DNA of 64,000 nucleotides from Thermoanaerobaculia bacterium. GTDB lineage: Bacteria > Acidobacteriota > Thermoanaerobaculia > Multivoradales > JAGPDF01. The translations under genes were made by a program, and so were the position numbers. Numbering within the stretch: position 1 is the first letter of the stretch; the number at the start of each line of letters is the position of its first letter. Positions 1-64,000 of the stretch are shown here, piece by piece. Location of the stretch: positions 497,596 through 561,595 of the forward strand of contig JAXLQW010000001.1 of assembly GCA_046331385.1 (NCBI GenBank), given 5' to 3'. The notes beneath the pieces are model-generated. The model worked only from the letters and a program-made list of their open reading frames with translations. It had not been told where the DNA came from and ran no database searches.

Positions 1-417
1 CTCTCTCTGCCGGTGGGCATCGCCGATCCGCTGGCGCGGCTCGCCGAGCTGCAGCGCCGGGCGAGCGCGCTCAAGCGCTCGGCCGAGCCGCTGGTGGTCT
101 TCTCGCTGCTGCGCGCCATGGGCGTGCTGCCGCAGTTCGTGCACACCGCAATGGTCAAGATCTTCGCCTCCAAGGCGACGGCGGTGTTCACCAACGTCCC
201 CGGCCCGCGCGCGCCGCTCTACCTCGCCGGCAGGAAGATCCGCGAGCTCTATTTCTGGGTGCCGCAGGCCGGCCGGCTGGGGCTCGGGGTGTCGATCTTC
301 AGCTACGCCGGCCACGTGCGCATGGGCGTCGTCACCGACGCCGGCCTGGTCCCCGACCCCGAGCGGATCATCGACGGCTTCCGCGCCGAGCTCGACGCCC
401 TGGCCGACGCCGTCTGA
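1..417 (+). CDS. Wax ester synthase/diacylglycerol acyltransferase (WS/DGAT) family protein, C-terminal fragment; 5' end lies outside the window
   Basis: ORF 13..417 is in frame from nt 1. It carries the TNVPGP..LYLAG motif typical of the WS/DGAT C-terminal domain. Stop at 415-417. Confidence 0.6.
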   Translation, partial: LSLPVGIADPLARLAELQRRASALKRSAEPLVVFSLLRAMGVLPQFVHTAMVKIFASKATAVFTNVPGPRAPLYLAGRKIRELYFWVPQAGRLGLGVSIFSYAGHVRMGVVTDAGLVPDPERIIDGFRAELDALADAV

Positions 418-447
418 CCCCCGCCGCCGAAGCAAGAGGAAAGAGCG

Positions 448-600
448 ATCACCTGGAAGCGAAAATCGAAAAGCTTCTGGTTAGGAGCGTGGGCTTCTCC
501 CGCGCCCTCGTGAACTGGCGAGCGGCTCGACTGGGCGAGGCCGGGAGTGCTGGCGTCTTTTCCCTTAGCCGAGCCTCTTTCTTTCTTCTTCTTTTCTCTC
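448..600. repeat. One copy of a dispersed ~140-bp intergenic repeat family, here between convergent genes
   Basis: The segment ggttaggagcgtgggc...cgccctcgtgaactggcg...ctgggcgaggc...ttttcccttagccgagcc recurs, 70-85% identical, at 7100-7400, 29090-29470 and partially at 58616-58660. Confidence 0.6.
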
Positions 601-678
601 GGTTCTCGGATCTGCGTGTCGCGGCGCGGTTGCCGCGAGGCGTGCGGGTCGAGCGGTCGGGTTGCGCCTGCGGCGCCG

Positions 679-2370
679 TCAGGCGCCGCCGCCGCGGCGC
701 AGGGCGAGGACGATGCCGAGCAGGAAGAGCGGGCCCCAGAGATACCAGGGGCCGTGCGCGGCCGCGACGATCGCCCCGGCGACGATGCAGGAGGCCGCGA
801 AGACCGTGCCACGCAGGCCGGCGAGCGGGTTCTCGGCCGGCCGCTTGGTGGCCGCCTCGAGCACCCGCAGCCCCTCGGTGATCAGCATCGGCGCCTTGGC
901 GAGGGCGTCGACTAGATCCGGAGCTCCGCGCAGGCTCTCCTTGGCCAGGCGCAGAGGCGAGAACTGCTGCAGGAAGATCGAGTTGACGTGCTTCTGCGAC
1001 AGCCCGGCGACGTCGAAGCCGGGCTTCAACATCTGGCCGACGCCTTCGAAGGTCACCAGCGCCTTGACCATCAAGACGGTCTCGACCGGGAAGTACATGC
1101 GGAACTTCGCTCCCTGGCCGACCGAGCGCATGATCAGGGCGGCGAGCGAGAAGCCGCTGAAATTGGACGATCTCGACCAGCGCCGGCAAACCTCCTCGAC
1201 CTCGCGCCGGAAACCTTCCACGTTGCCGCCCCGCCCGGGGTGCGCCACCAGCGAGAGATATCGCGCCGCGTTCTCGGAGTCCCCCATCACCAGGCAGTAG
1301 TAGTAGTACATCAGCGTGCGCCGCAGCTCCTCGGTGAAGCGGCCGACCATGCCGAGGTCGATGAAGGCGATTCGCGAACCGGGCAGGATGAGCAGGTTGC
1401 CGGGATGGAGATCGGCGTGGAAGAACCCGTCGCGATAGAGCATGCGGATGATCGACGCCGCGCCGAGGTCGATCAGCTTGTCGCGCTCGGCGTCGGTGAG
1501 CGACTGCGCCTCGGGCGACGAGGGCTTCACGCCGGCGAGGAACTCCATCGTCAGGACGTCGCGCCCCGAGTACTCGCGATAGATCTTGGGGAAGACCACG
1601 TCGGGCATGTCGCGGAAATTGGCGGCGAAGGTCTCGGCGTTGTCGGCCTCGCGGCTCAAGTCGAGCTCGCGCAGGGTGTAGTCGGTGAACTCGCGCAGCA
1701 CCTTGCGCGGCTGAAAGCGCTCGAGAAAAGTCTCGAGGAAACGACCGAGCATGCCGAGCAGGATGGTGTCGCGGCGCAGGATCTCACGGTTGCCCGGCTT
1801 GACCACCTTGAGCACCACGTCCTCGCCCGCGATCGTCCGCGCGCGGTGGACCTGGCCGATCGAGGCCGAACCGAGCGGATTGGGGTCGATCCAGGAGAAC
1901 ATGCTGACCACCGGACGGCCGAGGTCCTTCTCGATGATTTGCTGCACGCGGGAGAGCGGTACCGCCGGCAGCTTGTCGAGCAGGTTCTTGAGCTCGTCGG
2001 TGATCTCGGTAGGCAGGATGTCCTCGCGTAGCGAGAGCACCTGGCCGAGCTTGATGTAGGTGGGCCCGAGGATCTCGAGCCGCCGGCGCAGCTGCACCGG
2101 GAACGGAAGCGCGACGATGCCCCGGTCGAGAAACGGCCGCGCGAGCCAGGCGGCGAGGCGCGCCCAACCGAAGCCGCGCGGCGTGGGCTTGGCGCGCCCG
2201 CGCACCCACGCGGTCAGCCCGCCGAAGATCAGTCCGAGGACGTGCTTCTGGGTGACGAAGTAGCGGCCGATGAGGCCCGGCGGCGGGCTCTCGACCAGCA
2301 GCGGGAAGTCGCCGACCCGCGGCTCGCCCGTCGAGCCTCCCGGATCCGCCGCCGCGATCGGCTCGGCCAT
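679..2370 (-). CDS. ubiB: UbiB/ABC1 atypical protein kinase family protein (ubiquinone biosynthesis-associated)
   Basis: The ABC1 domain is recognisable (ILLGMLGRFLETFLERFQPRKVLREFTDYTLRELDLSREADNAE..., KLGQVLSLREDILP, HADLHPGNLLI). Start moved to the internal ATG at 2368-2370 (MAEPIAAADPGG); the longer upstream extension of the ORF is low-complexity GC-rich sequence. A 5-nt gap separates it from the upstream HMGR stop. Confidence 0.8.
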   Translation of the reverse strand: MAEPIAAADPGGSTGEPRVGDFPLLVESPPPGLIGRYFVTQKHVLGLIFGGLTAWVRGRAKPTPRGFGWARLAAWLARPFLDRGIVALPFPVQLRRRLEILGPTYIKLGQVLSLREDILPTEITDELKNLLDKLPAVPLSRVQQIIEKDLGRPVVSMFSWIDPNPLGSASIGQVHRARTIAGEDVVLKVVKPGNREILRRDTILLGMLGRFLETFLERFQPRKVLREFTDYTLRELDLSREADNAETFAANFRDMPDVVFPKIYREYSGRDVLTMEFLAGVKPSSPEAQSLTDAERDKLIDLGAASIIRMLYRDGFFHADLHPGNLLILPGSRIAFIDLGMVGRFTEELRRTLMYYYYCLVMGDSENAARYLSLVAHPGRGGNVEGFRREVEEVCRRWSRSSNFSGFSLAALIMRSVGQGAKFRMYFPVETVLMVKALVTFEGVGQMLKPGFDVAGLSQKHVNSIFLQQFSPLRLAKESLRGAPDLVDALAKAPMLITEGLRVLEAATKRPAENPLAGLRGTVFAASCIVAGAIVAAAHGPWYLWGPLFLLGIVLALRRGGGA

Positions 2371-2375
2371 TCTGG

Positions 2376-3932
2376 TCAGCGATTGCGCCCGTACTTCTCG
2401 TGGCTCGAGACCCAATCGAGCGAGGAGATCGCCGAAGCGAGCGAGATCTCGCCGGCGAGCACCACGCCGGCGACGATTTCCGCGAGCTTGCGCACCTTGC
2501 CGCGCCCGACGCAGTCGAGCACCGCCAGGCAGTCGCGCTGCGTCGGCAACCCCGTACCGCCGCCGTGGGTGGCGACGATCAACGACGGGATGGTGATCGA
2601 GATGTAGAGGTCGCGCTCGGGGGTGATCTCGGTGTAGACGATGCCGGCCGAGGACTCCGAGACGTTGGCCACGTCCTGGCCGGTGGCGATGAACATCGCG
2701 GTGATGCCGTTGGGCGAATGCGCGCCGTTGTTGTTGGCCCCGGAGATGAAGGCGCCGACGTTGGCGACCTGGGCATGGTAATGCAGCTGCTCGGGCTCGA
2801 CCCGCATGTTGTTCATCAGCACTTCGCGCGGGATCGTCGCCTCGGCGACCACCCGCTTGCCGCGGGTGCGCATGACGTTGACCTGCGAGGCCTTCTTGTC
2901 GGTCGCCAGGTTCGACTCGAGGTAGAACTTGCGCGCGTGCTCCTTCGGCCAGGGCTGCTCGAGAATCCACGAGCAGGCGGCGAAAGTGGCGCGCCCGACC
3001 ATGTTCTGGCCGGCGGCGTCGCCGGTCGAGAAGTTGAACCGCAGGTAGGCGAACTTGGACGCCAGGTAGGTGTCGATGTAGAGCAGCTTGGCGACCGTCG
3101 AGGTGGCCTCGGCCGCCTCGCGAATGGCGGTCAGGTTGACCTCGATCCAGTCGGAGAACTCACGCGCCTGGCGGGCGCCGTCGAAGACGAAGACCGGCGC
3201 GCGCTGCATGGCGTCGCCGATCACCGTGCAGGCGACGCCGCCGGAGAGGTTCAGCACCTTGATCCCGCGGTTGTAGGAGGCGACGAGGGTGCCCTCGGTG
3301 GTCGCGAGCGGAATCAGGAACTCTCCCTGCGCGTGCTCGCCTTCGACCTTCAGCGGCCCGGCGAACCCGATCGGGATCTGCGCGACGCCGGTGAAGTTCT
3401 CGACGTTGCCGCGCGTGATCGCCGGATCGAAGGAGAACTTGTCGACGTGCTGCAGGCGGTGGCCCGAGTACTCCTCGACGAAGCGCTGCCGGCGCCGGGC
3501 CATCTCGAGCGTGTGGTCGTCCTGCTTGTCGTAGGGAATCTGCGGTCGCTTCGGCACGTCCTCGGCGATCGCGTCGTTGACCTTGAAGGCGAGCTCGCCG
3601 AAGGGCTTGGCCTGGAAGGCGATCTCGATCTCGTGGTTGCCCTTGGCGAGCGAGTCGCGGTGCAGCCGGACGGTCACCACGCGCTTGAGCGGGAAGTCGA
3701 GCGGGTTTGCCTCGCCGAGGGCGGTGGCGGCGTGGACCACGCCCTCGCCGAGGTCGAGCTCGACGTGATCGAGCGGCACGTGCTGGCCGTCGATCGCCAC
3801 CCGGTCGAGGGTCAGGAGGGTCGCGTCGGAGAGCCGGTTCTTGAGACTGAATTGCACGCAGTTCTCGCCGTTCGCCAGACTGCCGAACGTGTAGAGCTGT
3901 TTGAGAAGCAGAGCTGGGATCTTGAAGAACAT
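2376..3932 (-). CDS. hmgR: Class I hydroxymethylglutaryl-CoA reductase with a ~130-aa N-terminal extension of unknown function
   Basis: Class I HMGR motifs are present: ENFTGVAQIPIGFAGPL, TTEGTLVASYNRG, GDAAGQNMV, and the C-terminal ...ATHGGGTGL. The catalytic region starts near residue 130. No transmembrane segment is evident in the N-terminal extension. Confidence 0.85.
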   Translation of the reverse strand: MFFKIPALLLKQLYTFGSLANGENCVQFSLKNRLSDATLLTLDRVAIDGQHVPLDHVELDLGEGVVHAATALGEANPLDFPLKRVVTVRLHRDSLAKGNHEIEIAFQAKPFGELAFKVNDAIAEDVPKRPQIPYDKQDDHTLEMARRRQRFVEEYSGHRLQHVDKFSFDPAITRGNVENFTGVAQIPIGFAGPLKVEGEHAQGEFLIPLATTEGTLVASYNRGIKVLNLSGGVACTVIGDAMQRAPVFVFDGARQAREFSDWIEVNLTAIREAAEATSTVAKLLYIDTYLASKFAYLRFNFSTGDAAGQNMVGRATFAACSWILEQPWPKEHARKFYLESNLATDKKASQVNVMRTRGKRVVAEATIPREVLMNNMRVEPEQLHYHAQVANVGAFISGANNNGAHSPNGITAMFIATGQDVANVSESSAGIVYTEITPERDLYISITIPSLIVATHGGGTGLPTQRDCLAVLDCVGRGKVRKLAEIVAGVVLAGEISLASAISSLDWVSSHEKYGRNR

Positions 3933-4023
3933 TCGGGCTCCCCGGGGGTCGGCGAGGAGTCTAGCGCGGTCCCGTCTCCGAACGGGGTCGGAGCGATCCG
4001 CGAGCGCCCGGCGGAAGTCCGGG

Positions 4024-6945
4024 CTAGGGCTCGGTGGTCCACCAGCGCCGCAGGTCGCCGCTCTCGAAGTGGTCTCCGAAGAGCGGCACGGCGAGCGCCA
4101 CCGGCGAGCAGCCGGCGGATTCCGAGAAGGCGCCGTTCAAGGCCCGAAGCTCGTAGGAATGCGTCGCTCCGCCGATCGCGCCGCGGTCGACGAAAGAGAG
4201 ATGGCTGGGCGAGATCTCGGCGAGCATCGCGCCGTCGCGGTAGAGGTCGTAGCGCCAGATGCCGGATTCGGGATCGACGACCGCGCCCCAATCGAGCCGC
4301 GCGTCGTCCGGATCGAGCGTCGCCGTCGGACCGGGGCAGGGCGGGCGCGACGGATCGGCGAGGCAGGCCGACGTCTCGACGTAGAGCCGCTGCAGGTTGG
4401 AGGGCACCCAGGCGAGAGCGAGCGCGACGCCGTTCCAGGCGATCGCCGAGCGGCCGCCGCGGTTGGCGAGGAATCGTTCGCCCGGCAACAGCGTCCCGTT
4501 GGGCAGCAGAGCCACCTCGCGCAGTGCGCCGTGCAAGCCCTCGACGTGGACCAGGCGGAAGCGATCGGTGTCCCAGTAGAGCTGCGGCTGGCGATCGTCC
4601 CAGTCGGTGCTGACCGCGACGACCTCCGGGAAGGCCTTGCTGCCATCGAGGTGGAGGACGGTGAAGTAGATGTCCTGACCGGGCGGATCGAGCGGCCCCT
4701 TGATCTGCGACCAGGCGACCGCGAGCTCCTTGCCGTTCCAGGCGGCGGTGAAGCCGCCGATCGGCAGGATGTTCGGCAGCGGCGAGGCCGCGATCTGAAC
4801 CGCCGGCACCGCCACCGAGCCGTCGGGATTCAGGAGGCCGAAGTAGAGGTTGCCGTTCTGCGGCCAGAGGACGGCCCAGCCGCTCCCGACCCAGAGCAGG
4901 GCCGGTCCGGAACCGCCGCAGGAGCCGAGGACTGTCAGCTTGCCGCCCACGAGTGCGCCGCTCGGAGCCACGCGCTGGAAGGTGAGCGAGCCGTTCTCCT
5001 GCCAGAGGGCGCCGTAGACCTCGCCGTTCCACTCGAGCGCCACGGCGCGATTGGTACCCTGATCCGAGAGCTGGGTCTCGGGAAACAGGGCGCTACCCGT
5101 CGAATCGAAACGCTGGAAGAGGATGTCGTTCGTGCCGGTCTCCCGCCAGGCGAGAGCGAACGTTCCGCCGAGGCTCGCCAGGCCGGGAGTCCCGGACCCA
5201 GGTCGCGGCGGGAAGGGCAAGACGTCCGCGACCGTGGTGCCGCTGCCGTCGACGATGCGCGCGCCGAAGCGCGACGCCGCGGTCGACGCGTCGGTCCAGA
5301 CGAAGACGAAGCCGGCGCCGAGCGTCGCCGCGCGCGCGTTGCCGGGACCGTTGTTGAGGAATGCATTTCCGGGGCTGTGGCCCGCGGTGATGGTCGTGGG
5401 CGCGGAGGGCGGGTTCACTCCCGAGGCGTCGACCAGCAAGTCGGCGATCTCGTGGCTACCGCCGCCGTTGTCGTTATAGACGGCAAGAAAGCGAGTGCCG
5501 TCGGTCGCGATGCGCGGGCTCGTAGAGAACAGCGCGTCGCTCGGCGAGAGCTGGACGCGAGATCCGGTCGGATTCCCGTCCGCATCCGCCGTGAGGCGCC
5601 CGATCTCGTACGACCCTGGCGGAGTCGGATCGTCCGAGGTGGCGAAAACGGCGAAGCCCGACGGCGGTTTGGGGAAAATCTGCGGCCCGAAGTCCTCGAC
5701 AGTCGCCGGATCCGAGATCCGTTGCGGCGCGCCGATCGGCGTGCCGTCGGCGAGGAGCGTCTGGAGGTAGACCCCGCCGTCGGAGAAGGTGGGGTCGTAG
5801 GCCGTCCAGGCGACTGCCCAGTGGGTTCCGTCCCAGGCGACGTGCGTACCGTTCCAGCCGTAGGCATTCGACGAGGATGCCAGGAGAACCGGCGATTCGG
5901 CGACGCCGGTCGACTCCTCGACGCGCTGGAAGTAGACGTACCAATTCGCATGTCGGTAGGCGATCCAAGCGGCGCCGACCTTACCGAGGCTCGGGCTCCA
6001 GGCCGCGGCGACCTCGGTCTTCTTGGTCGAGGGCACGCTCGAGATGACGAGCGGGCCGAGCTCGAGGTCGCCGGTCTCGCTCCAGCGAGCGAAGGTCACC
6101 TCTTGATACGGCGCCGTATCGGTGATCCCGAGGTAGTCCCAGCGCGAGCCGTCCCAGACCAGCGCGGTCTCGAAGGAGGAGTTGATTCCGATCGGCGGAG
6201 CGGCGCCGAACGGGCGTGCCCGGGCGCGCAGCGGCGAGCCGTCGGCGCGCAAGAGCGAGAAGAAGAAATTAGCGGGATTGGCGGCTCCGGGCTCGCCGCG
6301 CATCCCTTCATAGGACACCAGGCCGAAGCGCGCGCCGTTCCAGCGCAGGGTGGGGAACTGCGACGGCGAGTCGCTCTGCGAGAGGTTGGCCGGCGACCCG
6401 ATCGGCGTGCCGTCGACTCCGGCGAGGCGCTGCAGAAAGATCTCGTTGTTGCCGGTGGCGTCGCGCTCCTGCCAGGCGGCGCCCCAGTCGACTCCGTTCC
6501 AGGCCGCAGCGGGAAAACGCGCCGACGTGAGCCCGACGTCGAGCGGGCCGACGCAGACCCTTGCCGCGACCGCGGGAAAGGTGGTGGCGGTGGCGATGTT
6601 GGAGGCGTCGCCGTCGCCCCCGGCGGTCAGGGTCACCAGCCGGTAGTAGTAGACCGTGCCGGCGGAGAGTGCCGCGTCGACGAACTCCGTGTCGTTGGCG
6701 CCGGCGGCTCCGACCGGCGCCCAAACCGTGCCGCTCGGCGAGCGCTCGACCCGAAAGCCGGTCTCGTCGGCGTTCGGATCGAGCCAGCTCAGGCGAGAAT
6801 GATCGGTGGCGGTCGGTAGCGCGTAGAGGCCGATGGCGGCGTTCGCCGCGAGCGCGGCGGGCGCCAGTCCGATCGACAGGAGGCAGCTGAGCAGGAGCGG
6901 AACGGCGACTGCACCGGCGACCGCCGAGACGGACCGAGGGGCCAT
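4024..6945 (-). CDS. Large secreted repeat protein with N- and C-terminal fibronectin-III-like domains, ~12 W-x-G-containing repeats of ~50 aa, and the shared C-terminal tag LFGDHFESGDLRRWWTTEP
   Basis: Start trimmed to the ATG at 6943-6945 (MAPRSVSAVAGAVAVPLLLSCLLSIGLAPAALAANA, a signal peptide). An aaggagg RBS lies just upstream. Repeats have the form xAWNGxxWGAAW...GNNEIFLQRL..DGTPIG. The C-terminal 18 aa match those of the proteins ending at 18085 and 44159. Confidence 0.75.
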   Translation of the reverse strand: MAPRSVSAVAGAVAVPLLLSCLLSIGLAPAALAANAAIGLYALPTATDHSRLSWLDPNADETGFRVERSPSGTVWAPVGAAGANDTEFVDAALSAGTVYYYRLVTLTAGGDGDASNIATATTFPAVAARVCVGPLDVGLTSARFPAAAWNGVDWGAAWQERDATGNNEIFLQRLAGVDGTPIGSPANLSQSDSPSQFPTLRWNGARFGLVSYEGMRGEPGAANPANFFFSLLRADGSPLRARARPFGAAPPIGINSSFETALVWDGSRWDYLGITDTAPYQEVTFARWSETGDLELGPLVISSVPSTKKTEVAAAWSPSLGKVGAAWIAYRHANWYVYFQRVEESTGVAESPVLLASSSNAYGWNGTHVAWDGTHWAVAWTAYDPTFSDGGVYLQTLLADGTPIGAPQRISDPATVEDFGPQIFPKPPSGFAVFATSDDPTPPGSYEIGRLTADADGNPTGSRVQLSPSDALFSTSPRIATDGTRFLAVYNDNGGGSHEIADLLVDASGVNPPSAPTTITAGHSPGNAFLNNGPGNARAATLGAGFVFVWTDASTAASRFGARIVDGSGTTVADVLPFPPRPGSGTPGLASLGGTFALAWRETGTNDILFQRFDSTGSALFPETQLSDQGTNRAVALEWNGEVYGALWQENGSLTFQRVAPSGALVGGKLTVLGSCGGSGPALLWVGSGWAVLWPQNGNLYFGLLNPDGSVAVPAVQIAASPLPNILPIGGFTAAWNGKELAVAWSQIKGPLDPPGQDIYFTVLHLDGSKAFPEVVAVSTDWDDRQPQLYWDTDRFRLVHVEGLHGALREVALLPNGTLLPGERFLANRGGRSAIAWNGVALALAWVPSNLQRLYVETSACLADPSRPPCPGPTATLDPDDARLDWGAVVDPESGIWRYDLYRDGAMLAEISPSHLSFVDRGAIGGATHSYELRALNGAFSESAGCSPVALAVPLFGDHFESGDLRRWWTTEP

Positions 6946-7099
6946 GCAGACCTCCTTCTCGAGTCCTACCAGGAGCCACGTACCGCTTGAATCTCGATTC
7001 GCCAACGAGGGTACGCCCCAAGCTCCGAACCGTCAAGGCGGCCACGGCAGGACGGCGCCACCTTGCCTGCCTCCTTCTTCCAGGAAGGCGCCAGGTCGC

Positions 7100-7400
7100 A
7101 AGACTCACCCAAAGGCGAAAAGCGTTCGGCTAGGAGCGTGGGCTGGGCAACGCCCTCGTGAACTGGCGGCTGGGTGGCCTGGGCGCCGGACTCACAGCCA
7201 GTGTCCTTTTCCCTAGCCGAGCCTTCCCTTGCAGAGCGGCTGCAGGTCGAACGACTCACCCAAAGGCGAACAGCGTTCGGTTAGGAGCGTGGGCTGGGCG
7301 GCGCCCTCGTGCACTGGCCGAGAGGTCGGCTGGGCGCCGCTCTCACAGCCAGCATCCATTTCCCTGGCCGAGCCTTTCTTCGCAGGATGTGGCGCAGCCT
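7100..7400. repeat. Two tandem copies of the ~140-bp intergenic repeat family
   Basis: caaaggcgaa[a/c]agcgttcgg[c/t]taggagcgtgggctgggc..cgccctcgtg[a/c]actgg...ttccct[a/g]gccgagcc occurs twice here. It is homologous to 448-600 and 29090-29470. Confidence 0.6.
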
Positions 7401-7416
7401 CCGGTGGTGCCGGCGG

Positions 7417-9096
7417 TCAGTGGGCGGGGGCAGCCGCGGCCTCGAAGACCACTCTGCCGCCGACGACGGTGCGCAGCGCGTGGATGCCGGCGATGTCGTC
7501 CGGGGCGACGGCGAGCAGGTCGGCGGAGAGCTCGACGAAGTCGGCGAGCTTGCCGGGGGCCAGGGTTCCCTTGTCGTTCTCCTGGAACGCGGCCCAGGCG
7601 GCGCCCGAAGTGTAGGCGGCGAGGGCTTCGGCGACCGAGATCTTCTGCTCCGGGATCCAGCCGCCCGGGTTCTTGCCGTCGAGCGTCCGGCGGGTGACCG
7701 CGGCGGAGATGCCCTGGAGCGGATCGAGGGTCGCGACCGGCCAGTCGGAGCCGAAGGCAAGCTTGGCGCCCGAGTCGAGCAGCGAGCGGAAAGCGTAGGT
7801 CGTGCGGCAGCGCTCGGAGCCGATTCGCTTCTCCGCCCAGCGACCGTCGTCGGCCTCGTGGTAGGGCTGCATCGAGGGGACGACGCCGAGCGCCGCGAAG
7901 CGCGCGATGTCCTCGGAGCGCAGATGCTGCGCGTGCTCGACGCGGAATCGGCGGTCGCGCGGTCCGTTCTCCTTCGCCACCTGGGCGAAGACGTCGAGCA
8001 GCATGGCGTTGGCGCGGTCGCCGATGGCGTGAACCGAGACCTGGAAGCCGGCTCGGTCGGCGGCGGCGATCCGGTCGTGCAAGATGCCCTCGGGATGCCA
8101 GTCCTCGGCGAGCAGGCCGAAGTTTCCCGGCGAATCGAGGTAGGGCTGGAAGAAATAGGCGGTCGAGGAGCCTAGCGAACCGTCCATGTAGGCCTTGAAG
8201 CCGCCGAGCCGGAGCCATGCGTCCCCGGCGCCCTGCGCGCCGACGAGATCGCGCTGCCTCTCCCACTGCGCGAGCGGCGTCCGGCTGTAGAAGCGCACCG
8301 TCAGCTCGCCGCGCTTCTTCGCCGCCGCGAGCGCCTCCCACTCCGGCCACATCGTGATGTCGTGCACCGAGGTCACGCCGAGCTCGCCGGCGCGCTTCTC
8401 GGCGGCGAGCAGCGCCTGGCGGTACTGCTCGGGCGTCGGCGGCGGGACGACGTTGAAGACCAGGCCCATCGCCGCGTCCTTGAGCACCCCGGTCGGCTCG
8501 CCGCGCTCGTCGCGCACGATCGTGCCGCCCGCCGGGTCCTTCGTGTCGCGCGTGATGCCGGCGAGCTTCAGGGCGATCGAATTGGCGAGGCCCATGTGCC
8601 CGTCGAGCCGCTGCACGAAGACCGGGTGGTCGCCGACCGCGGCGTCGATCCACTCGCGGCGGGGGAGCGGCGCACCCGGCCAGCGCTCGTGGTCCCATTC
8701 GCCGCCGAGCACCCATTCGCCCTTCGACAGCTTGGCCGCGAACTCGCCGAGGCGCCGCGCGAACTCCTCGCGGCTCGCCGCGTAGCGCAAGTCGATCGTC
8801 AGCAGGGTGAAGCCACCGTCGAAGAAGTGGGTGTGGCTGTCGGTCAGTCCGGGGACGACCCGCCGCCCGCCGGCGTCCAAGAGCCGGGTCTTCGGCCCCA
8901 CCCAGGCGGCGATCTCGGCGTCGGTGCCGAGCGCTACGATCCGTTCGCCCACCACCGCGAGCGCCTGCGCTTCGGGGCGCGCCGCGTCGCCGGTCCAGAT
9001 GCGGGCGTGGCGCAGGACGAGATCGGCGGCATCGGCCGCCAGAGCGGGGGCGGCGACCCCAGCGAGGACGAGGCAGAGGAGCGGGACGCTGCGCAT
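7417..9096 (-). CDS. Secreted amidohydrolase family protein (Amidohydro_3, N-substituted formamide deformylase-like)
   Basis: Signal peptide MRSVPLLCLVLAGVAAPALA. Metal-binding motifs include TDSHTHFFDGG, HAIGD and the C-terminal GSDWPV. Start taken at the ATG at 9094-9096 with a gaggagg RBS. The ORF's longer 5' extension has no recognisable amidohydrolase motifs and is probably not coding. Confidence 0.8.
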   Translation of the reverse strand: MRSVPLLCLVLAGVAAPALAADAADLVLRHARIWTGDAARPEAQALAVVGERIVALGTDAEIAAWVGPKTRLLDAGGRRVVPGLTDSHTHFFDGGFTLLTIDLRYAASREEFARRLGEFAAKLSKGEWVLGGEWDHERWPGAPLPRREWIDAAVGDHPVFVQRLDGHMGLANSIALKLAGITRDTKDPAGGTIVRDERGEPTGVLKDAAMGLVFNVVPPPTPEQYRQALLAAEKRAGELGVTSVHDITMWPEWEALAAAKKRGELTVRFYSRTPLAQWERQRDLVGAQGAGDAWLRLGGFKAYMDGSLGSSTAYFFQPYLDSPGNFGLLAEDWHPEGILHDRIAAADRAGFQVSVHAIGDRANAMLLDVFAQVAKENGPRDRRFRVEHAQHLRSEDIARFAALGVVPSMQPYHEADDGRWAEKRIGSERCRTTYAFRSLLDSGAKLAFGSDWPVATLDPLQGISAAVTRRTLDGKNPGGWIPEQKISVAEALAAYTSGAAWAAFQENDKGTLAPGKLADFVELSADLLAVAPDDIAGIHALRTVVGGRVVFEAAAAPAH

Positions 9097-9207
9097 CGGT
9101 GAGCCTCCTCGACCGCCGGCGGCGGCCGTCCGGAATCGGGTTCGTGGACCGTCGCCGCATGCTAACATTCGACGGCTGTTCGAGATACGGAAAGCGACGG
9201 GATCCAG

Positions 9208-10557
9208 ATGGTGAACCTGATCGTGGTCGGGATGCAATGGGGAGACGAAGGCAAGGGGAAGATCGTCGATCTCCTCTCCCCGGCCTTCGATGGCGTCGTC
9301 CGCTACCAGGGCGGCCACAACGCCGGGCACACGGTGAAATTCGCCGATCGCCATTTCTCCCTGCAGCTGATTCCCTCGGGCATCCTCCATCCCGGAATGG
9401 ACTGCGTGCTCGGCAACGGCATGGTGATCGCGCCCGACGCCTTCTTCACCGAAGTCGAGCGGCTGGAAAAGGAGGGGGTGCGGGTCGAGAAGCGCCTCTT
9501 CGTGTCGAATCGCGCGCACGCGCTGCTGCCGCCGCACGCCCTTCTCGATCGCGCCCGCGAGAGCGCGATGGGCGCCGGCGCCATCGGCACCACGGCGCGC
9601 GGCATCGGTCCGGCCTACGAGAGCAAGGTCTCGCGCTACGGCCTGCGGCTCGGCGAGCTCGCCGAGCCGGATCTCGAGACGCGCCTGCGCGCCGTGCTCG
9701 AGCGCATGCAGCGCGAGCTCGGCGAGCGCTCGGCGGAGCCCTTGCCGCACCCGGCGAGGCTCGCCGATCAGTGCCGCTCGTGGTCGGCGCGTCTGGCGCC
9801 TTATCTGCGCGACACCGAGGAGCTGTTGCACGAGTGGCTGGGCAACGGCCGCAGCCTGCTCTTCGAGGGCGCCCAGGGCACGCTGCTCGACGTCGACCAC
9901 GGCACCTACCCCTACGTCACTTCGAGCAACTCGACCGCCGGCGGCGCCTGCACCGGCAGCGGCGTGCCGCCGACCGCGATCGACGGCGTGCTCGGCATCG
10001 TCAAGGCCTACACCACCCGGGTCGGCGGCGGGCCCTTCCCCGGCGAGCTCACCGACGAGCGCGGCGAGTACCTGCGCCAGCGCGGCAACGAGTTCGGCAC
10101 GGTCACCGGCCGCCCGCGGCGCTGCGGTTGGTTCGATGCGGTAGCGGTGCGCTACGCCCGCCAGTTGAACGGCACGGAGATCCTGGCGTTGACCAAGCTC
10201 GACGTACTCGACACGCTGCCCGAGATCCCGGTCTGCATCGCTTACCGCATCGACGGCCGGGAGGTGCGGCATCTGCCCTCGAGTCAGCGCGCGCTCGAGC
10301 GCGCCGAGCCGGTGTTCAAGGTCCTCAAGGGTTGGGAGAAGCCGACCAACGGGATCCTCGACTACGAGGCGCTGCCGCGCGCGGCGCGCGAGTACGTCGA
10401 TTTCCTGGAGCAGCAGGTCGATGCGCGCATCGCCATCCTGTCCACCGGACCGCGGCGCGAGGAGACGATCGTGCGCGAGAGCCCGACGATGTCGCGCTGG
10501 TTGGCGAGCAAGATGGTGCGCGTGCTCGCCGAGCGCAGCGGCAGCTATCCGCTATAA
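9208..10557 (+). CDS. purA: Adenylosuccinate synthetase
   Basis: N-terminus MVNLIVVGMQWGDEGKGKIVDLL..YQGGHNAGHTV matches the PurA P-loop and GHNAGHT signature. Full length, 449 aa. Confidence 0.95.
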   Translation: MVNLIVVGMQWGDEGKGKIVDLLSPAFDGVVRYQGGHNAGHTVKFADRHFSLQLIPSGILHPGMDCVLGNGMVIAPDAFFTEVERLEKEGVRVEKRLFVSNRAHALLPPHALLDRARESAMGAGAIGTTARGIGPAYESKVSRYGLRLGELAEPDLETRLRAVLERMQRELGERSAEPLPHPARLADQCRSWSARLAPYLRDTEELLHEWLGNGRSLLFEGAQGTLLDVDHGTYPYVTSSNSTAGGACTGSGVPPTAIDGVLGIVKAYTTRVGGGPFPGELTDERGEYLRQRGNEFGTVTGRPRRCGWFDAVAVRYARQLNGTEILALTKLDVLDTLPEIPVCIAYRIDGREVRHLPSSQRALERAEPVFKVLKGWEKPTNGILDYEALPRAAREYVDFLEQQVDARIAILSTGPRREETIVRESPTMSRWLASKMVRVLAERSGSYPL

Positions 10558-10570
10558 TGCGCCGCGCGCG

Positions 10571-10646
<76 letters not shown>

Positions 10647-10678
10647 ACCCGAGCTCTCCCCGCCGCACGCCGCACGAC

Positions 10679-10756
10679 CGGCCCCATCGTCTAGCCCGGT
10701 CCAGGACATCGCCCTTTCAAGGCGCAAACACGGGTTCGAATCCCGTTGGGGCTACC
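10679..10756 (+). tRNA. tRNA-Glu (anticodon TTC)
   Basis: The tcgtctag D-arm and the anticodon loop ctttcaa flanked by tcgcc/ggcgc give anticodon TTC. T-arm acggg-ttcgaat-cccgt. Acceptor ggcccca/tggggct. CCA is encoded. Boundaries are ±2 nt. Confidence 0.8.
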
Positions 10757-11085
10757 AATCCTCGCTTCGCTCGCTCGACACCTCGGCCGGGATCCGGTCC
10801 TGCCTGGGCCTGAACGGCCCGGCAGGTGGCGAATCCCGTTGGGGCTACCAATCCTCGCTTCGCTCGCTCGACACCTCGGCCGGGATCCGGTCCTGCCCGG
10901 GCCTGAACGTCCCGGCAGGAGGCGAATCCCGTTGGGGCTACCAAACCTCGCTTCGCTCGCTCGACACCTCGGCCGGGATCCGGTCCTGCCTGGGCCTGAA
11001 CGGCCCGGCAGGCGGCGAATCCCGTTGGGGCTACCAAACCTCGCTGCGCTCGGGACCAACTCGGCGGGATAAGGCGTCGCTGGGA
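10757..11085 (+). repeat. Tandem array of ~93-bp units, each reiterating the last ~22 nt of tRNA-Glu (gcgaatcccgttggggctacca) plus a ~72-nt spacer with a 12-bp hairpin; three pseudo-copies follow the genuine tRNA 3' end
   Basis: gcgaatcccgttggggctacca recurs at about 10829, 10922 and 11015. The spacer is atcctcgcttcgctcgctcgacacctcggccgggatccggtcctgcctgggcctgaacggcccggcagg. The last unit has a divergent tail, ...ctcgctgcgctcgggaccaactcggcggg. Confidence 0.8.
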
Positions 11086-11472
11086 TGAACGGGGCCTCTG
11101 CACACGCACAGGCCGCGTCGGCAGTGGCGATGCGAGCGCCGCGAGGATCGTCGTTTCGACGCTCCCGAGTGGCGCGCTGCGTCGCCCGCAACCTAACCGT
11201 TGCCGGCGCGTATCAGCCGCCTAAGCTCACCTCATGCGGCACCTCCGAGTACTCAAGCCAGGCAAACTTCGTAACGAGGCGCGCAAGCCCTCTCGCGGAT
11301 TCGTCGAAGCGTCGATGCGGACGGTTCGACCCTTGGACGCGAAACTCCATCCGGCGCTCGATCGGGCCCAGCAGCGTTCGGTCGAAGGACAAGTGGCTTG
11401 CCTGGACGAAAACCGACGGACCGCCCCGAGCCGCGCCAAGCGTGTCGACCGCAGCCCGCACGGAGGGAGACG

Positions 11473-13539
11473 ATGACGATCAGCCGACGAGCCTTTCTCA
11501 AAGCTGCAGCAGCCATCGGTGCTTCGCTCGCATGGGTCGGACCGGCGCGAGGTTCGCGGGTCCACTGGCACGAGCGGCGCGATCTCTATCCTCAAGGGGT
11601 CGCCTCGGGCGATCCCGATCCGAGGAGCGTCATCCTGTGGACGAGGCGTCCGTTTGCCCAGGGCACGCGCGAGCTGCTCACCGTCGAGGTCGCCGAGGAC
11701 GAGGGCTTCCACCGGGTCGTTGCGCACGCCAAGGCCCCGGTCTCCCTCGCCGCGGACTGGACCGCGCGCGTGCTCATCGGCGGACTCGAGCCGGCACGCA
11801 CTTACTGGTATCGCTTCACCGACAGCGACGGCAACGGCAGCCGGGTCGGCCGCACGATCACCGCGCCGTTGCCCGAAGATCCCCGCGCGGTGAACTTCGC
11901 CTTCGTCAGCTGCCAGGACGTCAACGAAGGCAAGCTCAACGGCTATCGCCGGATGATCTACGAAGACGAGCGGGCGCCTGTCGCCGAGCAGCTCGGCTTT
12001 GTGTTGCACCTGGGCGATTTCATCTACGAGGTCGTCGAGTATCCCGACGAGGTCAAGACACGCTACGACCGCACGATCTACGAGGTCGCACGCCTTCCGG
12101 ACAGCCACAAGGTCGGCAACTTCCACATCCCGCTGACCGTCGAGGGCTACCGCGCGATCTACAAAGGCTATCTCGTCGATCCCGACCTCCAGGACGCGCG
12201 CGCCCGCTGGCCGTTCGTCTGCATCTGGGACAACCACGAGTTCTCCTGGCAGGGTTGGCAGAGCACCGTCAAGGCAGGGAAGTTCGAGCAACCCGCCCCG
12301 AGCATCAAGATCGCGGCGAATCAGGCCTGGTTCGAATACCTCCCCGCGCGCGTCGCGCCGCCGAGCGGGTCGCTCGACCAGTTCGGTCCGCCCGCCGTGA
12401 AGGACGGAGTTCCCATCCAGGAGCTCGACGACAGCGGTCTGGGGCTGGAGCCGAACAACCTGACGGCGATCCACAGCCTCAAGGCCTACCGGACGCTGCG
12501 CTATGGCCGGAACCTGGATCTGATCGTCACCGACCAGCACAGCTACCGCAGCGCGGATTGCTTCAGCGATCCGTCGCTGGGGAATCTCGGCGGCGACGAG
12601 TTCATCTCCATGTTTCCCGAGTCTCTGATGAAGGTCCTCGATGGCGGGCGCGCCGCGAACGGGGGCCATCCTCCGGCGGAGATCCGCTTCAACGACGCGC
12701 ACGTCCCCAATCCGCAACGCAACGCGCCGCCGCAGACGATCCTCGGGGCGGAGCAGAAGGCGTGGTTCAAGGAGAGGCTCCGGAGCTCGACGGCTTCGTG
12801 GAAGATCTGGGCCAACTCCCAGGGCACGCTCGACCAGCGCGCCGACCCGCAGAACCTGCCCGCGGGTCTCACCAAGGAACCCTGGCCCGCAGACGGCGGG
12901 TACGCAGCCATGAGCGGCGGCGACTACGGCAGCGCATACATGGAGCGCGCCGAGATCTACCAGCTCGTGCGCGATTCGCAGGTGTCGGGCTTCGCCATCG
13001 TCTCGGGCGACCTCCACAGCTTCTGGGCCGGCTATGCGGCCGCCGAGCTTCCACCCGGCAAGTTCGACCCCGTCGGCCTGAGCTTCGTCGGCGCCTCGCT
13101 GACCAGCCCGGGCGCCATGGAAGCGCAGGAGCACAATCTGCCGAAGGACATTCCGCTCCGGTCGCTGTTTCTCGCCGACAAGCCGTCGGGGCCACCGGAC
13201 TGGACCCACAACATGCTGCTCCGGCACGGCGTTCGCTCCTGTCTCGAGTACGCCAAGAGCTTCGATCTCGCGCGCGCCCGAGCGCTCTCCAACCCGGATC
13301 TCGCGCCGCACCTCGAGTTCGTGGATCTCGGAGGGCACGGGTACGCGAAGGTCCGGCTGTCGGCCGACGAGATGCGCACCGAGTTCGTCTGCATTCCGCG
13401 CCCGATTGCGCGCAGCGAACGACCGGACGGCGGGCCCATTCGGTATCGGGTCGAGCTCACTGCCGCACTCTGGAAGAGCGGAGAGCGCCCCCGGCTCAAG
13501 ACCTCGGTCCTCGAAGGCGACGTCGGGCTGTCGATCTGA
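11473..13539 (+). CDS. phoD: Tat-secreted PhoD-like phosphatase/phosphodiesterase (alkaline phosphatase D family)
   Basis: Twin-arginine signal MTISRRAFLKAAAAIGASLA. PhoD motifs are present: FVSCQD, HLGDFIYE, WDNHEF. Start trimmed to the ATG at 11473, preceded by a ggaggga RBS. Confidence 0.8.
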   Translation: MTISRRAFLKAAAAIGASLAWVGPARGSRVHWHERRDLYPQGVASGDPDPRSVILWTRRPFAQGTRELLTVEVAEDEGFHRVVAHAKAPVSLAADWTARVLIGGLEPARTYWYRFTDSDGNGSRVGRTITAPLPEDPRAVNFAFVSCQDVNEGKLNGYRRMIYEDERAPVAEQLGFVLHLGDFIYEVVEYPDEVKTRYDRTIYEVARLPDSHKVGNFHIPLTVEGYRAIYKGYLVDPDLQDARARWPFVCIWDNHEFSWQGWQSTVKAGKFEQPAPSIKIAANQAWFEYLPARVAPPSGSLDQFGPPAVKDGVPIQELDDSGLGLEPNNLTAIHSLKAYRTLRYGRNLDLIVTDQHSYRSADCFSDPSLGNLGGDEFISMFPESLMKVLDGGRAANGGHPPAEIRFNDAHVPNPQRNAPPQTILGAEQKAWFKERLRSSTASWKIWANSQGTLDQRADPQNLPAGLTKEPWPADGGYAAMSGGDYGSAYMERAEIYQLVRDSQVSGFAIVSGDLHSFWAGYAAAELPPGKFDPVGLSFVGASLTSPGAMEAQEHNLPKDIPLRSLFLADKPSGPPDWTHNMLLRHGVRSCLEYAKSFDLARARALSNPDLAPHLEFVDLGGHGYAKVRLSADEMRTEFVCIPRPIARSERPDGGPIRYRVELTAALWKSGERPRLKTSVLEGDVGLSI

Positions 13540-13547
13540 CCGGCCCG

Positions 13548-13645
13548 CGATCTGGGCCTGAACGGCCCGGCCGGCGGCGAATCGCGTTGGGGTTACCGCC
13601 GCTTTCTGCGCTCGATTCCAACTCGACGGGTTTCGGGATCATTCT
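13548..13645 (+). repeat. Degenerate copy of the tRNA-Glu 3'-end repeat unit, forming the right-hand direct repeat around the phoD segment
   Basis: ctgggcctgaacggcccggccggcggcgaatcgcgttggggttaccgccgctttctgcgctcgattccaactcgacggg is ~85% identical to the last unit of the 10757-11085 array. Confidence 0.65.
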
Positions 13646-13766
13646 CCCGGAGTGCCCGCGGATGGCGCATGGCTCCAGGGCCGCCTGCGCCCCGAGGGCG
13701 GTGGCCACGTCATCCCTTCCGCGCGCCGGGTAGGATTCGCCGTCGAATTGGAAAGGACGCTGAACC

Positions 13767-14600
13767 ATGAACAGGATCTGCCTCGTTTTCGGCCTCGGCC
13801 TGCTGACCGCCGCCACCGCCCGGGCGGGAAGCGGGCCGTTTTTCGACACTTACAGCCACGGCATGGAGGTCGGAGAGCTCGAGCTCGAGCTCGGAGTCGA
13901 CGCGGTGCGCTCGCCGCGAGGCGAGTGGACCTACGGACAGGTGGCCGAGTTGGAGCGCGGCTTCGATCCGCACTTCGCCTCGGCGCTCTACCTCCTGGGT
14001 ACCTGGGCGCCCGGAGAGTCGCCGCGGATCGACGGCTTCAAACTTCAGGGGCGCTTCCGCCCTTGGCTGGCGAACAACTTCTTCCTCCCGGTCTTCTACT
14101 TGGAGTACGAACAGTTCCATCATCCCGAGACCTATCGCGAGCTGGTCGTGGGCACGCTCGAAGAAGAAGAGGCGGGAGAGTTCGCGACCGAACACGAACT
14201 CGAGGGGCGCTTGATCTTCTCGCAGGACTTCGACTGGGGGAATCTGTCGCTCGACTTGGCCGCCGAGAAGAATCTCGACGGCGGCGAGATCGCCGTCGGC
14301 TATACCGTCGGTTTCTTCCTCCTGGGCCCGAATCGGATCTACTCGGGTGCGGCGGCGTTCGATCCGGACGGCGACGGCGACTCGCACCTCCTCTATGGAG
14401 TCGAGCTCTTCGGCGGGCTCGGCGAGCGGGGCGACCTGGGCCTCCACGCCGCGCGTCAGGAGCACTACCTCCAACCCTTCCTTGCGGTCCCGCTCTCCGA
14501 CCGGCTGGCGCTCAAGGCGGCGCTGGCGATCGGTTTGACTTCGGGCTCCGGCGATCTCGTGCGCGCGCTGCTCGTGGTGCGGCTGGGTCGCGCGCTCTAG
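13767..14600 (+). CDS. Hypothetical secreted protein, possibly an outer-membrane beta-barrel
   Basis: Signal peptide MNRICLVFGLGLLTAATARA. Alternating-hydrophobic, Gly/Tyr-rich beta-strand-like segments. No recognisable catalytic motif. Confidence 0.5.
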   Translation: MNRICLVFGLGLLTAATARAGSGPFFDTYSHGMEVGELELELGVDAVRSPRGEWTYGQVAELERGFDPHFASALYLLGTWAPGESPRIDGFKLQGRFRPWLANNFFLPVFYLEYEQFHHPETYRELVVGTLEEEEAGEFATEHELEGRLIFSQDFDWGNLSLDLAAEKNLDGGEIAVGYTVGFFLLGPNRIYSGAAAFDPDGDGDSHLLYGVELFGGLGERGDLGLHAARQEHYLQPFLAVPLSDRLALKAALAIGLTSGSGDLVRALLVVRLGRAL

Positions 14601-14669
14601 GCGCGAGGGAGCTCTTCGCTCGGCAACCGCGCCGAGGTTCGCTGTCGATGAGGGAGCGGGCGCAGGAGC

Positions 14670-15083
14670 TCAGTCGGCGACGCCCGGCACCGCGCCCTCG
14701 CCCTGCGGCTCCAGACCCGCGCTCGCCGGCCGCTTGGCGTAGACCGTGGCGGGCTTTTGCAGCAGCCCGTTGTGCACGATGACGTCGTCCTCGCCGCCGA
14801 GCTCGCCGTCGGCGCCGAGGGAGACCAGGTCGTAGTGCCCGTCGTCGATCCTGCGGTATTGGAGCGGGTGCCCCCACGGATCCTCGAATGGCAGAGCGAC
14901 GCGCAGCAACGGGTCGATCTCCGCCAGCGCGTGGGGGTAGGTGTAGTTGCCCTCGGACGACGTCGCCAGGTGGTGGTTGAGGGCGTCGGCCCAGGTGATC
15001 AAGAGGTGCTCGGCGTCGCTTCGCTTGCCGCCGCAGGCGGCGAGCAGGGCGGCGATCGCCAGCGCCAACGCGATCCTTTTCAT
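14670..15083 (-). CDS. Small lipoprotein, unknown function
   Basis: Start trimmed to the ATG at 15081-15083 (MKRIALALAIAALLAACGG), which gives a lipobox LAAC. The upstream part of the ORF is GC-rich junk. Confidence 0.55.
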   Translation of the reverse strand: MKRIALALAIAALLAACGGKRSDAEHLLITWADALNHHLATSSEGNYTYPHALAEIDPLLRVALPFEDPWGHPLQYRRIDDGHYDLVSLGADGELGGEDDVIVHNGLLQKPATVYAKRPASAGLEPQGEGAVPGVAD

Positions 15084-15254
15084 GCGCGACCCTCCTCCGG
15101 AGTCCTGGTGCGCGAGTCTACCGCCGCCGCGGGTCCCGCCGCGCGCGGCTCCGGACGAGCCAGCGAAGCGCGAGCCGAGCGCCATCGAGGGTCGGTCTCG
15201 AGCCTCATGCGCGTTCGGACCGCGCGCCAGGGGACCGGATTGCGTCGCCCGCCC

Positions 15255-16271
15255 TCACCCGGGGCGACGCCGCGAGGCGGCTCGCAGCGCGGAGCCCTCG
15301 ATTTCCACCAGTAGGTCGCGGCGGCACACATCCGCTTCGAGATAGATCGCGCGCGAACCGGGAGCGAGCGCTGGGCCGAGCTTGGAACGGACCGCTTCGA
15401 AGTGGTCCGCGTCGCGCAGGTAGACCTTGACCAGGTCGAGGTCGGCGAGCCGGAGTCGCGGCTCGCCCGGGGCGCGAGGAATCTGCTCGAGAATGGCGTC
15501 GATGTTGCGCAGCGTCTCGCCGAGCTGCCGGTCGATCGAGCCCGCGTGCACCGTCGCGTGGCCGACGATGCTCGCGGTGCCCGAGAGGAAGAACGCGGCA
15601 CCCGGCCGAGGGGCGGCGAGCGTCGCGCGGCTGAACGAGGGCGGCCTCGGGCCATAGGTCTCGGGGTACCGGAAAGCGCTCACTTGGCGCGGATTCTCCA
15701 GGTGCGTCGCCGGCCTCGCCGAGGCCAGGAACACCGTCAGCGAGTGCGAGCCCGGAGATCCGACCGCGGAGGAGGCCGGATACTCGAGCTCCGGGGCCGG
15801 ATCGGCGCTCGCCGCGAACGCCGCGGCGCGGCCGACGTTGAACCGCCGATAGCGCTCGTCGTCGCCGTCTCCCCGGTTGATGGCGGGCAGGTAGTTCCAG
15901 ACGCGGAGCAAGTGCGGGTAGCCGCGCCGCGCGATCAGATCCAGCAGGCCGGCGAAGTGGAGGCGCGTCGCTTCCGTCAGGTCGCCGTGCTCGGCGCGAC
16001 GGCTGCACCCGAGGAGCACCTGCCCGTTCTCGCTCCAGCGAAACGGATCGGCGTCGAAGCTGCGCGCCGCGCGCCGCGAATGCCAGATCTCGCTGAGCGG
16101 ACCGGCTCCGAGCACGCGATTGGGTATCGCGACGCGAACCCCCTCGGGAGAGCGCGGCTCCACCTTGCCACCGTAGTCGACGCGGAGCAGCAGGCGCTCG
16201 CCGAGCTCCGCCGCCCGGTGCGCCGCTCGGTCAGCGCCGAGCAGATCGAGGCATAGCTCTGCCGAGGGCAC
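15255..16271 (-). CDS. RidA/YjgF-fold protein, possibly FkbO/Hyg5-type chorismatase family
   Basis: The C-terminal half has a RidA-like pattern (FFLSGTAS...GSIDRQLGETLRNIDAILEQ...VKVYLRDADHFEAV...LVEIEGSA). At 338 aa it may carry two tandem YjgF-like domains. The family call is tentative. Confidence 0.4.
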   Translation of the reverse strand: MPSAELCLDLLGADRAAHRAAELGERLLLRVDYGGKVEPRSPEGVRVAIPNRVLGAGPLSEIWHSRRAARSFDADPFRWSENGQVLLGCSRRAEHGDLTEATRLHFAGLLDLIARRGYPHLLRVWNYLPAINRGDGDDERYRRFNVGRAAAFAASADPAPELEYPASSAVGSPGSHSLTVFLASARPATHLENPRQVSAFRYPETYGPRPPSFSRATLAAPRPGAAFFLSGTASIVGHATVHAGSIDRQLGETLRNIDAILEQIPRAPGEPRLRLADLDLVKVYLRDADHFEAVRSKLGPALAPGSRAIYLEADVCRRDLLVEIEGSALRAASRRRPG

Positions 16272-16357
16272 GCCCGCGCATCGTAAGGGCGGGGGCTCGG
16301 ATCGGGGATGACGGCCGTCATAGGTGCCCGGCCTGGCGGGCGCTAGCTTGCCGCCGA

Positions 16358-18085
16358 ATGATCGGCTCGAGGTTCCCTTGGCGCCCTCCTCGCCGGGGCG
16401 TGGCGCTCGCTCTCGCCGCCCTCGCCGGCTCGGCGATGGCGGCGCTGATCCCGATGACCGCCGCCGACTTCTGGGTCGCGGGCACGCAGACCGGCGACGT
16501 CGAAGAGGGGACCCTCCTGCCGGCGACCAACTGCCGCGCCTGCCACGGCAACTTCGATCCGGGGCGCGATCCCTGGTCGACCTGGGCCGGAAGCCTGATG
16601 GGTCTGGCGGGCCGCGATCCGCTGTTCTACGCCCAGCTGACGGCGGCCAATCAGGACGTCGGAGAGGTCGGAACCTTCTGTCTTCGCTGCCACGTACCCC
16701 TGGCCGTGATCAGCGGCCACGCCGCGGATCCCACGGGAGCGGCGCTGACCGACGACGACCGGGGCGGCGTCGATTGCCACTTCTGCCACAGCCTCGTCGA
16801 CCCGATGTACGTGGCCGGGACGAGCCCGCCCGAGGACGAAGCGGTGCTCGCCGGCCTCGCGAATCCGCCCGCCCACGTCGGCAACGCGATGTTCGTGGTC
16901 GACCCCGAGGGGCGGCGGCGGGGACCGTATTCCGACGCTAACCCGCCTCACCTCGCCTTGTCCTCGCCCTTCCACCGCCGAGCCCAGCTTTGCGGTACCT
17001 GCCACGACGTCGGCAATCTCGCGGTGTCCCGCCAGCCGGACGGGACCTACCGGTACAACGCGATCGGAGCCCCAAGTCCCGACCCCGACCCGCACGGCCA
17101 GTTCCCGCTCGAGCGCACCTTCACCGAGTGGCTGCTCAGCAGTTTCGCCAACGGCGGAGTCGACCTGGGAGGTCGATTCGGCGGCTCGCGCGGCCCTCGC
17201 GTCTCGACCTGCCAGGACTGTCATATGCCGACCCATACGGGGCGCGGCTGCTTCGCCGGACCGGAGCGGACCGACCTGGCGAGTCACGAGTTCGCCGGCG
17301 CGGCGGTTCCGGTCCTCGACCTGATCGCGGCGCAGCTCGAGTCGGACCCGAATCCGCCGGTCGATCCCAAGCAGTTGATGCTCGCGCGCGAGCGGGCGCT
17401 CTCGATGCTCCAGCGCGCCGCGAGCCTGGCGCTCTTCGAGCGCGACGGGTTGGTCGTCGCGCGGCTGGTCAATCAGACCGGGCACAAGCTGCCGACCGGG
17501 CACATCGAGGGCCGGAGGATGTGGCTGCACGTCCGCTTCCTCGACCCCGACGGCGAGGTCCTCGCCGAGTACGGTCACTACGACGCCGAGCAGGCCGAGC
17601 TCGACGAGGAGACGACGACGGTTTTCGAGATGCGGGTCGGCCTGAGCGAGGAGGCGGCCGCGGCCACGGGATTGCCGGCGGGAGTCACCGGTCACATGGC
17701 GCTTGCCGACTCGATCGTCGAAGACAATCGGATCCCCCCCCGCGGGTTCGATCCGGCGGCCTTCGCGGCGGCGGGCGCCCCGGCCGTCGGCGCCGCCTAC
17801 GCCGAGGGCCAGTTCTGGCACGACTCCATCTTCACGCCGCCGCCGGGTGCCGTCCGGGCGGAGTGCGAGGTCTACTACCAGAGCCTCCCGCGCCGATACG
17901 TCGAGGCGCTGCGCGATGGCAACGTGACCGACGACCGCGGCAAGGAGCTGGAAGAGCTGTGGGAGCGGACGGGACGGGGCGCGCCGCTGCTCATGACGGC
18001 GGCCAGCGCATTCATGACCGGGTCCTTGTTTTCCGACGGATTCGAGTCCGGCACGACCTACGCTTGGGGCGATCCGCAACCGTGA
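16358..18085 (+). CDS. Secreted pentaheme c-type cytochrome carrying the shared C-terminal tag LFSDGFESGTTYAWGDPQP
   Basis: Signal peptide MIGSRFPWRPPRRGVALALAALAGSAMAA. Five CxxCH motifs are present: CRACH, CLRCH, CHFCH, CGTCH, CQDCH. The C-terminal 18 aa match the tag at 4024 and 44159. Confidence 0.8.
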   Translation: MIGSRFPWRPPRRGVALALAALAGSAMAALIPMTAADFWVAGTQTGDVEEGTLLPATNCRACHGNFDPGRDPWSTWAGSLMGLAGRDPLFYAQLTAANQDVGEVGTFCLRCHVPLAVISGHAADPTGAALTDDDRGGVDCHFCHSLVDPMYVAGTSPPEDEAVLAGLANPPAHVGNAMFVVDPEGRRRGPYSDANPPHLALSSPFHRRAQLCGTCHDVGNLAVSRQPDGTYRYNAIGAPSPDPDPHGQFPLERTFTEWLLSSFANGGVDLGGRFGGSRGPRVSTCQDCHMPTHTGRGCFAGPERTDLASHEFAGAAVPVLDLIAAQLESDPNPPVDPKQLMLARERALSMLQRAASLALFERDGLVVARLVNQTGHKLPTGHIEGRRMWLHVRFLDPDGEVLAEYGHYDAEQAELDEETTTVFEMRVGLSEEAAAATGLPAGVTGHMALADSIVEDNRIPPRGFDPAAFAAAGAPAVGAAYAEGQFWHDSIFTPPPGAVRAECEVYYQSLPRRYVEALRDGNVTDDRGKELEELWERTGRGAPLLMTAASAFMTGSLFSDGFESGTTYAWGDPQP

Positions 18086-18140
18086 GCGGCTCGCCAGGGC
18101 GCGCGGCCCGGGTCGCGGTCGGTTCGGAGAGCCGTCCGCG

Positions 18141-19601
18141 ATGAACCACGATCAACTCGGCGCGTCAGTCGGGAGGCGGCCTTCTGGCGGCCTGCCGGAG
18201 TTGATCCAGGGCGGCATGGGAGTCGGCGTTTCGAACTGGCGGCTCGCGGCGGCGGTCGCCGATTGCGGTCAGCTCGGGGTGGTCTCGGGAACGGCGCTCG
18301 ACGTCCTGCTCGCGCGCCGGTTGCAGGACGGAGACGCCGACGGGAGCCTGCGGCAGGCGATGGAGAGCTTCCCGCTGCCGGAGGTGGCGGCGGCCGTCTG
18401 GAAGCGCTTCTACCGGCCCGGCGGCCGCCGTCCGGGAGAGCCGTATCGGGCCCTCGCGATGTGGAGTCGGACGGTGTCGAAACTGCGCCAGCAGACGACC
18501 GTCCTCGCCAACTTCGTCGAGGTGTTTCTGGCTCGTCGCGGTCGCTCCGGACCGGTGGGGATCAACCTGCTGACCAAGATCCAGCTCCCGAACCTCGCCT
18601 CGCTCTACGGCGCCATGCTCGCCGGCGTCGACTACGTCTTGATGGGCGCGGGAATCCCGCGCGAGATTCCGCGCGTGCTCGACGACTTGGCGGCCCGTCG
18701 CCCGACCGCTCTGCGCCTCGACGTCGAAGGCGAGGCGGCCGAGGCTCCGGACCAGGTGACGCTCGATCCGGCGGCTCTCGGGCCCGCGTCGTCGAGTTCG
18801 CTCAAGCGACCGCGATTCCTCGCGATCGTGGGTTCGAACTCGCTCGCCAGCCTGATCACTCGGAAGTCCCAGCACCCGGCCGACGGGCTGGTGATCGAAG
18901 GGGCGGTCGCGGGCGGACACAATGCGCCGCCGCGGGGCGCGCCGCTGCGCAACCCGCGCGGCGAGCCGGTCTACGGCGAGCGCGACGCGGTCGATCTCGC
19001 CCGGATCGCCGAGTTGGGTCTGCCGTTCTGGCTGGCAGGCGGCTACGGCTCTCCCGAGGCGGTTGCCGAGGCGCGCCGGGTGGGCGCCGCGGGCGTGCAA
19101 GTCGGGACGCTGTTCGCCTACTGCCGCGAATCCGGCTTCGCGCCGGCGCTCAAGCAGCGGGTGCTCGCCGCGGCCGCCTCGGGGGAGCTCGACGTCTTGA
19201 CCGACGCGGACGCCTCGCCGACGGGCTTTCCGTTCAAGGTCGTGCAGCTCGAGGGCACGCTGGCCGAGGAGCGACGCTACCGCGAGCGGCGCCGAATCTG
19301 CGACCTCGGCTACCTGCGCGCGATCTACCGCAAGGCCGACGGGGTGGGATATCGCTGTCCGGCCGAGCCGCTCGAGGATTTCGTCGCCAAGGGCGGAGAC
19401 GCGACGCGCACCGCGGGACGCAAGTGCTTGTGCAACGCCCTGCTGGCGGCGGTCGGGCACGCGCAACTCCGGCCCGGCGGCGAGGCCGAGCTGCCGCTGT
19501 TGACGAGCGGCGACGATCTGCGCCACATCCATCGATTCGCCGCCGGACGGTTGGAGTACACGGCGGCCGAGGTCGTGACCTACCTTCTCGGCCCGCCGTA
19601 G
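18141..19601 (+). CDS. Nitronate monooxygenase (2-nitropropane dioxygenase, NMO) family FMN enzyme
   Basis: N-terminal IQGGMGVGVSNWRLAAAV matches the NMO signature. TIM-barrel-like layout with a later GGHNAPP segment. Confidence 0.7.
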   Translation: MNHDQLGASVGRRPSGGLPELIQGGMGVGVSNWRLAAAVADCGQLGVVSGTALDVLLARRLQDGDADGSLRQAMESFPLPEVAAAVWKRFYRPGGRRPGEPYRALAMWSRTVSKLRQQTTVLANFVEVFLARRGRSGPVGINLLTKIQLPNLASLYGAMLAGVDYVLMGAGIPREIPRVLDDLAARRPTALRLDVEGEAAEAPDQVTLDPAALGPASSSSLKRPRFLAIVGSNSLASLITRKSQHPADGLVIEGAVAGGHNAPPRGAPLRNPRGEPVYGERDAVDLARIAELGLPFWLAGGYGSPEAVAEARRVGAAGVQVGTLFAYCRESGFAPALKQRVLAAAASGELDVLTDADASPTGFPFKVVQLEGTLAEERRYRERRRICDLGYLRAIYRKADGVGYRCPAEPLEDFVAKGGDATRTAGRKCLCNALLAAVGHAQLRPGGEAELPLLTSGDDLRHIHRFAAGRLEYTAAEVVTYLLGPP

Positions 19602-19612
19602 ACTCGCGGGCG

Positions 19613-20107
19613 ATGCGCGTCCTCTATCTCCTCTCGGTCTGGATCCACCTGCTATCGGTCGTCACCTGGCTGGGCTCGACGATCTCGGTCGCGCTCATCC
19701 TGGTGCCGGCGTTGCGCCGGCGCGGAGATCGGCGGCTCACCGCCGAGCTGATGGACGCCGCCGGCCGCCGCTTGCGGACGATGGGCTGGATCGCTTTCGC
19801 GCTGCTCGCGCTCACCGGCACGACGCAGCTCTATGTGCGTGGCTTTCGGTTCGCGGACCTCACGGGTACGCTCTGGCAGGGCGAGTTCGGCCGGGCGCTG
19901 GCGGTGAAGCTCGTGCTCTTCGCGCTCGTGGTGGCGCTCTCGGCGATCCACGACTTCAGCCTCGGTCCGCGCGCCGGGCGCGCCGCGCCGGGGTCGGCCG
20001 AGGCCGAGTCCCTGCGCCGCAGGGCCTCCTGGCTCGGCCGGCTGAACCTAGTCTTCGGACTGCTGATCGTCTTCTTCGCCAGCGGCCTGGTGCGCGGCGG
20101 GCCCTGA
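19613..20107 (+). CDS. Small integral membrane protein (4 predicted TM helices; CopD/DUF4149-like)
   Basis: ATG at 19613. Four hydrophobic helices: LLSVVTWLGSTISVALILV, MGWIAFALLALTGTT, LAVKLVLFALVVALSAI, LNLVFGLLIVFFASGL. Confidence 0.5.
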   Translation: MRVLYLLSVWIHLLSVVTWLGSTISVALILVPALRRRGDRRLTAELMDAAGRRLRTMGWIAFALLALTGTTQLYVRGFRFADLTGTLWQGEFGRALAVKLVLFALVVALSAIHDFSLGPRAGRAAPGSAEAESLRRRASWLGRLNLVFGLLIVFFASGLVRGGP

Positions 20108-20647
20108 AGCGGGAGGCAGGGGGCGCAGGTCGAACACCCCTCCCGGTCCGAGCACCAGAATCCGCACTCGACCGCGGGGAAATTCGACGACGCCCGTGAA
20201 ACGCGGGCTGCCGAGCTCGGCCGTCGCCTCGGCGGGGGCGCCGGCCGGGGGCACCGGCCGGAACTCGACCTCGACGTCGTGCCGGCCGGGCGGGATCTCG
20301 AGCTGCTCTTCGACCGCCAGCGGACGGGTACGGCGGACGCCCTTGTGGCGGACCTCGCGCTCGAGCCGCGACGTGCCGTCGATCGTCACCCGCAGCCGGT
20401 AGTCGATCGCGGTTTCCTGGCACTGCCGCCTCTGGCGCATGTGCGCCGGCAGCTGGGCGAGCTCGCTCTCCGTGAGGTCGCGGCAGATCTCGATCTTGGC
20501 GTGCTCGGCGCGCAGCGCCAGGCGCAGCGCGGCCGCGGTCGCCGGCGCGCCGAGCGGCATGTGCGCCAGCGCGCCGACCGCCGCCACCAGCGCCGCCGCG
20601 AGTGCCAGGCCGGCGAGGGAACGCACGATGCGGCGGATTTCAGGCAT
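20048..20647 (-). CDS. Hypothetical protein with an N-terminal signal-anchor; last gene of the heme-copper oxidase operon
   Basis: ATG lies 2 nt after the stop of the upstream cytochrome b fusion gene. N-terminus MPEIRRIVRSLAGLALAAALVAAVGALA. No recognisable domain. Confidence 0.45.
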   Translation of the reverse strand: MPEIRRIVRSLAGLALAAALVAAVGALAHMPLGAPATAAALRLALRAEHAKIEICRDLTESELAQLPAHMRQRRQCQETAIDYRLRVTIDGTSRLEREVRHKGVRRTRPLAVEEQLEIPPGRHDVEVEFRPVPPAGAPAEATAELGSPRFTGVVEFPRGRVRILVLGPGGVFDLRPLPPASGPAAHQAAGEEDDQQSED

Positions 20648-22247
20648 GCGCCACCTCGACGCCAGCCTCGCTCTCGGCGGGGGTCTCGCACACCAGCTCC
20701 GGCTCCCAAGCTTCGACCGTGCCGCCGCCGAGCCGGTCGACCCGCGCTTCGAGATCGCCGAGCGCCGCGACGATGCGCGGCCACTCGCCGGGCGAGAAGC
20801 TCGCGACTTCGACGCGCAGGCGATCGACCCGCTCCGGCAGCTCGGCCTCGCGGCCGTCGAAGACGCGCGCCGCCAGCCACTTCGGGCCTTCGCGGAAATA
20901 GCAGTCGCGCGGCGAGCAGGTGAGCAGGAAAACTCCGCCGGCGCCGCGGCGCAGGAGCAGCTCGAGCACCGAGGTGTGCACCGATCCGCCGCAGCCGGTG
21001 GGCAGGATGGAGCGCTGCGGGCCGGCGAGCCGGGCGAGCGTCGCGGCGTGCCCGTTGGCGCAGCCGAGGATCACGATCTGGCGCGGTCCGGGGCGCTCGC
21101 GTTCGAGAAAAGCGCGCGCCGCCGCGAGCTGATCGCGGCCGGTGCGCTCGGCGGGGCCGACGCCCATCGGCGCGCAGGAGCCGGCGCAGATGCCGCAGCC
21201 GACGCAGCGCGTCGGATCGACGCGCGCCACCAGCGGCGAGTGCTGGCGCTCGGCGAGCGTGCGCGGCACCATGGCGATCGCCTCGTAGGGGCAGTCCTGA
21301 TAGCAGTTGGTGCAGCCCGTGCAGTGGTCCTCGTCGACGAAGGAGGGCGCGATCTCGCGCCGCGGCCGCCAGAGCCAGGGCAGCGCGACGAGCAGCGAGA
21401 AGAGCGCCAGCCAGAAGCCGAGGTGGGCGAGCGGCTCGACGCGCTGGGCGAGCGGCAGCCAGAAGGCGAAGAAGAGATCGGTCGCCAGGCGGTCCGGCAG
21501 CTGCGTCAGATCGGCGGCGGGTGGCAGGCGGACCGGCGCCACCGCAGCGTAGACCACCAAGAGCGCCAGGACGTAGCGGCGAACGGCGCGCGGCGGCAGG
21601 AGCGCGGGGCGGGCGAGGCGCGAGACGTGCAGCCAGAGGACAGCGGCGATGCCGAGCGGCAGGGCGACGTGCAGGAACAGGTTCATGAAGAAGAACGACG
21701 ACGGGATCGGCGTCTCGCCGCTGAAGTTGCGCGCGATGGGTTCGGAGAAGATGGGCAGCAGGTCGGCGAGCCGCGCCCCCTCGACCGCGATCTGCTGGCC
21801 CTGGCGGTCCCAGACCATCACCAGGCCGGTCCAGCCGGAGAGCAGCACCACCCCGAGCAGCACGATGCCGGAGATCCAGGCGACCGCCCGCGGACCCCAA
21901 GTTTGGCCGTGCGCCAGCTTGCGCAGCAGGTGCAGGATGACGGCGACGATCGCCAGGTCGGCGCTGTAGCGGTGCATCGAGCGCGCCCAGGCGCCGAGGA
22001 AGACCCGCTGCTGGATCTCCACCACCGAGCCGTGGGCATCGGCGATGCGGTAGAAGAGGAAGAGGTAGAGACCGGTCGCCAGGGTAACCAGGAAGAAGAG
22101 GATCGCCAGGTTGCCGCTTTGGTAGATCGGATTGAAGCGTGAGCCGTAGAGACGGTCGAAGAGCCGGTCGAGGAGCGCCAGCAGGCGGCCGAGGCTGCGG
22201 CCGATGGCCGGCGGACCCGCGGCGCCGGCGGCCGGCTTGGAGCTCAC
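20640..22247 (-). CDS. Fusion protein: cytochrome b N-terminal-like membrane domain + 4Fe-4S dicluster ferredoxin + MvhD/FlpD-like domain
   Basis: Membrane part (FNPIYQSGNLAILFFLVTLATGLYL, MHRYSADLAIVAVILHLLRKLAHG) resembles the cytochrome b/b6 N-terminal domain. Two Fe-S motifs follow: CTGCTNCYQDCP and CVGCGICAGSCAP. A C-terminal Cys-rich segment (GCANGHA...CGGS...CSPRDC) matches the FlpD/MvhD pattern. Proposed GTG start at 22245-22247 overlaps the SCO1 stop (GTGA); this start is uncertain. The ORF's longer N-terminal extension is Arg/Pro-rich junk. Confidence 0.6.
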   Translation of the reverse strand: MSSKPAAGAAGPPAIGRSLGRLLALLDRLFDRLYGSRFNPIYQSGNLAILFFLVTLATGLYLFLFYRIADAHGSVVEIQQRVFLGAWARSMHRYSADLAIVAVILHLLRKLAHGQTWGPRAVAWISGIVLLGVVLLSGWTGLVMVWDRQGQQIAVEGARLADLLPIFSEPIARNFSGETPIPSSFFFMNLFLHVALPLGIAAVLWLHVSRLARPALLPPRAVRRYVLALLVVYAAVAPVRLPPAADLTQLPDRLATDLFFAFWLPLAQRVEPLAHLGFWLALFSLLVALPWLWRPRREIAPSFVDEDHCTGCTNCYQDCPYEAIAMVPRTLAERQHSPLVARVDPTRCVGCGICAGSCAPMGVGPAERTGRDQLAAARAFLERERPGPRQIVILGCANGHAATLARLAGPQRSILPTGCGGSVHTSVLELLLRRGAGGVFLLTCSPRDCYFREGPKWLAARVFDGREAELPERVDRLRVEVASFSPGEWPRIVAALGDLEARVDRLGGGTVEAWEPELVCETPAESEAGVEVAHA

Positions 22248-23188
22248 CGCGCCGGCTCCGCCGAGCGCCGCAGAGCCTCGACGAGCCAGGCCGGTGAGGG
22301 ATTGAGGAAGCGGTAGGCGAGACGGCCCTCGGGATCGACCACGAAGGCGAGCCCCGGGTGGACGATGTCGCCGGTCGCCAGGTCCCGGCTGGCGCCGATT
22401 CCCCAGGCGTCGTGGGTCGCGGTCACGGCGGAGATCTCTCCCGAGAGGACGCGTGCGTCGGGATCGTCCGCGAGCTGCCACTGCGCGGCGATCGAGGACA
22501 GCGATCCTACCGTGTCGCGCCACGGGTCGAGCGTCACCACCACGATCGCCGGACGCAGCGCCGGCGGCGAGAGATCGCGTGCCCGGCGCAGAGTGGCGAC
22601 CAGCACCGGACAGACGGTCCGGCAGTGGGCGAAAGCGAAAGTGACCAGCGCCGGCCGTCCGCGCAGGGAGGCGAGGTCGAAGCTCGCACCTCCGGCCGCG
22701 GTGAGCCGGAGCGGCGGCGCGGGATCGCCGCCGCGCGGATAGAACTCGGGCAGGGGCTCGGGCGCCGCCTCGGCGCCGATCGCCCGCCCGGCGCGGGCCG
22801 CGGAGGCGACGCGGTCGCCGAGCCAGATGGCGCCGACGGCGAGCGCCAGAGCGAGCGTGCCGAGGAGCGTCGCGCCGGCGAGCCGGCCCGAGAGCCAGGC
22901 GAGGCCGGCGCGCAGCTCCCGTCCCCAGACGACGAGCAAGAAGCCGAGCATCGAGGCGGGGCCGAGGACGAGGAGCATCCAGCCGTAGTCGTCGGGCAGG
23001 CCGCTCGGCAGGGTGCCGAAGCAGATCGCCCGCGTCCGGGTCAGCCAGTCCGGTGGGAGAGAAAGCGGAGCGAACGCCAGGGCCCACCAGAGCCCGGTCA
23101 CCGCCAGCCAGCCGAAGAACGCGGCGAGCGGGAACGGGGCCGGGCGAGGCTCGGCGCCGGTGGGCGCCATGGCGTCCGCGTGCGACAC
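22244..23188 (-). CDS. SCO1/SenC family copper chaperone with an N-terminal membrane domain
   Basis: Thioredoxin-like domain with a CxxxC motif (FAFAHCRTVCP) and a downstream His (ATHDAWG). Two or three hydrophobic helices at the N-terminus. Confidence 0.7.
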   Translation of the reverse strand: MSHADAMAPTGAEPRPAPFPLAAFFGWLAVTGLWWALAFAPLSLPPDWLTRTRAICFGTLPSGLPDDYGWMLLVLGPASMLGFLLVVWGRELRAGLAWLSGRLAGATLLGTLALALAVGAIWLGDRVASAARAGRAIGAEAAPEPLPEFYPRGGDPAPPLRLTAAGGASFDLASLRGRPALVTFAFAHCRTVCPVLVATLRRARDLSPPALRPAIVVVTLDPWRDTVGSLSSIAAQWQLADDPDARVLSGEISAVTATHDAWGIGASRDLATGDIVHPGLAFVVDPEGRLAYRFLNPSPAWLVEALRRSAEPAR

Positions 23189-23192
23189 GGTG

Positions 23193-24965
23193 TCAGCCGA
23201 CCTTCCAGATCATCGACAGGATCTTCCAGTTGGTGAAGTAGTAGAGGATGAAGACCGCCAGGAAGACGAAGACCAGCACGATGGTGCCGGGCGCGCCGAC
23301 CTTGTGCGCCGCCTCGGAGGTGGCGAGGTCGTGCGACTGCGCGGGAAGGCGGAGAACGCCCTGCGGGATCCCCCGGGCGTTGGCCTCGAGGGCCGCCGGA
23401 TCGAACTTCTTGCCGAAGAAGATCGACACCACCGCAATGGCGATGAAGGACAGCACGGCGATGACCGCGATCACTCCGCCGATGCCGATGCCGGCCATGA
23501 AGAGATCGACCGCCGGCGGGAACTCGAGGTGGAAAGGCGCGCCCGGGAAAGTGATGTCGGCGTGCCGGCGCGGCACCCCGAAGGTGCCGGCGAAGGTCAT
23601 GCTCATCGACAGGATGACGATGCCGAGCGCGAACAGGTAGGGCTGCCAGCGGGCGAGACCCCAGAACGCGACGCGCTTCCGGAACACGAGCGGGATCACG
23701 TAGTAGGTGAGCGCCATGAAGGCGAGAGCCGTCCCGCCGACCACGGTGACGTGGAAGTGGCCGGGGACGCGCAGGGTGTTGTGGGCGATGATGTTGATCT
23801 GCTCGGTGCCCTGGGTCACGCCGGTGACCCCGCCCATGAAGCCGAAGATGACGATCGACAGGAAGGTGCCGGAGAAGCCAGGGTCCGACCACGGGGCCTT
23901 GCGCAGCCACTCGAAGCGCCCCTTGTTGAAGCCGCGCAGGCGCATGCCCATCTCCATGCCGGCGGGCACGGTGAAGCCGTGGATCATCGAGGCGAGCACC
24001 GCGAGGTACATGGCGTAACTGGTGTTCCAGACTTTCCACGCCGGGCCCATGCCGGGGTCGACCAGCAGGTGGTGCGCCGAGGCCATGGAGATGAAGAGGA
24101 CGTAGAGCACGAAGGCCCAGCGGCTGACTTTCTGGTTGACCACCACCGCGCCGATGGTGAGCGCTCCCATCAGATACCAGACCGAGACCATCGCCGCGAC
24201 GTTGATCTGTTGCGAGGAGTGGCCGAGGGCCCAGAACACCATGCGGTAGACCTCGGGGTCGACGTTCATCTTGTCGATCGACCAGAGGAAGGTCGGGATG
24301 TAGATCGCGGCGCCGTGCACCAGGGTGATCACCGCGATGATCGCCGCGGTCAGGGCGCCGAAGGTGACGAGCGACATCGAGCCCGAGTAGGACTTCTCGC
24401 GCTTGGCCACCACCAGGGCGGCGAAGAAGAGTAGGGTGGCGATGAGCGCCCCGACCGCGAAGAGGATGATTCCCAGGTAGTAGGCCGGGTGGGCGCGCAG
24501 CGGGATGTAGGAGGTGAAGAGCACGTCCGCCTTGCCGGCGAAGACCATCACGTCGACGAGCAGCGCTCCGGCGAGCATCAGGCTGAATCCCGCCCAGGCG
24601 AGCTTCGGTGCCGGCTGCCGGCAGCCGAGCAGCACCGGCCCGGCGAAGTAGAGGATCGCCATCTCGAAGAAGATGATGAAGAAGATCAGCATGTTGAGCC
24701 CGTGCGCGGTCAACATGCGGTAGTACCAGACCGGGTTGAGCAGGTGGACCGCCTGCCAGCGGGTGAGCGCCAGCAGCAGGGCGGCGATCACCCCGACCAG
24801 GAAGAAGACCACGCCGGCGACCGCGTTCCATTTCACCAGGCGCTCGGAATCGCGATTGACGGTCAGGCCGGTGACCGGACAGACGCGGGCGGCGAGGCGC
24901 CAGATGGCGCTCGGCTCGCGGGCGCCGACGGGCGCGCCTCCCGAGGTAACGTCAGCGACGCTCAT
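23193..24965 (-). CDS. Heme-copper oxidase superfamily subunit I (divergent; no Tyr follows the CuB His; possibly NOR-related)
   Basis: Twelve-plus TM helices. Conserved His pattern: FWALGHSSQQ, MASAHHLLV, HFHVTVV. The A/B-family GHPEVY cross-link Tyr is replaced by GHSSQQ. The start overlaps the subunit II gene by 14 nt. Confidence 0.75.
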   Translation of the reverse strand: MSVADVTSGGAPVGAREPSAIWRLAARVCPVTGLTVNRDSERLVKWNAVAGVVFFLVGVIAALLLALTRWQAVHLLNPVWYYRMLTAHGLNMLIFFIIFFEMAILYFAGPVLLGCRQPAPKLAWAGFSLMLAGALLVDVMVFAGKADVLFTSYIPLRAHPAYYLGIILFAVGALIATLLFFAALVVAKREKSYSGSMSLVTFGALTAAIIAVITLVHGAAIYIPTFLWSIDKMNVDPEVYRMVFWALGHSSQQINVAAMVSVWYLMGALTIGAVVVNQKVSRWAFVLYVLFISMASAHHLLVDPGMGPAWKVWNTSYAMYLAVLASMIHGFTVPAGMEMGMRLRGFNKGRFEWLRKAPWSDPGFSGTFLSIVIFGFMGGVTGVTQGTEQINIIAHNTLRVPGHFHVTVVGGTALAFMALTYYVIPLVFRKRVAFWGLARWQPYLFALGIVILSMSMTFAGTFGVPRRHADITFPGAPFHLEFPPAVDLFMAGIGIGGVIAVIAVLSFIAIAVVSIFFGKKFDPAALEANARGIPQGVLRLPAQSHDLATSEAAHKVGAPGTIVLVFVFLAVFILYYFTNWKILSMIWKVG

Positions 24966-25539
24966 GCTCGACCTCCTTGGCGAGCGCGGAGACCCGCGCC
25001 GCCGGCTCGACCACGATGCGGCCGAGCATGGTGTGGTGATTGATGCCGCAGAACTCGTTGCAGACGATGCGGTAGTCGCCGGGCTTGTTGGGCTGGATGG
25101 TGAGCCCGTAGTCGTAGCCCGGGACGATCTGGATATTGAGGTTCGCCGGATAGAGGCTGAAGCCGTGATTGACGTCGATCGACGAGAGGTGGATGGTGTA
25201 GCTCGCCCCTTCTTGCAGCTTCAGCGCCGGATACCAGCGCCACATCTGGGCCATCAGGTAGACGTCGCTGCCGGGCGGCGGTGCGACCAGCGGAATGCCG
25301 TTCTCCTCGCCGATCTTGTACTCCTCGACGAAGCGGAAGACGCGCGCCACGTAGTCCTCGGGCTTGACCCGCGAGCGGATGCCCGAAGGGTTCTGGCCGC
25401 CGCGCAGATGCCAGAAGGGCATCATCGCGAACAGCACCATGCACCAGCAGAAAGCGATCGCCACCCACAGGCGCTCCTGCTTGCCCGCGGGTCGCCACCA
25501 CACGCCCTGCGGAGTCACGATTCCGGAATGGAGCTCCAT
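24952..25539 (-). CDS. Heme-copper oxidase subunit II with a complete CuA centre
   Basis: Single N-terminal TM helix and a cupredoxin domain. CuA ligands H..CNEFCGINHHTM are present. ATG at 25537-25539 lies 9 nt from the IS end. Confidence 0.8.
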   Translation of the reverse strand: MELHSGIVTPQGVWWRPAGKQERLWVAIAFCWCMVLFAMMPFWHLRGGQNPSGIRSRVKPEDYVARVFRFVEEYKIGEENGIPLVAPPPGSDVYLMAQMWRWYPALKLQEGASYTIHLSSIDVNHGFSLYPANLNIQIVPGYDYGLTIQPNKPGDYRIVCNEFCGINHHTMLGRIVVEPAARVSALAKEVEHERR

Positions 25540-25548
25540 CGCATCTCC

Positions 25549-27153
25549 TTAGCCCGGATCCACGGATAAGGCGGGGATGTTGAAGTAGCGGAAGCGCCCC
25601 AAGCCTGATAAGACGGCGCTGTTCAAGGTCGTCGTCTTCAGGAGAGGAGCACTTCCGAGGTGAAGATCCCAAAGCGAGTCCGTGGCGTCAAGTTCCGATC
25701 GTCGGGCGCGGCGACGACCTCCTTCGCGGGCCTGCGTTTCGTGGTCGAGCTGGCGTCGAAGCTGCGAGTGATCGAGCGGCTCCGCGTCGTTTCGGTGAAG
25801 AAACGCCGTCGAGGAATTCCAGTCGAGGACTTCGTGATGAGCCTGGCGTCGAGCTTTCTGGTCGGCGGCGACAGCCTGAGCGATCTGTCTGTGCTGCGAG
25901 AAGAGACCGTGACGCGCGAGTTGTGCTTCGATCTCGAGGTGCCGGCGCCGACGACGGCGGGCGAGCGTCTGCGCAGCTTCTCGTTGGGTCACCTGCGACA
26001 GCTCGATGGAGCCCAGCGTGAGACCTGCCGCGAAATTCTCGAGCGGACGAGTGGGAGCGAAGCGCTGACGCTGGACGTGGACAGCTCGATCATCGAGGTC
26101 TACGGCGACCAGAAGCAGGGTGCGCGTTTCGGCTACAGCGGCGTGCGTGGGCTGCATCCGCTGCTGGCCTTCGCTCACGAGGAGCGGCTTCTGTTGGGGG
26201 CGCGGCTACGCGCGGGCAACCGAGCCTCGTCGGACGGCGTCGTCCCGTTTCTCGAAGACGTCCTCACGGCGATCCCGGCTCGCCGTCGGGTGCGCCTGCG
26301 GATGGACGCCGGTTTCTACGGCAAGTCGGTGGAAGGATTCGCGACCGAGCGTGCCCTGGGCTTCAGCATTTCGGCGAGGCTGACGAAGCGGCTGCGCGCC
26401 GAGATCGAAGCGCTTCCCGAAGGGGCGTGGCGCAGCTATCCGTGGGAAGAAGAGGCCGAGTACGCCGAGCTGCGTTACCGGCCCACGGGCTGGTCGAGCG
26501 ACTACCGCCTCCTCGTCAAGCGGACGCCCTGGTTCGACCAGGAGCAGCGCCTGCTCGACGAGCACTTCTTCACGCCGGTCATCACCAACCTGCCGGGCGC
26601 CGCGAGCAGCCTGATTCGCTATCACCTGGCACGCGGTGGGGCCGAGAACTACATCGAGGAGTTCAAGTCCGGCATCGGCGCCTCGCATCTGCCCTCACGC
26701 TGCTTTCACGCCAACTGGGCCTGGCTGTTGATCGCCGCTCTCGCTTACAACCTCGCGCAAGCCTTCAAGCTCCTGCTGCTCCCCGCCGCCGAGCAGGCGC
26801 AGCAGATCAAGAAGCTGCGCCTGCACTGGCTGTGCGTCGCCGCCCGCTTCATCCGCACCGGCAGACGCTTCGTCCTGGCGCTCGCTCGCGGACCGGACAC
26901 GGCCAACGCCTTCGAGCGCCTGCAACAACAGCTCACCACGCTCTGATTCCGCAACCAAGGGAAGCGGCATCCCGGCTGCGCGCCAGGAGTGTCTCCCGCG
27001 GACCCCTCCATCCTCCAACTCACGCTCGACCACCGCCTTCGACCGCGAACACCAGCCCTACCTGAGCCAGAAATCCGCCGCGCGGGTGGCCGCTGCAGCA
27101 ATCTGAGCCCGTCCGCTCCACTTCAGCCGCCTTACCCGTGGATCCGGGCTTAG
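25549..27153 (+). mobile_element. IS1380-family insertion sequence (~1.6 kb) with 24-27-bp imperfect terminal inverted repeats
   Basis: IRL ttagcccggatccacggataaggcgg at 25549-25574. IRR ccgccttacccgtggatccgggcttagg at 27127-27153, whose reverse complement matches IRL at 24 of 26 positions. One transposase ORF lies between them. No clean target-site duplication could be identified. Confidence 0.75.
25660..26946 (+). CDS. IS1380-family DDE transposase
   Basis: 428 aa. GTG start preceded by ggagaggag. Features characteristic of IS4/IS1380-type transposases: ...VDSSIIEVYGDQKQGARFGYSGVRGLHPL... and C-terminal YHLARGGAENYIEEFKSGIGASHLPSRCFHANWAWLLIAALAYNL. Confidence 0.7.
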   Translation: MKIPKRVRGVKFRSSGAATTSFAGLRFVVELASKLRVIERLRVVSVKKRRRGIPVEDFVMSLASSFLVGGDSLSDLSVLREETVTRELCFDLEVPAPTTAGERLRSFSLGHLRQLDGAQRETCREILERTSGSEALTLDVDSSIIEVYGDQKQGARFGYSGVRGLHPLLAFAHEERLLLGARLRAGNRASSDGVVPFLEDVLTAIPARRRVRLRMDAGFYGKSVEGFATERALGFSISARLTKRLRAEIEALPEGAWRSYPWEEEAEYAELRYRPTGWSSDYRLLVKRTPWFDQEQRLLDEHFFTPVITNLPGAASSLIRYHLARGGAENYIEEFKSGIGASHLPSRCFHANWAWLLIAALAYNLAQAFKLLLLPAAEQAQQIKKLRLHWLCVAARFIRTGRRFVLALARGPDTANAFERLQQQLTTL

Positions 27154-27305
27154 GGGAGCTTTCCCTGGGGTAGGGAGAGGATCTCGAAGAGGCCCCATCC
27201 CGTGTAAAAGAGGACCATCACGAAGAGGCCGGCGGCGAGCAGCAGGAACGGCCGCTCGAAGAGCCGCTGCCCGAGGGGTACGGGGTCTTTCACGGATTCG
27301 GCCAT
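27150..27305 (-). CDS. Small single-TM membrane protein (51 aa), possibly an oxidase subunit IIa-like accessory subunit; its stop codon lies inside the IS terminal repeat
   Basis: Not in the ORF track because it is under the length cutoff. ATG at 27303-27305 with an aaggaggg RBS. Sequence MAESVKDPVPLGQRLFERPFLLLAAGLFVMVLFYTGWGLFEILSLPQGKLP. The stop TAA is the 'tta' of the IRR outer end (cctaagcccgg). Confidence 0.45.
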   Translation of the reverse strand: MAESVKDPVPLGQRLFERPFLLLAAGLFVMVLFYTGWGLFEILSLPQGKLP

Positions 27306-27565
27306 GCGTTCCCTCCTTGCGGATGTCGGGACCCGGATCGGGTCGAGAGGACGTTAGGCGCAAAGCGTTCGCGTGCTCATGACGATGGTCATACGGACAG
27401 CGCAGGCGTGACGCGCGCCCGAGAAACGGGCCGGCGACGGGGCTCGGCGGCCTTCCGCCGGTCGGCGTCGACCTCACGATTCCATCTTGATTCTTAGCTT
27501 TCGTCGTGCTCTAGTAATAACAAACAGGGCACGCATTACACTAAATCTTCAAGGGAGAAACATAA

Positions 27566-29002
27566 ATGGCGACGGAGCTCAGAGACTTTCTGGAGATCCC
27601 CTACGACCAGCTCGAGGCGATGAACCTCGCGGCGAAGGAGGAACGGTCGGCGCGCAGGGATCCGGGAAAGGTCCAAGAAGCGCGCATCAAGTACCTGACC
27701 GACGAGAAGCGCATCAAGGCGGTGACCGTCTGCTTCACCGACCTCGAGGGGCGCTTCCACATGCTCGACTACGACAAGAAGTTCCTCCTCAAGTCGACCG
27801 ACAACCTGACCTTCGACGGCTCCTCGATCCGCGGCTTCTCGCAGCAGGCCGAGTCGGACCTGCGCCTGGCGATCGACTGGCCGGCCTTCTACTGGCTGCC
27901 GGCCGACATCTTCGGCCCCGGCAAGGTCCTGGTTTTCGGCGAAGTGCGCGAGCGCGACGGCTCGCCCTATCGCGCCGACATGCGGGCGCGGCTCAAGGCC
28001 TATGCCGACAAGCTCTGGGCCAAAGACCAGACGGTCGCCTACGCGGCCAACGAGATCGAGGGTTTCCTCTTCCGCGGCCGCGACGCCGAGCGGCGCTACC
28101 ACGAGGCGGAGAAGTTCGAGTTCATCTCGACCGGCGGCTACTACCACTCGCTGCCCGGCGACGCGCTGCGCCTGTTCATCGACACCGCGGCCGAGGTGCA
28201 GCGCGCCATGGGATTCGCCAACGAGAAGGACCACCCCGAGGTGGCGCCGTCGCAGTTCGAGATGAACTACGGCTACACCGAGGCGACGATCGCCGCCGAT
28301 CAGGTGCAGCTCTACAAGCTCCTGTCGCGCCAGGTGGCCGCGCGCCTCGACATGACCGCCTGCTTCCTGCCCAAGCCGGTCACCGGGGTCAACGGCAACG
28401 GCATGCACACCAACTTGTCGCTCGCCAAGCGGGGCAAGAACCTCTTCTACGACAAGAAGGGCCAGGACGGTCTGTCGGCGGCCGGCTGGGACTTCATCCA
28501 TCGCATCCTCGCCAGCGCCAACGACATCTGCCTGATCCTGAACTCGAGCGTCAACTCCTATCGTCGCCTCGACCCGCACTTCGAGGCGCCGAACCAGATC
28601 AAGGCCTCGGCGATCGATCGCGGTTCGATGGTGCGCATCCCGCTAGGCAACGAAAAGTCGGCGCGGGTCGAGGTGCGCTCGATCGCCCCGGACGCCAATC
28701 CGTACCTCGCCATCTACTCGCTGCTGCGCACCGGCCTCGACGGACCGCTCGAGAACGAGGAGAGTGACGGCAAGCGCTCGCGCACCCGGTTCCTCCCCGA
28801 CAACATCTACGACGGCATCCGCCTGTTCAAGGCGAGCAAGTTCGCCCAGGAGATCCTGGGCGAGGAGGTGCACGCCAAGCTCGCCGACCTGAAGCTCGCC
28901 TCGGCGGAACGCTGTCCCAAGGCCCTCGGCGCGCTGGTGAAGGCGGCCGAGATCCAGTTCCACCACGAAGTCACCAACCAGTACCTCTGGTCGCAGTTCT
29001 GA
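27566..29002 (+). CDS. glnA: Glutamine synthetase
   Basis: 478 aa. Catalytic-domain motifs are present: KPVTGVNGNGMHTNLS, NSYRRL, RIP. RBS aagggag 6 nt upstream. Confidence 0.9.
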   Translation: MATELRDFLEIPYDQLEAMNLAAKEERSARRDPGKVQEARIKYLTDEKRIKAVTVCFTDLEGRFHMLDYDKKFLLKSTDNLTFDGSSIRGFSQQAESDLRLAIDWPAFYWLPADIFGPGKVLVFGEVRERDGSPYRADMRARLKAYADKLWAKDQTVAYAANEIEGFLFRGRDAERRYHEAEKFEFISTGGYYHSLPGDALRLFIDTAAEVQRAMGFANEKDHPEVAPSQFEMNYGYTEATIAADQVQLYKLLSRQVAARLDMTACFLPKPVTGVNGNGMHTNLSLAKRGKNLFYDKKGQDGLSAAGWDFIHRILASANDICLILNSSVNSYRRLDPHFEAPNQIKASAIDRGSMVRIPLGNEKSARVEVRSIAPDANPYLAIYSLLRTGLDGPLENEESDGKRSRTRFLPDNIYDGIRLFKASKFAQEILGEEVHAKLADLKLASAERCPKALGALVKAAEIQFHHEVTNQYLWSQF

Positions 29003-29089
29003 CCCGCACGCGGATCGGCGGGAACGCGAGGGGATGGGTCGCCACCGACCCATCCCCTTTTCCATCCTGAACTAGCCGCCCGCCCAGCT

Positions 29090-29470
29090 CGGCGAAGCTG
29101 TCGCTGCCGGAGTCGTTTTCCTCGACCGAGCTTTTCTTCGCAGGATGGCGATGGGTCGAACTCCGAAGGCAAAGGCTCTCGCCTGGGAGTGTGGGCCTTT
29201 TCACCGCCCTCGTGAACCGGCGCCGGGCTCGACTGGGCGAGGCTGTCGAAGCGGCGTCTTTCTTCCTTAACCGGGCTTTTCTTCGCAAGATGGCGTGGGA
29301 TCGAACTGCGTGGGCAAAGGCTCTCGCCTAGGAGCATGGGCCTCTTGACCGCCCTCGTGAACACGCGGCGGGCGCGGCTGGGCGAGGCTGTCGAAGCGGC
29401 GTCCTTCGTCCTTAACCGAGCGTTTCTTCGCAGGATGTTGGCGAGTCGAGCGCGTTGGCCTTCGCCTCGA
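29090..29470. repeat. Three tandem copies of the ~140-bp intergenic repeat family, between convergent glnA and the DinB-like gene
   Basis: Unit: ...ctgggcgaggctgtcgaagcggcgtctttcttccttaaccgggcttttcttcgcaagatggcg...gggcaaaggctctcgcctaggagcatgggcc..cgccctcgtgaac.. Homologous to 448-600 and 7100-7400. Confidence 0.65.
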
Positions 29471-29507
29471 GCTGGGTGGCGCGCGGCGCGCGTGGGGTCA
29501 CCAGCCC

Positions 29508-30025
29508 ATGCGCTCGCGCAGGGCGGTGACGTGGGCGGTGTGGTGCCGGCCGTGCCAGGCGTACATCCCCACGCTCCAGTCGAGTCGGATCTCTTTCCCC
29601 ATCTCCGGGTGGACGAAGACGCGCGCGAAAGCGGCGGGATCGAGCGCGCGCAGGAACGCGAGCCAGCGCACGTGCACCAGCTCGAGCAGCCGGAGCGAGA
29701 CGTCGACCTCCACCTGCGCCACGTCGCCGAGCTTCGACCAGAGGTTCTCGTCGTAGGGCAGGATCGTCGGCTTGTCCTCGGTGACCGTCAGCTTGTGGCG
29801 GACATAGGCGTTCATGTGGCTGTCGGGCAGGTGGTGCGCCACCTGGCGCAGCGTCCACCCACCGTCGCGATAAGGAGTCTCGAGCTGGGCGGGCGTGAGG
29901 CCGGCGAAGGCCGCCGCGAACCGGCGCGGCGCCAAGGCGAGCTCGTCGAGGTAGGTGGCGAGGAGATCGGTCGAGATCTCCGCCGGCGGTGCGTACTTTC
30001 CGATCGGATAGCGCGGGTCGTCCAT
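29508..30025 (-). CDS. DinB/YfiT-like (DinB_2 superfamily) putative metal-dependent hydrolase or thiol transferase
   Basis: 175 aa. The His triad context (HHLPDSHMNAY ... WHGRHHTAHV) is typical of the DinB_2/YfiT four-helix-bundle family. Confidence 0.65.
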
Positions 30026-30034
30026 GCGCGCCTA

Positions 30035-31123
30035 CTATCTCAGGATCTCGAGCTTCTTCCACCCCGCGCCCTCGGTGAATTCCCTCATCGAGAAGACCCA
30101 GACCACGACCCGCTTCGAGGCCAGGCCGTCCCCACGGCGCAGCAGGTTGATGCGTGCCGGGGTCGAGCCGCCGTTACGCACCGCTTCGTAGTCGACCGGA
30201 AAGCCGAGCTCCTTGGCGAGGTGGTCGGGCAGTCCCGCTCCCTTGGCTTGCAGGTCGCCGCCGGTGTGGAACGACAAGACGTAGCTGTCGCCGAGCAGGA
30301 GCACCGGGCTCTTGCGCCAGGTCTTGAGGAGACCTCCGCCGGGCTGCTCGACGACTTCGATGTCGGCCTCCTCGCGTTGCGGCCGGGGCTCGGGCAGGTC
30401 GGTCCACAGATCGCCGGTGAGGACGCGGCGCTCGACACTGACGAGATACGGGGTCGCGGGGCTGGGGGGGCGCCACTCGCGCTCGCCGATCGCCGTCGCG
30501 ATCGCGTGCGCCGCGATCGCGATCCCGCGGCCGACCCAGTGCGCGTCTTGGCGGCAGAAGAGCGGCGAGCCGTCGTCGCGCGCTGCCAGGAACGGCTCGG
30601 TCAGGTCGAGCACCTTCACTCCGCGCTCGCCGAGCAGGCGGTAGAAGCGCTGGTGGTAAGGGTCGAGCCGCGTGCCGGCAGCCAGGCGCGGAATCTCCTC
30701 GGGGAGCTTGTCGGCGTAGATCGCGGCCCGCGCCGGCACCGGAACCACGAGGAGATCGATGCCGTGGCGCGCAAGCTGCGCCTGGAAGTCGAGGATGGCC
30801 GGGAGCGGGTCGGCGTCGGCGGGGTTCTCGGCGCGACTGGCGCGCGCCGCCGCCTCGCCCCAGAACTCCCCTGCCGCGAGGGCGCGCAACTCCGGGGCGT
30901 AGAAGAGCCAGCCGTCGCGCCCGGTGACGACCGGTTGGCCGGTCGCCTCGGCCCGCGCCGCGAGCGCGGCGAGCTGGCCGAGCGGCAGCTGGTCGGGCGG
31001 TGGCGTGGCCACGGTCGTGCGATGGCAGGCGGTCGCCGCGAGCGCTGCGACGGTCGCGAGCGTCGCGAACGCGGCGATCGCGGCGAATCGAGCCGCGCGC
31101 GCGCGGTGGATCCTCGTCGTCAT
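30035..31123 (-). CDS. AlgJ/AlgX-like SGNH-fold protein (polysaccharide O-acetylation accessory)
   Basis: Start trimmed to the ATG at 31121-31123 (MTTRIHRARAARFAAIAAFATLATVAALAATA, a signal or TM segment). It overlaps the upstream stop as ATGA. AlgJ/AlgX signature DAHW (CRQDAHWVGRGIAIA) and LLLGDSYVLSFH are present. Confidence 0.65.
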   Translation of the reverse strand: MTTRIHRARAARFAAIAAFATLATVAALAATACHRTTVATPPPDQLPLGQLAALAARAEATGQPVVTGRDGWLFYAPELRALAAGEFWGEAAARASRAENPADADPLPAILDFQAQLARHGIDLLVVPVPARAAIYADKLPEEIPRLAAGTRLDPYHQRFYRLLGERGVKVLDLTEPFLAARDDGSPLFCRQDAHWVGRGIAIAAHAIATAIGEREWRPPSPATPYLVSVERRVLTGDLWTDLPEPRPQREEADIEVVEQPGGGLLKTWRKSPVLLLGDSYVLSFHTGGDLQAKGAGLPDHLAKELGFPVDYEAVRNGGSTPARINLLRRGDGLASKRVVVWVFSMREFTEGAGWKKLEILR

Positions 31124-32766
31124 CGCGTCTCGTCCTGCGGTTCTCCCCAGTAGACGGGGAGCGAGCGCCACTCGGCGCCCTCGAGCTCGAGGCGTTGCGT
31201 CGCGCCGAGGTCGCCCTCGACTTCGCCCCACGGGCGCAGTCTCCAGAGCTGCGTCGCTCCGGCCCGGGTCGCGGCGGCCGGGGCGAGGCGTCGATCGCGG
31301 TAGGCCCAGCCGTAGAGCAGGGCCCTGCCGCCTCCGGCGGCCGGCGGCAGCTCGACCTCGAGCGCCAAGAGGGCGTCGGCGTAGGGCGAGCGTGCGGGAT
31401 CGGGAATCGCGGCGACGCGCACGACGCGGACCGTGACCGGGCGGGGACCGGTGGCCACCGCCGATCGCGGCGCCGCCGCCACCGCCGGCAGCTCGACCGG
31501 CGGCCAGTCGCCGATCGCGAGCAGGCGCTCGGCGAGCTCGTAGATCACCACCCGTGCGCTCGCCAGGCGGGAAGCGGCGAGCGAAGGGACCAATTGGAGG
31601 CCGACGGCGCCTTCCTGCGCGTGGCTCGCGACCGGGAGCCCGAGATGGTAACTGAGCTGATCGGCGAAGCCGGCCCCGCCCTCGACCCCGGGCGTGCGCG
31701 CGAAAACGGTCGAGAAGCTGTCGCCCAGAAGGAGCACCGGCGCCTCCGGCGTCCGATCGGCCGCGAAGGGCGCCCCGGAAGGGTCGCGCACCGCCGCGAG
31801 CTCGATCGTCTCGGGGAGCAGGCCGGATCCGGAGAGGCCGAGCAGACGGGCGAGATCGCCCGCGCGCTGCGCCGCCGCGGCGCGGCGGCTGAACGTCCCA
31901 AGCGGCTCGTCGGCGAGCCCGAAGCGCGGGCGGAGAAATCGCGCCAGATCCCGCGCCACGCGGTCCATGCCGGCCGGCGACCAGTGGGTGTCGGCGCGCA
32001 GGAAGGGGTCGGTTCCCGCGATCGCCAGCTCGACCAGGCCCGGCGTCGGATCGAACACCGCGATGCCCTCGCTCTCGAGCCGGCGCCGGAAGCGCTCGAT
32101 CGACGGGTTGCGCAGCCGACCGCGGCGGTCGGCGAGCCGCGGACGCAGATGGTCGGCCTCGATCGACACCTTGGGCGGGATGGGAACCACGACCAGCGCG
32201 ATCCCGCGCCGCGCGAGCTGAGCGGCGAAGTCGGCCAGCGCGGGCAGAGGATCGGGAGCCCCTCCCGGATGGGGACCACGGCCAGCGCGCCGCGCGGCGA
32301 GGTAGCGCGGCTCGAGGAAGCCCGGTCCGACCACGGCCTCGAGCTCGTCCTGGTAGAAGAGCCAGCCGTCGCGCCCGACCAGGACCTGCGTGTTGCCGTA
32401 GCGCAGGGCGCGTGTGAGCCAGGCCTGCGCCGCCGGGCGCAGAGCGTCGGCGAGCGCCGACTCCTGCCCGATCCGCGTCTCGAGCGCCGCGAGCGCGCTC
32501 GCCACGCGCCGGTTCGCCGCGCTGGCACCGCGCTCGCGCACGAGCTCTCGAAGCTCGGAGAATCCGGGCATTCCGGCCGCGCCCTCCCCGAGAAGGCGGC
32601 TGGCGCCCCCGCGCGCGACCCGGGCGACCTCCGCCGTCGCGCCCGCCAGGCAGGCGAGCAGGAAGAGCCCGACGAGGGCGAAGCGCGCGCCGGCGCCGAT
32701 GCGGGTGGCGTCCATCTCGGCCATGGCTTCGGCCTCACGGGCCCCGGGGTGGATGGCGCGGCTCAT
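31120..32766 (-). CDS. AlgJ/AlgX-like SGNH-fold protein with an N-terminal membrane anchor; paralog of the downstream gene
   Basis: DTHW signature (FLRADTHWSPAGMDRVARDL) and LLLGDSFSTVFAR are present. Start chosen at the ATG at 32764-32766, 30 nt after the algI stop. Alternative ATGs at 32724 and 32715 are in frame, so the start is uncertain. Confidence 0.6.
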   Translation of the reverse strand: MSRAIHPGAREAEAMAEMDATRIGAGARFALVGLFLLACLAGATAEVARVARGGASRLLGEGAAGMPGFSELRELVRERGASAANRRVASALAALETRIGQESALADALRPAAQAWLTRALRYGNTQVLVGRDGWLFYQDELEAVVGPGFLEPRYLAARRAGRGPHPGGAPDPLPALADFAAQLARRGIALVVVPIPPKVSIEADHLRPRLADRRGRLRNPSIERFRRRLESEGIAVFDPTPGLVELAIAGTDPFLRADTHWSPAGMDRVARDLARFLRPRFGLADEPLGTFSRRAAAAQRAGDLARLLGLSGSGLLPETIELAAVRDPSGAPFAADRTPEAPVLLLGDSFSTVFARTPGVEGGAGFADQLSYHLGLPVASHAQEGAVGLQLVPSLAASRLASARVVIYELAERLLAIGDWPPVELPAVAAAPRSAVATGPRPVTVRVVRVAAIPDPARSPYADALLALEVELPPAAGGGRALLYGWAYRDRRLAPAAATRAGATQLWRLRPWGEVEGDLGATQRLELEGAEWRSLPVYWGEPQDETR

Positions 32767-32795
32767 CGCGCGCCTTGGGGGGAGCTCGACCACGG

Positions 32796-34250
32796 TCAGA
32801 AGATGAAGTAGATGAAGGGATTGAAGTCCTGCGTCGAGAGCGCGACCAGAGCCAGAGCCAGCACCGCGAGGGCGGCCGTGGCGCGCAGCGCCCCGATCTG
32901 GCGCGTCCAGGTCCAGCTCTGCGGCGCGGCCCAGACGACGAGGGCGGCGAGCCCGAAGCTCACGGCGAGGTAGGGGCCATACAGGAATCCCGGCAGGAGC
33001 GCCGCGCCGGGCGCGGTCGCGCCGGCGCCGAAGAGCGCGCCGAGCATGGAGAGCGCGCCGGCGAAATCGGCGGCACGGAAGAAGACCCAGCCGAGGAGCA
33101 CCAGGGCGAAGACCACGCCGATCCGCAGCGGGCGCGGCATCCAGCCGTAGAGGCGCTCCACGCCGATCGCGCGCTCGGTCGCCAGCAGGCCGCCGTGCAG
33201 CCCGCCCCAGACGACGAAGTTCCACGACGCGCCGTGCCACAGGCCGCCGAGCAGCATGGTGGCCATCAGGTTCAAGTAGGTGCGCGCCGCGCCCTTGCGA
33301 TTGCCGCCGAGCGGGATGTAGAGGTAGTCGCGCAGCCAGGTCGAGAGCGAGATGTGCCAGCGCTGCCAGAACTCGGTGATCGAGCCCGCGCGATACGGCG
33401 AGTCGAAGTTCTTCGGGAAGACGAAGCCGAGCATCAGGGCGAGGCCGATCGCCATGTCGGAATAGCCCGAGAAGTCGAAGTAGATCTGGAAGCCGTAGGC
33501 GCCGAGACCGTACCAGGCGTCGACCGTACGCACGCCCGCGGCGGCGAAGACCGTGTCCGCGATCCGCCCGCAGGGATTCGCCAGCAGCACCTTCTTCGCC
33601 ATGCCGAGGGCGAAGAAGGCGACGCCGCGCGCGAAACGGGCGAGAGACGGCGTCCGCGTCCGCAGCTGGTCCTCGAGCTCGGAGAAGCGGACGATCGGCC
33701 CGGCGACGAGCTGCGGGAACATCGACACGAAGCAGGCGAAGTCGACGAAGTTGCGCAACGCTCGGGCATGACCGCGGTAGACGTCGATGGCGTAACTCAT
33801 CGAATGGAAGGAATAAAAGCTCAGGCCCGCCGGCAGAGCGATGCGCAGCGTCTGTTCGATCGCCGCCTGCGGCAGCCCGAGCGCCGCGACGACGCCGTTG
33901 AAGCTGCCGACCGCGAAGTTGAAGTACTTGAAGAAGCCGAGGATCGCGAGGTTCGACGACAGCGAGACCACGAGCGCCAAGCGCTGGCGGGCGTCGCGTG
34001 CTCCTCCCGGCGGGAGCAGCGGCACCGCGGAGCGCGCCCAGGGCGTTGTTCCCGCGAGAACCAGGCCGGCGACGTAGTCGATCGCCGTCGCGCCGAGCAG
34101 CAGCAGGGTGAAGGCGGGATTGGTCCAGCCGTAGAAGAGGTAGGACAGGGCCGTCAGGACGAGGTTGCGCGCCCGCCGTGGCGCCGCGAAATAGGTCGCC
34201 AGCGCGAACGGCAGGAAGTAATAGAGGAAGACGTTGGAGCTAAAGACCAC
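32796..34250 (-). CDS. algI: MBOAT family membrane O-acyltransferase (AlgI-like)
   Basis: 484 aa, multi-TM. N-terminus [21 protein letters not shown] and the conserved His-containing segment ([24 protein letters not shown]) are typical of AlgI/DltB MBOAT proteins. Confidence 0.85.
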   Translation of the reverse strand: [484 protein letters not shown]

Positions 34251-34360
34251 GGCGGCGCGCGAGCGTAGCAGAGTGTCGCCGGAGCGCCCCGTCGGTGCCC
34301 GAGGCCAGCCGCGAAGAGTAGGTCACGCAGGCCGTCGAGTCGCGGTGCGCGCGGATCCGG

Positions 34361-35542
34361 TCAACCGGTCTTCCGCGCCACCGCCTCGCCCAGGCGCTCG
34401 AAATCGGCGAGCTCGTTGTAGACCTGGGCCGAGATGCGGATCCAGGTCCGCCCCTGGAAAGTCTTCACCAGGACCTCGATTCCGTCCTCGTGCAGCAGCC
34501 GGTCGCGCAATCGTTCGGCGGCTTCCTGTCCCGCCTCGACCGAGGCCGGCAGCGGCACCGCCGCCATGCCGGCGATCATCGACTCGGGGGCCTCGAAACG
34601 CGTCCCCCAACGCTCGGCCAGCAGGTGGGCGGCCTGCCAGGCGAGGCGGTGGTTCCAATTTCGCACTTCGGCGACGCCCCATTCGCGGAGCATGGCGATC
34701 CCCTCGGGCGCCGCCAGATGCGGCGTGGGGTCTCGCGTTCCGGGCAGGTCGAACTCCATCGCCAGGCCCCGGTCGAGCCCCCAGGAGACCACCGCGGGAT
34801 GGAGGTCCGCCTGGCGCTCGGGCGCCGCCCAGAGGATGCCGCTCGAGATCGGCGCCCAGGCCCACTTGTGGAGGTTGCCGACGTACCAGTCGGCGCCGAT
34901 CTCCGGCAGGCGCAGGTCGAGCGAGGCCGGGGCGTGCGCGCCGTCGACCAGGACCGCGACCCCGCGCCGGCGGCAGAGGGCGACGATCTCGGCGATCGGC
35001 AGGACGAGCGCCGTGCCGGAGGTCAGGTGATCGACGACCAGGATCCGGGTCGCGGCGCCGATCTCGGTCTCGAGGCGCTCGAGGATCCGCTCCGGTCCCC
35101 GCCAAGGTTCGGGGACGGCGACCTCGCGGAAGCTCGCGCCGCGATCGCGCGCCGCGTGCCGGGCGGCGTTCGAGACCCCACCGTAGCCGAGCTCGGTGAC
35201 CAGCACTTCGTCTCCGGGGCCGAGCGGGAACGAGCGCAGGACGGCGTTGGCGCCGGTGGTCGAGTTGTCGACGAATGCGAGGTCGTCGGCGCGCGCGCCG
35301 AGGAAAGTGGCGACGGCCGCCGCGGCGACCCGCATGCGCGGTGGATCGGGGCGCGGTCCGCCGACGCGGACGCCGGTCAGCTCGCGCAGCAGAAAGGTCG
35401 CCGGCTGGCGCTCCAACTCCTCGAGCAGGGCGCGCCGCGCCGCCTGGACGCGCCGCGGGGTCGCACCGACCGTGCCGTGGTTCAGGTAGAGGACGTCGGG
35501 ATCGAGGGCCCAGTCCGCACGGCGAGGATGTCCGAAGTTCAC
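34361..35542 (-). CDS. Class V aminotransferase-fold PLP-dependent enzyme (isopenicillin-N epimerase/cysteine desulfurase-like)
   Basis: 393 aa. PLP-fold features are present, including the Lys-containing segment VGNLHKWAWAP and the LNHGTVGATP N-terminus. Confidence 0.65.
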   Translation of the reverse strand: MNFGHPRRADWALDPDVLYLNHGTVGATPRRVQAARRALLEELERQPATFLLRELTGVRVGGPRPDPPRMRVAAAAVATFLGARADDLAFVDNSTTGANAVLRSFPLGPGDEVLVTELGYGGVSNAARHAARDRGASFREVAVPEPWRGPERILERLETEIGAATRILVVDHLTSGTALVLPIAEIVALCRRRGVAVLVDGAHAPASLDLRLPEIGADWYVGNLHKWAWAPISSGILWAAPERQADLHPAVVSWGLDRGLAMEFDLPGTRDPTPHLAAPEGIAMLREWGVAEVRNWNHRLAWQAAHLLAERWGTRFEAPESMIAGMAAVPLPASVEAGQEAAERLRDRLLHEDGIEVLVKTFQGRTWIRISAQVYNELADFERLGEAVARKTG

Positions 35543-35645
35543 CGGCGGATACTAAGACGTAGGTCGCGCAGTCGCGGAGCCCGGAAAGCAAAACGGCCTC
35601 CCGAGGATCCCCCGGAAGGCCGCCTCCTCGACGCCCGCTTCGATC

Positions 35646-36206
35646 TCAGGCGCGGCGGCGGCGGAGCAGCAGGACGGAAGCCGCGGCGAGAGCGAGCGCC
35701 AGCGCCGCCAGTCCGGCGAAGTTCAGCGTCGGCACCTCGAACGGGCTGTCGATGATGCGGACTTCGAGGGTGTAGGGACCGATCGCCGAGCCGAAGCCAT
35801 CGGCGCGCAGGACGTAGTCGCCGTCGAACGGGACCACGAAGCTGATGATCGAGCTGTCGAAGGCATTGCAGTCGACGCCGTTGGGATAGTCGTCGGAGCC
35901 GAATCCGTCGTCGTTGTAGACGTCGGCGTTGGCCGTGTCGCTCGAGTCGCTGCCCGGGAAGTAGGCGGAGAGGACCGGATCGAGCGGCCGGTTGCCGTTG
36001 CCGGGCACGGTCTCGTCGCACACCAAGGTCGCCTGCACCTTCTGGTAACCCTTGAGGCCATTCAGGTTGTAGAGATCGTACTGGGCGCCGCTGAGGATGT
36101 TGCCGGTGTAGGTGAGGACCTGATTCGCGGCGGCGGGAGAGGCGAGCCAGAGGCTCGCGATGCCGAGGAGCAGGACCAGGGTTCCGATCGTGACGCGCTT
36201 GGACAT
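35646..36206 (-). CDS. Secreted protein with a pre-peptidase-C-terminal-like domain and an IPTL-CTERM-type sorting signal
   Basis: Signal peptide MSKRVTIGTLVLLLGIASLWLASPAAA. C-terminus ...EVPTLNFAGLAALALALAAASVLLLRRRRA, i.e. [IV]PTL followed by a TM helix and an Arg cluster. The GDYVLRADGFGSAIGPYTLEV segment resembles the PPC domain. Confidence 0.7.
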   Translation of the reverse strand: MSKRVTIGTLVLLLGIASLWLASPAAANQVLTYTGNILSGAQYDLYNLNGLKGYQKVQATLVCDETVPGNGNRPLDPVLSAYFPGSDSSDTANADVYNDDGFGSDDYPNGVDCNAFDSSIISFVVPFDGDYVLRADGFGSAIGPYTLEVRIIDSPFEVPTLNFAGLAALALALAAASVLLLRRRRA

Positions 36207-36283
36207 GCCTTCCCTCCGAAAGGAATTGCTTATTTCACTGAAGCATATCGCGAAAAAGCCCGGATCTCAAGCTGTTCGATCGT

Positions 36284-38047
36284 TCACAGGCCGGTGACTC
36301 GAATCACCTCTTCGTAGGTGGTGATGCCCTCGGCGAGCTTGCGCAGCGCCGACTGGCGCAGGGTCTTCATGCCGTTTTTGACCGCTTCGCGCTTGATCTC
36401 CGGCGCATCCGATCCCGACACGATGAGGGCCTTGACCCCGTCGTCGATCGCCAGGATCTCGAAGATGCCGGCGCGCCCGCGATAACCGGTCCCCCGGCAT
36501 TCGTGGCAGCCCTGGCCCTCCTTGACTTTGATCTTCTTGCCCGGCGGTACGGCGAGGCGCAGGGTGTTGGCCTCGTCCGAGCCGAGCGCCCGCTCGACGA
36601 CGCAGTGCGGGCAGATGCGGCGCACCAGGCGCTGCGCCATCGAGCCGATCAGGGTCGAGCTGATCAGGAAGCGCTCGACGCCGAGGTCCACCAGGCGGCT
36701 GATCGAGGTGGCGGCGTCGTTGGTGTGCAGGGTGGAGAAGACCAGGTGGCCGGTGAGCGCCGCCTGGATGGCGTACTGCGCCGTCTCGCCGTCGCGGATC
36801 TCGCCCACCATGATGACGTCCGGGTCTTGGCGCAGGATGTGGCGCAAGGCGCCGGCGAAGTCGATCCCCACCTTCGGCTGCACGGCAGTTTGGTTGAAGT
36901 CCTCGATCACCATCTCGATCGGATCCTCGATGGTGGTGATGTTCTGCTCGCGGTTGGCGATCGCCTTGAGCGCCGAATAGAGGGTGGTCGTCTTGCCGGA
37001 GCCCGTCGGTCCGGTGATCAGGATGATGCCGTGCGGGCGGCTGATGAACTCGTTGAAGACCATCTGCTCCTCGGGGTAGAAGCCGAGGGTCGCGAGATCC
37101 TGGGTGAGCACGTCGGGGTCGAAGATGCGCAGCACCGCCTTCTCGCCGAAAGCGACCGGCAAGGTCGAGACGCGCAGCTCGACCTCCTTGCCGGCGCGCA
37201 TCGTCTTGACGCGGCCGTCCTGCGGGCGGCGCTTCTCGGCGATGTCGAGACGGGACATCGTCTTGACGCGCGAGATCACCGCGTTGTGGACGATCTTCGG
37301 CATCGTCTGGATGTCGTGCAGCACGCCGTCGATGCGGAAGCGGATCAGGCTGAACTCGCGCTTGGGCTCGACGTGGATGTCCGAAGCGCGCGAATCGAAG
37401 GCGTGCTGGAGCATGAACTCGACCGCGTTGACGATGTGCTGATCGCTCGCCTCGATCTCGGCCTCGTTCTTCATCCGCACCAGCTGCTCGAGGTTGCCGA
37501 GGTCGACGCCGGCCGTGAGGTCGCGCTCGGCGCGCTTGACCGAATGGCGCAGACCGTAGAACTCGGTGATCGCGCGCAAGATCTCGGGCTCGGAGGCGAC
37601 CACCAACTGTAGGTCGCGTCCGGCGATGCGGCGGAACGAGTCGATGCCCTCGATGTCGAACGGATTGGCGCAGGCGACGCGCAGCTTGCCGTTGGCCATC
37701 GCGATCGGGATCATCCGGTGGCGGCGGGCGAAGGGACGGGAGATCTTCGACTCGATCAGATCGGCGTCGAGGGTCAGGGAATCGATGCGCACCACCTCGA
37801 GGCCGGCGTCGACGGCGAGGGCGCGCGCGATCGTCGTCTCTTCGATGATCGTCCCCGGTTCGCGCAGATTCGGCAGGCGCAGGCTGGCGATCAGGTCGTA
37901 GGCGACGGCCTTCTGTTCGTAGGTCGTGGCCGAGCGGACGCGGTTGGGGAGGTTGCGCTCCTCGCGCTTGATGTCGGCCGCCTGGGCGTCCGTGATCATG
38001 CGCTGGCGGACGAGGACGTCGGCGACGAATCCTGCGGCGAGCACCAT
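36284..38047 (-). CDS. GspE/PilB family secretion ATPase (type II secretion or type IV pilus assembly)
   Basis: 587 aa. Walker A motif GPTGSGKTTTLYSAL. N-terminal T2SS-E_N-like domain. Tetracysteine motif CPHC...CHEC. Aspartate box and His box are present. Confidence 0.85.
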   Translation of the reverse strand: MVLAAGFVADVLVRQRMITDAQAADIKREERNLPNRVRSATTYEQKAVAYDLIASLRLPNLREPGTIIEETTIARALAVDAGLEVVRIDSLTLDADLIESKISRPFARRHRMIPIAMANGKLRVACANPFDIEGIDSFRRIAGRDLQLVVASEPEILRAITEFYGLRHSVKRAERDLTAGVDLGNLEQLVRMKNEAEIEASDQHIVNAVEFMLQHAFDSRASDIHVEPKREFSLIRFRIDGVLHDIQTMPKIVHNAVISRVKTMSRLDIAEKRRPQDGRVKTMRAGKEVELRVSTLPVAFGEKAVLRIFDPDVLTQDLATLGFYPEEQMVFNEFISRPHGIILITGPTGSGKTTTLYSALKAIANREQNITTIEDPIEMVIEDFNQTAVQPKVGIDFAGALRHILRQDPDVIMVGEIRDGETAQYAIQAALTGHLVFSTLHTNDAATSISRLVDLGVERFLISSTLIGSMAQRLVRRICPHCVVERALGSDEANTLRLAVPPGKKIKVKEGQGCHECRGTGYRGRAGIFEILAIDDGVKALIVSGSDAPEIKREAVKNGMKTLRQSALRKLAEGITTYEEVIRVTGL

Positions 38048-38091
38048 GCGCGCAGTTTACCGGAGGCGCGACGCCGCGGCAGCGGCTGATA

Positions 38092-38964
38092 GTGTCCGCC
38101 GACCGTATCGCCGCGATGCCCGCGCTCTCCGCTCTCTCGCTCGCCGTGGCCTCGGCCTTCGCTTGGGCCGGCTTCGACCTCGCGCGGCGTTACCTCGCGG
38201 CCCGCGTCTCGGCCTGGACGCTGGTTCTCGGCGTGACCGCCGGGGCGATGCCGCCGCTCGTCGCCTGGGGGGTCGTCGCCGGCGAGTGGCGGATCGGACC
38301 CGGCTATGCGCTTCCCGCGGCGGGCTCGGTGGTGCTCAACCTGGGCGCGAACTTCGCGTACTCGCGCGCCTTTCAGCTCTCGCCGCTCTCGGTCACCCTG
38401 CCGATGCTGTCGCTGACGCCGGTGTTCACGGCGCTCTTCGGCGCAGCCTTTCTGCGGGAGTCGATTCCCGCCGTCGGCTGGGCGGCGATCTTCTTGGTGG
38501 TCGTGGGCGCGGCGTTGCTCGGTCTGTCGCGCGACTTCCGCTTCGAGCCGGGGAGCGCCCTGATGTTGCTGGTGGCGCTCCTCTGGTCGGCGGCGCTGCT
38601 GCTCGACAAGCTGGCGCTGCGCGCCGGCAGCGCCGACGTCCACGCCTTGGTGCTCAACGGCGGAGTGGCGATCGGCGCCCTGGCGGCGCTGGCGGCGACG
38701 CGCAGGCTGGCCGACGCCCGCGCTCTCGGCCGCCATCTGCCGCTGCTCGCCGGCGCGGTGCTCTGCGGTGCGATCGCCCTGACCTTGCAACTGCTGGCGC
38801 TCGCCGCGGTGCCCGTCGGGCTGCTGGAGACCCTGAAGCGCGGGGTCGGCGGGACGCTGGCGGTGGTCTGGGGAAGGGCCTTCTTCCGCGAGCCGGTGAC
38901 CGCGCGCAAAGTGCTGGCGGTGGTTGCCCTGGTGGCCGGCGTGGCGGTGTTGCTCAACCGTTGA
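38092..38964 (+). CDS. EamA/DMT superfamily transporter
   Basis: 290 aa with ~10 TM helices in the two-repeat EamA architecture. It is divergent from gspE with only a 44-bp gap. Confidence 0.65.
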   Translation: MSADRIAAMPALSALSLAVASAFAWAGFDLARRYLAARVSAWTLVLGVTAGAMPPLVAWGVVAGEWRIGPGYALPAAGSVVLNLGANFAYSRAFQLSPLSVTLPMLSLTPVFTALFGAAFLRESIPAVGWAAIFLVVVGAALLGLSRDFRFEPGSALMLLVALLWSAALLLDKLALRAGSADVHALVLNGGVAIGALAALAATRRLADARALGRHLPLLAGAVLCGAIALTLQLLALAAVPVGLLETLKRGVGGTLAVVWGRAFFREPVTARKVLAVVALVAGVAVLLNR

Positions 38965-39007
38965 ACCGATCGCCCGCGCGGCAGATACTCCCCGTCACAA
39001 CTTCGCC

Positions 39008-39035
39008 TTGCGCTGCGCCGCCCGGGCCCTATAAT
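39008..39035 (+). promoter_or_regulatory. Consensus-like sigma70 promoter (TTGCGC-N16-TATAAT) upstream of the giant DUF11 protein gene
   Basis: TTGCGC at 39008-39013, a 16-nt spacer, then a perfect TATAAT at 39030-39035. This is striking in ~70% GC sequence. It lies ~125 nt upstream of the ATG at 39162. Confidence 0.45.
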
Positions 39036-39161
39036 GGCCCCTGGTTGCGTTTCGGACATGTGTCCCAGTGCTGGCGCCCGGCGCGACGGAGCGCCGCGAT
39101 CGGCGATTTCCTGCGACAGCCCGGCCGGATGCAGGGTGGCGAGCTCGGAGAGGTGAATCTG

Positions 39162-42100
39162 ATGACCAGGCGGACGGGGAACCGGTTGACCGCGCTCGAT
39201 TTGGCCTTGCGCAGCCTCGCCTGGACCGCGTTCTCCGTCCTGATCGCCTCGCCCCTGCTCGGTTCGGGCGAATCGGTCCCGTTCAACGCAGTCCACGTCC
39301 CTCCCGGCGCGACGGTCACCATCACCTTCGACGTCGACGTCGACGATCCGCTCGGCGTCTGCGCCACCGCGATCTCGAATCAGGGCAGCGTCACTTCGAC
39401 CAACCACGCGAGCGTCCTCACCGACGACACGGCCGTGGGCGGCGGCGCCGACCCGACGGTCACGGGGCTCGACGCGGTCGACCTCGCGATCACCAAGACC
39501 GACGGCGTCGCGAGCGAGACCCCCGGCACCGCGATCACGTACACCATCACCGCCTCGAACGCCGGACCCTCGGGCGCGACCGGAGCTCTCGTCGCCGACA
39601 CCTTTCCGGCGACGGTCACCGGCGTGACCTGGACCTGCGTCGGCGCCGGCGGCGGCACCTGCGCGGCGAGCGGCTCGGGGAACCTCAACCAGTCGGTCAA
39701 CCTGCCGGCCGGCGGCTCGGTCACCTTCACCGTTTCGGGATCGATCTCGCCGAGCGCCACCGGCAGCCTGACCAACACCGCCACGGTGACCAAGCCGGCC
39801 GCGGTGCTCGAGTGCAACCTGGCGAACAACTCGGCGACCGACACCGACACCCTGAGCCCGCAGGCCGACGTCTCGATCACCAAGACCGACGGCGTCGCGA
39901 GCGTCGACGCCGGGAGCAACACGACTTATACGATCACCGCTTCGAACGCCGGCCCGAGCGACGCGCCGAACGCCGGGGTGGCCGACACGTTCCCGGCGGA
40001 GATCACCGGCGTCGCTTGGACCTGTGTCGGCGCGGGTGGCGGTACCTGCGCCGCGAGCGGCAGCGGCAACCTCAGCCAGAGCGTGAGCCTCCCGGCCGGC
40101 GGCTCGGTCACCTTCACCGCCGTCGCCTCGGTGTCGGGCTCCGCGACCGGATCGCTGGTCAACACCGCGACGGTCTCCTCGGGCGCCGGCGTGACCGACC
40201 CGGCCCCCGGCAACAACAGCGCCACCGACACCGACACGATCAACCCGGTGGCGGATCTCGCGATCTCGAAGAGCGACGGCACGACGACGGTGGTCCCCGG
40301 GCTCGCGACCGCGTACACGATCGTGGCCTCGAACGCCGGCCCGGCGACGGCGACCGGCGCGACGGTGGCGGACACCTTCCCGGCGGCCTGCGCGTCGGTG
40401 ACCTGGACCTGCGTCGGCGCGGGTGGCGGTACCTGCACGGCGAGCGGGTCGGGCAACATTTCCGACAGCGTCAATCTCCCCTCGGGCGGCAGCGCGACCT
40501 ACACCGCGGTCTGCACCACGGCCGCCAACGCGAGCGGCAGCCTCTCGAACACCGCCACCATCTCCGGCGGCGGCGTCAGCGACACGAACGCCGGCAACAA
40601 CTCGGCGACCGACACCGACACCTTCCTGCCGCTCGACTTCGGCGACGCCCCGGACGCCTCGATCGGCGCGCCCTGGGCCTATCCGACGAAGCTGGCGAAC
40701 GATGGCGCGCGCCACGGCGTCAACGGCCCGATCGCGCTGCGCTTCGGCGCCCAGATCGACACCGAGACCGACGGCCAGCCGACGGCGAACGCCGACGGCG
40801 ACGACGCGAACCCGGCGCTCGCGCCTGACGACGAGGACGGCATCACGCTGCCGACCTTCCTCGTCGCCTGCGAGAGCGCGAGCGTCACCGTCAACGCCTC
40901 GGCGATCGCCAAGCTCGATGCTTTCGTCGACTTCAACCGCGACGGCGACTTCGCCGACGCGGGCGAGAAGATCTTCAGCAGCCAGGCGCTGGTCGCGGGC
41001 GCGAACCCGCTCAACTTCACCGTTCCCTGCGGCGCCACCCCGACCGCGCTGACCTTCGCCCGCTTCCGCATCTCGACCGCCGGCGGCCTGTCGTACGACG
41101 GCGTCGCCGCCGACGGCGAGGTCGAGGACTACCCGGCCGCCGTTCGCGGTCTCGACTTCGGCGATGCCCCCGTCGTCTACGCGACGCTCTTCGCCGACAA
41201 CGGCGCCCGCCACGTCGTCACCGGTAGCGGCCCGGTGCTCGGCGCGGTCGCTCCGGACACCGAGGCGGACGGGCAGCCGACCGCCGGCGCCACCGGCGAC
41301 GACGCCAACGGGGTCGACGACGAGGACGGCGTCAGCTTCACCTCGCCGCTGCTGCGCGGGCAGAACGCCACGGTCACCGTTACCGCCTCGGCGGCCGGAG
41401 TGCTCAACGCCTGGCTCGACTTCAACGGCGACGGCAACTGGACCACCGCCGGCGATCAGATCTTCACCAACCAGGCGCTCGCCGCCGGGGCCAACCTACT
41501 CACCTTCGCGGTGCCGGCGACCGCGACGACCAACCTATCGACGGTGTCGCGTTTCCGGATCGCCACCGCGCCCGGCCTGTCGTTCAACGGCTTGGCGCAG
41601 AACGGCGAGGTCGAGGACCATGCGGTGGCGACGGCGGCCGAGGCCGACCTCTCGATCGCCAAGAGCGACGGTTCCGCGACCGAGGTTCCGGGCACGACGG
41701 TGACCTACACGATCGTCGCTGCGAACGCCGGGCCGGACGCCGCCACCGGCGTCACCGTCGCCGACACGTTCCCGGGGATCCTCTCCGGCTGCACCTGGAC
41801 GAGCATCGCCGCGGGCGGCGCCACCGGCAACGCCGCTGCGGGGAGCGGAAATATCTCCAACGGCGGCATCAACCTGCCGAGCGGCGCCTCGGTCACCTAC
41901 ACCGTGACCTGCACGATCGCCGCGAGCGCCACCGGGACTCTGACGAACACCGCCACGAGCTCGGTACCAGTCGGTCTCAACGACCCGGTCCCGGGCAACA
42001 ACAGCGCCACCGACGCCGACACGCTGACCCCGCAGACCGATCTCGCGGTCACCAAGACCGACGGCTCGGCGACGGAGGTTCCGGGCACCTCGGTGAGCTA

Positions 42101-44159
42101 CACCATCGTCGCTTCGAATGCCGGCCCGTCCGACGCCGTCGCGGCTTCGGTCGCCGATTCCTTCCCGGCGACGATCACCGGCGTCGCCTGGACCTGCGTC
42201 GGCGCCGGGGGCGGGACCTGCCCGGCGAGCGGCAGCGGCAACATCTTCGCCAGCGTGAACTTGCCGGTGGGCGGTTCGGCGACCTTCACCGCCACCGGCA
42301 CGATCTCGGCCGCGGCGACCGGGAGCCTCGCGAACACCGCCACCGTCGCCGCGGGCGCCGGGGCGACCGATCCGACGCCCGGCAACAACAGCGCCACCGA
42401 CACCGACACCCTGACGCCGCAGGTCGACCTCGCGATCAGCAAGAGCGACGGCTCGGCGACGGAGGTTCCGGGGACGCCGGTCACCTACTCGATCGCGGTC
42501 GGCAATGCCGGCCCCTCGAACGCCGTTGCCGCGGTGGTCGCCGACACCTTCCCGGCGGCGATCTCCGGGGTCGCCTGGACCTGCGCCGGCGCCGGCGGTG
42601 GCACTTGCCCGGCCGCGGGCTCCGGCAACCTCAACACCGCGGTCAACGTACCGGTCGGCGGCACGGTGACCTTCACCGCCACCGGCACGATCGCCTCCTC
42701 GGCCACGGGAACCCTGTCGAACACCGCGACGGTCACCGCCGCCGGCGGCACGACCGACACCAACGCGGGCAACAACAGCGCGACCGACACCGACACGCTG
42801 ACGCCGCAGGCGGACCTGCAGATCACCAAGGACGACAGCGCCGACCCGCCGCCGGCGGGGGAGAATCTGGTCTACACCCTCACGGTGCACAACTTCGGTC
42901 CGTCCGACGCCGCCGGCGTCGCGGTGAGCGATCCGCTGCCCGCCGCCGTGACCTACGTCTCCGATACCTGCGGCGGCACCAACACGCCGCCGTGGAGCTG
43001 GACGATCGGCGCCCTGGCGAGCGGCGCGACGGTGTCGTGCGACATCACGGTGTCGATCAACCCGGCGCCGCCGATCTCGATCTCCAACACCGCCTCGGTC
43101 ACCGCGACGACGCCGGACCTGGTCGCGGGGAACAACTCGGATACCGAGACCACGCAGCTCGACGCCATCCCGCCGACGGTCGACAACGTCGATTCGCAGG
43201 CCGGCACCGGCGACGGCACCCTCGCCGACTGCGAGACCGCCACCGCGCCGATCCACCACCTGCTCCTCGCCTTCAGCGAGGCGATGGCGAATCCGCCGGG
43301 CGACGGGGGAGCGAACGACGTCACCAACCCGGCCAACTACCTGCTGGTCAGCGCGGGGGCCGACTTCGACTTCTCGACCACGGCCTGCGGCGGCGCAGCG
43401 GGCGACGACCTCGCCATCCCGGTCGTCGGGGTGGCGTACAACGGCGGGACGGACACCGCGAGCCTCGACCTCGGCGGGGCGCTCGCCCCGGCGCAGTACC
43501 GACTCTTCGCTTGCGACACGCTGACCGATCTCGCGGGCAACCCGCTCGACGGCGACCTCGACACCACGGCGGGGGGAGATTTCCTCCGCCGCTTCCGCGC
43601 CGACTCCGACGACCTGTTCGCCAACGCGCACTTCGACTGCAGCCTGGCGGGTTGGACGGCGAGCGCGCCGGCCCCGGGCGAGGTCACCTGGACGGGAGCC
43701 GAGGACGCCGACGGCGCCGACGACTCGGGCGCCGTGCGCGTCACCAACCTCGCCCCCGGCGTCGACACGAGCTTCGCGCTCGCCCAGTGCTACGACCTGC
43801 CGGCGGCGGTGCCCTACCAGGTGCGGGCACGGCTGCGGCTCGACGCCGCGCCAGGGGTGCTGGTCGGCCTGACGCGCGCCTGCACCTTCTACAATGGCCC
43901 GGCCTGCGCCGGCGGATCGACGACCCAGTCGGACACCGTTCTGCTCGGCAGCACCGGCGGGAGCTGGATTCCGCTGGTCAAGACGGTCACGCCACCGGTC
44001 TCGGCGCTCTCGGCACTGTGCACCTTCCGTTGGGACACGCCGGTCGCAGCGGGTTTCGATTCCTTCCTCGACGCCGCCTTCTTCGGCGCGACGGGGCAGC
44101 TGTTCTCGGACGGCTTCGAGACCGGCGACACTTCACGTTGGTCGGCGACCGTGCCTTGA
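39162..44159 (+). CDS. Giant secreted adhesin-like protein with ~7 DUF11 repeats and GEVED-type motifs, ending in the shared C-terminal tag LFSDGFETGDTSRWSATVP
   Basis: The true start is probably the ATG at 39162 (MTRRTGNRLTALDLALRSLAWTAFSVLIASPLLGSG), which has a ggagagg RBS. Upstream, the ORF is antisense to gspE and EamA. Repeats follow the pattern L[AS]I[TS]K[TS]DG...TYTI.ASNAGPS.A....ADTFPA..TGV.WTC. Interspersed DFGDAPD...NDGARH...GEVED[YH] segments are present. Confidence 0.8.
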   Translation: MTRRTGNRLTALDLALRSLAWTAFSVLIASPLLGSGESVPFNAVHVPPGATVTITFDVDVDDPLGVCATAISNQGSVTSTNHASVLTDDTAVGGGADPTVTGLDAVDLAITKTDGVASETPGTAITYTITASNAGPSGATGALVADTFPATVTGVTWTCVGAGGGTCAASGSGNLNQSVNLPAGGSVTFTVSGSISPSATGSLTNTATVTKPAAVLECNLANNSATDTDTLSPQADVSITKTDGVASVDAGSNTTYTITASNAGPSDAPNAGVADTFPAEITGVAWTCVGAGGGTCAASGSGNLSQSVSLPAGGSVTFTAVASVSGSATGSLVNTATVSSGAGVTDPAPGNNSATDTDTINPVADLAISKSDGTTTVVPGLATAYTIVASNAGPATATGATVADTFPAACASVTWTCVGAGGGTCTASGSGNISDSVNLPSGGSATYTAVCTTAANASGSLSNTATISGGGVSDTNAGNNSATDTDTFLPLDFGDAPDASIGAPWAYPTKLANDGARHGVNGPIALRFGAQIDTETDGQPTANADGDDANPALAPDDEDGITLPTFLVACESASVTVNASAIAKLDAFVDFNRDGDFADAGEKIFSSQALVAGANPLNFTVPCGATPTALTFARFRISTAGGLSYDGVAADGEVEDYPAAVRGLDFGDAPVVYATLFADNGARHVVTGSGPVLGAVAPDTEADGQPTAGATGDDANGVDDEDGVSFTSPLLRGQNATVTVTASAAGVLNAWLDFNGDGNWTTAGDQIFTNQALAAGANLLTFAVPATATTNLSTVSRFRIATAPGLSFNGLAQNGEVEDHAVATAAEADLSIAKSDGSATEVPGTTVTYTIVAANAGPDAATGVTVADTFPGILSGCTWTSIAAGGATGNAAAGSGNISNGGINLPSGASVTYTVTCTIAASATGTLTNTATSSVPVGLNDPVPGNNSATDADTLTPQTDLAVTKTDGSATEVPGTSVSYTIVASNAGPSDAVAASVADSFPATITGVAWTCVGAGGGTCPASGSGNIFASVNLPVGGSATFTATGTISAAATGSLANTATVAAGAGATDPTPGNNSATDTDTLTPQVDLAISKSDGSATEVPGTPVTYSIAVGNAGPSNAVAAVVADTFPAAISGVAWTCAGAGGGTCPAAGSGNLNTAVNVPVGGTVTFTATGTIASSATGTLSNTATVTAAGGTTDTNAGNNSATDTDTLTPQADLQITKDDSADPPPAGENLVYTLTVHNFGPSDAAGVAVSDPLPAAVTYVSDTCGGTNTPPWSWTIGALASGATVSCDITVSINPAPPISISNTASVTATTPDLVAGNNSDTETTQLDAIPPTVDNVDSQAGTGDGTLADCETATAPIHHLLLAFSEAMANPPGDGGANDVTNPANYLLVSAGADFDFSTTACGGAAGDDLAIPVVGVAYNGGTDTASLDLGGALAPAQYRLFACDTLTDLAGNPLDGDLDTTAGGDFLRRFRADSDDLFANAHFDCSLAGWTASAPAPGEVTWTGAEDADGADDSGAVRVTNLAPGVDTSFALAQCYDLPAAVPYQVRARLRLDAAPGVLVGLTRACTFYNGPACAGGSTTQSDTVLLGSTGGSWIPLVKTVTPPVSALSALCTFRWDTPVAAGFDSFLDAAFFGATGQLFSDGFETGDTSRWSATVP

Positions 44160-44208
44160 GGCCCCGGACATGTCGACGACGCTTGCAGGCAAGCACGAGG
44201 GACGCGGT

Positions 44209-45102
44209 ATGCGGGGAGGCGAGTTGAACGAATCGACCGGTCGGGAGGCGAGGTGGGTGACGGCGAGGCGGCACCGCCGAATGCTGGGTGTTTCGGCCCT
44301 GGCGGCGCTGTGGGCGACCGGCGCCGTAGCGCAGGCCGACTCGGCGCCGGTGGTGCGCTTCCGCGCCGAGCAGCGCGCCGTGGCGACGGTTCCGCCGCTG
44401 CCGCCGACCTCGACGTTCCCGGTGCAACTGGTCCTCGACGACGACAGCTTCGAGGGCACACTCGGCGTGGCGAGCGGCCAGAACGCCAAGCAGTTCCTCT
44501 TCTTCGAGCGCTTCGGGCCGGTGCCCGGCTTCACCCTGCAGGAAGTCTGGATTCTCTTCCCGGGCGACGCCCCGGTCGGCGGCGCGATCGAGATCGTGGT
44601 CTTCGAGGACAGCGACGGCGATCCGTCGAACGGCGCAACGTTGCGCGCGGCTTTCGCGACCACGGTGTCGGCCAACGACGGCAACACCTTTTCGGTCTAT
44701 CCGTTGCCGGCGCCGCTCGCCTTCGATTCCGGTCGCGAGGTGCTGATCGGCGCCGTGCCGCGCTTCATCCAGAGCGGCGTGACGCCGTTCCTCTTCCCGG
44801 CGGCGATCGACGGCACCGCGAGCCAGGGGCGCTCCTGGCTCGCGGTCTGGCTCGGCGACCCGCCCGATCCGCCGCTGCTGCCGGCGGACCAGATCACCGC
44901 GCCGCTCGACGACTTCCAACCCGGCAACTGGATGATTCGCGGCTTCGGCACCGGCGTGAGCCCGCTCGAAGTTCCGGCGCTCGGACCGGCCGGGCTCGCC
45001 GCGCTCGCGGCGCTGCTCGCGGCCGGCGGACTCGCTCTGCTACGACGTCGGGACGGCGCGCGGATCGCGATGGGGAAGCACGACGGAGGAGGTCTCGAGT
45101 GA
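44209..45102 (+). CDS. Secreted hypothetical protein with an IPTL-CTERM-like C-terminus (VPALGPAGLAALAALLAAGGLALLRRRDGA...)
   Basis: The start is ambiguous: ATG 44170, 44209 or 44281 are all in frame, and 44209 has a gaggga RBS. Signal-like segment MLGVSALAALWATGAVAQA. A C-terminal TM helix plus RRR is followed by an unusual 15-aa tail. The stop overlaps the downstream GTG (GTGA). Confidence 0.5.
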   Translation: MRGGELNESTGREARWVTARRHRRMLGVSALAALWATGAVAQADSAPVVRFRAEQRAVATVPPLPPTSTFPVQLVLDDDSFEGTLGVASGQNAKQFLFFERFGPVPGFTLQEVWILFPGDAPVGGAIEIVVFEDSDGDPSNGATLRAAFATTVSANDGNTFSVYPLPAPLAFDSGREVLIGAVPRFIQSGVTPFLFPAAIDGTASQGRSWLAVWLGDPPDPPLLPADQITAPLDDFQPGNWMIRGFGTGVSPLEVPALGPAGLAALAALLAAGGLALLRRRDGARIAMGKHDGGGLE

Positions 45103-48100
45103 TCAGCCCGCGTTTGCCGAAGCGGTTCCGGAGGTGGTTCTCGCGCGCGGCGGTCGGGCTCCTCGCCACGCTCGTCTGGGGCCAGGCGCCGGCTCGGGCC
45201 CAGGTGATCGTCGACAGCTTCACCACCGTCCAGTCGACTCTCAGCGCACCGCCCGACGCGAGCTCGACCGCCACCGGCGGCGCCGACATCGTCGGCACCA
45301 AGCGCGGCATCGTGCAGCACGAAGTCGCGGGCGCCGGGCCGTCGACGGTCGCGGTCGCCGCCGGCCTGTTGACCCTGACGGTACCCAACACGACCCCCGA
45401 TTCGCGCGCCGAAGCGCGGCTCTCCTGGGACGGCGACAACAGCCCGGCGGTGCTCAATCCGACCGGCCTCGGAGCCGTCAACCTGACCGCCGGCAACTCC
45501 GGCGGATTTCGCATCCGCGTCGCTTCGGCGGGCGCCGGAGCCGAGCTCGAATTCGCCGTCTACTCGACCGCCGCCAACTTCTCGCGCGCCGCCCGCCTGC
45601 TGCCGGCGATCGCCTCGTCGACCGACGTCTTCCTGTCGTTTTCGGAGTTCCGCACGGCCGGCGGCACGGGGGCCAACTTCGCCAGCGTCGGCGCCATCGA
45701 GCTCACCGTGCGCGGCAAGGAGATCGCCGTCGTCCTCGACGAGATCGTCACCAGCGCGCCGATCCTGGCGGCGACCAAGGTGGACGCGCAGACGGTCGAC
45801 GTCGACGGCGACACGCGGGTCGATCCCGGCGACCGGGTGCGCTACACGGTAACCATCACCAACACCGGAAACGACGCGCTGGCGGTCGACCTGACGGACG
45901 CGGTCGACGCCAACACCACGCTGGTCGCGGGCTCGGTGCACTCGACGCCGGTGGCGCGCAACGACCAGTACGGCTGGTTTGGGAACGTGACCTTCGCCGC
46001 CGACGGGAGCGCCGGCCGGCCCGGCCTGCTCGCCAACGACGAGGACGGCGACGGCGACACGCTCACCGTGACCTCGGTCTCGCCGACCAGCTCCCAGGGC
46101 GGCACGGTCACCCTCGACGATGCCGCGACCGGCAAGTTCACCTACGCTCCGCCGGCGGGCTTCGCCGGCGTCGATTCGTTCGGCTACACGCTGCAGGACG
46201 ACGACGGCAACAGCAAGTCGGCGACCGCCTACGTCCAGCTCAAGGGAATCGTCTGGTTCGTCGACAATGCCTGCTCGGTCGGCTGCGGTCAGGGGACCTT
46301 CTCCTCGCCGTTCACCACCCTGCCGCAGGCCGAGACCGCCTCGGGCGCCAACGACATCGTTTACGTCCGTACGGGCTCGGGGGCCTACGACACCGGTGCG
46401 GCGAACGGCTTTTCCATGGACGCCGATGAGCAGCTGCTGGGCGAAGGCGTCGCCCTGGTGCTCGACGGCACGACGATCGTGCCGGTCGGCGCGCCGCCGC
46501 TGCTCACCAACGAGGTGGCGACGGTGGGTCGGGGCGTCACCCTGGCCGCCAGCGGCACCGACACCCTCCGCGGCCTGACGATCGGCAACACCGCCGGCGC
46601 GAAGATCTTCGGCAACACCTTCGGCACCCTGGCGACCGACACCCTCACCCTGAACGGCACGGGCCAGGCGCTCGACCTGACCAACGGGGTGCTGGCGACG
46701 ACGCTCGTCGGTCTCGCGTCGTCGACCAGCGCCACGACCGGGATCTCGCTCGCGACAGTCTCGGGTTCACTGACGGTGACCGGCTCGACGGGAATCACCA
46801 ATCCCGCCGGTACCGGTATCAGCATCGCGACTTCGACCGCCGCGCTGAGCTTCGCGTCGACGAGCATCGACAAGAGCGCGAGCGCCGGAACCGGGTTGTC
46901 GATCACCGGCAGCAGCGGCACGACCGGCTTCTCGAACCTGGCGGTCACGACCAGCGCCGGTACCGGCGTTCTCGTCTCCGGCAGCCCGCTCTCCGTGGGC
47001 GGCTCGGCGAGCACGATCGCCGCCACCGGCGGCCCGGCCCTCGACCTCACCACCGTGAACCTCGGCGCCGGCGCGACCTTCGCCACTGCGAGCTCGACCG
47101 GCAGCGCCGGCAAGGGCATGAACCTCGACACCCTGACCGGCGCCCTGACCATGAACGGCGGCTCGATCAGCACGCCAACCGGCACCGCGTTCGACCTCAA
47201 CGCCGGCTCCGCCAACGTGACCTACGCCGGCTCGGTCAGCAACACGGCGAACGCGCTCCTGGTCGAGATCACCGGCCGCAGCGGCGGCACGGTGGCGCTC
47301 TCGGGCGCGCTCTCGAGCACCGGCTCGGGCAACGGCATCAGCGTGGCCAACAACACCGGCGGCACGATCAACTTCAGCAACGCCTCGAAGACGCTGACCA
47401 CCGGCGCGGATCCGGCGGTGACGCTCGCCAGCAACACCGGCGCGACGATCAACTTCAGCGGCGGCGGGCTGGCGATCACCACCACCTCGGGCGCCGGCTT
47501 CACCGCCACCGGCGGAGCGACGGCGATCACGGTCCAGGGCACCGCCAACACGATCAGCTCGACGACCGGCACGGCGCTCAACGTCGCGAATTCGACGATC
47601 GGCGCGAGCGGCTTGACCTTCCAGAGCGTCTCGGCGAACGGCGCTTCGCGCGGCATCGTGCTGAACACGACCGGTGCCTCCGGCGGGCTGACCGTGACGG
47701 GCAACGGCGGCACGTGCACCAGCGCGGATACTTCCGGCTGTTCCGGCGGGACGATTCAGGCGTCGACGGGCGCGGATGACTCGAGCCTCACGCCGGCCGG
47801 GACCGGGATCGTGCTCAACAGCACGGCGAGCGTCTCGCTCACGCGTATGTTCATCCACGACCACAGCAACTACGGAATTCGCGGCACCTCGGTGGCCGGG
47901 TTCACGCTCGATCAGAGCGTACTCGGTGGCACCAACGGCGGCCCGCTCCCGGCCAGCGCCGGTTCGCCTTTCCACGACGGCTCCATCAAGTTCGACAACC
48001 TGACCGGCTCGGCGACCATCTCGAATTCGGCGATCAGCGGCGGTTTCTCGAACAACGTGCGCGTCGACAACACCACGGGCACCCTCAACCGCATCACCTT

Positions 48101-49064
48101 TTCGGGGGATACGATCGGCGCCAATAGCACCAGCGACGGTGAAGACGGTATCCTGTTGGAGACAGAGGGCAGCGGCGGCGTGATCTTGGCAACGGTACAG
48201 AACTGCGCGTTCACATCGGCGAGAGGCGACCTGTTCAATTTCGTCAGCAACTCAACCAGCGCCACCGCAGATGATCTCGTGTTCACCGGCAACACACTCA
48301 CCAACAATCATCCGGCGATCGCCACGGGCGGCGGCGGCACGACGATCAGCAGCAACGGAGGCAAGACGTTCACCTTCAGCATGTCGGGCAACTCCTTCCG
48401 AGATGCGGTGGGCATCGGCGTGCTGGTGGTGAAATCGACCGGCTCCAGCACGCTCTCCGGAACGTTCGCCAACAATTCCATCGGCGTCGCCGCGGTCGCC
48501 AATTCCGGATCTCTCGAGGGCTCCGCGATCAAAGTGCAAAACGCCGGACTGGGCGCGGTGACGATGGCGATCACGAACAATCAGATCCGGCAGTACAACA
48601 ACTTCGGAATCGAGCTCCTGACCGGGGGCGGCGCCTCACCCCTGAGCGGCGCCCTCAACGCCACGATTACCGGGAACTCGATCACCAATCCGGGCACCAA
48701 CCCCGCCACCGCATCGATCGCGAAGAACGGGCTCCACCTGAACGGCGGCACCGTCCCAGGGGACACCTATCAGATTTGTCTCGACGCCGGCGGCGCGGGC
48801 GCGCTCCAGAACTCGCTGTCGACATCGGGGGCGCCGAGTGACGTCCCGGCGGGCGGCGAGGACATTCGGCTGCGGCAACGCCAAGCGACCACGGTTCAGC
48901 TGCGTGGCTACGGCGGGGCGAACAACGACAACACGGCGGTGCAGAACTATCTGATCGCGCGCAACTCCGGCGACGGCGCGCCGTCGGCGATCGCCTCGAA
49001 CACCGTTCCCACCGGGGGCGGATACGTGAATACCCCAGGAGGAGCCGCATGTCCCCTGCCGTAG
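45099..49064 (+). CDS. Giant secreted parallel beta-helix repeat protein with an N-terminal DUF11-like domain and a VCBS/cadherin-like domain
   Basis: GTG start at 45099 with a strong ggaggagg RBS. Signal peptide (M)ISPRLPKRFRRWFSRAAVGLLATLVWGQAPARAQ. VCBS-like segment NDEDGDGDTLTVTSVSPTSSQGGTVTLDDAATGKFTYAPPAGFAGVDSFGYTLQDDDGNS. Dozens of Gly/Thr/Ser-rich beta-helix rungs (NNQIRQYNNFGIELL, NSAISGGFSNNVRVDN). The ORF's N-terminal extension before 45099 is an artefact. Confidence 0.75.
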   Translation: MISPRLPKRFRRWFSRAAVGLLATLVWGQAPARAQVIVDSFTTVQSTLSAPPDASSTATGGADIVGTKRGIVQHEVAGAGPSTVAVAAGLLTLTVPNTTPDSRAEARLSWDGDNSPAVLNPTGLGAVNLTAGNSGGFRIRVASAGAGAELEFAVYSTAANFSRAARLLPAIASSTDVFLSFSEFRTAGGTGANFASVGAIELTVRGKEIAVVLDEIVTSAPILAATKVDAQTVDVDGDTRVDPGDRVRYTVTITNTGNDALAVDLTDAVDANTTLVAGSVHSTPVARNDQYGWFGNVTFAADGSAGRPGLLANDEDGDGDTLTVTSVSPTSSQGGTVTLDDAATGKFTYAPPAGFAGVDSFGYTLQDDDGNSKSATAYVQLKGIVWFVDNACSVGCGQGTFSSPFTTLPQAETASGANDIVYVRTGSGAYDTGAANGFSMDADEQLLGEGVALVLDGTTIVPVGAPPLLTNEVATVGRGVTLAASGTDTLRGLTIGNTAGAKIFGNTFGTLATDTLTLNGTGQALDLTNGVLATTLVGLASSTSATTGISLATVSGSLTVTGSTGITNPAGTGISIATSTAALSFASTSIDKSASAGTGLSITGSSGTTGFSNLAVTTSAGTGVLVSGSPLSVGGSASTIAATGGPALDLTTVNLGAGATFATASSTGSAGKGMNLDTLTGALTMNGGSISTPTGTAFDLNAGSANVTYAGSVSNTANALLVEITGRSGGTVALSGALSSTGSGNGISVANNTGGTINFSNASKTLTTGADPAVTLASNTGATINFSGGGLAITTTSGAGFTATGGATAITVQGTANTISSTTGTALNVANSTIGASGLTFQSVSANGASRGIVLNTTGASGGLTVTGNGGTCTSADTSGCSGGTIQASTGADDSSLTPAGTGIVLNSTASVSLTRMFIHDHSNYGIRGTSVAGFTLDQSVLGGTNGGPLPASAGSPFHDGSIKFDNLTGSATISNSAISGGFSNNVRVDNTTGTLNRITFSGDTIGANSTSDGEDGILLETEGSGGVILATVQNCAFTSARGDLFNFVSNSTSATADDLVFTGNTLTNNHPAIATGGGGTTISSNGGKTFTFSMSGNSFRDAVGIGVLVVKSTGSSTLSGTFANNSIGVAAVANSGSLEGSAIKVQNAGLGAVTMAITNNQIRQYNNFGIELLTGGGASPLSGALNATITGNSITNPGTNPATASIAKNGLHLNGGTVPGDTYQICLDAGGAGALQNSLSTSGAPSDVPAGGEDIRLRQRQATTVQLRGYGGANNDNTAVQNYLIARNSGDGAPSAIASNTVPTGGGYVNTPGGAACPLP

Positions 49065-49097
49065 TGCGGCGTAGACTAGCAGCGGAAGGGAGAGCCG

Positions 49098-49598
49098 ATG
49101 GCCGAACCATTCCTGAGTGAGATTCGACTCATGAGCTTCGGCTTCGCGCCGAAGGGCTGGGCGTTGTGCAATGGCCAGCTCCTGCCGATCAATCAGAACC
49201 AGGGCCTTTTCTCTCTCCTCGGGACGACTTTCGGAGGGGACGGAAGAGTCAACTTCGCGCTGCCCAACCTCCAGGGTCGAGTGCCGATTCACGTCGGGTC
49301 CGGGCACACTCTCGGGGAGCGCGGCGGGGAGCAAGCTCATACGCTGTCGATTTCCGAGCTGCCTACCCATACCCATGCGGTCGCCGTCTCCTCGACGGCG
49401 ACCGGCGGTAACGTGAATCCGAGCGGGCGGTTCCTGGGCGGCGGGAACAACGCCTATCACGCGCCAGCGAGCCTGACGACCATGAATCCGGCGAGCGTGG
49501 CGAATGTCGGCGGGAGCCAGGCACATCTCAACATGCAGCCGTTCCTGGCGCTCAATTTCTCCATTGCCCTCCAGGGGATCTTCCCTTCTCCCAATTAG
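49098..49598 (+). CDS. Phage tail collar domain protein (T4 gp36-like; MdpB-type), paralog 1 of 3
   Basis: N-terminus MAEPFLSEIRLMSFGFAPKGWALCNGQLLPINQNQGLFSLLGTTFGGDG..NFALPNLQGR matches the tail-collar domain signature. Confidence 0.8.
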   Translation: MAEPFLSEIRLMSFGFAPKGWALCNGQLLPINQNQGLFSLLGTTFGGDGRVNFALPNLQGRVPIHVGSGHTLGERGGEQAHTLSISELPTHTHAVAVSSTATGGNVNPSGRFLGGGNNAYHAPASLTTMNPASVANVGGSQAHLNMQPFLALNFSIALQGIFPSPN

Positions 49599-49607
49599 GA
49601 GAGAACG

Positions 49608-50111
49608 ATGGCCCAGCCCTACGTCGGGGAAATCCGCATGTTCGCCGGGAACTTCGCTCCCGCCGGATGGATGTTCTGCGAAGGCCAGCTGCTACCGATT
49701 TCCGAGAACGAGACGCTCTTTCAGCTGATCGGAACGACCTATGGCGGCGATGGAGAGAGCACTTTCGCGCTGCCTGACCTGCGCGGCCGGGTACCGATTC
49801 ACTTCGGGAACGGATTCATCCTGGCCGAAACCGGCGGAGTCGAACAGATCACTCTCACGGTGCAGCAGATTGCGGCGCATTCGCACTCGCTCCTGGCCGC
49901 GGGCACGACCGGAGATCAGGTGAGTCCGGCCAACAACCTGCCTGCGAACTCGTTCAATGTCACGCCTTACATCAATGACGTACCGAACGGCAACATGAAC
50001 GCTGCTGCGATCACGGCGGTCGGGGGCAGCCAGCCACACGACAATTTCCAGCCGTACCTCTGCGTCGACTTCATCATCTCGTTGTTCGGCATCTTTCCTT
50101 CGCCGACCTGA
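49608..50111 (+). CDS. Phage tail collar domain protein, paralog 2 of 3
   Basis: N-terminus MAQPYVGEIRMFAGNFAPAGWMFCEGQLLPISENETLFQLIGTTYGGDGESTFALPDLRGR. It begins 10 nt after paralog 1. Confidence 0.8.
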   Translation: MAQPYVGEIRMFAGNFAPAGWMFCEGQLLPISENETLFQLIGTTYGGDGESTFALPDLRGRVPIHFGNGFILAETGGVEQITLTVQQIAAHSHSLLAAGTTGDQVSPANNLPANSFNVTPYINDVPNGNMNAAAITAVGGSQPHDNFQPYLCVDFIISLFGIFPSPT

Positions 50112-50120
50112 GAGGGCGCC

Positions 50121-50642
50121 ATGGCCGATCCCTTCGTCGCCGAGATCCGCATCTTCCCGTTCAACTTCGCGCCCCGAGGCTGGGCGTGGTGCGACGGCCA
50201 GTTGATGCCGCTCTCCCAGAACACCGCTCTGTTCTCCCTGCTTGGAACGACCTACGGTGGGGACGGAAAGAGCACCTTCGGATTGCCCGATCTCCAGGGG
50301 CGGGCGCCGATGCACCCCGGTCAGGGCCCCGGCCTGTCGTTGCACGATCTCGGCGAGATTTCCGGCAGCGAGACGATCACCCTGCTCGAGAGCGAGATTC
50401 CAACCCACTCCCACCAGATGCGAGCCGACGTGGTGGATCTCGCCGACACGAACGTCGCGAGCCCCAACGCGAGCTTCGCTCTGTCGGCGGGTGGAACGTT
50501 GTACCAGGCGGCGTCGAACGCCACGGCTTCCGACCAGGCCCTCGCCCCCGCCGGCGGCGACCAGCCGCACAACAACATGCAGCCGTACCTGACGTTCTAC
50601 TTCAACATCGCGCTGCAGGGAGTCTTCCCGCCGCGGACCTGA
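50121..50642 (+). CDS. Phage tail collar domain protein, paralog 3 of 3
   Basis: N-terminus MADPFVAEIRIFPFNFAPRGWAWCDGQLMPLSQNTALFSLLGTTYGGDGKSTFGLPDLQGR. Confidence 0.8.
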   Translation: MADPFVAEIRIFPFNFAPRGWAWCDGQLMPLSQNTALFSLLGTTYGGDGKSTFGLPDLQGRAPMHPGQGPGLSLHDLGEISGSETITLLESEIPTHSHQMRADVVDLADTNVASPNASFALSAGGTLYQAASNATASDQALAPAGGDQPHNNMQPYLTFYFNIALQGVFPPRT

Positions 50643-50657
50643 GGAGGGCAACCGGTC

Positions 50658-51395
50658 ATGACGAAATCCGACTCCGGACCAACCGCGGCGCTCTCCGGGC
50701 TCGCCGGCTTCGAGCTCGACCGCCGTTCGCTGATTCTGGCGACCGGAGCGGGCGCGGCGTTGCTCTCTCTCGAGCGCACCGCCGAGGCCGCGCTGCCGGT
50801 GATCTATCCGATGTCCCTCGGCTTCGTCGAGCCGCTCGACGGCGACTCGTTGAAGACCATGCCGTGGAACACCAATCCCGAGGGCACCGCCGTCGAGCCG
50901 GCGACCAAGCTCATCTCGGGCGACCAGAACCTGGCGCTCTCGCCGGTCACGGTGCGTATCGTCGGCCTCTACCCGAGCCTGCCGTGGCCGCAGAAGAACC
51001 GGCTCAACTCGATCGACCTCGACGCCTGCTTCGAACCCGAGGACCCGCAACTGCCGAACCAGATCCCCTTCGCCGCCTGGGGATACCGCCGCCTGCCGGC
51101 GCGCAACTTGTCGCCGCCGATCCACTTCCGCATGGAGATGGGGGTCACCGACGGCTTGGCATTGAAGCTGCGGGTGCAGGACAAGTCGCTGCGCTGGCGC
51201 CAGTACGAGACCCGCTTCACCGTCGATTGGACCGCGGGCATGCCGCGGCTGATGCGCGGCATCTACCTGCTCGGTCTCGACCCCGGCACCTGGGACGACG
51301 GCGGCATGCTGCCGCCGGCGGGCTCGCCGCCGGACTACTCCCGGCGGTCGGTGATCCTCACCGTGGATCCGGTGCCGCTGATGCCGCCGGCGTGA
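50658..51395 (+). CDS. Hypothetical protein with a Tat-like signal, co-operonic with the tail-collar triplet
   Basis: N-terminus ...FELDRRSLILATGAGAALLSLERTAEAA has a twin-arginine-like n-region and an h-region. No recognisable domain. The stop overlaps the next GTG (GTGA). Confidence 0.5.
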   Translation: MTKSDSGPTAALSGLAGFELDRRSLILATGAGAALLSLERTAEAALPVIYPMSLGFVEPLDGDSLKTMPWNTNPEGTAVEPATKLISGDQNLALSPVTVRIVGLYPSLPWPQKNRLNSIDLDACFEPEDPQLPNQIPFAAWGYRRLPARNLSPPIHFRMEMGVTDGLALKLRVQDKSLRWRQYETRFTVDWTAGMPRLMRGIYLLGLDPGTWDDGGMLPPAGSPPDYSRRSVILTVDPVPLMPPA

Positions 51396-51889
51396 ACTCC
51401 GGCCCCCCGCGACCGACGCTGCGCCGCGAGGAGCCGGCCGATCGGCCGTTCGTGGCGCGGGTCTATGCCGCGACCCGCGACGAGGAGCTCTCGCAGGTCG
51501 ACTGGCCGCCGGGAGAGCGCGATCGCTTCGTCAGCCAGCAGTTCGAGGCGCAGCGGGCCTACTACCTCGAGCACTATCCGGACGCGGAGTTCTCGATCGT
51601 CGAGCTCGGCGACGAACCGGTGGGGCGCCTCTACGTCGAGCGCCGGCCGACCGAGATCCGCCTGATGGACATCTCGATTCTCCCCGCGGCGCGCGGCCGT
51701 GGCACCGGCGGAACCCTCGTGGCGCAGCTGCTCGAGGAGTCCCGACGCAGCGGCAAGCCGCTCACCATCCACGTCGAGCGCTTCAACCGCGCGCTGTCGC
51801 TCTACCAGCGCTTGGGGTTCGCCGTGAAGGAGGATCGCGGCGTCTACCTGTTCCTCGAATGGGACCCGGCGCGGGAGGCGCGTGGATGA
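51392..51889 (+). CDS. GNAT family N-acetyltransferase
   Basis: GTG start at 51392 overlaps the upstream stop. The GNAT acetyl-CoA motif is present (ILPAARGRGTGGTLVAQLLEESRR...YQRLGF). Confidence 0.65.
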   Translation: MNSGPPRPTLRREEPADRPFVARVYAATRDEELSQVDWPPGERDRFVSQQFEAQRAYYLEHYPDAEFSIVELGDEPVGRLYVERRPTEIRLMDISILPAARGRGTGGTLVAQLLEESRRSGKPLTIHVERFNRALSLYQRLGFAVKEDRGVYLFLEWDPAREARG

Positions 51890-52188
51890 GTCTCGACGTC
51901 CTGACGGTCGACGATTTCGCGCCGCACGTCGGGGAGGCGATCGATCTCGTGGTCGACGAGCGCCGGGTCGCGGCGGTCCTCGCCTCGGCGCTCCCGGTGG
52001 GCGAGGCGCCGCCGCCCGGATCGGCCCGCCGCTGGACCTTCTCGGTGGTCTTCCGCACCGCCGCCGACGTCCGCCTGCCGCAACGGATCTACGGCGTCGA
52101 GCACCCGCGCCTCGGGCGCCTCGACCTCTTCTTGGTTCCGATCCAGCCCGACGCCGCGGGCAACCTCTACGAAGCGGTCTTCAATTGA
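51886..52188 (+). CDS. Small hypothetical protein (100 aa), translationally coupled to the GNAT gene
   Basis: ATG at 51886 overlaps the GNAT stop (ATGA). Sequence MSLDVLTVDDFAPHVGEAIDLVVDERRVAAV... Confidence 0.45.
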   Translation: MSLDVLTVDDFAPHVGEAIDLVVDERRVAAVLASALPVGEAPPPGSARRWTFSVVFRTAADVRLPQRIYGVEHPRLGRLDLFLVPIQPDAAGNLYEAVFN

Positions 52189-52215
52189 CGAGAAGCGCCG
52201 CTCGCCGACTTCGCG

Positions 52216-52803
52216 CTAGGCAGAGCGACGGCGACGGAGGATGAGCAGGCTCGCGCCGAGCAGGACGAGCAGGAAGAGCGCCAGGCCGATCTGCGACAGA
52301 GTCGGGATCGCTTGGATGACGCGATGGGCGCGGATCGCACCGCCGCCACCGTTGAAAGGATCGTCGACCACTTCGATCTGCACGGTGTGCTGGCCGGAAG
52401 CGAGCTGGAACGTCGCGTGCGAGAAGGTCGGATCGGCGAAGCACCGGTCGAGGTCGTCCTGGAATCGATCGCAGCCCGCCTCGGGCGGAACCGGTGGCGT
52501 GGTGCCAATGACCTGACCGTCGACCCGCACCCGGAAGGAATCGCCGGAGCAGAAGCAGTCGGTAACGTCGATCCGATTCGGTCCGGTGGCGAAGACCGGA
52601 TCGGCGAAGATCACCGCGCCGCTCGGATTCGAGCCCCAAGCGAAGCAATACCACTGGCCGTCGGCGGCCAAATTCGGCGACTCGACGCATCCGCTCTCGC
52701 CGCGTTCGCCGCCACGGTTGACGGGGCTCTGCGCGAGGGCCGCGGCCGCGACGCTCAGCGCCACGCCACAGATCCGCAAGGTGTCGCGAAACCGGGCTTT
52801 CAT
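52216..52803 (-). CDS. Cys-rich secreted protein with an IPTL-CTERM sorting signal
   Basis: Signal peptide MKARFRDTLRICGVALSVAAAALAQ. C-terminus ...AIPTLSQIGLALFLLVLLGASLLILRRRRSA. Confidence 0.7.
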   Translation of the reverse strand: MKARFRDTLRICGVALSVAAAALAQSPVNRGGERGESGCVESPNLAADGQWYCFAWGSNPSGAVIFADPVFATGPNRIDVTDCFCSGDSFRVRVDGQVIGTTPPVPPEAGCDRFQDDLDRCFADPTFSHATFQLASGQHTVQIEVVDDPFNGGGGAIRAHRVIQAIPTLSQIGLALFLLVLLGASLLILRRRRSA

Positions 52804-52868
52804 CTCCTATCCCTCCAAGGAAGTGAGCTGTGATCCTAACCCGCCGCGGCCTGCCGTCCGGCCGGGCC

Positions 52869-54029
52869 TCAGCTGTAGTTGCCCGGATGCCCGGTCTGGA
52901 AGACCACCACCCGGTGGCCGGGCAGGATCCGGCCGGCGGCGGCGAGATCCTCGACCGCCGCGAGGGCCGCCGCGCCTTCCGGGCCGACCAGGAGCCCCTC
53001 TTGCTTCGCGACGCGCTCGATGGTCGGCTCCAGGCGCTCCTCCTCGATCGCCACCGCGGCGCCGCCGGTCGCGCGCAGCGCGGCGAGGATCAGGAAGTCG
53101 GCGATGGCGCGCGGAACGCGCAGGCCCCAGACGCGGGTGCGCGGCGCTTCCCAGGGCGCCGCGGTCTGCTCCCCGGCCGCGAAGGCGCGCACGATCGGCG
53201 CGCAGCCGGCCATCTGCACCACGGCGAAGCGCGGGCGGTCCGGGCCGATGAGTCCCAGGGCCTCGAGCTCGGCGAAAGCCTTGTGCATGCCGACGATTCC
53301 GGTGCCGCCGCCGGTCGGGTAGACGATCCAGTCCGGCAGCCGCCAGCCGAGCTGCTCGGCGAGCTCGAATCCCATCGTCTTCTTGCCCTCGACCCGGTAG
53401 GGCTCGCGTAGGGTGGAGAGGTCCCAATAGCCGAGCGGCGCCTCGGCGAGCCGCGCCCGCGATTCGACCAGGGTCGCTCCCGCGACGATCACCTCGGCGC
53501 CGTGCAGTCGGCAGCGCTCGACGATCGTCTCCGGCGTTTCGAGCGGCAGGGCGACGCGTGCCGCCAGTCGGGCCGCGGCGGCGTAAGCGCAAAGCGCCAG
53601 GGCGGCGTTGCCGGCGCTCGCGAGCTCGACGCCCGGCGCGCCGAGCTCGCGCGCGCGGTTCACCGCCAGGCTGAGCCCGCGCGCTTTGAAAGAGCCGGTG
53701 GGGTTGCCACCCTCCTCTTTGACCAGAACCTCGACTCCGTCGGGCGCCAAGCGTCGGAGCCGGACGAGGGGCGTGCCGCCCTCGCCGAGATCCACCCGGC
53801 TCGCGAAGTCGGCGATCGGCAGCAGCTCGCGGTATCTCCACAGCGTCCAGGGCCGGTTCTGGAGCGCGGCCCGGAGCGCGGCGCCGCGCTCGGCGTCGAG
53901 CTGGTAGGCGACGAGCCAGGGCGCGCCGGCGGGGGAGAGGAAGGCCGGCCGGTCGAGCGGCACGCCCACCCCGGTGCGCGAGCAGCGAAGTCCCGTGGCC
54001 CAGTGTCCGGGGCTCGCGGCGGGGGTCAT
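52869..54029 (-). CDS. thrC: Threonine synthase (PLP-dependent, fold type II)
   Basis: WRYRELLPI and the GGTPLV...NPTGSFKARG motif with its PLP-binding Lys are present. 386 aa. Confidence 0.75.
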   Translation of the reverse strand: MTPAASPGHWATGLRCSRTGVGVPLDRPAFLSPAGAPWLVAYQLDAERGAALRAALQNRPWTLWRYRELLPIADFASRVDLGEGGTPLVRLRRLAPDGVEVLVKEEGGNPTGSFKARGLSLAVNRARELGAPGVELASAGNAALALCAYAAAARLAARVALPLETPETIVERCRLHGAEVIVAGATLVESRARLAEAPLGYWDLSTLREPYRVEGKKTMGFELAEQLGWRLPDWIVYPTGGGTGIVGMHKAFAELEALGLIGPDRPRFAVVQMAGCAPIVRAFAAGEQTAAPWEAPRTRVWGLRVPRAIADFLILAALRATGGAAVAIEEERLEPTIERVAKQEGLLVGPEGAAALAAVEDLAAAGRILPGHRVVVFQTGHPGNYS

Positions 54030-54090
54030 CGGTCGCTTCTCGAGAGCATCGCTCGACCTGGATCGGAGCTGGAGGAGAGGTGGCGGTCGG

Positions 54091-55275
54091 TCAGCGCCGC
54101 GGCCAGGAGCGCTCGAGCTCTCGGGTCGTCGCGAGGTGGGCCTGGAGCTCGGCCATCGAGTCGCCGCCGAGCTTCTCGAGCAGCGCGTCGGCGAGCACCA
54201 GGGCGAGCATCGCCTCGCCGATGACGGCCGCGGCCGGCAGGGCGGTCACGTCGCTGCGCTCGTATTGCGCGGCGTGCGGCTCGAGGGTGTCGAGATCGAC
54301 CGACGGCAGTCCATCGCGCAGGGTAGCGATCGGCTTCTTGTAGACGGTGACCACCACGTCCTCGCCGTTGGTGATTCCGGCCTCGAGGCCGCCGGCGCGG
54401 TTCGTGTCGCGGTGGAAGCCGCGCCCGGGCGAATGCAGGATGGCGTCGTGCGCCGCGCTGCCGAAACCGCGGCTGGCGTCGATCGCGTCGCCGATCTCCA
54501 CCGCCTTGACCGCCGGGATCGAGAGCATCGCCTGCGCGATCCGGCCGTCGAGCTTCTCGTCCCAGTGCACGTGCGAGCCGAGCCCCGGCGGCACGCCGTG
54601 GGCGATCACCGTCGCCGCGCCGCCGAGCGTGTCGCCCTTTGCCTTCGCCTGGTCGACGAGCGCCACCATCTCCGGCTCGCGCTGGCGGTCGATGGCGCGC
54701 AGCGGCGAGGCGTCGTCGACCCGCGCTACCTCCTCCCAGGTGGGCGCCTTACGGTCGGCACCGATCGGACCGAGCGCGCGCACTCCCGAGGCGATTTCGA
54801 TGCCGCATTCGGCGAGCAGCATCTTGGCGAAAGCGCCGGCGGCGACGCGCGCCGCGCTCTCGCGCGCCGAGGCGCGCTCGAGCAGGTCGCGCAGGTCGTC
54901 GCGCAGGTATTTCTGCCCGCCGGCGAGATCGACGTGTCCGGGGCGCGGCGAACGCAGGCGGCGGCGCGCCGCAGATTCCGGATCGACCGCCGCCGCGTCC
55001 ATCACTTTCTGCCAGTTCGGCCAGTCGCGGTTCTCGATCCAGAGAGCTACGGGCGAGCCCAGGGTCTCGCCGTCGCGCACCCCGCCGCGGATCTCGGCGC
55101 GATCCTGCTCGATCTGCATCCGCCGTCCCCGACCGTGGCCGTGCTGGCGGCGGGCCAAATCGCGCTCGAGGCGCCCGAAGTCGATCCGCAGGCCGGCCGG
55201 CAGACCCCGGAGGACGGCGGTGAGACCCGGACCATGGCTCTCCCCGGCGGTGGTCAGGACCAGGCGTCGCATCAC
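54091..55275 (-). CDS. aroC: Chorismate synthase
   Basis: N-terminus MMRRLVLTTAGESHGPGLTAVL carries the GESHG signature. 394 aa. Confidence 0.9.
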   Translation of the reverse strand: MMRRLVLTTAGESHGPGLTAVLRGLPAGLRIDFGRLERDLARRQHGHGRGRRMQIEQDRAEIRGGVRDGETLGSPVALWIENRDWPNWQKVMDAAAVDPESAARRRLRSPRPGHVDLAGGQKYLRDDLRDLLERASARESAARVAAGAFAKMLLAECGIEIASGVRALGPIGADRKAPTWEEVARVDDASPLRAIDRQREPEMVALVDQAKAKGDTLGGAATVIAHGVPPGLGSHVHWDEKLDGRIAQAMLSIPAVKAVEIGDAIDASRGFGSAAHDAILHSPGRGFHRDTNRAGGLEAGITNGEDVVVTVYKKPIATLRDGLPSVDLDTLEPHAAQYERSDVTALPAAAVIGEAMLALVLADALLEKLGGDSMAELQAHLATTRELERSWPRR

Positions 55276-55377
55276 GAGCAGCCTATCGCGAGGCGCAGGT
55301 CGACCGCGGTCCGGCCGGGCCCCGCGGATGACGGCGCTCCTCCGCGGAACGCCATCGCGACCGCGCCGCGGGCGCGC

Positions 55378-55797
55378 TCAGGGCAGGAAGCGGGAGAAGG
55401 GCTCTTTCAGGTCCTCCGGGAAGCGCGTCGGGCGGCGGGCCGCGGCGTCGACCCAAATGTGCTCGGTCGAGCCGGTGGCGAGCAGCGCACCGCCGCGCGA
55501 GACGAGATAAGCGAAGGTCACGCCGCGACTGCCCACCCGATCGACCCAGCAGGCGACGTCCACCAGATCGCCGTAGCGCGACGGACCGCGGTAGGAGAGG
55601 CTCGCGCCGGTGACCAGGAGCAGGAAGCCGCGGCGCTCGATGTCGGCATAGTGGAAACCGGCCTCGAGGCAGAGGCGGGTGCGCGCCTGTTCGAACCAGA
55701 CGAGGTAGTTGGCGTGATGGACGATCCCCATCTGGTCCGTCTCGGCGTAGCGCACCTCGATCGAGGCGTGAACGGCGTGCGGCGGCGCTTGGTGCAT
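55378..55797 (-). CDS. Acyl-CoA thioesterase, hotdog fold (YbgC/4HBT family)
   Basis: 139 aa. VRYAETDQMGIVHHANYLVWFEQAR is typical of 4HBT thioesterases. Confidence 0.75.
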   Translation of the reverse strand: MHQAPPHAVHASIEVRYAETDQMGIVHHANYLVWFEQARTRLCLEAGFHYADIERRGFLLLVTGASLSYRGPSRYGDLVDVACWVDRVGSRGVTFAYLVSRGGALLATGSTEHIWVDAAARRPTRFPEDLKEPFSRFLP

Positions 55798-55830
55798 GCC
55801 GCGGAGCTTAGCCGAGCGCGGGCGGGTCGT

Positions 55831-56694
55831 TCAGCGCGGCGGGAAAGCGGCGAGGTAGAAGTAGACCGCCTGCAGCTCCTCGTCGCGCAGGTAGGTCGCC
55901 TCCGGGCCGCGACCCGAGAGGCCGGCGCCCCGGTGGCGCGCGGCGCGGACGAAATCGGCGACCGCGATCGTCTGAGTCATGGTGGCGAGCGGGTGGATCG
56001 ACGGATCGCTGCCGAGGCGCGCGTAGTCGGCGCGCGCGTCGTGGCAGATCTGGCAGTTGCCCTTGACGATCTGCTCGCCGACCCGGTCGACCGGCAGCCG
56101 CAGCGGGCGATCGACATGGCGCGGATCCGGGATGGCGGCGAGCTTCTCGAGATACCCGAGGAGGACCTCGGCCTCGTCGTCGGCCAGGTAGTCGAATGCC
56201 GGCATCGACGTGCCGCCGGCTGCCAGACGGTGGCGAATCAGCCGATCGGCCGCCGCCGCGATCCGCGCGGCTTCCTGGGTCGCGCCGCCGGCGCGCCCGG
56301 CCTGGAGCTCGGCCGACGTGCGGCGGATGGCCGCCACCAGCGACAGGATCTCCGGCGGCTGGCCGATCCCCTGCGCGCCGTGGCAGGCGCGACAGGAGTA
56401 GCGGAACAGATCGGCGCCGTGCGCCTCGAGCCCATCGCGCAGCCAGACCCCCGGCGCCGGGGCCGGGGCCTGCAGCTCCGGGTCCTGCTGTCGCGGCCCC
56501 AGGCCGCCGATCCGTCCGAGCGCCGACTTGTCGAACGAGCGGCCGAGGTGCGAGAGCCAGCTTGGGCCCGTGGCGGGGCTGCTCACGGGGGCGACGTAGT
56601 GGTCCCCGGCGAAGCTCGCGACCGCGAGGACCGCGGCGGCTAGACCGAGGCGAACCGAGAGCCTGCGAACGGACCCCTGCGTGGTCGGGTTCAT
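55831..56694 (-). CDS. Secreted diheme c-type cytochrome
   Basis: Signal peptide MNPTTQGSVRRLSVRLGLAAAVLAVASFA. Two CxxCH motifs: CRACH and CQICH. Confidence 0.7.
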   Translation of the reverse strand: MNPTTQGSVRRLSVRLGLAAAVLAVASFAGDHYVAPVSSPATGPSWLSHLGRSFDKSALGRIGGLGPRQQDPELQAPAPAPGVWLRDGLEAHGADLFRYSCRACHGAQGIGQPPEILSLVAAIRRTSAELQAGRAGGATQEAARIAAAADRLIRHRLAAGGTSMPAFDYLADDEAEVLLGYLEKLAAIPDPRHVDRPLRLPVDRVGEQIVKGNCQICHDARADYARLGSDPSIHPLATMTQTIAVADFVRAARHRGAGLSGRGPEATYLRDEELQAVYFYLAAFPPR

Positions 56695-56772
56695 GCGCGG
56701 AGGCTACTGGAAAGCGACTCCCGATGCTCCGCCCGATCGGGTGGCCCGGCTGCGATATTCTCCCGCGTTCCG

Positions 56773-57333
56773 GTGGCTCCTGTGAGCGCCGGCCGGAGCG
56801 CACCCGTGCCGATCCATCCCTATCGAGACCAGGTTCCTCGCCTCGGCGCCGGCGTTTTTCTGGCGCCCTCGGCCGAGTTGGCGGGCGAGATCGAGGTCGG
56901 CGGAGATTGTTCCTTCTGGTTCCACACCGCCGCCCGGGGAGACGTGAACTGGATCCGGATCGGAGCGCGGACCAACGTTCAGGACGGAGCCATTCTGCAC
57001 GTCACCCACGAGCGCTTTCCGCTCTCGATCGGCGACGACGTGGTGATCGCCCACGGCGCGATCGTCCACGGCTGCACGCTCGAGAACGCCTGCCTGATCG
57101 GCATCGGCGCGCGGGTGCTCGACGGGGCGGTGGTCGAGAGCGGTGCTCAGGTCGGCGCCGGCGCGGTCGTGCCGCCCGGGATGCGGGTGCCCTCGGGCTC
57201 GCTAGTGCTGGGGATCCCCGCGAAAGTGGCGCGGACCTTGTCGGAGGACGAACGCGAGGAGATCGGCCGCATCGCCCGGCGCTATGTCGAGGTCAAGAAC
57301 GAGTACCTCGCGGCGATCGGCCGGGGCTACTGA
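56773..57333 (+). CDS. Gamma-class carbonic anhydrase family protein (left-handed beta-helix, hexapeptide repeats)
   Basis: The conserved metal-ligand His residues sit in a hexapeptide-repeat context (HTAARGDVNWIRIGARTNVQDGAILH; IAHGAIVHGC). Confidence 0.75.
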   Translation: MAPVSAGRSAPVPIHPYRDQVPRLGAGVFLAPSAELAGEIEVGGDCSFWFHTAARGDVNWIRIGARTNVQDGAILHVTHERFPLSIGDDVVIAHGAIVHGCTLENACLIGIGARVLDGAVVESGAQVGAGAVVPPGMRVPSGSLVLGIPAKVARTLSEDEREEIGRIARRYVEVKNEYLAAIGRGY

Positions 57334-57334
57334 G

Positions 57335-58615
57335 ATGGCCAACCCCAGGATCCAAGCGCCCAAGGGGACACGCGACCTGCTGCCGCCCGAGACGGCGGTC
57401 TGGGCGGCGGTCGAGAGCGCGGCGCGCGAGGTCTTCGCGCTCTACGGCTACCGCGAGATCCGCACTCCGATCTTCGAGGAGACCGAGCTGTTCGTGCGCG
57501 GCGTCGGCGAATCGACCGACATCGTGGGCAAGGAGATGTACACCTTCGAGGACAAAGGCGGACGCTCGCTGACGCTACGGCCGGAGAACACCGCTCCCGT
57601 CTGCCGCGCCTACCTCGAGCACGGCATGCAGAGCCTGCCGCAGCCGGTGCGCCTCTTCTACGTCGGGCCTCAGTTCCGGGCCGAGAAGCCGCAGAAGGGT
57701 CGCTATCGCCAGTTCTCGCAGATCGGCGCCGAGCTGCTGGGCGGGCGGGGAGCCGAGTCCGACGCCGAGATCCTGCTGCTGCTGGTCGCGTTCCTGCGCC
57801 GGCTCGGCTTCGCGGATCTCAAAGTCCTGCTGAATACGGTCGGTGACGAGGCTTCGCGGGCCGCCTATCGGCGGGCGCTGGTCGAGTACTTCGAGATGCG
57901 AAAAGCTCACCTGGGGGAAGACAGCTTGCGCAGGTTGGCGACGAATCCGCTGCGGATCCTGGACAGCAAGGACCCGCGCGAGCAGGAGGTGCTCGCGGGC
58001 GCTCCGCGGCTCGAGGCTTCGCTGACGGCGGAGAGCCGCGAGCAGTTCGCGGCGGTGCGCGCGGCGCTGGAGGCCTTCCGGGTGGCCTACGAAGTCTCGC
58101 CGCGCCTGGTGCGCGGTCTCGACTACTACACCCACACGGTGTTCGAGATCGTCTCGGAGGGCCTGGGGGCGCAGAACGCGATCTGCGGCGGCGGTGCCTA
58201 CGAGAAACTGGTCGAGGAGCTGGGCGGCCCGGCGACTTACGGCGTCGGTTTCGCGATCGGCGAGGATCGTCTGATCGACGTCCTGCCGGCGGCGACGCGC
58301 ACCCGGCTGGCGGGCGTCGGGCCGGCGGTCGTCGCGCCCATGGGCAAGCTACCGGACGACGCGGCCGGCGTCTCGCCGCTGCTCGAGCTGCTGCAGGAGC
58401 TGCGCGCAGAGGGGATTCCGGCGATCCAGGGGCCGGCGAAAAAGGAGCGCCTCTTTGCTTTCGCCGAGTCGATCCAGGCCCCGGTGATCGTCTTCCTCGG
58501 CGAGACCGAGCTGCAACAGAAGACGCTCGCGCTGCGCGACCTGCGCACCCGGAACCAGGAGTCGATCCCGCGCGCCCAAGCCGCCGACAGACTGAGATCT
58601 TTCTTCCCCAAGTGA
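57335..58615 (+). CDS. hisS: Histidine--tRNA ligase
   Basis: Start at the ATG at 57335, overlapping the upstream stop (TGAGATG). N-terminus MANPRIQAPKGTRDLLP...YREIRTPIFEETELF. Class II motifs are present. Confidence 0.9.
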   Translation: MANPRIQAPKGTRDLLPPETAVWAAVESAAREVFALYGYREIRTPIFEETELFVRGVGESTDIVGKEMYTFEDKGGRSLTLRPENTAPVCRAYLEHGMQSLPQPVRLFYVGPQFRAEKPQKGRYRQFSQIGAELLGGRGAESDAEILLLLVAFLRRLGFADLKVLLNTVGDEASRAAYRRALVEYFEMRKAHLGEDSLRRLATNPLRILDSKDPREQEVLAGAPRLEASLTAESREQFAAVRAALEAFRVAYEVSPRLVRGLDYYTHTVFEIVSEGLGAQNAICGGGAYEKLVEELGGPATYGVGFAIGEDRLIDVLPAATRTRLAGVGPAVVAPMGKLPDDAAGVSPLLELLQELRAEGIPAIQGPAKKERLFAFAESIQAPVIVFLGETELQQKTLALRDLRTRNQESIPRAQAADRLRSFFPK

Positions 58616-58681
58616 GCTTTTGCTTTTTCCTAACCGAGCTTTTCTTTTTCTTCTTCTGATTTGAGAGACGTGGGAGCGCAG

Positions 58682-60436
58682 ATGAAACGCCGCGGCGCAG
58701 GGACCTTGACGATCGCCGACGTGGGGAGCCGGGTGTTGTTGCAGGCCTGGGTGCAGCGCCGCCGGGACCACGGCGGGGTGCTGTTCCTCGACCTGCGCGA
58801 CCGCAGCGGCGTTGCCCAGGTGGTGGTCAAACCGGAGATCTCGCCCGACGCGCTCGCGACCCTCGACCCGGCGCGCTCGGAGTGGGTGATCGAGATCGAG
58901 GGCACGGTCGACGCGCGCGCCCCGGAGGCGGTCAATCCGAAGATGGCGACCGGCGAGGTCGAGGTGCGGGTCGAGCGCGCGGCGGTGCTCGCCAAGAGCG
59001 ATCCGCTGCCGTTCGCGATCGACGCCCGGGTCGACGTGGCGGAGGAGACGCGGCTGCGCTACCGCTTCCTCGACCTGCGCCGCCCGGAGCTGCAGAAGAA
59101 CCTGATCCTGCGCCACCAGATCACCTTCGAGGTGCGGCGCTACTTCGACGAGCGCGGCTTCCTCGACATCGAGACGCCGATCCTCACCAAGTCGACTCCC
59201 GAGGGGGCGCGCGACTACCTGGTGCCCTCGCGCGTGCATCGCGGCGAGTTCTACGCCCTGCCGCAGTCGCCGCAGCTCTTCAAGCAGCTGCTGATGATCT
59301 CGGGCTACGAGCGCTACATGCAGATCGCGCGCTGCTTTCGCGACGAGGATTTGCGCGCCGACCGCCAGCCCGAGTTCACCCAGATCGACCTCGAGATGGC
59401 GTTCCCCCACGAGGAGGACGTCTTCGAGCTCGTCGAAGGGCTCTTCGCCCGCGTCTTCCCGATCGTCGGCATCGAGATCCACCGCCCCTTCCGCCGCTTC
59501 ACCTACGCCGAGGCGATGGCGCGCTACGGCATCGATCGGCCCGACCTGCGCTTCGGGATGGAGATCGCGGAGCTCGGTCCGCTTTTCCTCGACTCCGCCT
59601 TCCGCGCCTTCCGCGACGCCGCGGCGTCGGGCGGCGTGGTGCGCGGCTTCGTCCTCGCCGGCGGCGCGAGCGTGACCCGCAGCCAGACCGACCTGTGGGT
59701 CGAGAGCGCCAAGAAGATGGGCCTTCCGGGCCTGCTCTTCCTGCGCCGCCAGAACGGCGAGCTCCTGTTCACGGTCAAGAACGCCCTGTCGACCGACGAG
59801 CTCGAGCGCGCGGCGACGGCGCTCGGGCTCGGCGAGGGGGACCTCGCCGTCCTCGCCGCCGGCGACCCGAAGCGGGTCGCTCCCGCCCTCGGGGCGCAGC
59901 GCCTCGAGCTCGCGCGCCAGTACGGCAGGATCCCCGAAGGGCGCTTCGAGTTCCTCTGGGTCACCGACTTCCCGCTCTTCGACTGGAGCCCCGAGGAGCA
60001 GCGCTGGACGGCGATCCACCACCCCTTCACCAGCCCCGATCCGCGCGACCTCGAGCGCCTCGAGAGCGACCCGGGCTCGGTCCGCGCGCGCGCCTACGAC
60101 GTCATCCTGAACGGGACCGAGCTCGGCGGCGGCTCGATCCGCATCCACGACCGCGACCTGCAGGAGCGCGTCTTCCGCCGGCTCGGCATCAGCGCCGAGG
60201 AGGCGCGCGAGCGCTTCGGCTTCCTGCTCGACGCGCTGCGCCTCGGAGCGCCGCCGCACGGCGGCCTGGCGCTCGGCCTCGACCGGATGGTCATGCTGAT
60301 GACCGGCGCCGCCTCGCTGCGCGACGTGATCGCCTTCCCGAAGACCGCTTCGGCCACCGACCTGATGACCGAGGCTCCTTCCGCGGTCGACGCTCGCCAG
60401 CTGCGCGAGTTGGGAATCGGGATCGTGCGGTCTTGA
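58682..60436 (+). CDS. aspS: Aspartate--tRNA ligase
   Basis: ATG at 58682 (MKRRGAGTLTIADVGSRVLLQAWVQRRRDHGGVLFLDLRDRSG). The OB-fold N-domain, FRDEDLRADRQPEFTQID and the GGSIRIH C-terminal motifs are present. Confidence 0.9.
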   Translation: MKRRGAGTLTIADVGSRVLLQAWVQRRRDHGGVLFLDLRDRSGVAQVVVKPEISPDALATLDPARSEWVIEIEGTVDARAPEAVNPKMATGEVEVRVERAAVLAKSDPLPFAIDARVDVAEETRLRYRFLDLRRPELQKNLILRHQITFEVRRYFDERGFLDIETPILTKSTPEGARDYLVPSRVHRGEFYALPQSPQLFKQLLMISGYERYMQIARCFRDEDLRADRQPEFTQIDLEMAFPHEEDVFELVEGLFARVFPIVGIEIHRPFRRFTYAEAMARYGIDRPDLRFGMEIAELGPLFLDSAFRAFRDAAASGGVVRGFVLAGGASVTRSQTDLWVESAKKMGLPGLLFLRRQNGELLFTVKNALSTDELERAATALGLGEGDLAVLAAGDPKRVAPALGAQRLELARQYGRIPEGRFEFLWVTDFPLFDWSPEEQRWTAIHHPFTSPDPRDLERLESDPGSVRARAYDVILNGTELGGGSIRIHDRDLQERVFRRLGISAEEARERFGFLLDALRLGAPPHGGLALGLDRMVMLMTGAASLRDVIAFPKTASATDLMTEAPSAVDARQLRELGIGIVRS

Positions 60437-60490
60437 CTGATTTCGCGGCCCGTCCATGAGCCCTTCCCCGGCCGAGGCGCGAGACCGACC

Positions 60491-61579
60491 GTGACCGCGC
60501 CGGCGCGCTTCGCGCTGCGCCATCCGGGCGGCAGCACGCCGATCGTGGTGGGCGAGGGGGCGCTTGCCGCCGTTTCGGACGAGCTCGCCGGGCTCGTCCG
60601 CGACCGGCGGGTGTTCGTCGTCTCGACCGAGCGCGTGCTCGCGCTGCATCGCGGTCTGCTCGCCCCGGAGCTGGCGGAGGCGACGGCGGTGACCTGGCTC
60701 GAGGTACCGGAGGGCGAGGCCGCCAAGACGCTCGCCGAGGCCGGCCGGCTCTGGGACGCCCTGCTCGAGCTCGGCGGCAAGCGCGACAGCCGGGTGATCG
60801 CCTTCGGTGGCGGCAGCGTCGGCGACCTCGCCGGTTTCGTCGCCGGCGCCTTCCTGCGCGGCATCGGCGTCGTCCAGGTGCCGACCACGCTGCTGGCGCA
60901 GCTCGACGCGGCGATCGGCGGCAAGACGGCGATCGATCTTCCGGGCGGCAAGAACGTGGTGGGGCTCTTCCATCACCCGCTCGCGGTCGTGGCCGACACC
61001 CGCCTGCTCGCCACCCTGCCGCGCGCCGAGCTGCGGTCGGGACTGGTCGAAGGGGTCAAGATGGGGGTCGTCGCCCGCCCGGAGCTGCTCGACCTCGCCG
61101 AGCGCGACTTCGACCGTTTGCTCGCCGGCGACCCGGCCGCGGCGGCGCCGTTCGTGGCGATCGCCGGCGCGGCCAAGGCGGCGATCGTCGAGCGGGACCC
61201 CGACGAGAGCGGCGATCGCCAGCTGCTCAACCTCGGGCACACCCTCGGGCACGCGCTCGAGACCGCCCTTGGTCACGGGACGATCCTTCACGGCGATGCG
61301 GTGGCCCACGGCCTGCGATTCGCGTTCCTTCTCGCCGAGCGGCGCGGAGCCGACCCGGCGCTCGGCGGACGGGTGGAGAGGCTCCTGCTCCGGCTGGGAG
61401 TCCCGCCCCTGCCGCCGGTCTCGCCGCAGATCGTGCTCGAGATCCTGGGGCGGGACAAGAAGGCGCGCGAAGCGGGGCTCACCTGGATCCTGCCGATGGC
61501 AGCGGGCCGCTGCGCACGCGAGCCCTTGAGCGCCGCGGACCGGCTCGAGGAGCGGCTGCGCAGATTCCTCGCCGCCTGA
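60491..61579 (+). CDS. aroB: 3-dehydroquinate synthase
   Basis: GGGSVGDLAGFVAGAFLRGIGVVQVPTTLLAQLDAAIGGKTAID and the HTLGHALE metal site are present. Confidence 0.85.
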   Translation: MTAPARFALRHPGGSTPIVVGEGALAAVSDELAGLVRDRRVFVVSTERVLALHRGLLAPELAEATAVTWLEVPEGEAAKTLAEAGRLWDALLELGGKRDSRVIAFGGGSVGDLAGFVAGAFLRGIGVVQVPTTLLAQLDAAIGGKTAIDLPGGKNVVGLFHHPLAVVADTRLLATLPRAELRSGLVEGVKMGVVARPELLDLAERDFDRLLAGDPAAAAPFVAIAGAAKAAIVERDPDESGDRQLLNLGHTLGHALETALGHGTILHGDAVAHGLRFAFLLAERRGADPALGGRVERLLLRLGVPPLPPVSPQIVLEILGRDKKAREAGLTWILPMAAGRCAREPLSAADRLEERLRRFLAA

Positions 61580-61603
61580 CGCGGTTCGGGGCCCGGCCGC
61601 GCC

Positions 61604-61609
61604 TATAAT
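61604..61609 (+). promoter_or_regulatory. Perfect TATAAT -10 box 14 nt upstream of the HD-GYP gene ATG (no clear -35; possible short-leader transcript)
   Basis: gcgcctataatcccggtcgtcgcgATG. The nearest TGACGC is 21 nt upstream, which is a poor spacing. Confidence 0.3.
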
Positions 61610-61622
61610 CCCGGTCGTCGCG

Positions 61623-63392
61623 ATGTCCGCCGCGTTCTTCACCCGTCGCCTGCGCATTCGGCAGCTGGTGTTCATCCTCCTGCTGCTGTCGGGAGCGATT
61701 CCGCTCGCCATCAGCACGAGCCTGCTGATCCTCGAGAATCGCGACCTGCTGGAGACCCAGGAGAAGAGCTTTCTCACCCGCTCGGCGCTCGCGCTGTCGA
61801 ACGAGGTCAGCGACTCGCTCGCCTCGGTCCGCCTTCAGCTCGATCAGCTGGGCGGCGCGCTGCTCGCGGCGCCCGGGCCGCCGCAGGTCGAGGACCGGCT
61901 GCGCGAGGCCTGGGTCTCGCCCTATCTCGAGCGCTTCTTGCGCGCCAATCCCTCGATCCTCGCCTTGCGCGTGCTCGATCGGGAGGGGGCCGGACCTCGC
62001 TTCTCGCCCCCCGACCTGCCGGACCGCCAGCTGGCGGCCCTCGACGACGGCTTCACGGCGGCGCGCAACCGCAAGCAGCCGACCTTCCGTTTCACCGCCC
62101 TGCCGCGCACCGAGGAACCGGCGGCCGTGCTGGCGGTCCCGGTCGGCGACGCCGACGGGGCGCCGGTCCTGATCGTCGAGGCGTTGCTGCGGATGGGGCT
62201 GCTCGAAGCGGTCTTCCAGCGCGAGGCGCAGGGCGACCTCGACGTCTTCCTGATCGACCGCGACGGCACCCTGCTGTGGACCACCGCCGGCGACGCCGCC
62301 ATGCGCCAGTCGCTCGCCGCTTCGGCGCTGGTGCGCGATTTCGTCCGCAAGCCGCTCCACCTGACCGCCGAGTACTCGGTCGAGTCCGCCCGCGGCCGGT
62401 TGCGGATGATCGGCCAAGTCTCGCCGGTGGAAGAAGCCGGTTGGGGCGTGGTGGTCCACAAGCCCACCGCCAACGCCTTCGAGGCGGCGCGCAAGATGGT
62501 CGCCTCGGCGGTCTTCGCCGCCCTCCTCCTGCTGCTGATCGCGGCCCTCTTCGCGCTGGTGATCTCGCGCTGGCTGGGGCAGCCGCTGCTGCGCCTGATC
62601 GAGACCACCCACGAGATGGCGGGCGGGAACTTCGACAAGCGGCTGCCGGAGCAGCGGGTGGTGGCCGAGCTCGCCGATCTGGCGACCGACTTCAACCGGA
62701 TGAGCGGCACGATCCAGCGCTACATCGACCAGCTGCAGGACGCCGCGCGCCAAAATCGCGACCTGTTCATCGGCTCGATTCGCGCCTTCGCGGCGGCGAT
62801 CGACGCCCGCGACCCCTATACCCGCGGCCATTCGGAGCGGGTGGCCGAATTCTCGCGCGCCATCGCCCGCCACCTGGGCCAGAACGAGGACTTCCAGCAG
62901 AAGTTGTGGATCGCCGCCCTGCTGCACGATGTCGGCAAGATCGGCATCGAGGACCGGATTCTCAAGAAGGGCGGCGTGCTGACCGCCGAGGAGTTCGAGC
63001 TGATGAAGGCGCACCCGACGATCGGCGCCGACATCCTGGCGCCGATCGACTCGCTGCGCGAGATGCTCCCCGCGGTCCGCTGGCACCACGAGAACTGGAA
63101 CGGCCGCGGCTACCCGCACGGCCTGCGCGGCGAGGACATCCCGCTCACGGCGCGCATCGTGGCGGTCGCCGACTGCTTCGACGCCATCACCACCAGCCGC
63201 CCGTACCAGAAGGCCTATGCGCCGCGCTACGCGGTCGATACGATCACCGGGCTCGCCGGCTCGCGCTTCGACGCCAAGGTGGTGACCGCGTTCCTGCGCG
63301 CTTTCGAGGCCGGGGACATCGCCGCGCGGCTCGAAGACGTGACGCTGGTGACCCAAGCCGACACCGAGCTGCCGGCGGTGGCGAATACCTGA
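61623..63392 (+). CDS. Membrane sensor protein with HAMP and HD-GYP domains (probable c-di-GMP phosphodiesterase)
   Basis: Two TM helices flank a periplasmic sensor region, followed by a HAMP-like segment. The HD-GYP domain carries HSERVAEF...LLHDVGKIGI...WHHENWNGRGYPHGL...AVADCFDAITTSRPYQKA. Confidence 0.75.
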   Translation: MSAAFFTRRLRIRQLVFILLLLSGAIPLAISTSLLILENRDLLETQEKSFLTRSALALSNEVSDSLASVRLQLDQLGGALLAAPGPPQVEDRLREAWVSPYLERFLRANPSILALRVLDREGAGPRFSPPDLPDRQLAALDDGFTAARNRKQPTFRFTALPRTEEPAAVLAVPVGDADGAPVLIVEALLRMGLLEAVFQREAQGDLDVFLIDRDGTLLWTTAGDAAMRQSLAASALVRDFVRKPLHLTAEYSVESARGRLRMIGQVSPVEEAGWGVVVHKPTANAFEAARKMVASAVFAALLLLLIAALFALVISRWLGQPLLRLIETTHEMAGGNFDKRLPEQRVVAELADLATDFNRMSGTIQRYIDQLQDAARQNRDLFIGSIRAFAAAIDARDPYTRGHSERVAEFSRAIARHLGQNEDFQQKLWIAALLHDVGKIGIEDRILKKGGVLTAEEFELMKAHPTIGADILAPIDSLREMLPAVRWHHENWNGRGYPHGLRGEDIPLTARIVAVADCFDAITTSRPYQKAYAPRYAVDTITGLAGSRFDAKVVTAFLRAFEAGDIAARLEDVTLVTQADTELPAVANT

Positions 63393-63405
63393 GGAGAACG
63401 GCGCG

Positions 63406-63777
63406 ATGCCGCATCAGTACATCCTGGCCAACCTGCTGGCGCGCAACGAAGGCGCGGTGGGAGCCCTGTTCCTCGACGACAGCGGCGAGACGGTCGACTT
63501 CGCCTGCTCGGAGTTCAGCCCCTACCAGATGCGGGTGGTGGGCGCCTACCTGGGGATCTACCTGCGCCAGGTGGAGCGCTTTCTGGCGGCGCAGGGCCTC
63601 GGTCGACCGGGGTGGCTGCATATCGAGAAGGACAACCTGAATCTCTACGCCATGCCGCTGCCCGACGGCTACTACATGGTGCTCGTCCAGCGTCATCCGG
63701 CGGTGGTGGCGTTGGCGCACCGCCAGCTCGCCGAGGCCTGCCGCGACCTGTCGCGCGAGCTGTTCGCGACCTCCTGA
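63406..63777 (+). CDS. Roadblock/LC7 (MglB-like) domain protein
   Basis: 123 aa. ...ALFLDDSGETVDF...YLGIYLRQVERF... and the overall size fit the Roadblock/LC7 fold. The family call is tentative. Confidence 0.45.
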   Translation: MPHQYILANLLARNEGAVGALFLDDSGETVDFACSEFSPYQMRVVGAYLGIYLRQVERFLAAQGLGRPGWLHIEKDNLNLYAMPLPDGYYMVLVQRHPAVVALAHRQLAEACRDLSRELFATS

Positions 63778-63788
63778 CCGGTTCCGCC

Positions 63789-64000
63789 ATGACGCAGGAG
63801 AGACGGGGGCTCTGGCAGAAGCTCCGCGCCGGGCTCGCGCGCACCCACGAACGCCTGGTCGAACGCTTGGGGCCGGCGCGCGAGAGCGCGGCGCGGCTCG
63901 ACGAGACGACGCTCGTGGATCTCGAGGAGGCGCTGATCGGCGCCGACCTCGGCGTCGCGACGACCGGCGAGCTGCTCGATCGCCTGCGCGAGCGGGTGCG
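63789..64000 (+). CDS. ftsY: Signal recognition particle receptor FtsY, N-terminal fragment; continues beyond the window
   Basis: MTQERRGLWQKLRAGLARTHERLVERLG...DLEEALIGADLGVATTGELLDRLRERV matches the FtsY N/helical-bundle region. Confidence 0.6.
   Translation, partial: MTQERRGLWQKLRAGLARTHERLVERLGPARESAARLDETTLVDLEEALIGADLGVATTGELLDRLRERV

Follow-up and report, generated by a model that had tools for sequence, protein, structure and literature searches.

Reiterated 3' ends of a tRNA-Glu gene on both sides of phoD in a Thermoanaerobaculia bacterium

Copies of the 3' end of a tRNA-Glu gene lie on both sides of phoD in a 64-kb window (the whole stretch of DNA analysed, 64,000 nucleotides) from a Thermoanaerobaculia bacterium. 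This raises the question of whether the repeats are traces of an integrative element that targeted the tRNA gene or have another origin. The original prediction proposed the former: the repeats would be accumulated remnants of attachment (att) sites and phoD the cargo of a decayed or minimal element of which no integrase remains. The explanation that we prefer, with a probability of about 0.5, is that unequal recombination amplified a tRNA trailer array, which an imported fragment with phoD later interrupted, the array being a reiteration of the tyrT/tyrV type.

Table 1. Positions of the features of the tRNA-Glu/phoD locus in the window
Feature	Position	Strand	Remarks
purA	9208-10557		Immediately 5' of tRNA-Lys
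TATAAT box, -10-like	~10552-10557		Precedes tRNA-Lys
tRNA-Lys(UUU)	10572-10647	+	First of the tRNA pair; ARAGORN and Rfam
tRNA-Glu(UUC)	10680-10757	+	ARAGORN and Rfam
Last 21 nt of tRNA-Glu, first array core	10737-10757	+	T-loop C56 to CCA
Units 1-3	10737-10829, 10830-10922, 10923-11015	+	Near-identical, 93 bp each
Unit 4	11016 to ~11092	+	Degenerate
Left junction zone	11093-11172	.	No Pfam match
Upstream flank imported with phoD	11173-11472	+	
phoD CDS	11473-13539	+	688 aa; stop codon 13537-13539
Unit 5	13552-13636	+	Diverged; hairpin part 13552-13574, core 13578-13598
Next gene	13767-14600	+	277-aa protein with signal peptide, no Pfam family

The observations on which the prediction was built hold (Table 1). 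The tRNA-Glu 3' end is repeated three more times at intervals of about 93 bp, each of the three full units includes a hairpin, and a further copy follows a single gene for a Tat-secreted PhoD-like phosphatase. The core identical to the tRNA is 21 nt long rather than 22 (CGAATCCCGTTGGGGCTACCA; exact copies start at 10737, 10830, 10923 and 11016). The tandem array begins inside the tRNA 3' end and continues downstream, and its four exact 21-nt cores carry the terminal tRNA sequence including CCA, two features of rtT-type repeats. Tandem Repeats Finder describes positions 10737-11052 as 3.4 copies with a period of 93 bp (96% matches, score 583). Units 1 to 3 follow one another without gaps, have a length of exactly 93 bp and share 96-100% identity. 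In each, the 21-nt core is followed by 41 nt of trailer, the 28-nt hairpin and a further 3 nt; the non-core part is a 72-nt trailer that includes the GC-rich hairpin. This hairpin, CCTGCC(T/C)GGGCC-TGAAC-G(G/T)CCCGGCAGG, occupies 10799-10826, 10892-10919 and 10985-11012 and has a stem of 11-12 bp with one bulge. Of the 37 nt formed by the unit 4 core and the next 16 nt, 36 are the same as in unit 3; the trailer and the 5' hairpin half of this unit have degenerated. The unit can be traced to about 11092, a continuation that had escaped notice in the prediction. Since unit 4 keeps its own degenerate hairpin half, the array extends beyond unit 3. The left junction zone separates this last recognisable unit sequence from the start of the sequence shared with other phoD loci. 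The tRNA genes, the array units and phoD are all co-oriented.

Unit 5 starts 13 nt past the phoD stop codon and shows 84% identity over 79 nt to positions 10990-11068. Its core, on the + strand, matches the tRNA-derived core at 18 of 21 positions. The similarity does not end there: 23-26 of the 30 nt preceding the core match the array unit, and the hairpin bases are identical to those of units 1 and 3 (20/20). The homology continues past the core in both directions, for about 26 nt into the non-tRNA hairpin on the 5' side and for about 38 nt into the trailer that follows CCA. The repeat is not confined to the tRNA-derived identity block, and unit 5 is a poor candidate for the product of a site-specific crossover since such a product should have only the tRNA-derived core in common. 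The unit 5 trailer (CCGCTTTCTGCGCTCGATTCC...) is closest to that of unit 4, and the first 55 nt of unit 5 have 42 matches to unit 4 versus 32 to units 1-3.

phoD encodes a PhoD-family alkaline phosphatase predicted to be Tat-secreted (twin-arginine signal MTISRRAFLK). Judged by sequence comparison, it is foreign DNA acquired horizontally. It shares 90-92% DNA identity with genes located in unrelated contexts, and its product has relatives at 81-92% identity in more than 120 protein clusters. The best non-self match of the housekeeping gene purA is at 71% among 5.8 billion proteins searched. Compared with the nearest relative, phoD shows a dN of 0.04 and a pS of 0.21; the values for purA are 0.22-0.27 and 0.38-0.45. 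The GC content of phoD is 0.671, versus 0.702 in the rest of the window.

The phoD sequence has 82-92% DNA identity to 89 other loci, restricted to about 11448-13549. The ribosome-binding region, from about 11448, is common to almost all homologues. Patches outside this interval are common only to the three or four closest loci: 11173-11248 is found in L097 (85%) and in part in L095 and L096, and 11373-11447 in L115. Downstream, homology among the loci stops 1-58 nt past the stop codon, with boundaries that differ by locus. The gene neighbourhood is different at every homologous locus, and no flanking gene common to the window and other phoD loci was found that could calibrate their relatedness. 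Neither the tRNA fragment nor a copy of the array unit is present at any of the 89 loci. A search of 11085-11516 for a coding remnant gave no Pfam match; the sole trace is 23 nt that match the terminal part of an amidohydrolase gene located next to phoD in L115 and L083. IMG/VR viral contigs gave no phoD relatives, and plasmid matches did not exceed 36% identity. A tRNA gene lies within 400 nt of phoD in 5 of 84 other contexts, about six times more than the 0.8 expected. In four of these five, as in the window, phoD is on the 3' side of the tRNA. These other tRNA-adjacent loci carry no second tRNA fragment or direct repeat and no integrase in the scanned flanks. The gene at 13767-14600 was considered as a phoD partner or empty-site marker and rejected because it occurs in unrelated contexts elsewhere; it shows no linkage to phoD or tRNA-Glu in other genomes.

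The repeats are specific to this locus within the window. All 5 core copies and 4 hairpin copies are found at tRNA-Glu/phoD, and neither the core nor the hairpin has a match elsewhere in the 64 kb, where shuffled sequences predict 0 to 0.02. The unit junction has no exact match in either JGI metagenome contigs or IMG/VR viral contigs. Copies at many unrelated loci, which the prediction itself had named, for the downstream copy, as evidence against it, were seen neither in the window nor, as exact matches of the unit junction, in these two collections. A dispersed repeat (REP or MITE-like) was rejected given that copies are present at one locus only within the window. Four matches of the tRNA-Glu 3' end in IMG/VR correspond to complete phage tRNA-Glu genes, not to att sites.

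The order purA then tRNA-Lys is conserved in relatives. The two nearest available relatives (L175 and L176, purA identity about 70%) have tRNA-Lys and tRNA-Glu as a pair with one 3' end only, and carry neither the array nor phoD. At this distance, which does not allow an alignment of their trailers with unit 5, the comparison is informative only at long range. Among the matches listed for species-representative genomes, the best relatives reach 65-67% purA identity and carry purA followed by tRNA-Lys, without tRNA-Glu. No genome close enough to display the array without phoD was present in the collections searched.

In the preferred explanation the array would have been built in at least two layers. 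The older layer would have left units 4 and 5, since diverged, and a recent round of unequal homologous recombination or of replication slippage, acting on two 37-nt repeats, would have generated units 1-3. The recent round is suggested by the arithmetic, as four 37-nt blocks and three 56-nt blocks give exactly the observed 316 bp. In a separate event, a foreign fragment of at least 2.38 kb (11173-13549), made up of phoD, the ribosome-binding region that belongs to it and part of its upstream flank, would have entered the older part of the array, probably by illegitimate or otherwise non-site-specific recombination in the gene-free stretch beside the tRNA. The bracketing repeats need no integrase since any insert in a tandem array is automatically flanked by direct repeats. 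The insertion was not a simple cut-and-paste: removal of the insert leaves no clean unit, and hairpin-like sequence is present at both junctions. The single tRNA 3' end of the relatives with about 70% purA identity, the lack of an integrase remnant and the E. coli precedent all agree with an amplified array. The order of events is read from one sequence. Two observations point in the other direction. The repeat starts exactly in the T-loop, so an integrase could have made the very first duplication, and the enrichment of phoD near tRNA genes, mostly on the 3' side, fits tRNA-targeted islands.

The precedent is the tyrT-tyrV locus of E. coli (rtT repeats; RttR, tpr). In E. coli K-12 (NC_000913), re-examined here, a tandem array with a period of 178 bp and 3.1 copies abuts tyrV. 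Its units all have a hairpin and close with the 19 terminal nt of tRNA-Tyr, from the T-loop onward (AATCCTTCCCCCACCACCA); one of them is annotated as the small RNA RttR. The rtT repeats are transcribed with tyrT, and RttR derives from one unit (PMC3318445, citing Bosl and Kersten 1991). As in E. coli, the array described here starts inside the tRNA 3' end, contains in each unit the terminal tRNA nucleotides from T-loop to CCA (21 here, 19 there) and a short GC hairpin, comprises about three copies and a partial one, and is accompanied by an extra pseudo 3' end further along the locus. However, the unit is 93 bp long instead of 178, a single tRNA-Glu follows tRNA-Lys where E. coli has duplicated tRNA-Tyr genes, and the older part of the array is split by an imported protein gene. 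There is no relationship in sequence or to the Rfam RtT family; the resemblance is architectural, not homologous. The locus is a further, fairly ordinary example of this known trailer-repeat type, and nothing in it indicates a mobile element driven by an integrase.

A decayed integrative element is a possible but doubtful alternative. A tyrosine integrase would have recombined within the T-loop of tRNA-Glu, which is one of two positions at which crossover usually takes place and the one used by a large class of these enzymes (PMC4383910, PMC1762012), and would since have been lost, leaving phoD as surviving cargo. The original 3' end would have been displaced and would survive as unit 5 (attR), the hairpin would be the right end of the element, and the 93-bp units a collapsed element (left plus right end) amplified later. 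The extent of the repeat, from T-loop C56 to CCA, is that of T-loop-type att sites (PMC4383910; PMC1762012). An intact tRNA gene at one end, clearly foreign DNA and a co-oriented 3' fragment starting in the T-loop at the other end form the signature of Islander-type islands and prophages (attL/attR), minus the integrase (PMC4383910). The excess of phoD contexts within 400 nt of a tRNA and the single 3' end in relatives also agree with this scenario, as does the composition of units 1-3, whose trailer resembles the sequence after the unit 4 core and whose hairpin matches the one before the unit 5 core, as collapse predicts. However, the trailer of unit 5, chromosomal in this model, is homologous to that of unit 4, which the model assigns to the element (42 of 55 positions), and site-specific recombination does not predict this. 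Recognisable foreign sequence begins only at 11173, 137 nt beyond the unit 4 core. The absence of an integrase, already remarked upon in the prediction, extends over the called genes of 2376-35542, where Pfam identified only an unrelated DDE transposase (25660-26946), and over the ORFs of the array and of 11085-11516, without a match at E<=1. The tRNA-adjacent phoD loci elsewhere, with neither a second tRNA fragment nor an integrase in the scanned flanks, the lack of unit copies and phoD relatives in IMG/VR and the lack of a close phoD on plasmids also argue against it. Unlike tRNA-targeted islands, the locus has a single-gene insert of 2.5 kb, well under the size of known islands, repeat homology that reaches non-tRNA sequence on both sides, and three extra fragments in strict 93-bp tandem with identical spacers. 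The idea of phoD as cargo is supported as far as a foreign, repeat-bracketed gene 3' of a tRNA is concerned, and is not supported as regards an integrase and att-like repeats. That the repeats are accumulated att remnants is not upheld, since contiguous units of equal length suggest that one unit was amplified rather than that independent remnants accumulated, and the homology of unit 5 exceeds the tRNA-derived core. A reiterated tRNA 3' end beside foreign DNA is insufficient alone for calling an integrative element, and island finders based on tRNA fragments could be misled because an amplified trailer with a later foreign insert gives the same picture.

In a more elaborate scenario, which we consider quite improbable, an islet with a single gene and no integrase would attach by way of the unit made of hairpin and pseudo 3' end, and would be mobilised in trans by a tRNA-Glu-specific integrase located elsewhere. 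The very widely exchanged 688-aa phoD family would be delivered beside tRNAs in the same way, and the 93-bp units would be empty, collapsed islets. Still further down the scale, an assembly artefact would mean that the tandem copies or the phoD junctions were mis-assembled in a metagenome-derived contig. The source is a metagenome-assembled genome, and short tandem repeats are sometimes mis-resolved. However, the units are not perfect copies and show differences at specific positions, collapse or expansion errors do not yield degenerate units such as 4 and 5, the source contig is 4.5 Mb long, and GC and coding signal are smooth across the junctions.

Whichever origin applies, the array might be kept for a function instead of being a neutral by-product; this is unlikely. 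As a run of structured elements, it could terminate or process transcripts that read through from the strong tRNA promoter before they reach phoD. Alternatively, cleavage of the tRNA operon transcript could release from it a stable small RNA of the rtT kind. The E. coli counterpart, co-transcribed with tyrT and yielding RttR from one unit (PMC3318445), offers a parallel. In the window, each unit is predicted to fold as an extended, imperfect hairpin with an energy of about -40 to -43 kcal/mol, a hairpin copy 13 nt past the phoD stop codon occupies the expected position of a terminator, and a -10-like TATAAT box is located 5' of tRNA-Lys, with all parts in the same orientation. However, the hairpins are not followed by a T-run and a terminator scan of the array found no intrinsic terminator. 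The folds are not unusual relative to shuffled sequence of 70% GC (z-scores -0.7 to -1.5), and the stem of unit 2 is weakened by two substitutions without compensation. Besides the two tRNAs, Rfam gave no match, RtT included (whole window at the gathering threshold; 10400-13800 at E<=1). Other genomes lack a homologous array on which covariation could be checked. A tRNA-like or exceptional fold of the unit was rejected, its energies being no better than those of shuffles and its 3' end not being placed like that of a minihelix substrate. Speculatively, the most that the hairpins might do is to provide sites of processing or pausing, or to insulate phoD from the tRNA promoter.

phoD itself recalls integron cassettes: it is a promoter-poor single gene found in many contexts, homology ends no more than tens of bases from the ORF, and an imperfect palindrome (compare attC) lies 3' of it here. 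Unlike in cassettes, no GTTRRRY / RYYYAAC core pair is visible, there is no integron integrase and the boundaries vary. A cassette was rejected since the loci have no attC in common and the hairpin is absent at all 89 other phoD loci.

phoD is a widely used marker gene of soil phosphorus cycling, and for this reason its mobility and its proximity to tRNAs matter for taxonomic interpretation. The GC content of the family is about 0.59-0.71 while the flanks span 0.38-0.72, and the family moves across bacteria of 38-72% GC as little beyond the gene and its ribosome-binding region.

The 3' end of tRNA-Glu, whose gene follows those of purA and tRNA-Lys (Table) in a window of 70% GC, is tandemly reiterated. 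Over 10737-11052, Tandem Repeats Finder detects repeats with a period of 93 bp (3.4 copies, 96% matches, score 583). Exact copies of a tRNA-identical core of 21 nt (CGAATCCCGTTGGGGCTACCA), which spans C56 of the T-loop (TTCGAAT) through CCA, begin at 10737, inside the tRNA-Glu gene, and at 10830, 10923 and 11016. The tandem repeats and the copy after phoD described in the original prediction are thus real, with minor corrections: the repeated tRNA end is 21 rather than about 22 nt long and does not start at 10829, 10922 and 11015. A full unit consists, in order, of the core, a 41-nt trailer, a 28-nt hairpin and 3 nt. Unit 4 is identical to unit 3 at 36 of the first 37 nt, beyond which degenerate forms of the trailer and of the hairpin's 5' half can be traced to about 11092. 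Unit 5, the copy 3' of phoD, starts 13 nt past the stop codon. Its hairpin part equals those of units 1 and 3 at 20/20 positions, its core matches at 18/21 and its trailer is most like that of unit 4. No copies of core or hairpin occur elsewhere in the window, and shuffled sequences lead one to expect none.

Features of the tRNA-Glu/phoD locus and of other parts of the window
Feature	Position	Strand	Description
Fibronectin-III protein	4024-7005		993 aa
Unannotated ORF	7343-9160
purA	9208-10557		5' of tRNA-Lys
tRNA-Lys(UUU)	10572-10647		between purA and tRNA-Glu
tRNA-Glu(UUC)	10680-10757
Array ORF	10691-11191	-	166 aa
Array ORF	10717-11109	-	130 aa
Array ORF	10746-11072	+	108 aa
Array hairpins	10799-10826, 10892-10919, 10985-11012		28 nt each
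76-nt element	11173-11248		225-300 nt upstream of phoD
Amidohydrolase trace	11373-11395		23 nt
Translation-start region	11444-11475		strongly conserved
phoD	11473-13539		688-aa family; twin-arginine signal; PhoD_N and PhoD domains
Unit 5	13552-13636		diverged copy of the repeat
ORF13767	13767-14600	+	277 aa; signal peptide; no Pfam family
DDE transposase	25660-26946	+	DDE_Tnp_1_4, E=1e-57
tRNA-Thr(GGU) call	47135-47231	-	97 nt; ARAGORN; probably a false positive

In E. coli K-12, 3.1 copies of a 178-bp unit (95% identity) directly follow tyrV. The terminal 19 nt of tRNA-Tyr (AATCCTTCCCCCACCACCA), starting in the T-loop, close each unit, which also contains a GTTGCC/GGCAAC hairpin. For one unit the annotation gives the small RNA RttR; according to PMC3318445, which cites Bosl and Kersten 1991, a repeat unit of the tyrT operon encodes rttR. 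The two loci share an architecture of tandem trailer repeats with a T-loop-to-end tRNA piece and a hairpin. However, they have no sequence or Rfam relationship, and the likeness is therefore one of kind, not of family. An annotated tiny ORF, tpr, lies inside the RttR unit; the three ORFs that span the window array, 93 being a multiple of 3, are without credible Pfam match. No T-run follows the array hairpins and a terminator scan of the array found no terminator. Fold energies of the units are no better than those of shuffles, and the stem changes of unit 2 are uncompensated. The hairpins might act as processing sites or insulate phoD from the tRNA promoter, a role that these results do not support.

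The repeats had been proposed to be accumulated attL/attR remnants. Against this, the units adjoin one another without gaps, have exactly the same length and are 96-100% identical, so that the array looks like the product of amplification rather than a series of att scars. The 316-bp repeated stretch is composed of four 37-nt blocks (core plus 16 nt) and three 56-nt remainders; by calculation, two pre-existing 37-nt repeats exchanging unequally would yield exactly this structure. Units 4 and 5 would then be older, diverged members of the array.

In a public collection of 5.8 billion proteins, phoD shares 81-92% identity with more than 120 protein clusters, some from bins labelled as other phyla, while the best non-self match of purA is 71%. 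We fetched 89 loci carrying a phoD homologue and compared them with the window. DNA identity is 82-92% and homology is limited to about 11448-13549, from the ribosome-binding region to a few bases past the stop. Each locus has different neighbouring genes (toxin-antitoxin pairs, IS110, ileS-lspA, TIR and SIR2 proteins). GC content ranges from 0.59 to 0.71 in the phoD family and from 0.38 to 0.72 in the flanks. Compared with its nearest homologues, window phoD has a pS of 0.21-0.27 and a dN of 0.04; the values for purA and its nearest relatives are 0.38-0.45 and 0.22-0.27. Such identity among differing neighbours, set against the best purA match, agrees with the original view of phoD as foreign DNA and indicates that it is foreign to the window genome. 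Upstream of 11448, homologous patches occur in the closest loci only (11173-11248 in L097, 11183-11212 in L095 and L096, from 11373 in L115). Together with the homology limits they put the imported fragment at no less than 11173-13549. The boundaries differ among loci (-3 to -33 upstream, +1 to +58 downstream), which argues against a single precise recombination site.

A by-product of more use than the locus itself is how widely this phoD family is exchanged. Protein identity across L081-L174, loci elsewhere with a homologue, is 71-92%, and homology mostly extends no further than 30 nt upstream of the ORF and 10 nt past its end. The translation-start region (CAACTGCAGCCCGGACGGAGTGAGACGATG) takes up roughly the 30 nt ahead of the ATG in most loci and moves with the gene. 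A longer leader (GGCGTTCGCGTCCGAATCCTGAGGTGACGCC..., 57-190 nt) is common to 11 loci (L083, L106, L107, L108, L112, L119, L124, L126, L128, L149 and L152). The 76-nt element (GTCGCCCGCAACCTAACCGTTGCCGGCGCGTATCAGCC...), which may be an imported promoter or leader, is found again ahead of the three closest homologues (L095, L096, L097), at a distance of 40-135 nt; the window has about 200 extra bases between it and phoD. The C-terminal relic of an amidohydrolase-like gene (...GVGYDPAKLKRSVEGLMGL) adjoins phoD downstream in L083-L085, upstream in L115, and also in L119, and is reduced to a trace in the window. Its presence on differing sides suggests that the surroundings of phoD have been rearranged repeatedly. 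Genes typical of the flexible genome frequently adjoin phoD in L081, L082, L083, L091, L092 and L106: PemK toxin, VapB/VapC (PIN) pairs, IS110 transposase, TIR-domain and SIR2-like proteins and an AAA_13/SMC-like ATPase.

The source names of database matches place the host in Thermoanaerobaculia (Acidobacteriota), and the collections searched contain no close relative. Among the matches listed, relatives at 65-67% purA identity have purA then tRNA-Lys, without tRNA-Glu. At 70% purA identity, one locus (L175) has purA, tRNA-Lys, 308 nt, then tRNA-Glu, and in another (L176) 4 kb separate the tRNA pair from purA. Both carry a single tRNA-Glu 3' end, without tandem repeat or phoD, so that the pair is native, and array and phoD are lineage-specific. 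The cross-genome comparison originally proposed thus yields loci with a single 3' end and no phoD, in relatives too distant to give the order of events.

The locus is real and accounted for by known processes. We give a probability of about one half to a tyrT-like tRNA-Glu trailer array that would have been amplified through unequal recombination, an imported phoD fragment then splitting its older part. A decayed islet made by an integrase at tRNA-Glu, with phoD as cargo, is a distinctly less probable origin. It would explain the order tRNA, foreign DNA, co-oriented tRNA fragment, a signature used for mapping islands (PMC4383910), and a fragment beginning in the T-loop, a standard crossover position (PMC4383910, PMC1762012). 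In addition, a tRNA gene lies within 400 nt of phoD in 5 of 84 non-redundant contexts, where the outer flanks of these loci predict 0.8 (P ~0.0015); phoD lies 3' of the tRNA in four of the five, as in the window, and one tRNA is tRNA-Glu. However, the flanks scanned at the other tRNA-adjacent loci contain no second tRNA fragment, bracketing repeat or integrase. Nor, as originally noted, is an integrase or remnant found at the window locus (genes scanned from 2.4 to 35.5 kb, and array and spacer ORFs). Neither JGI metagenome contigs nor IMG/VR contain the repeat unit; IMG/VR also lacks relatives of phoD, and plasmids lack close ones. The most telling point is that the copy after phoD is a whole unit, where a site-specific product would share the tRNA-derived core alone. 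The unit 5 trailer, the supposed chromosomal arm, is homologous to that of unit 4, the supposed element arm, at 42/55 positions, and the hairpin 5' of the unit 5 core is that of the array.

Of the cargo proposal, foreign origin and layout therefore stand, while whole-unit homology and the lack of an integrase in the parts scanned speak against an integrative element. An insert landing in a tandem array is, by construction, flanked by direct repeats. The split array and the integrase islet predict clearly different empty sites in a close relative.

The tRNA-adjacent phoD loci are L097, L106, L130, L133 and L149 (and L099, L123, L139, L159), with tRNAs Pro, Asp, Glu, Cys and Met. The Rfam tRNA model reaches its gathering score only at the Lys and Glu genes of the window. 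Synteny is poor everywhere 3' of tRNA-Glu. ORF13767, next 3' of unit 5, has only 48 homologues found (best 76-80% identity), in unrelated contexts, adjoining metal-related genes (a cation efflux pump and cNMP-binding regulator, or a DtxR-type repressor). The upstream order HMG-CoA reductase, sometimes amidohydrolase, then purA is kept in L175-L177, all at 70% purA identity; in the window (2376-10557) the fibronectin-III protein and an unannotated ORF take the amidohydrolase place. Where the window was scanned, it showed no mobile-element gene other than that of the DDE transposase, which has cytochrome oxidase genes on one side and glutamine synthetase on the other.

Follow-up and report, generated by a model that had tools for sequence, protein, structure and literature searches.

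The window (the whole stretch of 64,000 nucleotides of Thermoanaerobaculia DNA that was analysed) encodes an exported pentaheme c-type cytochrome whose C-terminus carries a short peptide, hereafter the tag, that also ends two further proteins of the window; the rest of the window is housekeeping in content. The features are as follows:

16358-18085, + strand: gene of the tagged pentaheme c-type cytochrome (ORF and translation; stop codon included)
16358-16441, + strand: predicted Sec signal peptide, aa 1-28, cleavage after AMA (sequence inspection)
16532-16546, + strand: heme-binding motif 1, CRACH, C59-H63 (invariant in 121/121 sequences)
16679-16693, + strand: heme-binding motif 2, CLRCH, C108-H112 (motif scan, alignment)
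16775-16789, + strand: heme-binding motif 3, CHFCH, C140-H144 (motif scan, alignment)
16991-17005, + strand: heme-binding motif 4, CGTCH, C212-H216 (motif scan, alignment)
17210-17224, + strand: heme-binding motif 5, CQDCH, C285-H289 (motif scan, alignment)
17420-18013, + strand: C-terminal beta-sandwich, aa 355-552, with the invariant loop N372-x2-GHKLPTGHIEGRR387 (DSSP strands, AF2 model)
18026-18082, + strand: C-terminal tag LFSDGFESGTTYAWGDPQP, aa 557-575 of the cytochrome (tag HMM 37.1 bits, ends at the stop)
4024-6945, - strand: FN3-containing secreted protein of 973 aa, ending in PLFGDHFESGDLRRWWTTEP and the stop (~4027-4086; tag HMM 37.4 bits, terminal)
39162-44159, + strand: DUF11/GEVED giant surface protein of 1665 aa, ending in LFSDGFETGDTSRWSATVP (44100-44156) and the stop (tag HMM 45.2 bits, terminal)

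The pentaheme cytochrome and its family

The cytochrome ORF runs from the ATG at 16358 to the stop codon at 18083-18085 and yields a product of 575 aa, to which NCBI protein U0X73_02165 (Thermoanaerobaculia MAG) is a 100% match; the start called by NCBI lies 14 codons downstream (561 aa) and keeps the hydrophobic core. The N-terminus (MIGSRFPWRPPRRGVALALAALAGSAMA, followed by ALIP after the cleavage site) was judged by eye to have a basic n-region, a hydrophobic core and an AxA site, homologs possess equivalent N-termini, and the AF2 model places a helix at aa 12-27 within the signal-peptide region. Exactly five CxxCH motifs are present, with no CxxxCH or CxxCK variants in the 575-aa sequence. 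ORF, motif count and sequence inspection thus bear out the initial annotation, which had described a 575-aa protein with a signal peptide and five CxxCH motifs.

In an alignment of the query with 120 homologs, all five CxxCH motifs are invariant and about 130 columns in total do not vary, non-heme loops included; five invariant His together with five invariant Met would be sufficient for six-coordination of all hemes. The non-heme motifs among these columns hint at a defined enzyme or partner site and not at a simple wire. In the AF2 model (pLDDT 89.7, pTM 0.88) the Sec-exported cytochrome consists of a five-heme domain at the N-terminus and, behind it, a beta-sandwich, the latter giving weak Foldseek matches to Ig-like, ApaG and SOR folds. 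The family to which it belongs is large, highly conserved and without a name: more than 3,700 relatives at 55-68% identity are spread over four phyla, and it is common in Lysobacterales, Phycisphaerae and Vicinamibacteria. Almost every member bears some anchor, which makes the family a good target for biochemistry.

The gene adjoins a chorismatase and an NMO in the window, while Rrf2, a nos cluster or U32 peptidases are its neighbours at the homolog loci; no conserved operon or synteny was found across three distant homolog loci. The unannotated neighbours at 13767-14600 and 20048-20647 gave no PDB or NCBIfam matches.

The tag and its carriers

In a six-frame translation of the window, the significant matches to the tag HMM are exactly three, all of which end at stop codons. 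With three terminal matches at 37-45 bits and the fourth-best match in the window at 7.5 bits, the sharing lies far beyond chance; the proposal that the cytochrome, the DUF11 adhesin (seven DUF11 repeats and two GEVED domains in 39162-44159, + strand) and the FN3-repeat protein (an fn3 match in 4024-6945, - strand) have a common tag is therefore upheld. The copy on the cytochrome is a divergent one (GTTYAWGDPQP). In the AF2 model it is neither structured nor docked (blocks of aa 551-575 at pLDDT 70/50/45), where the low confidence could partly stem from gappy alignment columns; re-prediction with tag-bearing homologs only as input produced a poor overall model (pLDDT 50.3).

An exhaustive HMMER scan matched the tag in 7,656 cluster representatives at E<=1e-3, concentrated in Thermoanaerobaculia and Holophagae, with the consensus [LIV]F-x-DGFESGDTSAWS-x-x-VP followed by the stop or, spelled out, [LIV]F-x-D-G-F-E-S-G-D-T-S-A-W-S-x-x-V-P. 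The first Phe of the motif stands exactly 18 residues from the end in 105/120 database matches. In species-representative genomes, 113 of the 129 tag copies (88%) fall within 20 residues of a stop and 79/129 hold the modal stop distance; non-terminal copies also exist, namely N-terminal (just after signal peptides), linker-flanked internal and tandem ones. Matches from the word-index search with the tag profile are fragments of <=75 aa, informative on the motif and not on the passengers. Neither Pfam nor NCBIfam has a model covering the tag in the three window proteins and ten perfect-consensus proteins scanned, full-text motif searches of the literature returned irrelevant matches only, and literature searches on acidobacterial sorting signals and 'choice-of-anchor' yielded nothing relevant.

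Among tag codons the third positions vary, Ser is encoded by either codon family and each of the three stop codons is used, while residues beyond the search pattern are likewise conserved. This combination of synonymous variation and conservation outside the pattern indicates that selection on the tag acts at the level of the peptide. The alternative that gene ends bear a conserved element of DNA or RNA is ruled out by the same synonymous variation and by the 42-65% nucleotide identity of the window tags to each other. On these sequence grounds, the tag is a genuine shared module on Sec-exported proteins, conserved as a peptide and nearly always terminal.

The passengers are typical of surface or secreted proteins, with 78 tagged proteins spanning 64 Pfam families that include S8, trypsin-like, M6 and M14 proteases, FG-GAP, BNR, LVIVD, GSDH, beta-helix and PKD; one passenger matches the NCBIfam 'choice-of-anchor B' model. 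Multiheme cytochromes of at least three kinds carry the tag, as do proteases, adhesins and propellers. Redox proteins do recur among tagged proteins, a question raised by the initial annotation: apart from PQQ-type GSDH dehydrogenases, two further types of multiheme cytochrome are tagged, one a paralogous subfamily (L006 and L086) and the other an unrelated tetraheme (L097).

The origin of the module is indicated by its internal copies, which open repeats of 190-290 aa; in these multi-domain proteins the motif is the starting point of the Polysacc_lyase and CBM_4_9 profiles of Pfam. The jelly-roll domains PF14099 (Polysacc_lyase) and PF02018 (CBM_4_9) bear the same motif F-x-D-G-F-E-S-G-D-x-S-x-W as the tag, which resembles, and is judged homologous to, the first beta-hairpin of such concanavalin-like domains, whereas the remaining ~170-270 residues are missing from it. 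The cytochrome sequence stops 18 residues after the first Phe, so that the full domain of ~140-210 aa which follows the F-x-DGFE-x-G...W hairpin in other proteins is absent. Furthermore, Thr (GDT) is found in 45/57 terminal copies at a position that is mostly Leu or Phe in domain copies, and the replacement of Leu/Phe by Thr at a buried position fits an exposed peptide.

Such an ancestry raises the possibility that the tag has no function and is what remains of a lost C-terminal concanavalin-like domain, namely its first hairpin, and the proteins in which full jelly-roll domains are followed by a terminal orphan hairpin would agree with this. Nevertheless, near-identical 18-mers on dozens of unrelated passengers, a fixed stop distance, synonymous sites free to vary under amino-acid conservation (strong evidence of purifying selection), the systematic change of Leu/Phe to Thr in terminal copies, and the conservation of the tag between orthologous cytochromes in spite of a variable linker before it together make decay a very improbable account.

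Proposed docking, sorting and surface location

Within the cytochrome family, the C-terminal ends that follow the conserved core comprise ~54 dockerin-like, 38 short ...DGFE and 20 full tags, with rarer ends of the TM-type CTERM (three), an extra domain (three) or none (two bare); in homologs P0064, P0106 and P0108, PF00404 occupies the position equivalent to the tag. Across the family the tag, dockerin-like modules and IPTL/PEP-CTERM-like anchors take one another's place at the same position, and this swapping of anchors argues for a shared surface or extracellular destination. IPTL-like tails are seen on three cytochrome homologs and on two other window proteins, and 35646-36266 (- strand) gives a sub-threshold IPTL_CTERM match.

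The reality of the tag, the types of its passengers and the swapping of anchors together support a role in surface docking or anchoring, and the tag most likely holds proteins at the cell surface. The N-terminal, internal and tandem copies are easier to reconcile with a binding module than with an export signal confined to the C-terminus. In the complete explanation, the cytochrome would first be exported by Sec and have its hemes attached in the periplasm; the hairpin would then serve as a docking or retention element by which a common receptor or matrix component is bound through beta-strand addition, keeping the passengers, the cytochrome among them, on the cell surface or within the extracellular matrix. 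In this setting the cytochrome would act as a surface-tethered redox protein, for which the type II secretion system is the default guess as the means of crossing the outer membrane. Taken as a whole, this account of a tagged pentaheme cytochrome with an orphan hairpin as its docking or retention tag is considered evenly poised between right and wrong. Of the earlier claim that the tagged proteins share an outer-surface destination, the shared terminal module, the surface-type passengers and the swapping of anchors speak in favour, the destination itself being deduced from them.

A search of the window and 120 loci for a receptor, a sorting enzyme or a dedicated secretion gene beside tagged genes found none. 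ORF clustering of the 120 loci recovered only ECF sigma factors with Ser/Thr-kinase-TPR pairs, an ABC ATPase, a sulfatase and MscS as recurrent neighbours (3-5 loci each); in the window itself a GspG-like lipoprotein and a T2SSE/MshEN ATPase are present, to which the tag could not be linked. The suggestion that one pathway routes all tagged proteins was consequently not sustained, as no machinery was found and the motif also occurs in N-terminal, internal and tandem positions.

The strict terminal position of most tags is also compatible with a processed export signal. The tag could accordingly be a true outer-membrane translocation or sorting signal, read at the C-terminus by a machinery of its own and probably removed in the manner of a T9SS CTD or an exosortase substrate, instead of a binding module. 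The fixed distance to the stop and terminal location of 88% of copies, the great diversity of passengers and the alternation with IPTL/PEP-CTERM-like sorting helices in the cytochrome family would all be expected of such a signal; against it, the tag is devoid of a transmembrane helix and falls well below a T9SS CTD in length, the motif is also found after signal peptides, between linkers and in tandem, its most frequent alternates are dockerin-like binding modules, no candidate machinery lies near tagged genes and no curated sorting-signal model matches the tag. A sorting signal is thus a credible but unlikely alternative to docking.

As to how surface docking might operate, the orphan hairpin, exported on a wide range of passengers, could act as a donor to a receptor located on the outer membrane or within the matrix, whose concanavalin-like domain is incomplete and would be completed by the hairpin or extended at its edge; this is a speculative proposal to which a low probability is attached. 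It would amount to a system of non-covalent surface display in Acidobacteriota comparable to donor-strand complementation in chaperone-usher pili, an analogy that has only a slim chance of proving apt. If true, donor-hairpin display would provide for modular exposure of multiheme cytochromes outside the cell in bacteria abundant in soil and sediment.

Function of the cytochrome in the light of characterised relatives

The only significant Foldseek match of the cytochrome model in the PDB is 5ZE8, the pentaheme c552 of Thermochromatium tepidum (E 6.8e-14, probability 1.00; TM 0.65 normalised to the target and 0.46 to the query), which likewise binds five c-type hemes and agrees in overall fold, along with a weak profile match over hemes 1-3. 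The two share 18% identity, however, and the window protein is ~140-190 aa longer, carries a C-terminal tag and belongs to a separate, much larger family; the function of c552 is not known according to the PtdA preprint. The model would place the window cytochrome in the same fold class as c552, MccSep and PtdA. MccSep, structurally similar to c552, is a periplasmic enzyme, a pentaheme selenoprotein polysulfide reductase (ExtKL, GSU2937-2936), and 97% of MccSep/ExtKL homologs are predicted to be periplasmic. In MccSep, as in the window cytochrome, five CxxCH motifs are joined to a C-terminal Ig-like domain, from which a loop reaches towards the hemes; MccSep bears no tag. PtdA, encoded in the proposed ptd porin-cytochrome operon, likewise combines a pentaheme part with a beta-sandwich (a likeness drawn without direct sequence comparison), and its gene adjoins a porin and other multiheme proteins, whereas the window cytochrome gene stands alone.

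These likenesses would fit a periplasmic redox enzyme or carrier resembling MccSep, with a tag that does not bring it to the cell surface and might dock it to a periplasmic or inner-leaflet partner: the one significant structural match is to c552, MccSep/ExtKL shares the pentaheme and Ig-like plan, and the only NCBIfam match of the cytochrome is to NF040886 (ExtKL), at 25.5 bits against a cut-off of 250, over aa 364-418 in the loop region of the beta-sandwich. Set against this, the tag is otherwise found on adhesin-like giants, proteases and propellers of a kind typical of exoproteomes, homologs of the cytochrome bear dockerin-like and PEP-CTERM-type appendages associated with surface proteins, and the His/Cys ligand and Sec/Cys site of MccSep are not conserved. 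A periplasmic home is consequently viewed as improbable. Two narrower identities were discarded. Membership of the MccSep/ExtKL family fails on the sub-cut-off NF040886 match and on the lack of conservation of the heme-ligating Cys and the catalytic Sec/Cys, the cytochrome ORF being devoid of Sec or an in-frame UGA. An MccSep-like catalytic heme with His/Cys ligation is likewise out, as the candidate Cys, C298, is not invariant (108/121 sequences; the other non-motif cysteine, C503, occurs in 2/121).

MtrC and OmcA provide the opposite point of reference, being exported multiheme cytochromes that are proposed or known to lie on the cell surface, but the window cytochrome has five hemes instead of ten, matches another fold and has no MtrAB-type partners in its vicinity. 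Membership of the MtrC group was rejected, PF22113 (MtrC-like) over aa 49-145 reaching 24.4 bits against a gathering threshold of 30, with only five hemes and no porin or multiheme neighbours in the window and three homolog loci.

A role as an outer-surface terminal reductase or conduit, passing electrons to minerals or to other cells, would be in keeping with a multiheme, exported protein whose tag is common to surface adhesins, with the other tagged multiheme cytochromes of related genomes, with the weak Pfam similarities to the MtrC/MtrF domain and cytochrome c7, and with the reduction of Fe(III) and Mn(IV) by the cultured Thermoanaerobaculum aquaticum. The sub-threshold MtrC-like match and the heme count weigh against it, as do the absence of a porin-cytochrome cluster or a periplasmic multiheme partner at the gene (in the window or at the three homolog loci), the unconserved synteny and the invariant non-heme loops, which suggest an enzyme or a specific partner site. 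Moreover, the family abounds in Lysobacterales, Phycisphaerae and Vicinamibacteria, which are not known for metal respiration. Since porin cluster and synteny are lacking, and since the structural relatives that have been characterised are either periplasmic (MccSep) or without an assigned function (c552), extracellular electron transfer, which the initial annotation had suggested, is not supported and appears a doubtful assignment.

The tag beside known anchors and sorting signals

Like dockerins and the 'choice-of-anchor' families, the tag is a short C-terminal module on many unrelated secreted proteins. It differs from dockerins in its length of 18-20 aa, in having no EF-hand Ca-binding repeats and in having no known cohesin-like partner, and PF00404 (dockerin) does not match the window cytochrome. 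PEP-CTERM/IPTL-CTERM and the T9SS CTD resemble it as C-terminal signals on diverse Sec-exported surface proteins within a lineage. In contrast to PEP-CTERM/IPTL-CTERM, the tag has neither a transmembrane helix nor a basic tail (the cytochrome end, ...AWGDPQP, forms no hydrophobic helix) and can occur non-terminally; unlike the T9SS CTD, it is ~19 aa long and unstructured in the model instead of a beta-sandwich of 70-100 aa. No matches to TIGR04174/PEP-CTERM or to TIGR04183/TIGR04131 (T9SS CTD) were obtained on the tagged proteins scanned.

In Thermoanaerobaculia and Holophagae, abundant Acidobacteriota of which most have yet to be cultured, a large exoproteome of wide diversity bears the tag, to which current annotation is blind. 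If it is a docking or sorting element, its partner would be an unknown piece of acidobacterial cell-envelope biology, and the tag HMM would list environment-exposed proteins, multiheme cytochromes and PQQ-type dehydrogenases included. Recognition of LPXTG, PEP-CTERM and the T9SS CTD led in each case to sorting or anchoring machinery and made the surface proteome of a lineage predictable.

The pentaheme cytochrome and its family

The open reading frame at 16358-18085 (+) encodes a protein of 575 amino acids (the window cytochrome) with exactly five CxxCH motifs (C59, C108, C140, C212 and C285), zero variant heme motifs, the features of a predicted Sec signal peptide at the N-terminus by inspection (MIGSRFPWRPPRRGVALALAALAGSAMA/ALIP) and the C-terminus LFSDGFESGTTYAWGDPQP before the stop codon. 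The NCBI start lies at 16400, 14 codons downstream; the resulting 561-aa form keeps the hydrophobic core of the signal peptide and loses its basic n-region. Since basic residues precede the hydrophobic core in the homologs, the 16358 start is favoured. In a Thermoanaerobaculia MAG (Acidobacteriota; 4.5-Mb contig), an identical protein is annotated as hypothetical. The window cytochrome has more than 3,752 matches at E<=1e-5, the best 120 of which are all unnamed, share 55-68% identity with it and belong to Vicinamibacteria, Phycisphaerae, Lysobacterales (Dokdonella, Chiayiivirga) and Polyangiaceae. The five CxxCH motifs are invariant in the alignment with these 120 homologs. Pfam yielded sub-threshold matches only (MtrC-MtrF_II-IV, 24.4 bits vs. 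a GA of 30; Cytochrome_C7, 23.1 vs. 24.8), as did NCBIfam with a single local match to ExtKL (25.5 bits vs. a cut-off of 250).

Based on 50 homologs, the AF2 model has high confidence (pLDDT 89.7, pTM 0.88) and places a helical heme domain before a beta-sandwich (residues ~355-552), with the last ~20 residues unstructured. The only significant PDB match by Foldseek is 5ZE8, the pentaheme cytochrome c552 of Thermochromatium tepidum (E 6.8e-14, TM 0.65 on the target, 18% identity), which is also matched weakly by profile search. The window cytochrome is thus an exported pentaheme cytochrome and a new member of the known c552 fold class. PtdA is likewise a c552-like pentaheme and beta-sandwich protein, with a porin encoded alongside (10.1101/2023.11.21.568154). 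The Geobacter protein MccSep/ExtKL, a selenoenzyme of the periplasm, also has five hemes; its heme 2 is His/Cys-ligated, and a Sec reaches in from its C-terminal Ig-like domain (10.1101/2025.11.18.688581). Across 121 sequences of the cytochrome family, non-motif His at 141, 198, 310, 376 and 382 are invariant, along with five Met. The only candidate extra Cys, C298, occurs in 108 of the 121; therefore, an MccSep-type catalytic site is not conserved. The beta-sandwich loop N-x2-GHKLPTGHIEGRR is invariant and, together with the DNRIPPRGF motif, is retained even in a 31%-identical paralog, a pattern of residue conservation that suggests a specific functional site.

Genes surrounding the window cytochrome
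14670-15086 (-): GspG-like lipoprotein, upstream, opposite strand
Upstream, opposite strand: FkbO-like chorismatase
Downstream, same strand: NMO-family oxidoreductase and CopD-like membrane protein
20640-23087, 23193-24965, 24952-25548 (-): cytochrome b/4Fe-4S/FlpD fusion, COX1 and COX2, further downstream, opposite strand

The fusion is an unusual 815-aa protein joining cytochrome b, a 4Fe-4S dicluster and an FlpD/MvhD-like domain, encoded directly downstream of the COX2 and COX1 heme-copper oxidase genes. The contexts of three distant cytochrome homologs are unrelated to one another: an Rrf2 regulator lies immediately upstream of the first (P0025); the second, dockerin-bearing homolog (P0105, Phycisphaeraceae, loci L004/L005) has nosZ-nosD-nosF-nosY(-nosL) on one side, together with a Fer4_5 protein and a ScdA/hemerythrin gene, and a type II CRISPR-Cas9 locus on the other; the third follows U32 peptidases. 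The nos cluster and the Rrf2 regulator hint weakly at a connection with nitrogen-oxide stress or metabolism. No porin-cytochrome cluster was found at the window locus or at these three loci, and the window cytochrome gene appears to stand alone. Extracellular electron transfer, which the initial annotation had suggested for this protein, is a possibility that gains no specific support: there are five hemes only, with neither a porin partner nor a conserved gene context; MccSep, the nearest relative to have been characterised, is an enzyme of the periplasm; and the family is widespread in taxa that are not known for metal respiration.

Nature and origin of the C-terminal tag

The initial annotation had also described the cytochrome as a 575-aa protein with a signal peptide and five CxxCH motifs, ending in the same tag (a C-terminal peptide of ~19 residues) as a DUF11 and an FN3 protein, and all of this holds. 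Six-frame translation of the window gave three significant matches to the tag HMM, each ending at a stop codon, the next best score being 7.5 bits.

Tagged proteins in the window
39162-44159 (+): DUF11/GEVED giant, 45.2 bits
4024-6945 (-): FN3 protein, 37.4 bits
16358-18085 (+): window cytochrome, 37.1 bits

Searching with a profile of the tag alone gave 281 short proteins or gene fragments; in 105 of the 120 best, the tag's first Phe stands exactly 18 residues from the end. The consensus is [LIV]F[AS]DGFESGDTSAWSATVP up to the stop, and the sequences upstream are unrelated to one another. When 1.84 billion cluster representatives were scanned exhaustively with HMMER, 7,656 matched at E<=1e-3. 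The top-scoring proteins carry 2-6 motif copies at a spacing of 190-290 aa, and the Polysacc_lyase (PF14099) and CBM_4_9 Pfam profiles start at the motif in these multi-copy proteins. This identifies the motif as the first beta-hairpin of jelly-roll domains of the concanavalin-like type. The terminal tag is this hairpin alone, the rest of the domain being absent. Of 57 terminal copies, 45 have G-D-T where copies at domain starts mostly have G-D/N-L or G-D-F; such a Thr would be expected if a buried hydrophobic residue became exposed. Neither Pfam nor NCBIfam has a model covering the tag in the window proteins or the perfect-consensus tag proteins, and a full-text literature search found no paper with the motif.

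Distribution, passengers and neighbours of the tag

A scan for DNA encoding GFESGDTSAW in one genome per GTDB species gave at least 120 loci, several from the same genomes. The matches listed are nearly all from Acidobacteriota (Thermoanaerobaculia, Holophagae, 'Ca. Multivoradales', Sulfomarinibacteraceae), with single matches in a Polyangiaceae MAG, a 'Deltaproteobacteria' MAG and Kangiella. Among those with a complete 3' end, the tag lies within 20 residues of the stop in 113 of 129 and at the exact modal distance in 79, while about five copies are truly internal. The 79 modal copies vary at third codon positions, encode Ser by both TCN and AGC, use all three stop codons and conserve residues beyond the search pattern (F in 71, D in 77, terminal P in 70), and DNA identity among the three window tags is only 42-65%; hence, selection acts on the peptide. 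The same synonymous variation and low identity rule out a nucleic-acid element or a recent cassette.

The passengers form a broad exoproteome: 78 tagged ORFs from the loci listed carry 64 Pfam families, which include InhA-like MAM, S8 subtilases, trypsin-like and M14 peptidases and GSDH (PQQ-type dehydrogenases), as well as FG-GAP, BNR, LVIVD, Laminin_G_3, beta-helix, PMP-repeat, PKD and cadherin-like domains. Perfect-consensus tag proteins have similar passengers, one matching the NCBIfam model 'choice-of-anchor B'. Other tagged redox proteins thus exist as a minority, comprising GSDH and the multiheme cytochromes found in 3 of 88 tagged ORFs among the loci listed. Two of these (L006, L086) belong to the superfamily of the window cytochrome, to which they are 31% identical (E 1e-67), and constitute a paralogous subfamily within it; the third (L097) is an unrelated 243-aa tetraheme protein with the tag alone in common. 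At two loci (L016:3065-7152, L035:214-3112), paralogous tagged genes (~450-480 aa each) stand in tandem, two or three per array, with tag-coding matches 1.3-1.45 kb apart.

At the 120 loci listed, no candidate for a sorting enzyme or receptor was found repeatedly among the neighbouring ORFs. Neighbours that do recur are limited to ECF sigma factors paired with Ser/Thr kinases bearing TPR repeats, an ABC ATPase, a sulfatase and MscS. The sigma factor (PF07638) and the kinase occur at five loci each (L010, L015, L027, L052, L074), where the adjacent tagged passengers are beta-helix-type proteins, an arrangement that suggests regulatory pairing rather than a role in sorting. The rest of the window is housekeeping plus one transposase.

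Other features of the window
36284-38047 (-): T2SSE/MshEN ATPase
35646-36266 and 52216-52806 (-): two small proteins with IPTL-CTERM-like ends (EVPTLNFAGLAALALALAAASVLLLRRRRA and IPTLSQIGLALFLLVLLGASLLILRRRRSA)
44253-49064 (+): second giant of ~1,600 aa (Big_9/cadherin-like/DUF11), immediately after the DUF11 giant, untagged, ending in GGAACPLP
50112-50642 (+): phage tail collar/Gp10_C domain protein
50643-51395 (+): unannotated 250-aa protein following it
25660-26946 (+): DDE_Tnp_1_4 transposase in a lower-GC stretch (~65% vs. ~71% elsewhere)

No link to the tag was found for the ATPase or the GspG-like lipoprotein, and no other phage genes were seen around 50112-51395, where the context is chromosomal. 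The IPTL_CTERM and midcut-by-XrtH NCBIfam matches of the two small proteins are sub-threshold; it follows from their ends that, besides the hairpin tag, a C-terminal signal of helix type is in use in this genome. Both occur, as a rare case, in one protein on the reverse strand of another tagged locus (L060; tag at offset 2488 of the reverse complement), in which a hydrophobic helix and then a basic tail (GFETGDTSAWSTVIPALFGDGPLVNGMLLVLMVAGAAVMRLKER to the stop) come after the tag.

The tag as a proposed anchor

Homologs of the cytochrome show what else occupies the tag's position. In all 120 closest homologs (the best 120 of more than 3,752), the core is common up to LW..TGRGAPI.MA, after which the C-termini diverge, as classified by regex and corrected by eye.

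C-terminal ends in the 120 closest cytochrome homologs
~54: dockerin/EF-hand-like repeats, several with precomputed PF00404
~38: ending exactly at [LIV][FL]xDGFE or DGFD, mostly of Lysobacterales type
20: full tag
3: IPTL/PEP-CTERM-like helices, one with PF18203
3: extra Cys-containing domain
2: bare C-terminus

The DGFE/DGFD ending corresponds to the first tag strand only, lacking SGDTSAWS..VP (for example P0022, P0032, P0036, P0049, P0055 and P0060). The tag is positionally equivalent to dockerin-like and CTERM-type anchors, and such anchor swapping, the strongest indirect evidence available, indicates that the cytochrome probably works attached to something outside the cytoplasmic membrane, with the tag as the local equivalent. 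The surface destination proposed in the initial annotation thereby gains support from anchor swapping and exoproteome passengers, while its electron-transfer part does not, as there is neither a porin partner nor a conserved gene context.

The peptide-level-conserved, mostly terminal hairpin, common to many secreted proteins, may act as a docking or retention element by beta-strand addition to a common partner, and passengers would thereby be held at the cell surface or in the matrix. The leading alternative, a processed export signal, draws support from the fixed distance of the tag to the stop; however, a free-standing copy directly follows the signal peptide in P0324, others lie between Pro/Ser/Gly-rich linkers (P0248, P0268, P0312, P0307) and tandem copies occur at C-termini (P0270, P0345, P0317), so that the tag is a small autonomous module, usually but not always terminal. 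On balance, docking is favoured by these non-terminal and tandem copies, and also by the dockerin-like binding modules being the most frequent occupants of the tag's position in the cytochrome family. The tag is an abundant, sharply defined and unannotated module; its mechanism and the function of the cytochrome are inferred. Nearly every cytochrome homolog bears a C-terminal anchor or binding module of the kind its lineage uses, a pattern that NCBI curators term 'choice-of-anchor'. Among lineage-specific C-terminal anchor or sorting modules, already known as a class, the tag represents a further type, unusual in its origin as an orphan jelly-roll hairpin.

Follow-up and report, generated by a model that had tools for sequence, protein, structure and literature searches.

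A cytochrome b/iron–sulfur module accompanies most eNOR-family enzymes and may supply their electrons

Introduction

A minus-strand operon in a Thermoanaerobaculia bacterium, found in a 64,000-nucleotide stretch of DNA that was analysed as a whole (the window), raises two linked questions: which reaction is catalysed by a heme–copper enzyme that lacks the cross-link tyrosine of the oxygen reductases, and why is this enzyme encoded beside a membrane cytochrome b fused to iron–sulfur domains? Here we assign the operon to the known eNOR family as a further member, and show that its accessory cytochrome b/iron–sulfur module is an under-appreciated part of such operons. The family is defined by reduction of NO to N2O but not of O2, by heme As and by a low-spin heme with His/His or His/Lys ligation, and its characterized enzymes include those of Rhodothermus marinus and M. 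magnetotacticum (Hemp and Gennis 2008; Murali et al. 2024). We give a probability of roughly 0.55 to the reading that the locus combines an eNOR-family operon with a dedicated membrane module that is most likely its electron-input device. A barely studied cytochrome b/iron–sulfur pair goes with most eNOR enzymes, probably as their electron supply.

Results

Operon layout and an interrupted first gene

The five minus-strand genes listed in the initial annotation are all present in the order given there, as judged from open reading frames and Pfam matches (Table 1), and their homology to thousands of relatives sets them apart from chance reading frames.

Table 1 Features of the operon and its upstream region in the window
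Feature	Coordinates	Strand	Basis
Subunit II (CuA)	24952-25539	-	Pfam COX2; match to T. thermophilus ba3 subunit II
Subunit I, 590 aa	23193-24965	-	Pfam COX1, E 8.5e-65
SCO1/SenC copper chaperone, 314 aa	22244-23188	-	Pfam SCO1-SenC, E 4.5e-17
Cytochrome b-2x[4Fe-4S]-FlpD fusion, 535 aa	20640-22247	-	Pfam Cytochrome_B, Fer4, FlpD
Beta-sandwich partner ("hypothetical"), 199 aa	20048-20647	-	Open reading frame; conserved next to fusion
Small single-helix protein, 51 aa, MAESVKDPVPLGQRLFERPFLLLAAGLFVMVLFYTGWGLFEILSLPQGKLP	27150-27305	-	Sequence read; tblastn in related loci
IS element, 1596 bp	25553-27148	n/a	Clean insertion relative to L001 (blastn)
DDE transposase gene inside IS element	25660-26946	+	Pfam DDE_Tnp_1_4, E 1.3e-57

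That annotation had missed both a 51-aa gene and the IS element that splits it from subunit II. The small gene normally opens the cluster, directly upstream of subunit II, and is conserved in that place: a gene of 41–66 aa stands there in the relatives L001–L003 and L005–L009, and tblastn recovered the small upstream gene at 33 of the 73 loci from genomes and at 41 of the 120 from metagenomes. Its product is probably a third small subunit of the reductase. The IS element sits upstream of subunit II, about 10 bp from its start; it is bounded by terminal inverted repeats of 22 bp and flanked by a duplicated 5-bp target (CTTAG). In a blastn comparison of the window with L001, a 98%-identical relative, the element stood out as a cleanly inserted block whose flanking matches overlap by 5 bp. 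By this recent event the operon may have lost its link to the promoter in this genome, and it may not be expressed in this organism.

SCO1 contains its CxxxC motif as HCRTVC and adjoins subunit I in most related loci; the Pfam SCO1-SenC match spans residues 160–289 only, and the N terminus is extended, unusually, by some 150 residues that include hydrophobic segments. No gene for heme o or heme a synthase is present in the operon of the window. Immediately next to the operon, in the window and in close relatives alike, lies a gene for a CopD-like copper transporter.

Active site and family of the heme–copper enzyme

Subunit II consists of one N-terminal membrane helix and a cupredoxin domain and matches ba3 subunit II (1ehk_B) with an E value of 9e-17 over residues 22–178. 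Its CuA site, read from the translation, is complete as annotated, with the histidine of DVNHGF followed by C-N-E-F-C-G-I-N-H-H-T-M (CxExCx3Hx2M). Among the PDB matches of subunit I, the best solved relative is again ba3 (E about 1e-42), and the A family reaches only 1e-6. Alignment places the ba3 residues H282, H283, H384, H386 and H72 on H298, H299, H403, H405 and H88, and the ba3 stretch H233-P-I-V-Y237 on H249-S-S-Q-Q253, such that all six canonical histidines are retained and the cross-link tyrosine is absent; the replacement of this tyrosine by GHSSQQ, which had first drawn attention to the locus, is therefore real, with ba3 Tyr237 aligned to Q253 of GHSSQQIN.

The motif GH-x-[SA]-Q-Q-[IV]-N is invariant in homologues ranging from Acidobacteriota to Thermus, Thermomicrobium and Paracoccaceae, and the homologue from a Rhodothermales metagenome-assembled genome (MAG; L064) bears the same Gln motif. 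The Thermus homologue reads GHFK, matching the His/Lys ligation of the low-spin heme that has been reported for some eNORs (PMC11214002). An analogue of the ba3 K-channel is partly kept: Y248, S309, T315 and T312 of ba3 correspond to Y264, S326, T332 and H329, of which Y264, S326 and H329 are invariant in the homologue alignment, and the position of ba3 Tyr244 is a valine.

The residue four positions after the first metal-site histidine (His+4) is diagnostic, being Gln in eNOR, Asn in sNOR and bNOR, Asp in gNOR, Glu in cNOR and qNOR, and Tyr in oxidases (PMC8756737 Table A4), and the equivalent of ba3 Ser309 is retained in eNOR and absent in sNOR (PMC11214002). Because subunit I has Gln at His+4, three metal-site histidines, a CuA-bearing subunit II, the Ser309 equivalent and an affinity to the B family, we label it an eNOR, a B-family-derived NOR offshoot that, by family membership, would be expected to reduce NO. 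The initial annotation had seen a resemblance to sNOR-type branches. It was right that this is a NOR-type offshoot of the B family without the cross-link tyrosine, but the branch is eNOR, as the Gln and the retained Ser309 equivalent indicate, and the Sco gene, which had been taken as a pointer to sNOR, does not discriminate because such a gene is standard in eNOR operons too (preprint 10.64898/2026.01.22.701106).

Other assignments were considered and rejected. An sNOR, set apart here by published descriptions, needs Asn at His+4 and no Ser309 equivalent, and this protein has Gln253 and Ser326; a gNOR needs an active-site His-to-Asp exchange and a subunit II without CuA ligands, and here all histidines and all CuA ligands are kept. 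A B-family O2 reductase needs the His–Tyr cross-link motif GHP-x-V-Y, which is seen as GHPLVYFWLL in the true B-family neighbours of distant fusion homologues and reads GHSSQQ here.

Up to 19 of the 73 related loci (L006 among them) have a match to NirS or to a NirK-like multicopper oxidase no more than 10 kb away, and about six of the NirS matches are full-length.

The cytochrome b fusion and its partner

Pfam matches uphold the annotated domain structure of the fusion, with Cytochrome_B (E 3e-20), two Fer4 motifs and FlpD (E 1.5e-10; 41.6 bits against a cut-off of 22.3). The true gene begins with a GTG that overlaps the SCO1 stop, and its product is identical to an NCBI protein from a Thermoanaerobaculia MAG. 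The membrane part comprises six helices equivalent to helices A–F of bc1-type cytochrome b, together with the cd region and an ef-like loop, and is di-heme in character: four invariant histidines (92, 106, 193 and 207) form two pairs on helices B and D at bc1-type spacing. The iron–sulfur domains come after helix F, which places them on the cytoplasmic side in the predicted topology. They contain eight invariant Fer4 cysteines (C309–C319 and C348–C358), followed by an MvhD/FlpD-like domain with invariant C396, C419, C444 and C449, and this half of the protein resembles the C-terminal part of HdrA2 (NCBIfam, residues 302–507). Pfam detected no flavin or NAD(P) domain in the fusion and no Rieske domain in any operon gene.

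The start of the partner gene overlaps the fusion stop by 8 nt. Its product has an N-terminal membrane helix and a beta-sandwich domain that is probably periplasmic, with C55, H69 (followed by M70-R71 in the sequence LPAHMR) and C76 as conserved residues. In at least 16 eNOR loci the partner and the cytochrome b protein are fused into one; the HMR tripeptide recurs in the tails that were read, and the cysteine pair is not conserved in the fused versions. In six Actinomycetota/Chloroflexota loci the fused protein runs from the cytochrome b protein through a transmembrane helix and the beta-sandwich to a C-terminal cytochrome c domain, and all six adjoin a true Tyr-containing B-family oxidase. 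The cytochrome c domain is limited to these B-family-linked versions and is absent from the eNOR-linked ones.

Linkage of the module to heme–copper enzymes

A scan that used fusion-protein motifs alone recovered 73 genome loci from more than 12 phyla. All 67 of these loci with enough flanking sequence encode a heme–copper subunit I within about 4 kb, which is Gln-type in 61 cases and a Tyr-containing B-family oxidase in 6. Conversely, among metagenome loci found by the subunit I Gln motif alone, the fusion is present in 25 of the 30 that were informative. A random distribution of the fusion, the outcome against which the initial annotation had set its proposal, is thereby ruled out, and the idea of a non-standard partner tied to a heme–copper operon is borne out by a linkage that is near-obligate in both directions. 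The association withstands rearrangement, the genes being co-directional, divergent or separated by nirS, and SCO1 invariably precedes the fusion gene, as does heme o synthase in the loci that have it. The module is absent nearby in about one locus in six and in Thermus and Thermomicrobium. Given that some loci lack it and that the isolated R. marinus eNOR is active with the artificial donor TMPD/ascorbate, the module is not needed for catalysis.

Discussion

Proposed electron flow

We propose that the products of the last two genes make up a dedicated redox module of two proteins in the membrane. Quinol at a Qo-like pocket, a donor in the cytoplasm acting through the iron–sulfur chain, or both would feed electrons into it, and hemes bH and bL would conduct them to the periplasmic side, where they would pass to CuA; this direction of flow, these donors and a physical contact with CuA are what we consider most likely. 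Subunit II would receive the electrons through CuA on the periplasmic side, and subunit I would pass them from the low-spin heme to the high-spin heme/non-heme-metal site. There, Gln253 in place of Tyr would preclude four-electron O2 reduction and leave the two-electron reaction 2 NO → N2O possible, with protons probably drawn from the cytoplasm through the retained K-channel analogue, and SCO1 would load CuA.

CuA classically receives its electrons from cytochrome c, and the fused versions that end in a cytochrome c domain beside true ba3-type oxidases favour a dedicated electron-input module, the role suggested in the initial annotation, although they fall short of proof. Several features pull against this role. 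A cytochrome c domain is missing from the eNOR-linked versions, which leaves the last step to CuA unexplained, and a normal Qo reaction is impossible because the operon has no Rieske gene. Export of electrons from the cytoplasm would also dissipate membrane potential, which would be odd beside a proposed energy-conserving K-channel, and the fixed position right after SCO1 fits a maturation role equally well.

More broadly, and with less than even confidence, we suggest that the module is an unrecognised, widespread respiratory complex dedicated to CuA-containing B-type enzymes, a Rieske-less relative of the bc complex that wires quinol and/or cytoplasmic reductant to eNOR or ba3-type oxidases. 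If so, denitrification and respiration at low oxygen would have a new point of electron entry in Acidobacteriota, Gemmatimonadota, Myxococcota, Verrucomicrobiota, Proteobacteria, Actinomycetota and further groups.

Alternative roles

A different use of the same parts, which we regard as unlikely, is a bifurcating or 'reverse' device that oxidises quinol at a periplasmic Qo-like pocket and splits the electrons: one would go uphill in potential to CuA and the eNOR or oxidase, the other through hemes bL and bH and the iron–sulfur chain to ferredoxin or, with a partner, to NAD(P)+, and NO or O2 reduction would pay for the strong reductant. Helices A–F, the cd region and the ef-like loop are elements that build a Qo site, the iron–sulfur/MvhD half has its likeness in electron-bifurcating HdrA2, and quinol:NAD+ reduction coupled to NO reduction has been proposed for a paralogue with FAD/NADH domains in the eNOR operon of Ferrigenium, which also encodes the fusion (10.64898/2026.01.22.701106). 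However, the eNOR-linked operons encode neither a Rieske protein nor any other obvious first acceptor, the fusion offers no flavin or NAD(P) domain of its own, and the neighbourhoods of related loci contain no conserved gene for a cytoplasmic acceptor.

Next in likelihood, and also improbable, is a maturation factor: a transmembrane reductase that would carry cytoplasmic reducing power to the periplasm to maintain Sco thiols or Cu(I)/Fe(II) in the reduced state, or to aid cofactor insertion in CuA-containing B-type enzymes, with the beta-sandwich partner handling metal. The invariable place after SCO1, with overlapping genes in the window, would suit such a factor, as would the conserved Cys55, His69 and Cys76 of the partner with the recurring HMR, the adjacent CopD-like gene, and the presence of the module beside both NO- and O2-reducing B-type enzymes, whose common need is CuA and heme assembly. 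The cysteine pair is not conserved in fused versions, however, and the CopD linkage is confined to a few loci. Moreover, the cytochrome c domain at the C terminus of the B-family-linked versions is typical of a CuA donor and is no chaperone feature, and the protein occurs in the Ferrigenium proteome together with the enzyme subunits (in values whose scale is not given).

By far the least probable alternative is that subunit I is an O2 reductase whose cross-link tyrosine comes from another helix, as in cbb3, or else an sNOR: the six histidines, the partial K-channel, an oxidase as the closest solved structure, and Sco genes beside the sNOR genes of ammonia oxidisers, for which an oxidase role has been argued, speak for it, but Gln occupies His+4 in every family member in place of the Asn of sNOR, the Ser309 equivalent is kept, and the sole invariant tyrosine near the helix VII histidine pair, Y288, stands ten residues ahead of H298, whereas the cbb3 tyrosine lies about six residues ahead of its pair. 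Murali et al. 2024 likewise found no migrated tyrosine in these NOR families (PMC11214002), and the R. marinus eNOR accepts NO but not O2 as its substrate.

Comparison with known systems

The fusion shares with the cytochrome b of bc1 and b6f complexes the fold of helices A–F, the spacing of the four heme histidines and the periplasmic cd and ef-like elements. It differs in lacking helices G–H and the PEWY motif, in the absence of a Rieske or cytochrome c1/f partner from its operon, and in its covalent cytoplasmic iron–sulfur chain. That chain, in which an FlpD/MvhD domain with four conserved cysteines comes after a dicluster ferredoxin, is arranged as in MvhD and the C-terminal part of HdrA2, but is attached to a membrane cytochrome b instead of a hydrogenase or flavoprotein, with no HdrA flavin domain and no HdrB/C. 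The NOX/FRE reductases offer an analogy only, a cytoplasmic electron-entry domain on a di-heme membrane domain with possible outward transfer; their folds are unrelated, and they use FAD/NADPH where the fusion has iron–sulfur clusters.

The ba3 oxidase of Thermus thermophilus, which draws its electrons from soluble cytochrome c552, provides the closest solved structures for both subunits and has in common with the operon the histidine ligands, the CuA site, a small extra subunit and part of the single K-type proton channel. The exchanges Tyr237 to Gln, Tyr244 to Val and Thr312 to His set the enzyme apart from it, and NO rather than O2 reduction would be expected. The sNOR of ammonia oxidisers (norSY-senC) is also a B-type enzyme without the tyrosine, with a CuA subunit and an adjoining Sco/SenC gene; by its published description it differs in Asn at His+4 and in having no Ser309 equivalent.

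With the eNOR family and its R. marinus enzyme (Murali et al. 2024, PMC11214002) the operon shares a B-family-derived subunit I with the Gln, three metal-site histidines, a CuA subunit II and a K-channel analogue that includes the Ser309 equivalent; the cytochrome b/iron–sulfur partner goes unmentioned in the R. marinus work. Like the family at large, the operon has relatives that combine Sco with heme-biosynthesis genes, and a broad spread that includes the Rhodothermales MAG; its own peculiarities are its origin in Thermoanaerobaculia, the missing heme o/a synthase gene and the IS interruption. In Ferrigenium straubiae KS, a 2026 preprint describes eNOR II, eNOR I, Sco1 and the same cytochrome b fusion with an Fe–S protein ('Cytbc1C-like protein 2'), a fusion it calls "rather unusual"; the products of the operon turned up in the proteome of culture KS when Fe(II) and nitrate were supplied for growth, and the operon additionally encodes heme o synthase, PerM, a COX1-like 'scaffold' and another cytochrome b protein, which has FAD/NADH domains (10.64898/2026.01.22.701106). 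Its authors regard the cytochrome b proteins as unusual, genus-specific markers (10.64898/2026.01.22.701106), whereas here such proteins stand beside most eNOR genes, in many phyla and with a conserved beta-sandwich partner.

An operon with an eNOR-type subunit I

Five tightly packed minus-strand genes in the window (about 70% G+C) encode subunits II and I of a heme-copper enzyme, SCO1/SenC, a cytochrome b–2x[4Fe-4S]–FlpD (MvhD) fusion and a 199-aa beta-sandwich protein, here called the partner (see table). Two proteins with exact matches (P0121 and P0241) place the window on a 4.5-Mb contig of a Thermoanaerobaculia (Acidobacteriota) MAG. Pfam searches confirmed all of the domains named for them in the initial annotation; no NCBIfam model reached its curated cut-off for any operon protein. 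The 815-aa reading frame listed for the fusion is over-extended, the true gene encoding 535 aa. The domain of the SCO1 protein is confined to residues 160–289 and is preceded by 150 N-terminal residues with several hydrophobic segments, which is unusual among Sco proteins; the length is kept in relatives (310–314 aa). The window neighbours are housekeeping genes (glnA, tRNA synthetases, the shikimate pathway and HMG-CoA reductase), and no other denitrification genes were found in the 64 kb. The CopD-like neighbour is retained in close relatives only.

The nearest solved structure to subunit I is the Thermus thermophilus B-family oxidase ba3 (E ~1e-42, compared with ~1e-6 for A-family enzymes), and residues 22–178 of subunit II match ba3 subunit II (E 9e-17) with complete CuA ligands. 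Mapped from ba3, the histidines are all kept (H72 to H88, H233 to H249, H282/283 to H298/299 and H384/386 to H403/405), the cross-link residue Y237 becomes Q253, and the K-channel positions read Y248 to Y264, S309 to S326, T315 to T332, T312 to H329 and Y244 to V260. The two comparisons bear out in full the earlier observation of a complete CuA site together with a missing cross-link tyrosine.

In the literature, families are told apart by the position four residues beyond the first metal-site histidine: Tyr in oxidases, Glu in cNOR and qNOR, Asn in sNOR and bNOR, Gln in eNOR (a heme-copper nitric oxide reductase family) and Asp in gNOR (PMC8756737, Table A4). Here it is Gln, within a GH-x-[SA]-QQ-[IV]-N motif that is invariant in all relatives examined, from 98% down to 47% identity, including plasmid-borne T. 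thermophilus, Thermomicrobium roseum and Defluviimonas genes. The Ser309 equivalent is kept by eNOR, bNOR and B1 oxidases and missing from sNOR, gNOR has lost one histidine and the CuA ligands, and the low-spin heme is His/Lys-ligated in some eNORs (Murali et al. 2024, PMC11214002). Ser326 is present in the window and invariant among relatives, the histidine set and CuA ligands are both intact, and the Thermus homologue shows exactly the His-to-Lys change (GHFK). The operons of relatives, which read II–I–(heme o synthase)–Sco1 or contain a CtaA–CtaB fusion, agree with published eNOR operons. On these residue criteria and this operon content we file subunit I with eNOR. The resemblance to sNOR-type branches suggested initially is rejected on account of Gln253, where sNOR has Asn, and of the presence of Ser326. 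Haloarchaeal plasmid matches were rejected as eNOR references, since their GHPVVY motif identifies ordinary ba3 oxidases.

The Rhodothermus marinus eNOR reduces NO and not O2, and from family membership we infer NO reductase activity for the window enzyme. Some further support comes from gene context: of 73 related loci, up to 19 have a NirS or NirK-like multicopper oxidase match no more than 10 kb away (tblastn; about six NirS matches are full-length), and in one locus (L006) the two halves of the cluster are parted by nirS. On a Thermus plasmid (L007), subunit I lies near an Rrf2 regulator, a nirK-like multicopper oxidase and a cytochrome c. Annotation is systematically misleading: in every source (homologous proteins P0001–P0120 and RefSeq loci L007–L009), Gln-type subunit I is called 'cytochrome c oxidase subunit I' or 'cbb3-type cytochrome c oxidase subunit I', and the fusion 'hydrogenase iron-sulfur subunit'.

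An insertion sequence splits the operon

A conserved gene for a 51-aa single-helix protein lies upstream of the five genes. The protein had no match in any library, and is possibly a third subunit by analogy with ba3 subunit IIa. An intact IS element occupies the interval between its stop codon and the subunit II start, about 10 bp upstream of the latter; a 98%-identical relative (L001) lacks the element. All reading frames are intact despite the element; the insertion is therefore recent. It may cut the five genes beyond it off from their promoter, and may silence or re-wire the operon. A promoter scan around the element found no sigma-70-like site, which speaks neither for nor against this.

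The fusion is linked to CuA-containing heme-copper enzymes

Linkage was examined in both directions, each search being blind to the other partner. Scanning one genome per GTDB species with two fusion peptide motifs only, we found 73 loci with a cytochrome b-containing homologue, distributed across Acidobacteriota, Gemmatimonadota, Myxococcota, Bdellovibrionota, Latescibacterota, Verrucomicrobiota, Calditrichota, Bacteroidota (Rhodothermales), Planctomycetota, Alpha-, Beta- and Gammaproteobacteria, Chloroflexota and Actinomycetota. In 67 of them tblastn finds a heme-copper subunit I no further away than about 4 kb, and in all six others the sequence ends less than 1.7 kb from the fusion. Sixty-one of these subunits are of the Gln type (the motif is visible in 57, and 4 are truncated) and six are genuine B-family oxidases (GHPLVYFWLL). 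Conversely, metagenome contigs were searched with the exact subunit I pattern W..GH..QQ[IV]N......WY, which matched 59 of 91 collected loci (Thermus, Thermomicrobium and Defluviimonas included) and none of the six B-family loci. This returned 120 loci, of which 30 extend for 4 kb or more beyond subunit I on its downstream side; 25 of these 30 have the fusion. The five exceptions have a CtaA–CtaB gene, cyoE and SCO only, or a second COX1-like gene. The second COX1-like gene of one low-G+C contig (L176), in which no fusion was detected, may be of the 'eNOR scaffold protein' type named for Ferrigenium. Likewise, no fusion gene occurs within 8 kb of the L007 subunit I.

The two gene sets may run in the same direction or diverge, or have one to three genes between them. 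Seen in both scans and kept through these arrangements, the linkage is therefore strong and ancient; it follows CuA-containing B-type enzymes and is not confined to NO reduction. The possibility raised earlier, that the fusion is placed at random with respect to heme-copper genes, is thus contradicted by both sets of counts.

The fusion and its partner form one module

In the fusion, His 92, 106, 193 and 207 are invariant, with the same 14-residue spacing as in bc1 cytochrome b, as are two CxxCxxCxxxCP motifs and four further cysteines of the FlpD domain. In an AlphaFold model (pLDDT 83.4, pTM 0.82), the Fe–S domains come after six membrane helices. The N-terminus of cytochrome b is inside; with that of the fusion oriented likewise, the Fe–S chain lies on the cytoplasmic side, beside heme bH. 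No Rieske protein is encoded among the operon genes.

Sixteen eNOR-linked loci have the partner as an in-frame C-terminal extension of the cytochrome b protein, and seven more carry a 173–206-aa tail with the same helix and HMR motif. In the six B-family-linked loci, a single polypeptide of 720–842 aa directly follows the Tyr-containing oxidase. In the five of these six extended fusions that were searched, Pfam finds cytochrome b, 2x[4Fe-4S], FlpD and a C-terminal cytochrome c, and a transmembrane helix and a beta-rich region lie between the FlpD and cytochrome c domains. This region is related to the 199-aa family (probability 90.8%, E 1.2e-6, 134 columns), a relation visible by profile–profile comparison only; the partner profile set against one extended-fusion sequence gave no match. 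Because the partner is fused to the cytochrome b protein elsewhere, gene architecture shows the two window genes to be parts of one machine. The beta-sandwich is predicted to be periplasmic because it follows the cytoplasmic Fe–S domains and a membrane helix and precedes the cytochrome c domain.

The partner also contains an inserted segment with an HMR tripeptide, which recurs in fused versions (the tails of L038, L047, L052, L054, L060, L064 and L068), lies between two invariant cysteines in split versions and is absent from the cytochrome c-terminated ones; it is possibly a metal or redox site. Directly 3′ of the partner gene, 17 loci (chiefly alphaproteobacterial) and a Defluviimonas plasmid (L008) have a hemerythrin gene, which may encode an O2- or NO-binding accessory.

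Features of the window and of related loci (L numbers; positions within each locus)
Feature	Position	Strand	Remarks
Subunit II	24952-25539	-	First of five tightly packed genes, 20048-25539
Subunit I	23193-24965	-	14-nt overlap with subunit II
SCO1/SenC	22244-23188	-	
Cytochrome b–ferredoxin–FlpD fusion	20640-22247	-	535 aa; GTG start overlaps SCO1 stop as GTGA
Partner, 199 aa	20048-20647	-	8-nt overlap with fusion gene
CopD-like membrane protein	19613-20107		Convergent; overlaps end of partner gene
575-aa protein	within 16358-20107		Downstream of operon; five CxxCH motifs; weak MtrC/cytochrome c7 matches
Nitronate monooxygenase-like gene	within 16358-20107		Downstream of operon
IS element	25553-27148		1596 bp; DDE_Tnp_1_4 transposase; 22-bp inverted repeats; 5-bp CTTAG duplication
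51-aa single-helix gene	27150-27305	-	Normally directly upstream of eNOR subunit II; 41-66 aa in relatives
eNOR-type subunit I, L007	7983-9665		T. thermophilus plasmid pHB5018d; GHFK, Lys replacing second low-spin heme His
eNOR-type subunit I region, L176	8120-12189		31% G+C metagenome contig; then 254-aa ORF, then divergent COX1-like gene (537 aa)
Extended fusions	L071 9848-12322; L074 5399-7582; L075 9908-12070; L079 9905-12292; L080 9878-12406; L082 7355-9520		Caldilineales and Acidimicrobiia/Actinomycetota MAGs
Hemerythrin genes	L040, L041, L048-L051, L055-L058, L061-L063, L069, L076-L078		~12.1 kb in most

Discussion

The best-supported reading, proposed initially for the fusion as a hypothesis, is that fusion and partner form an electron-input device of the reductase; linkage and the cytochrome c-ended relatives favour it, and two rivals remain. 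The module would draw electrons from quinol and/or a cytoplasmic donor and deliver them to CuA at the periplasmic face, in the oxidase-linked relatives through the built-in cytochrome c. The first rival is a bifurcating or reverse mode, in which one quinol electron would be sent inward to the Fe–S chain, as proposed for a flavin-bearing paralogue in Ferrigenium straubiae KS (bioRxiv 10.64898/2026.01.22.701106). The other is a role in maturation, suggested by two features: the module has a fixed position behind SCO1, and the partner has conserved Cys/His residues. Catalysis as such does not need the module, because R. marinus eNOR is active with artificial donors and because no module lies nearby in Thermus, in Thermomicrobium or in about one in six of the loci.

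The eNOR family dates from a 2008 proposal, its characterisation followed in 2024, and 547 GTDB genomes are counted as carrying it. In environmental data it ranks with the most common NO reductases (Murali et al. 2024, PMC11214002). It is a source of N2O, a greenhouse gas, and its genes usually bear the mistaken annotation of cytochrome c oxidase. By sequence criteria the window locus is one more member of this established family; the eNOR literature surveyed does not mention Thermoanaerobaculia as a host. The in vivo electron donor of eNOR appears unsettled in our reading of the literature, in which donors are artificial only, and the question of energy conservation in the eNOR step has been raised (PMC11214002). 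Because the module accompanies about 80% of the eNOR genes in an unbiased sample and has cytochrome c-ended relatives beside true ba3 oxidases, it is a concrete and testable candidate for the missing donor, and it would sharpen genome-based prediction of denitrification.

Three features appear undescribed in the searchable literature: the fusion beside most eNOR genes in more than 12 phyla, its obligatory beta-sandwich partner, and the cytochrome c-terminated versions beside true ba3-type oxidases. A search for cytochrome b/MvhD fusions with heme-copper enzymes returned, judged by titles, nothing relevant besides a May 2026 preprint on F. straubiae. There, the fusion appears as 'Cytbc1C-like protein 2' under the same product name in IMG; the authors detected it in the proteome and considered it 'rather unusual' and a possible genus marker (bioRxiv 10.64898/2026.01.22.701106). 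What was taken for a Ferrigenium peculiarity is a general feature.
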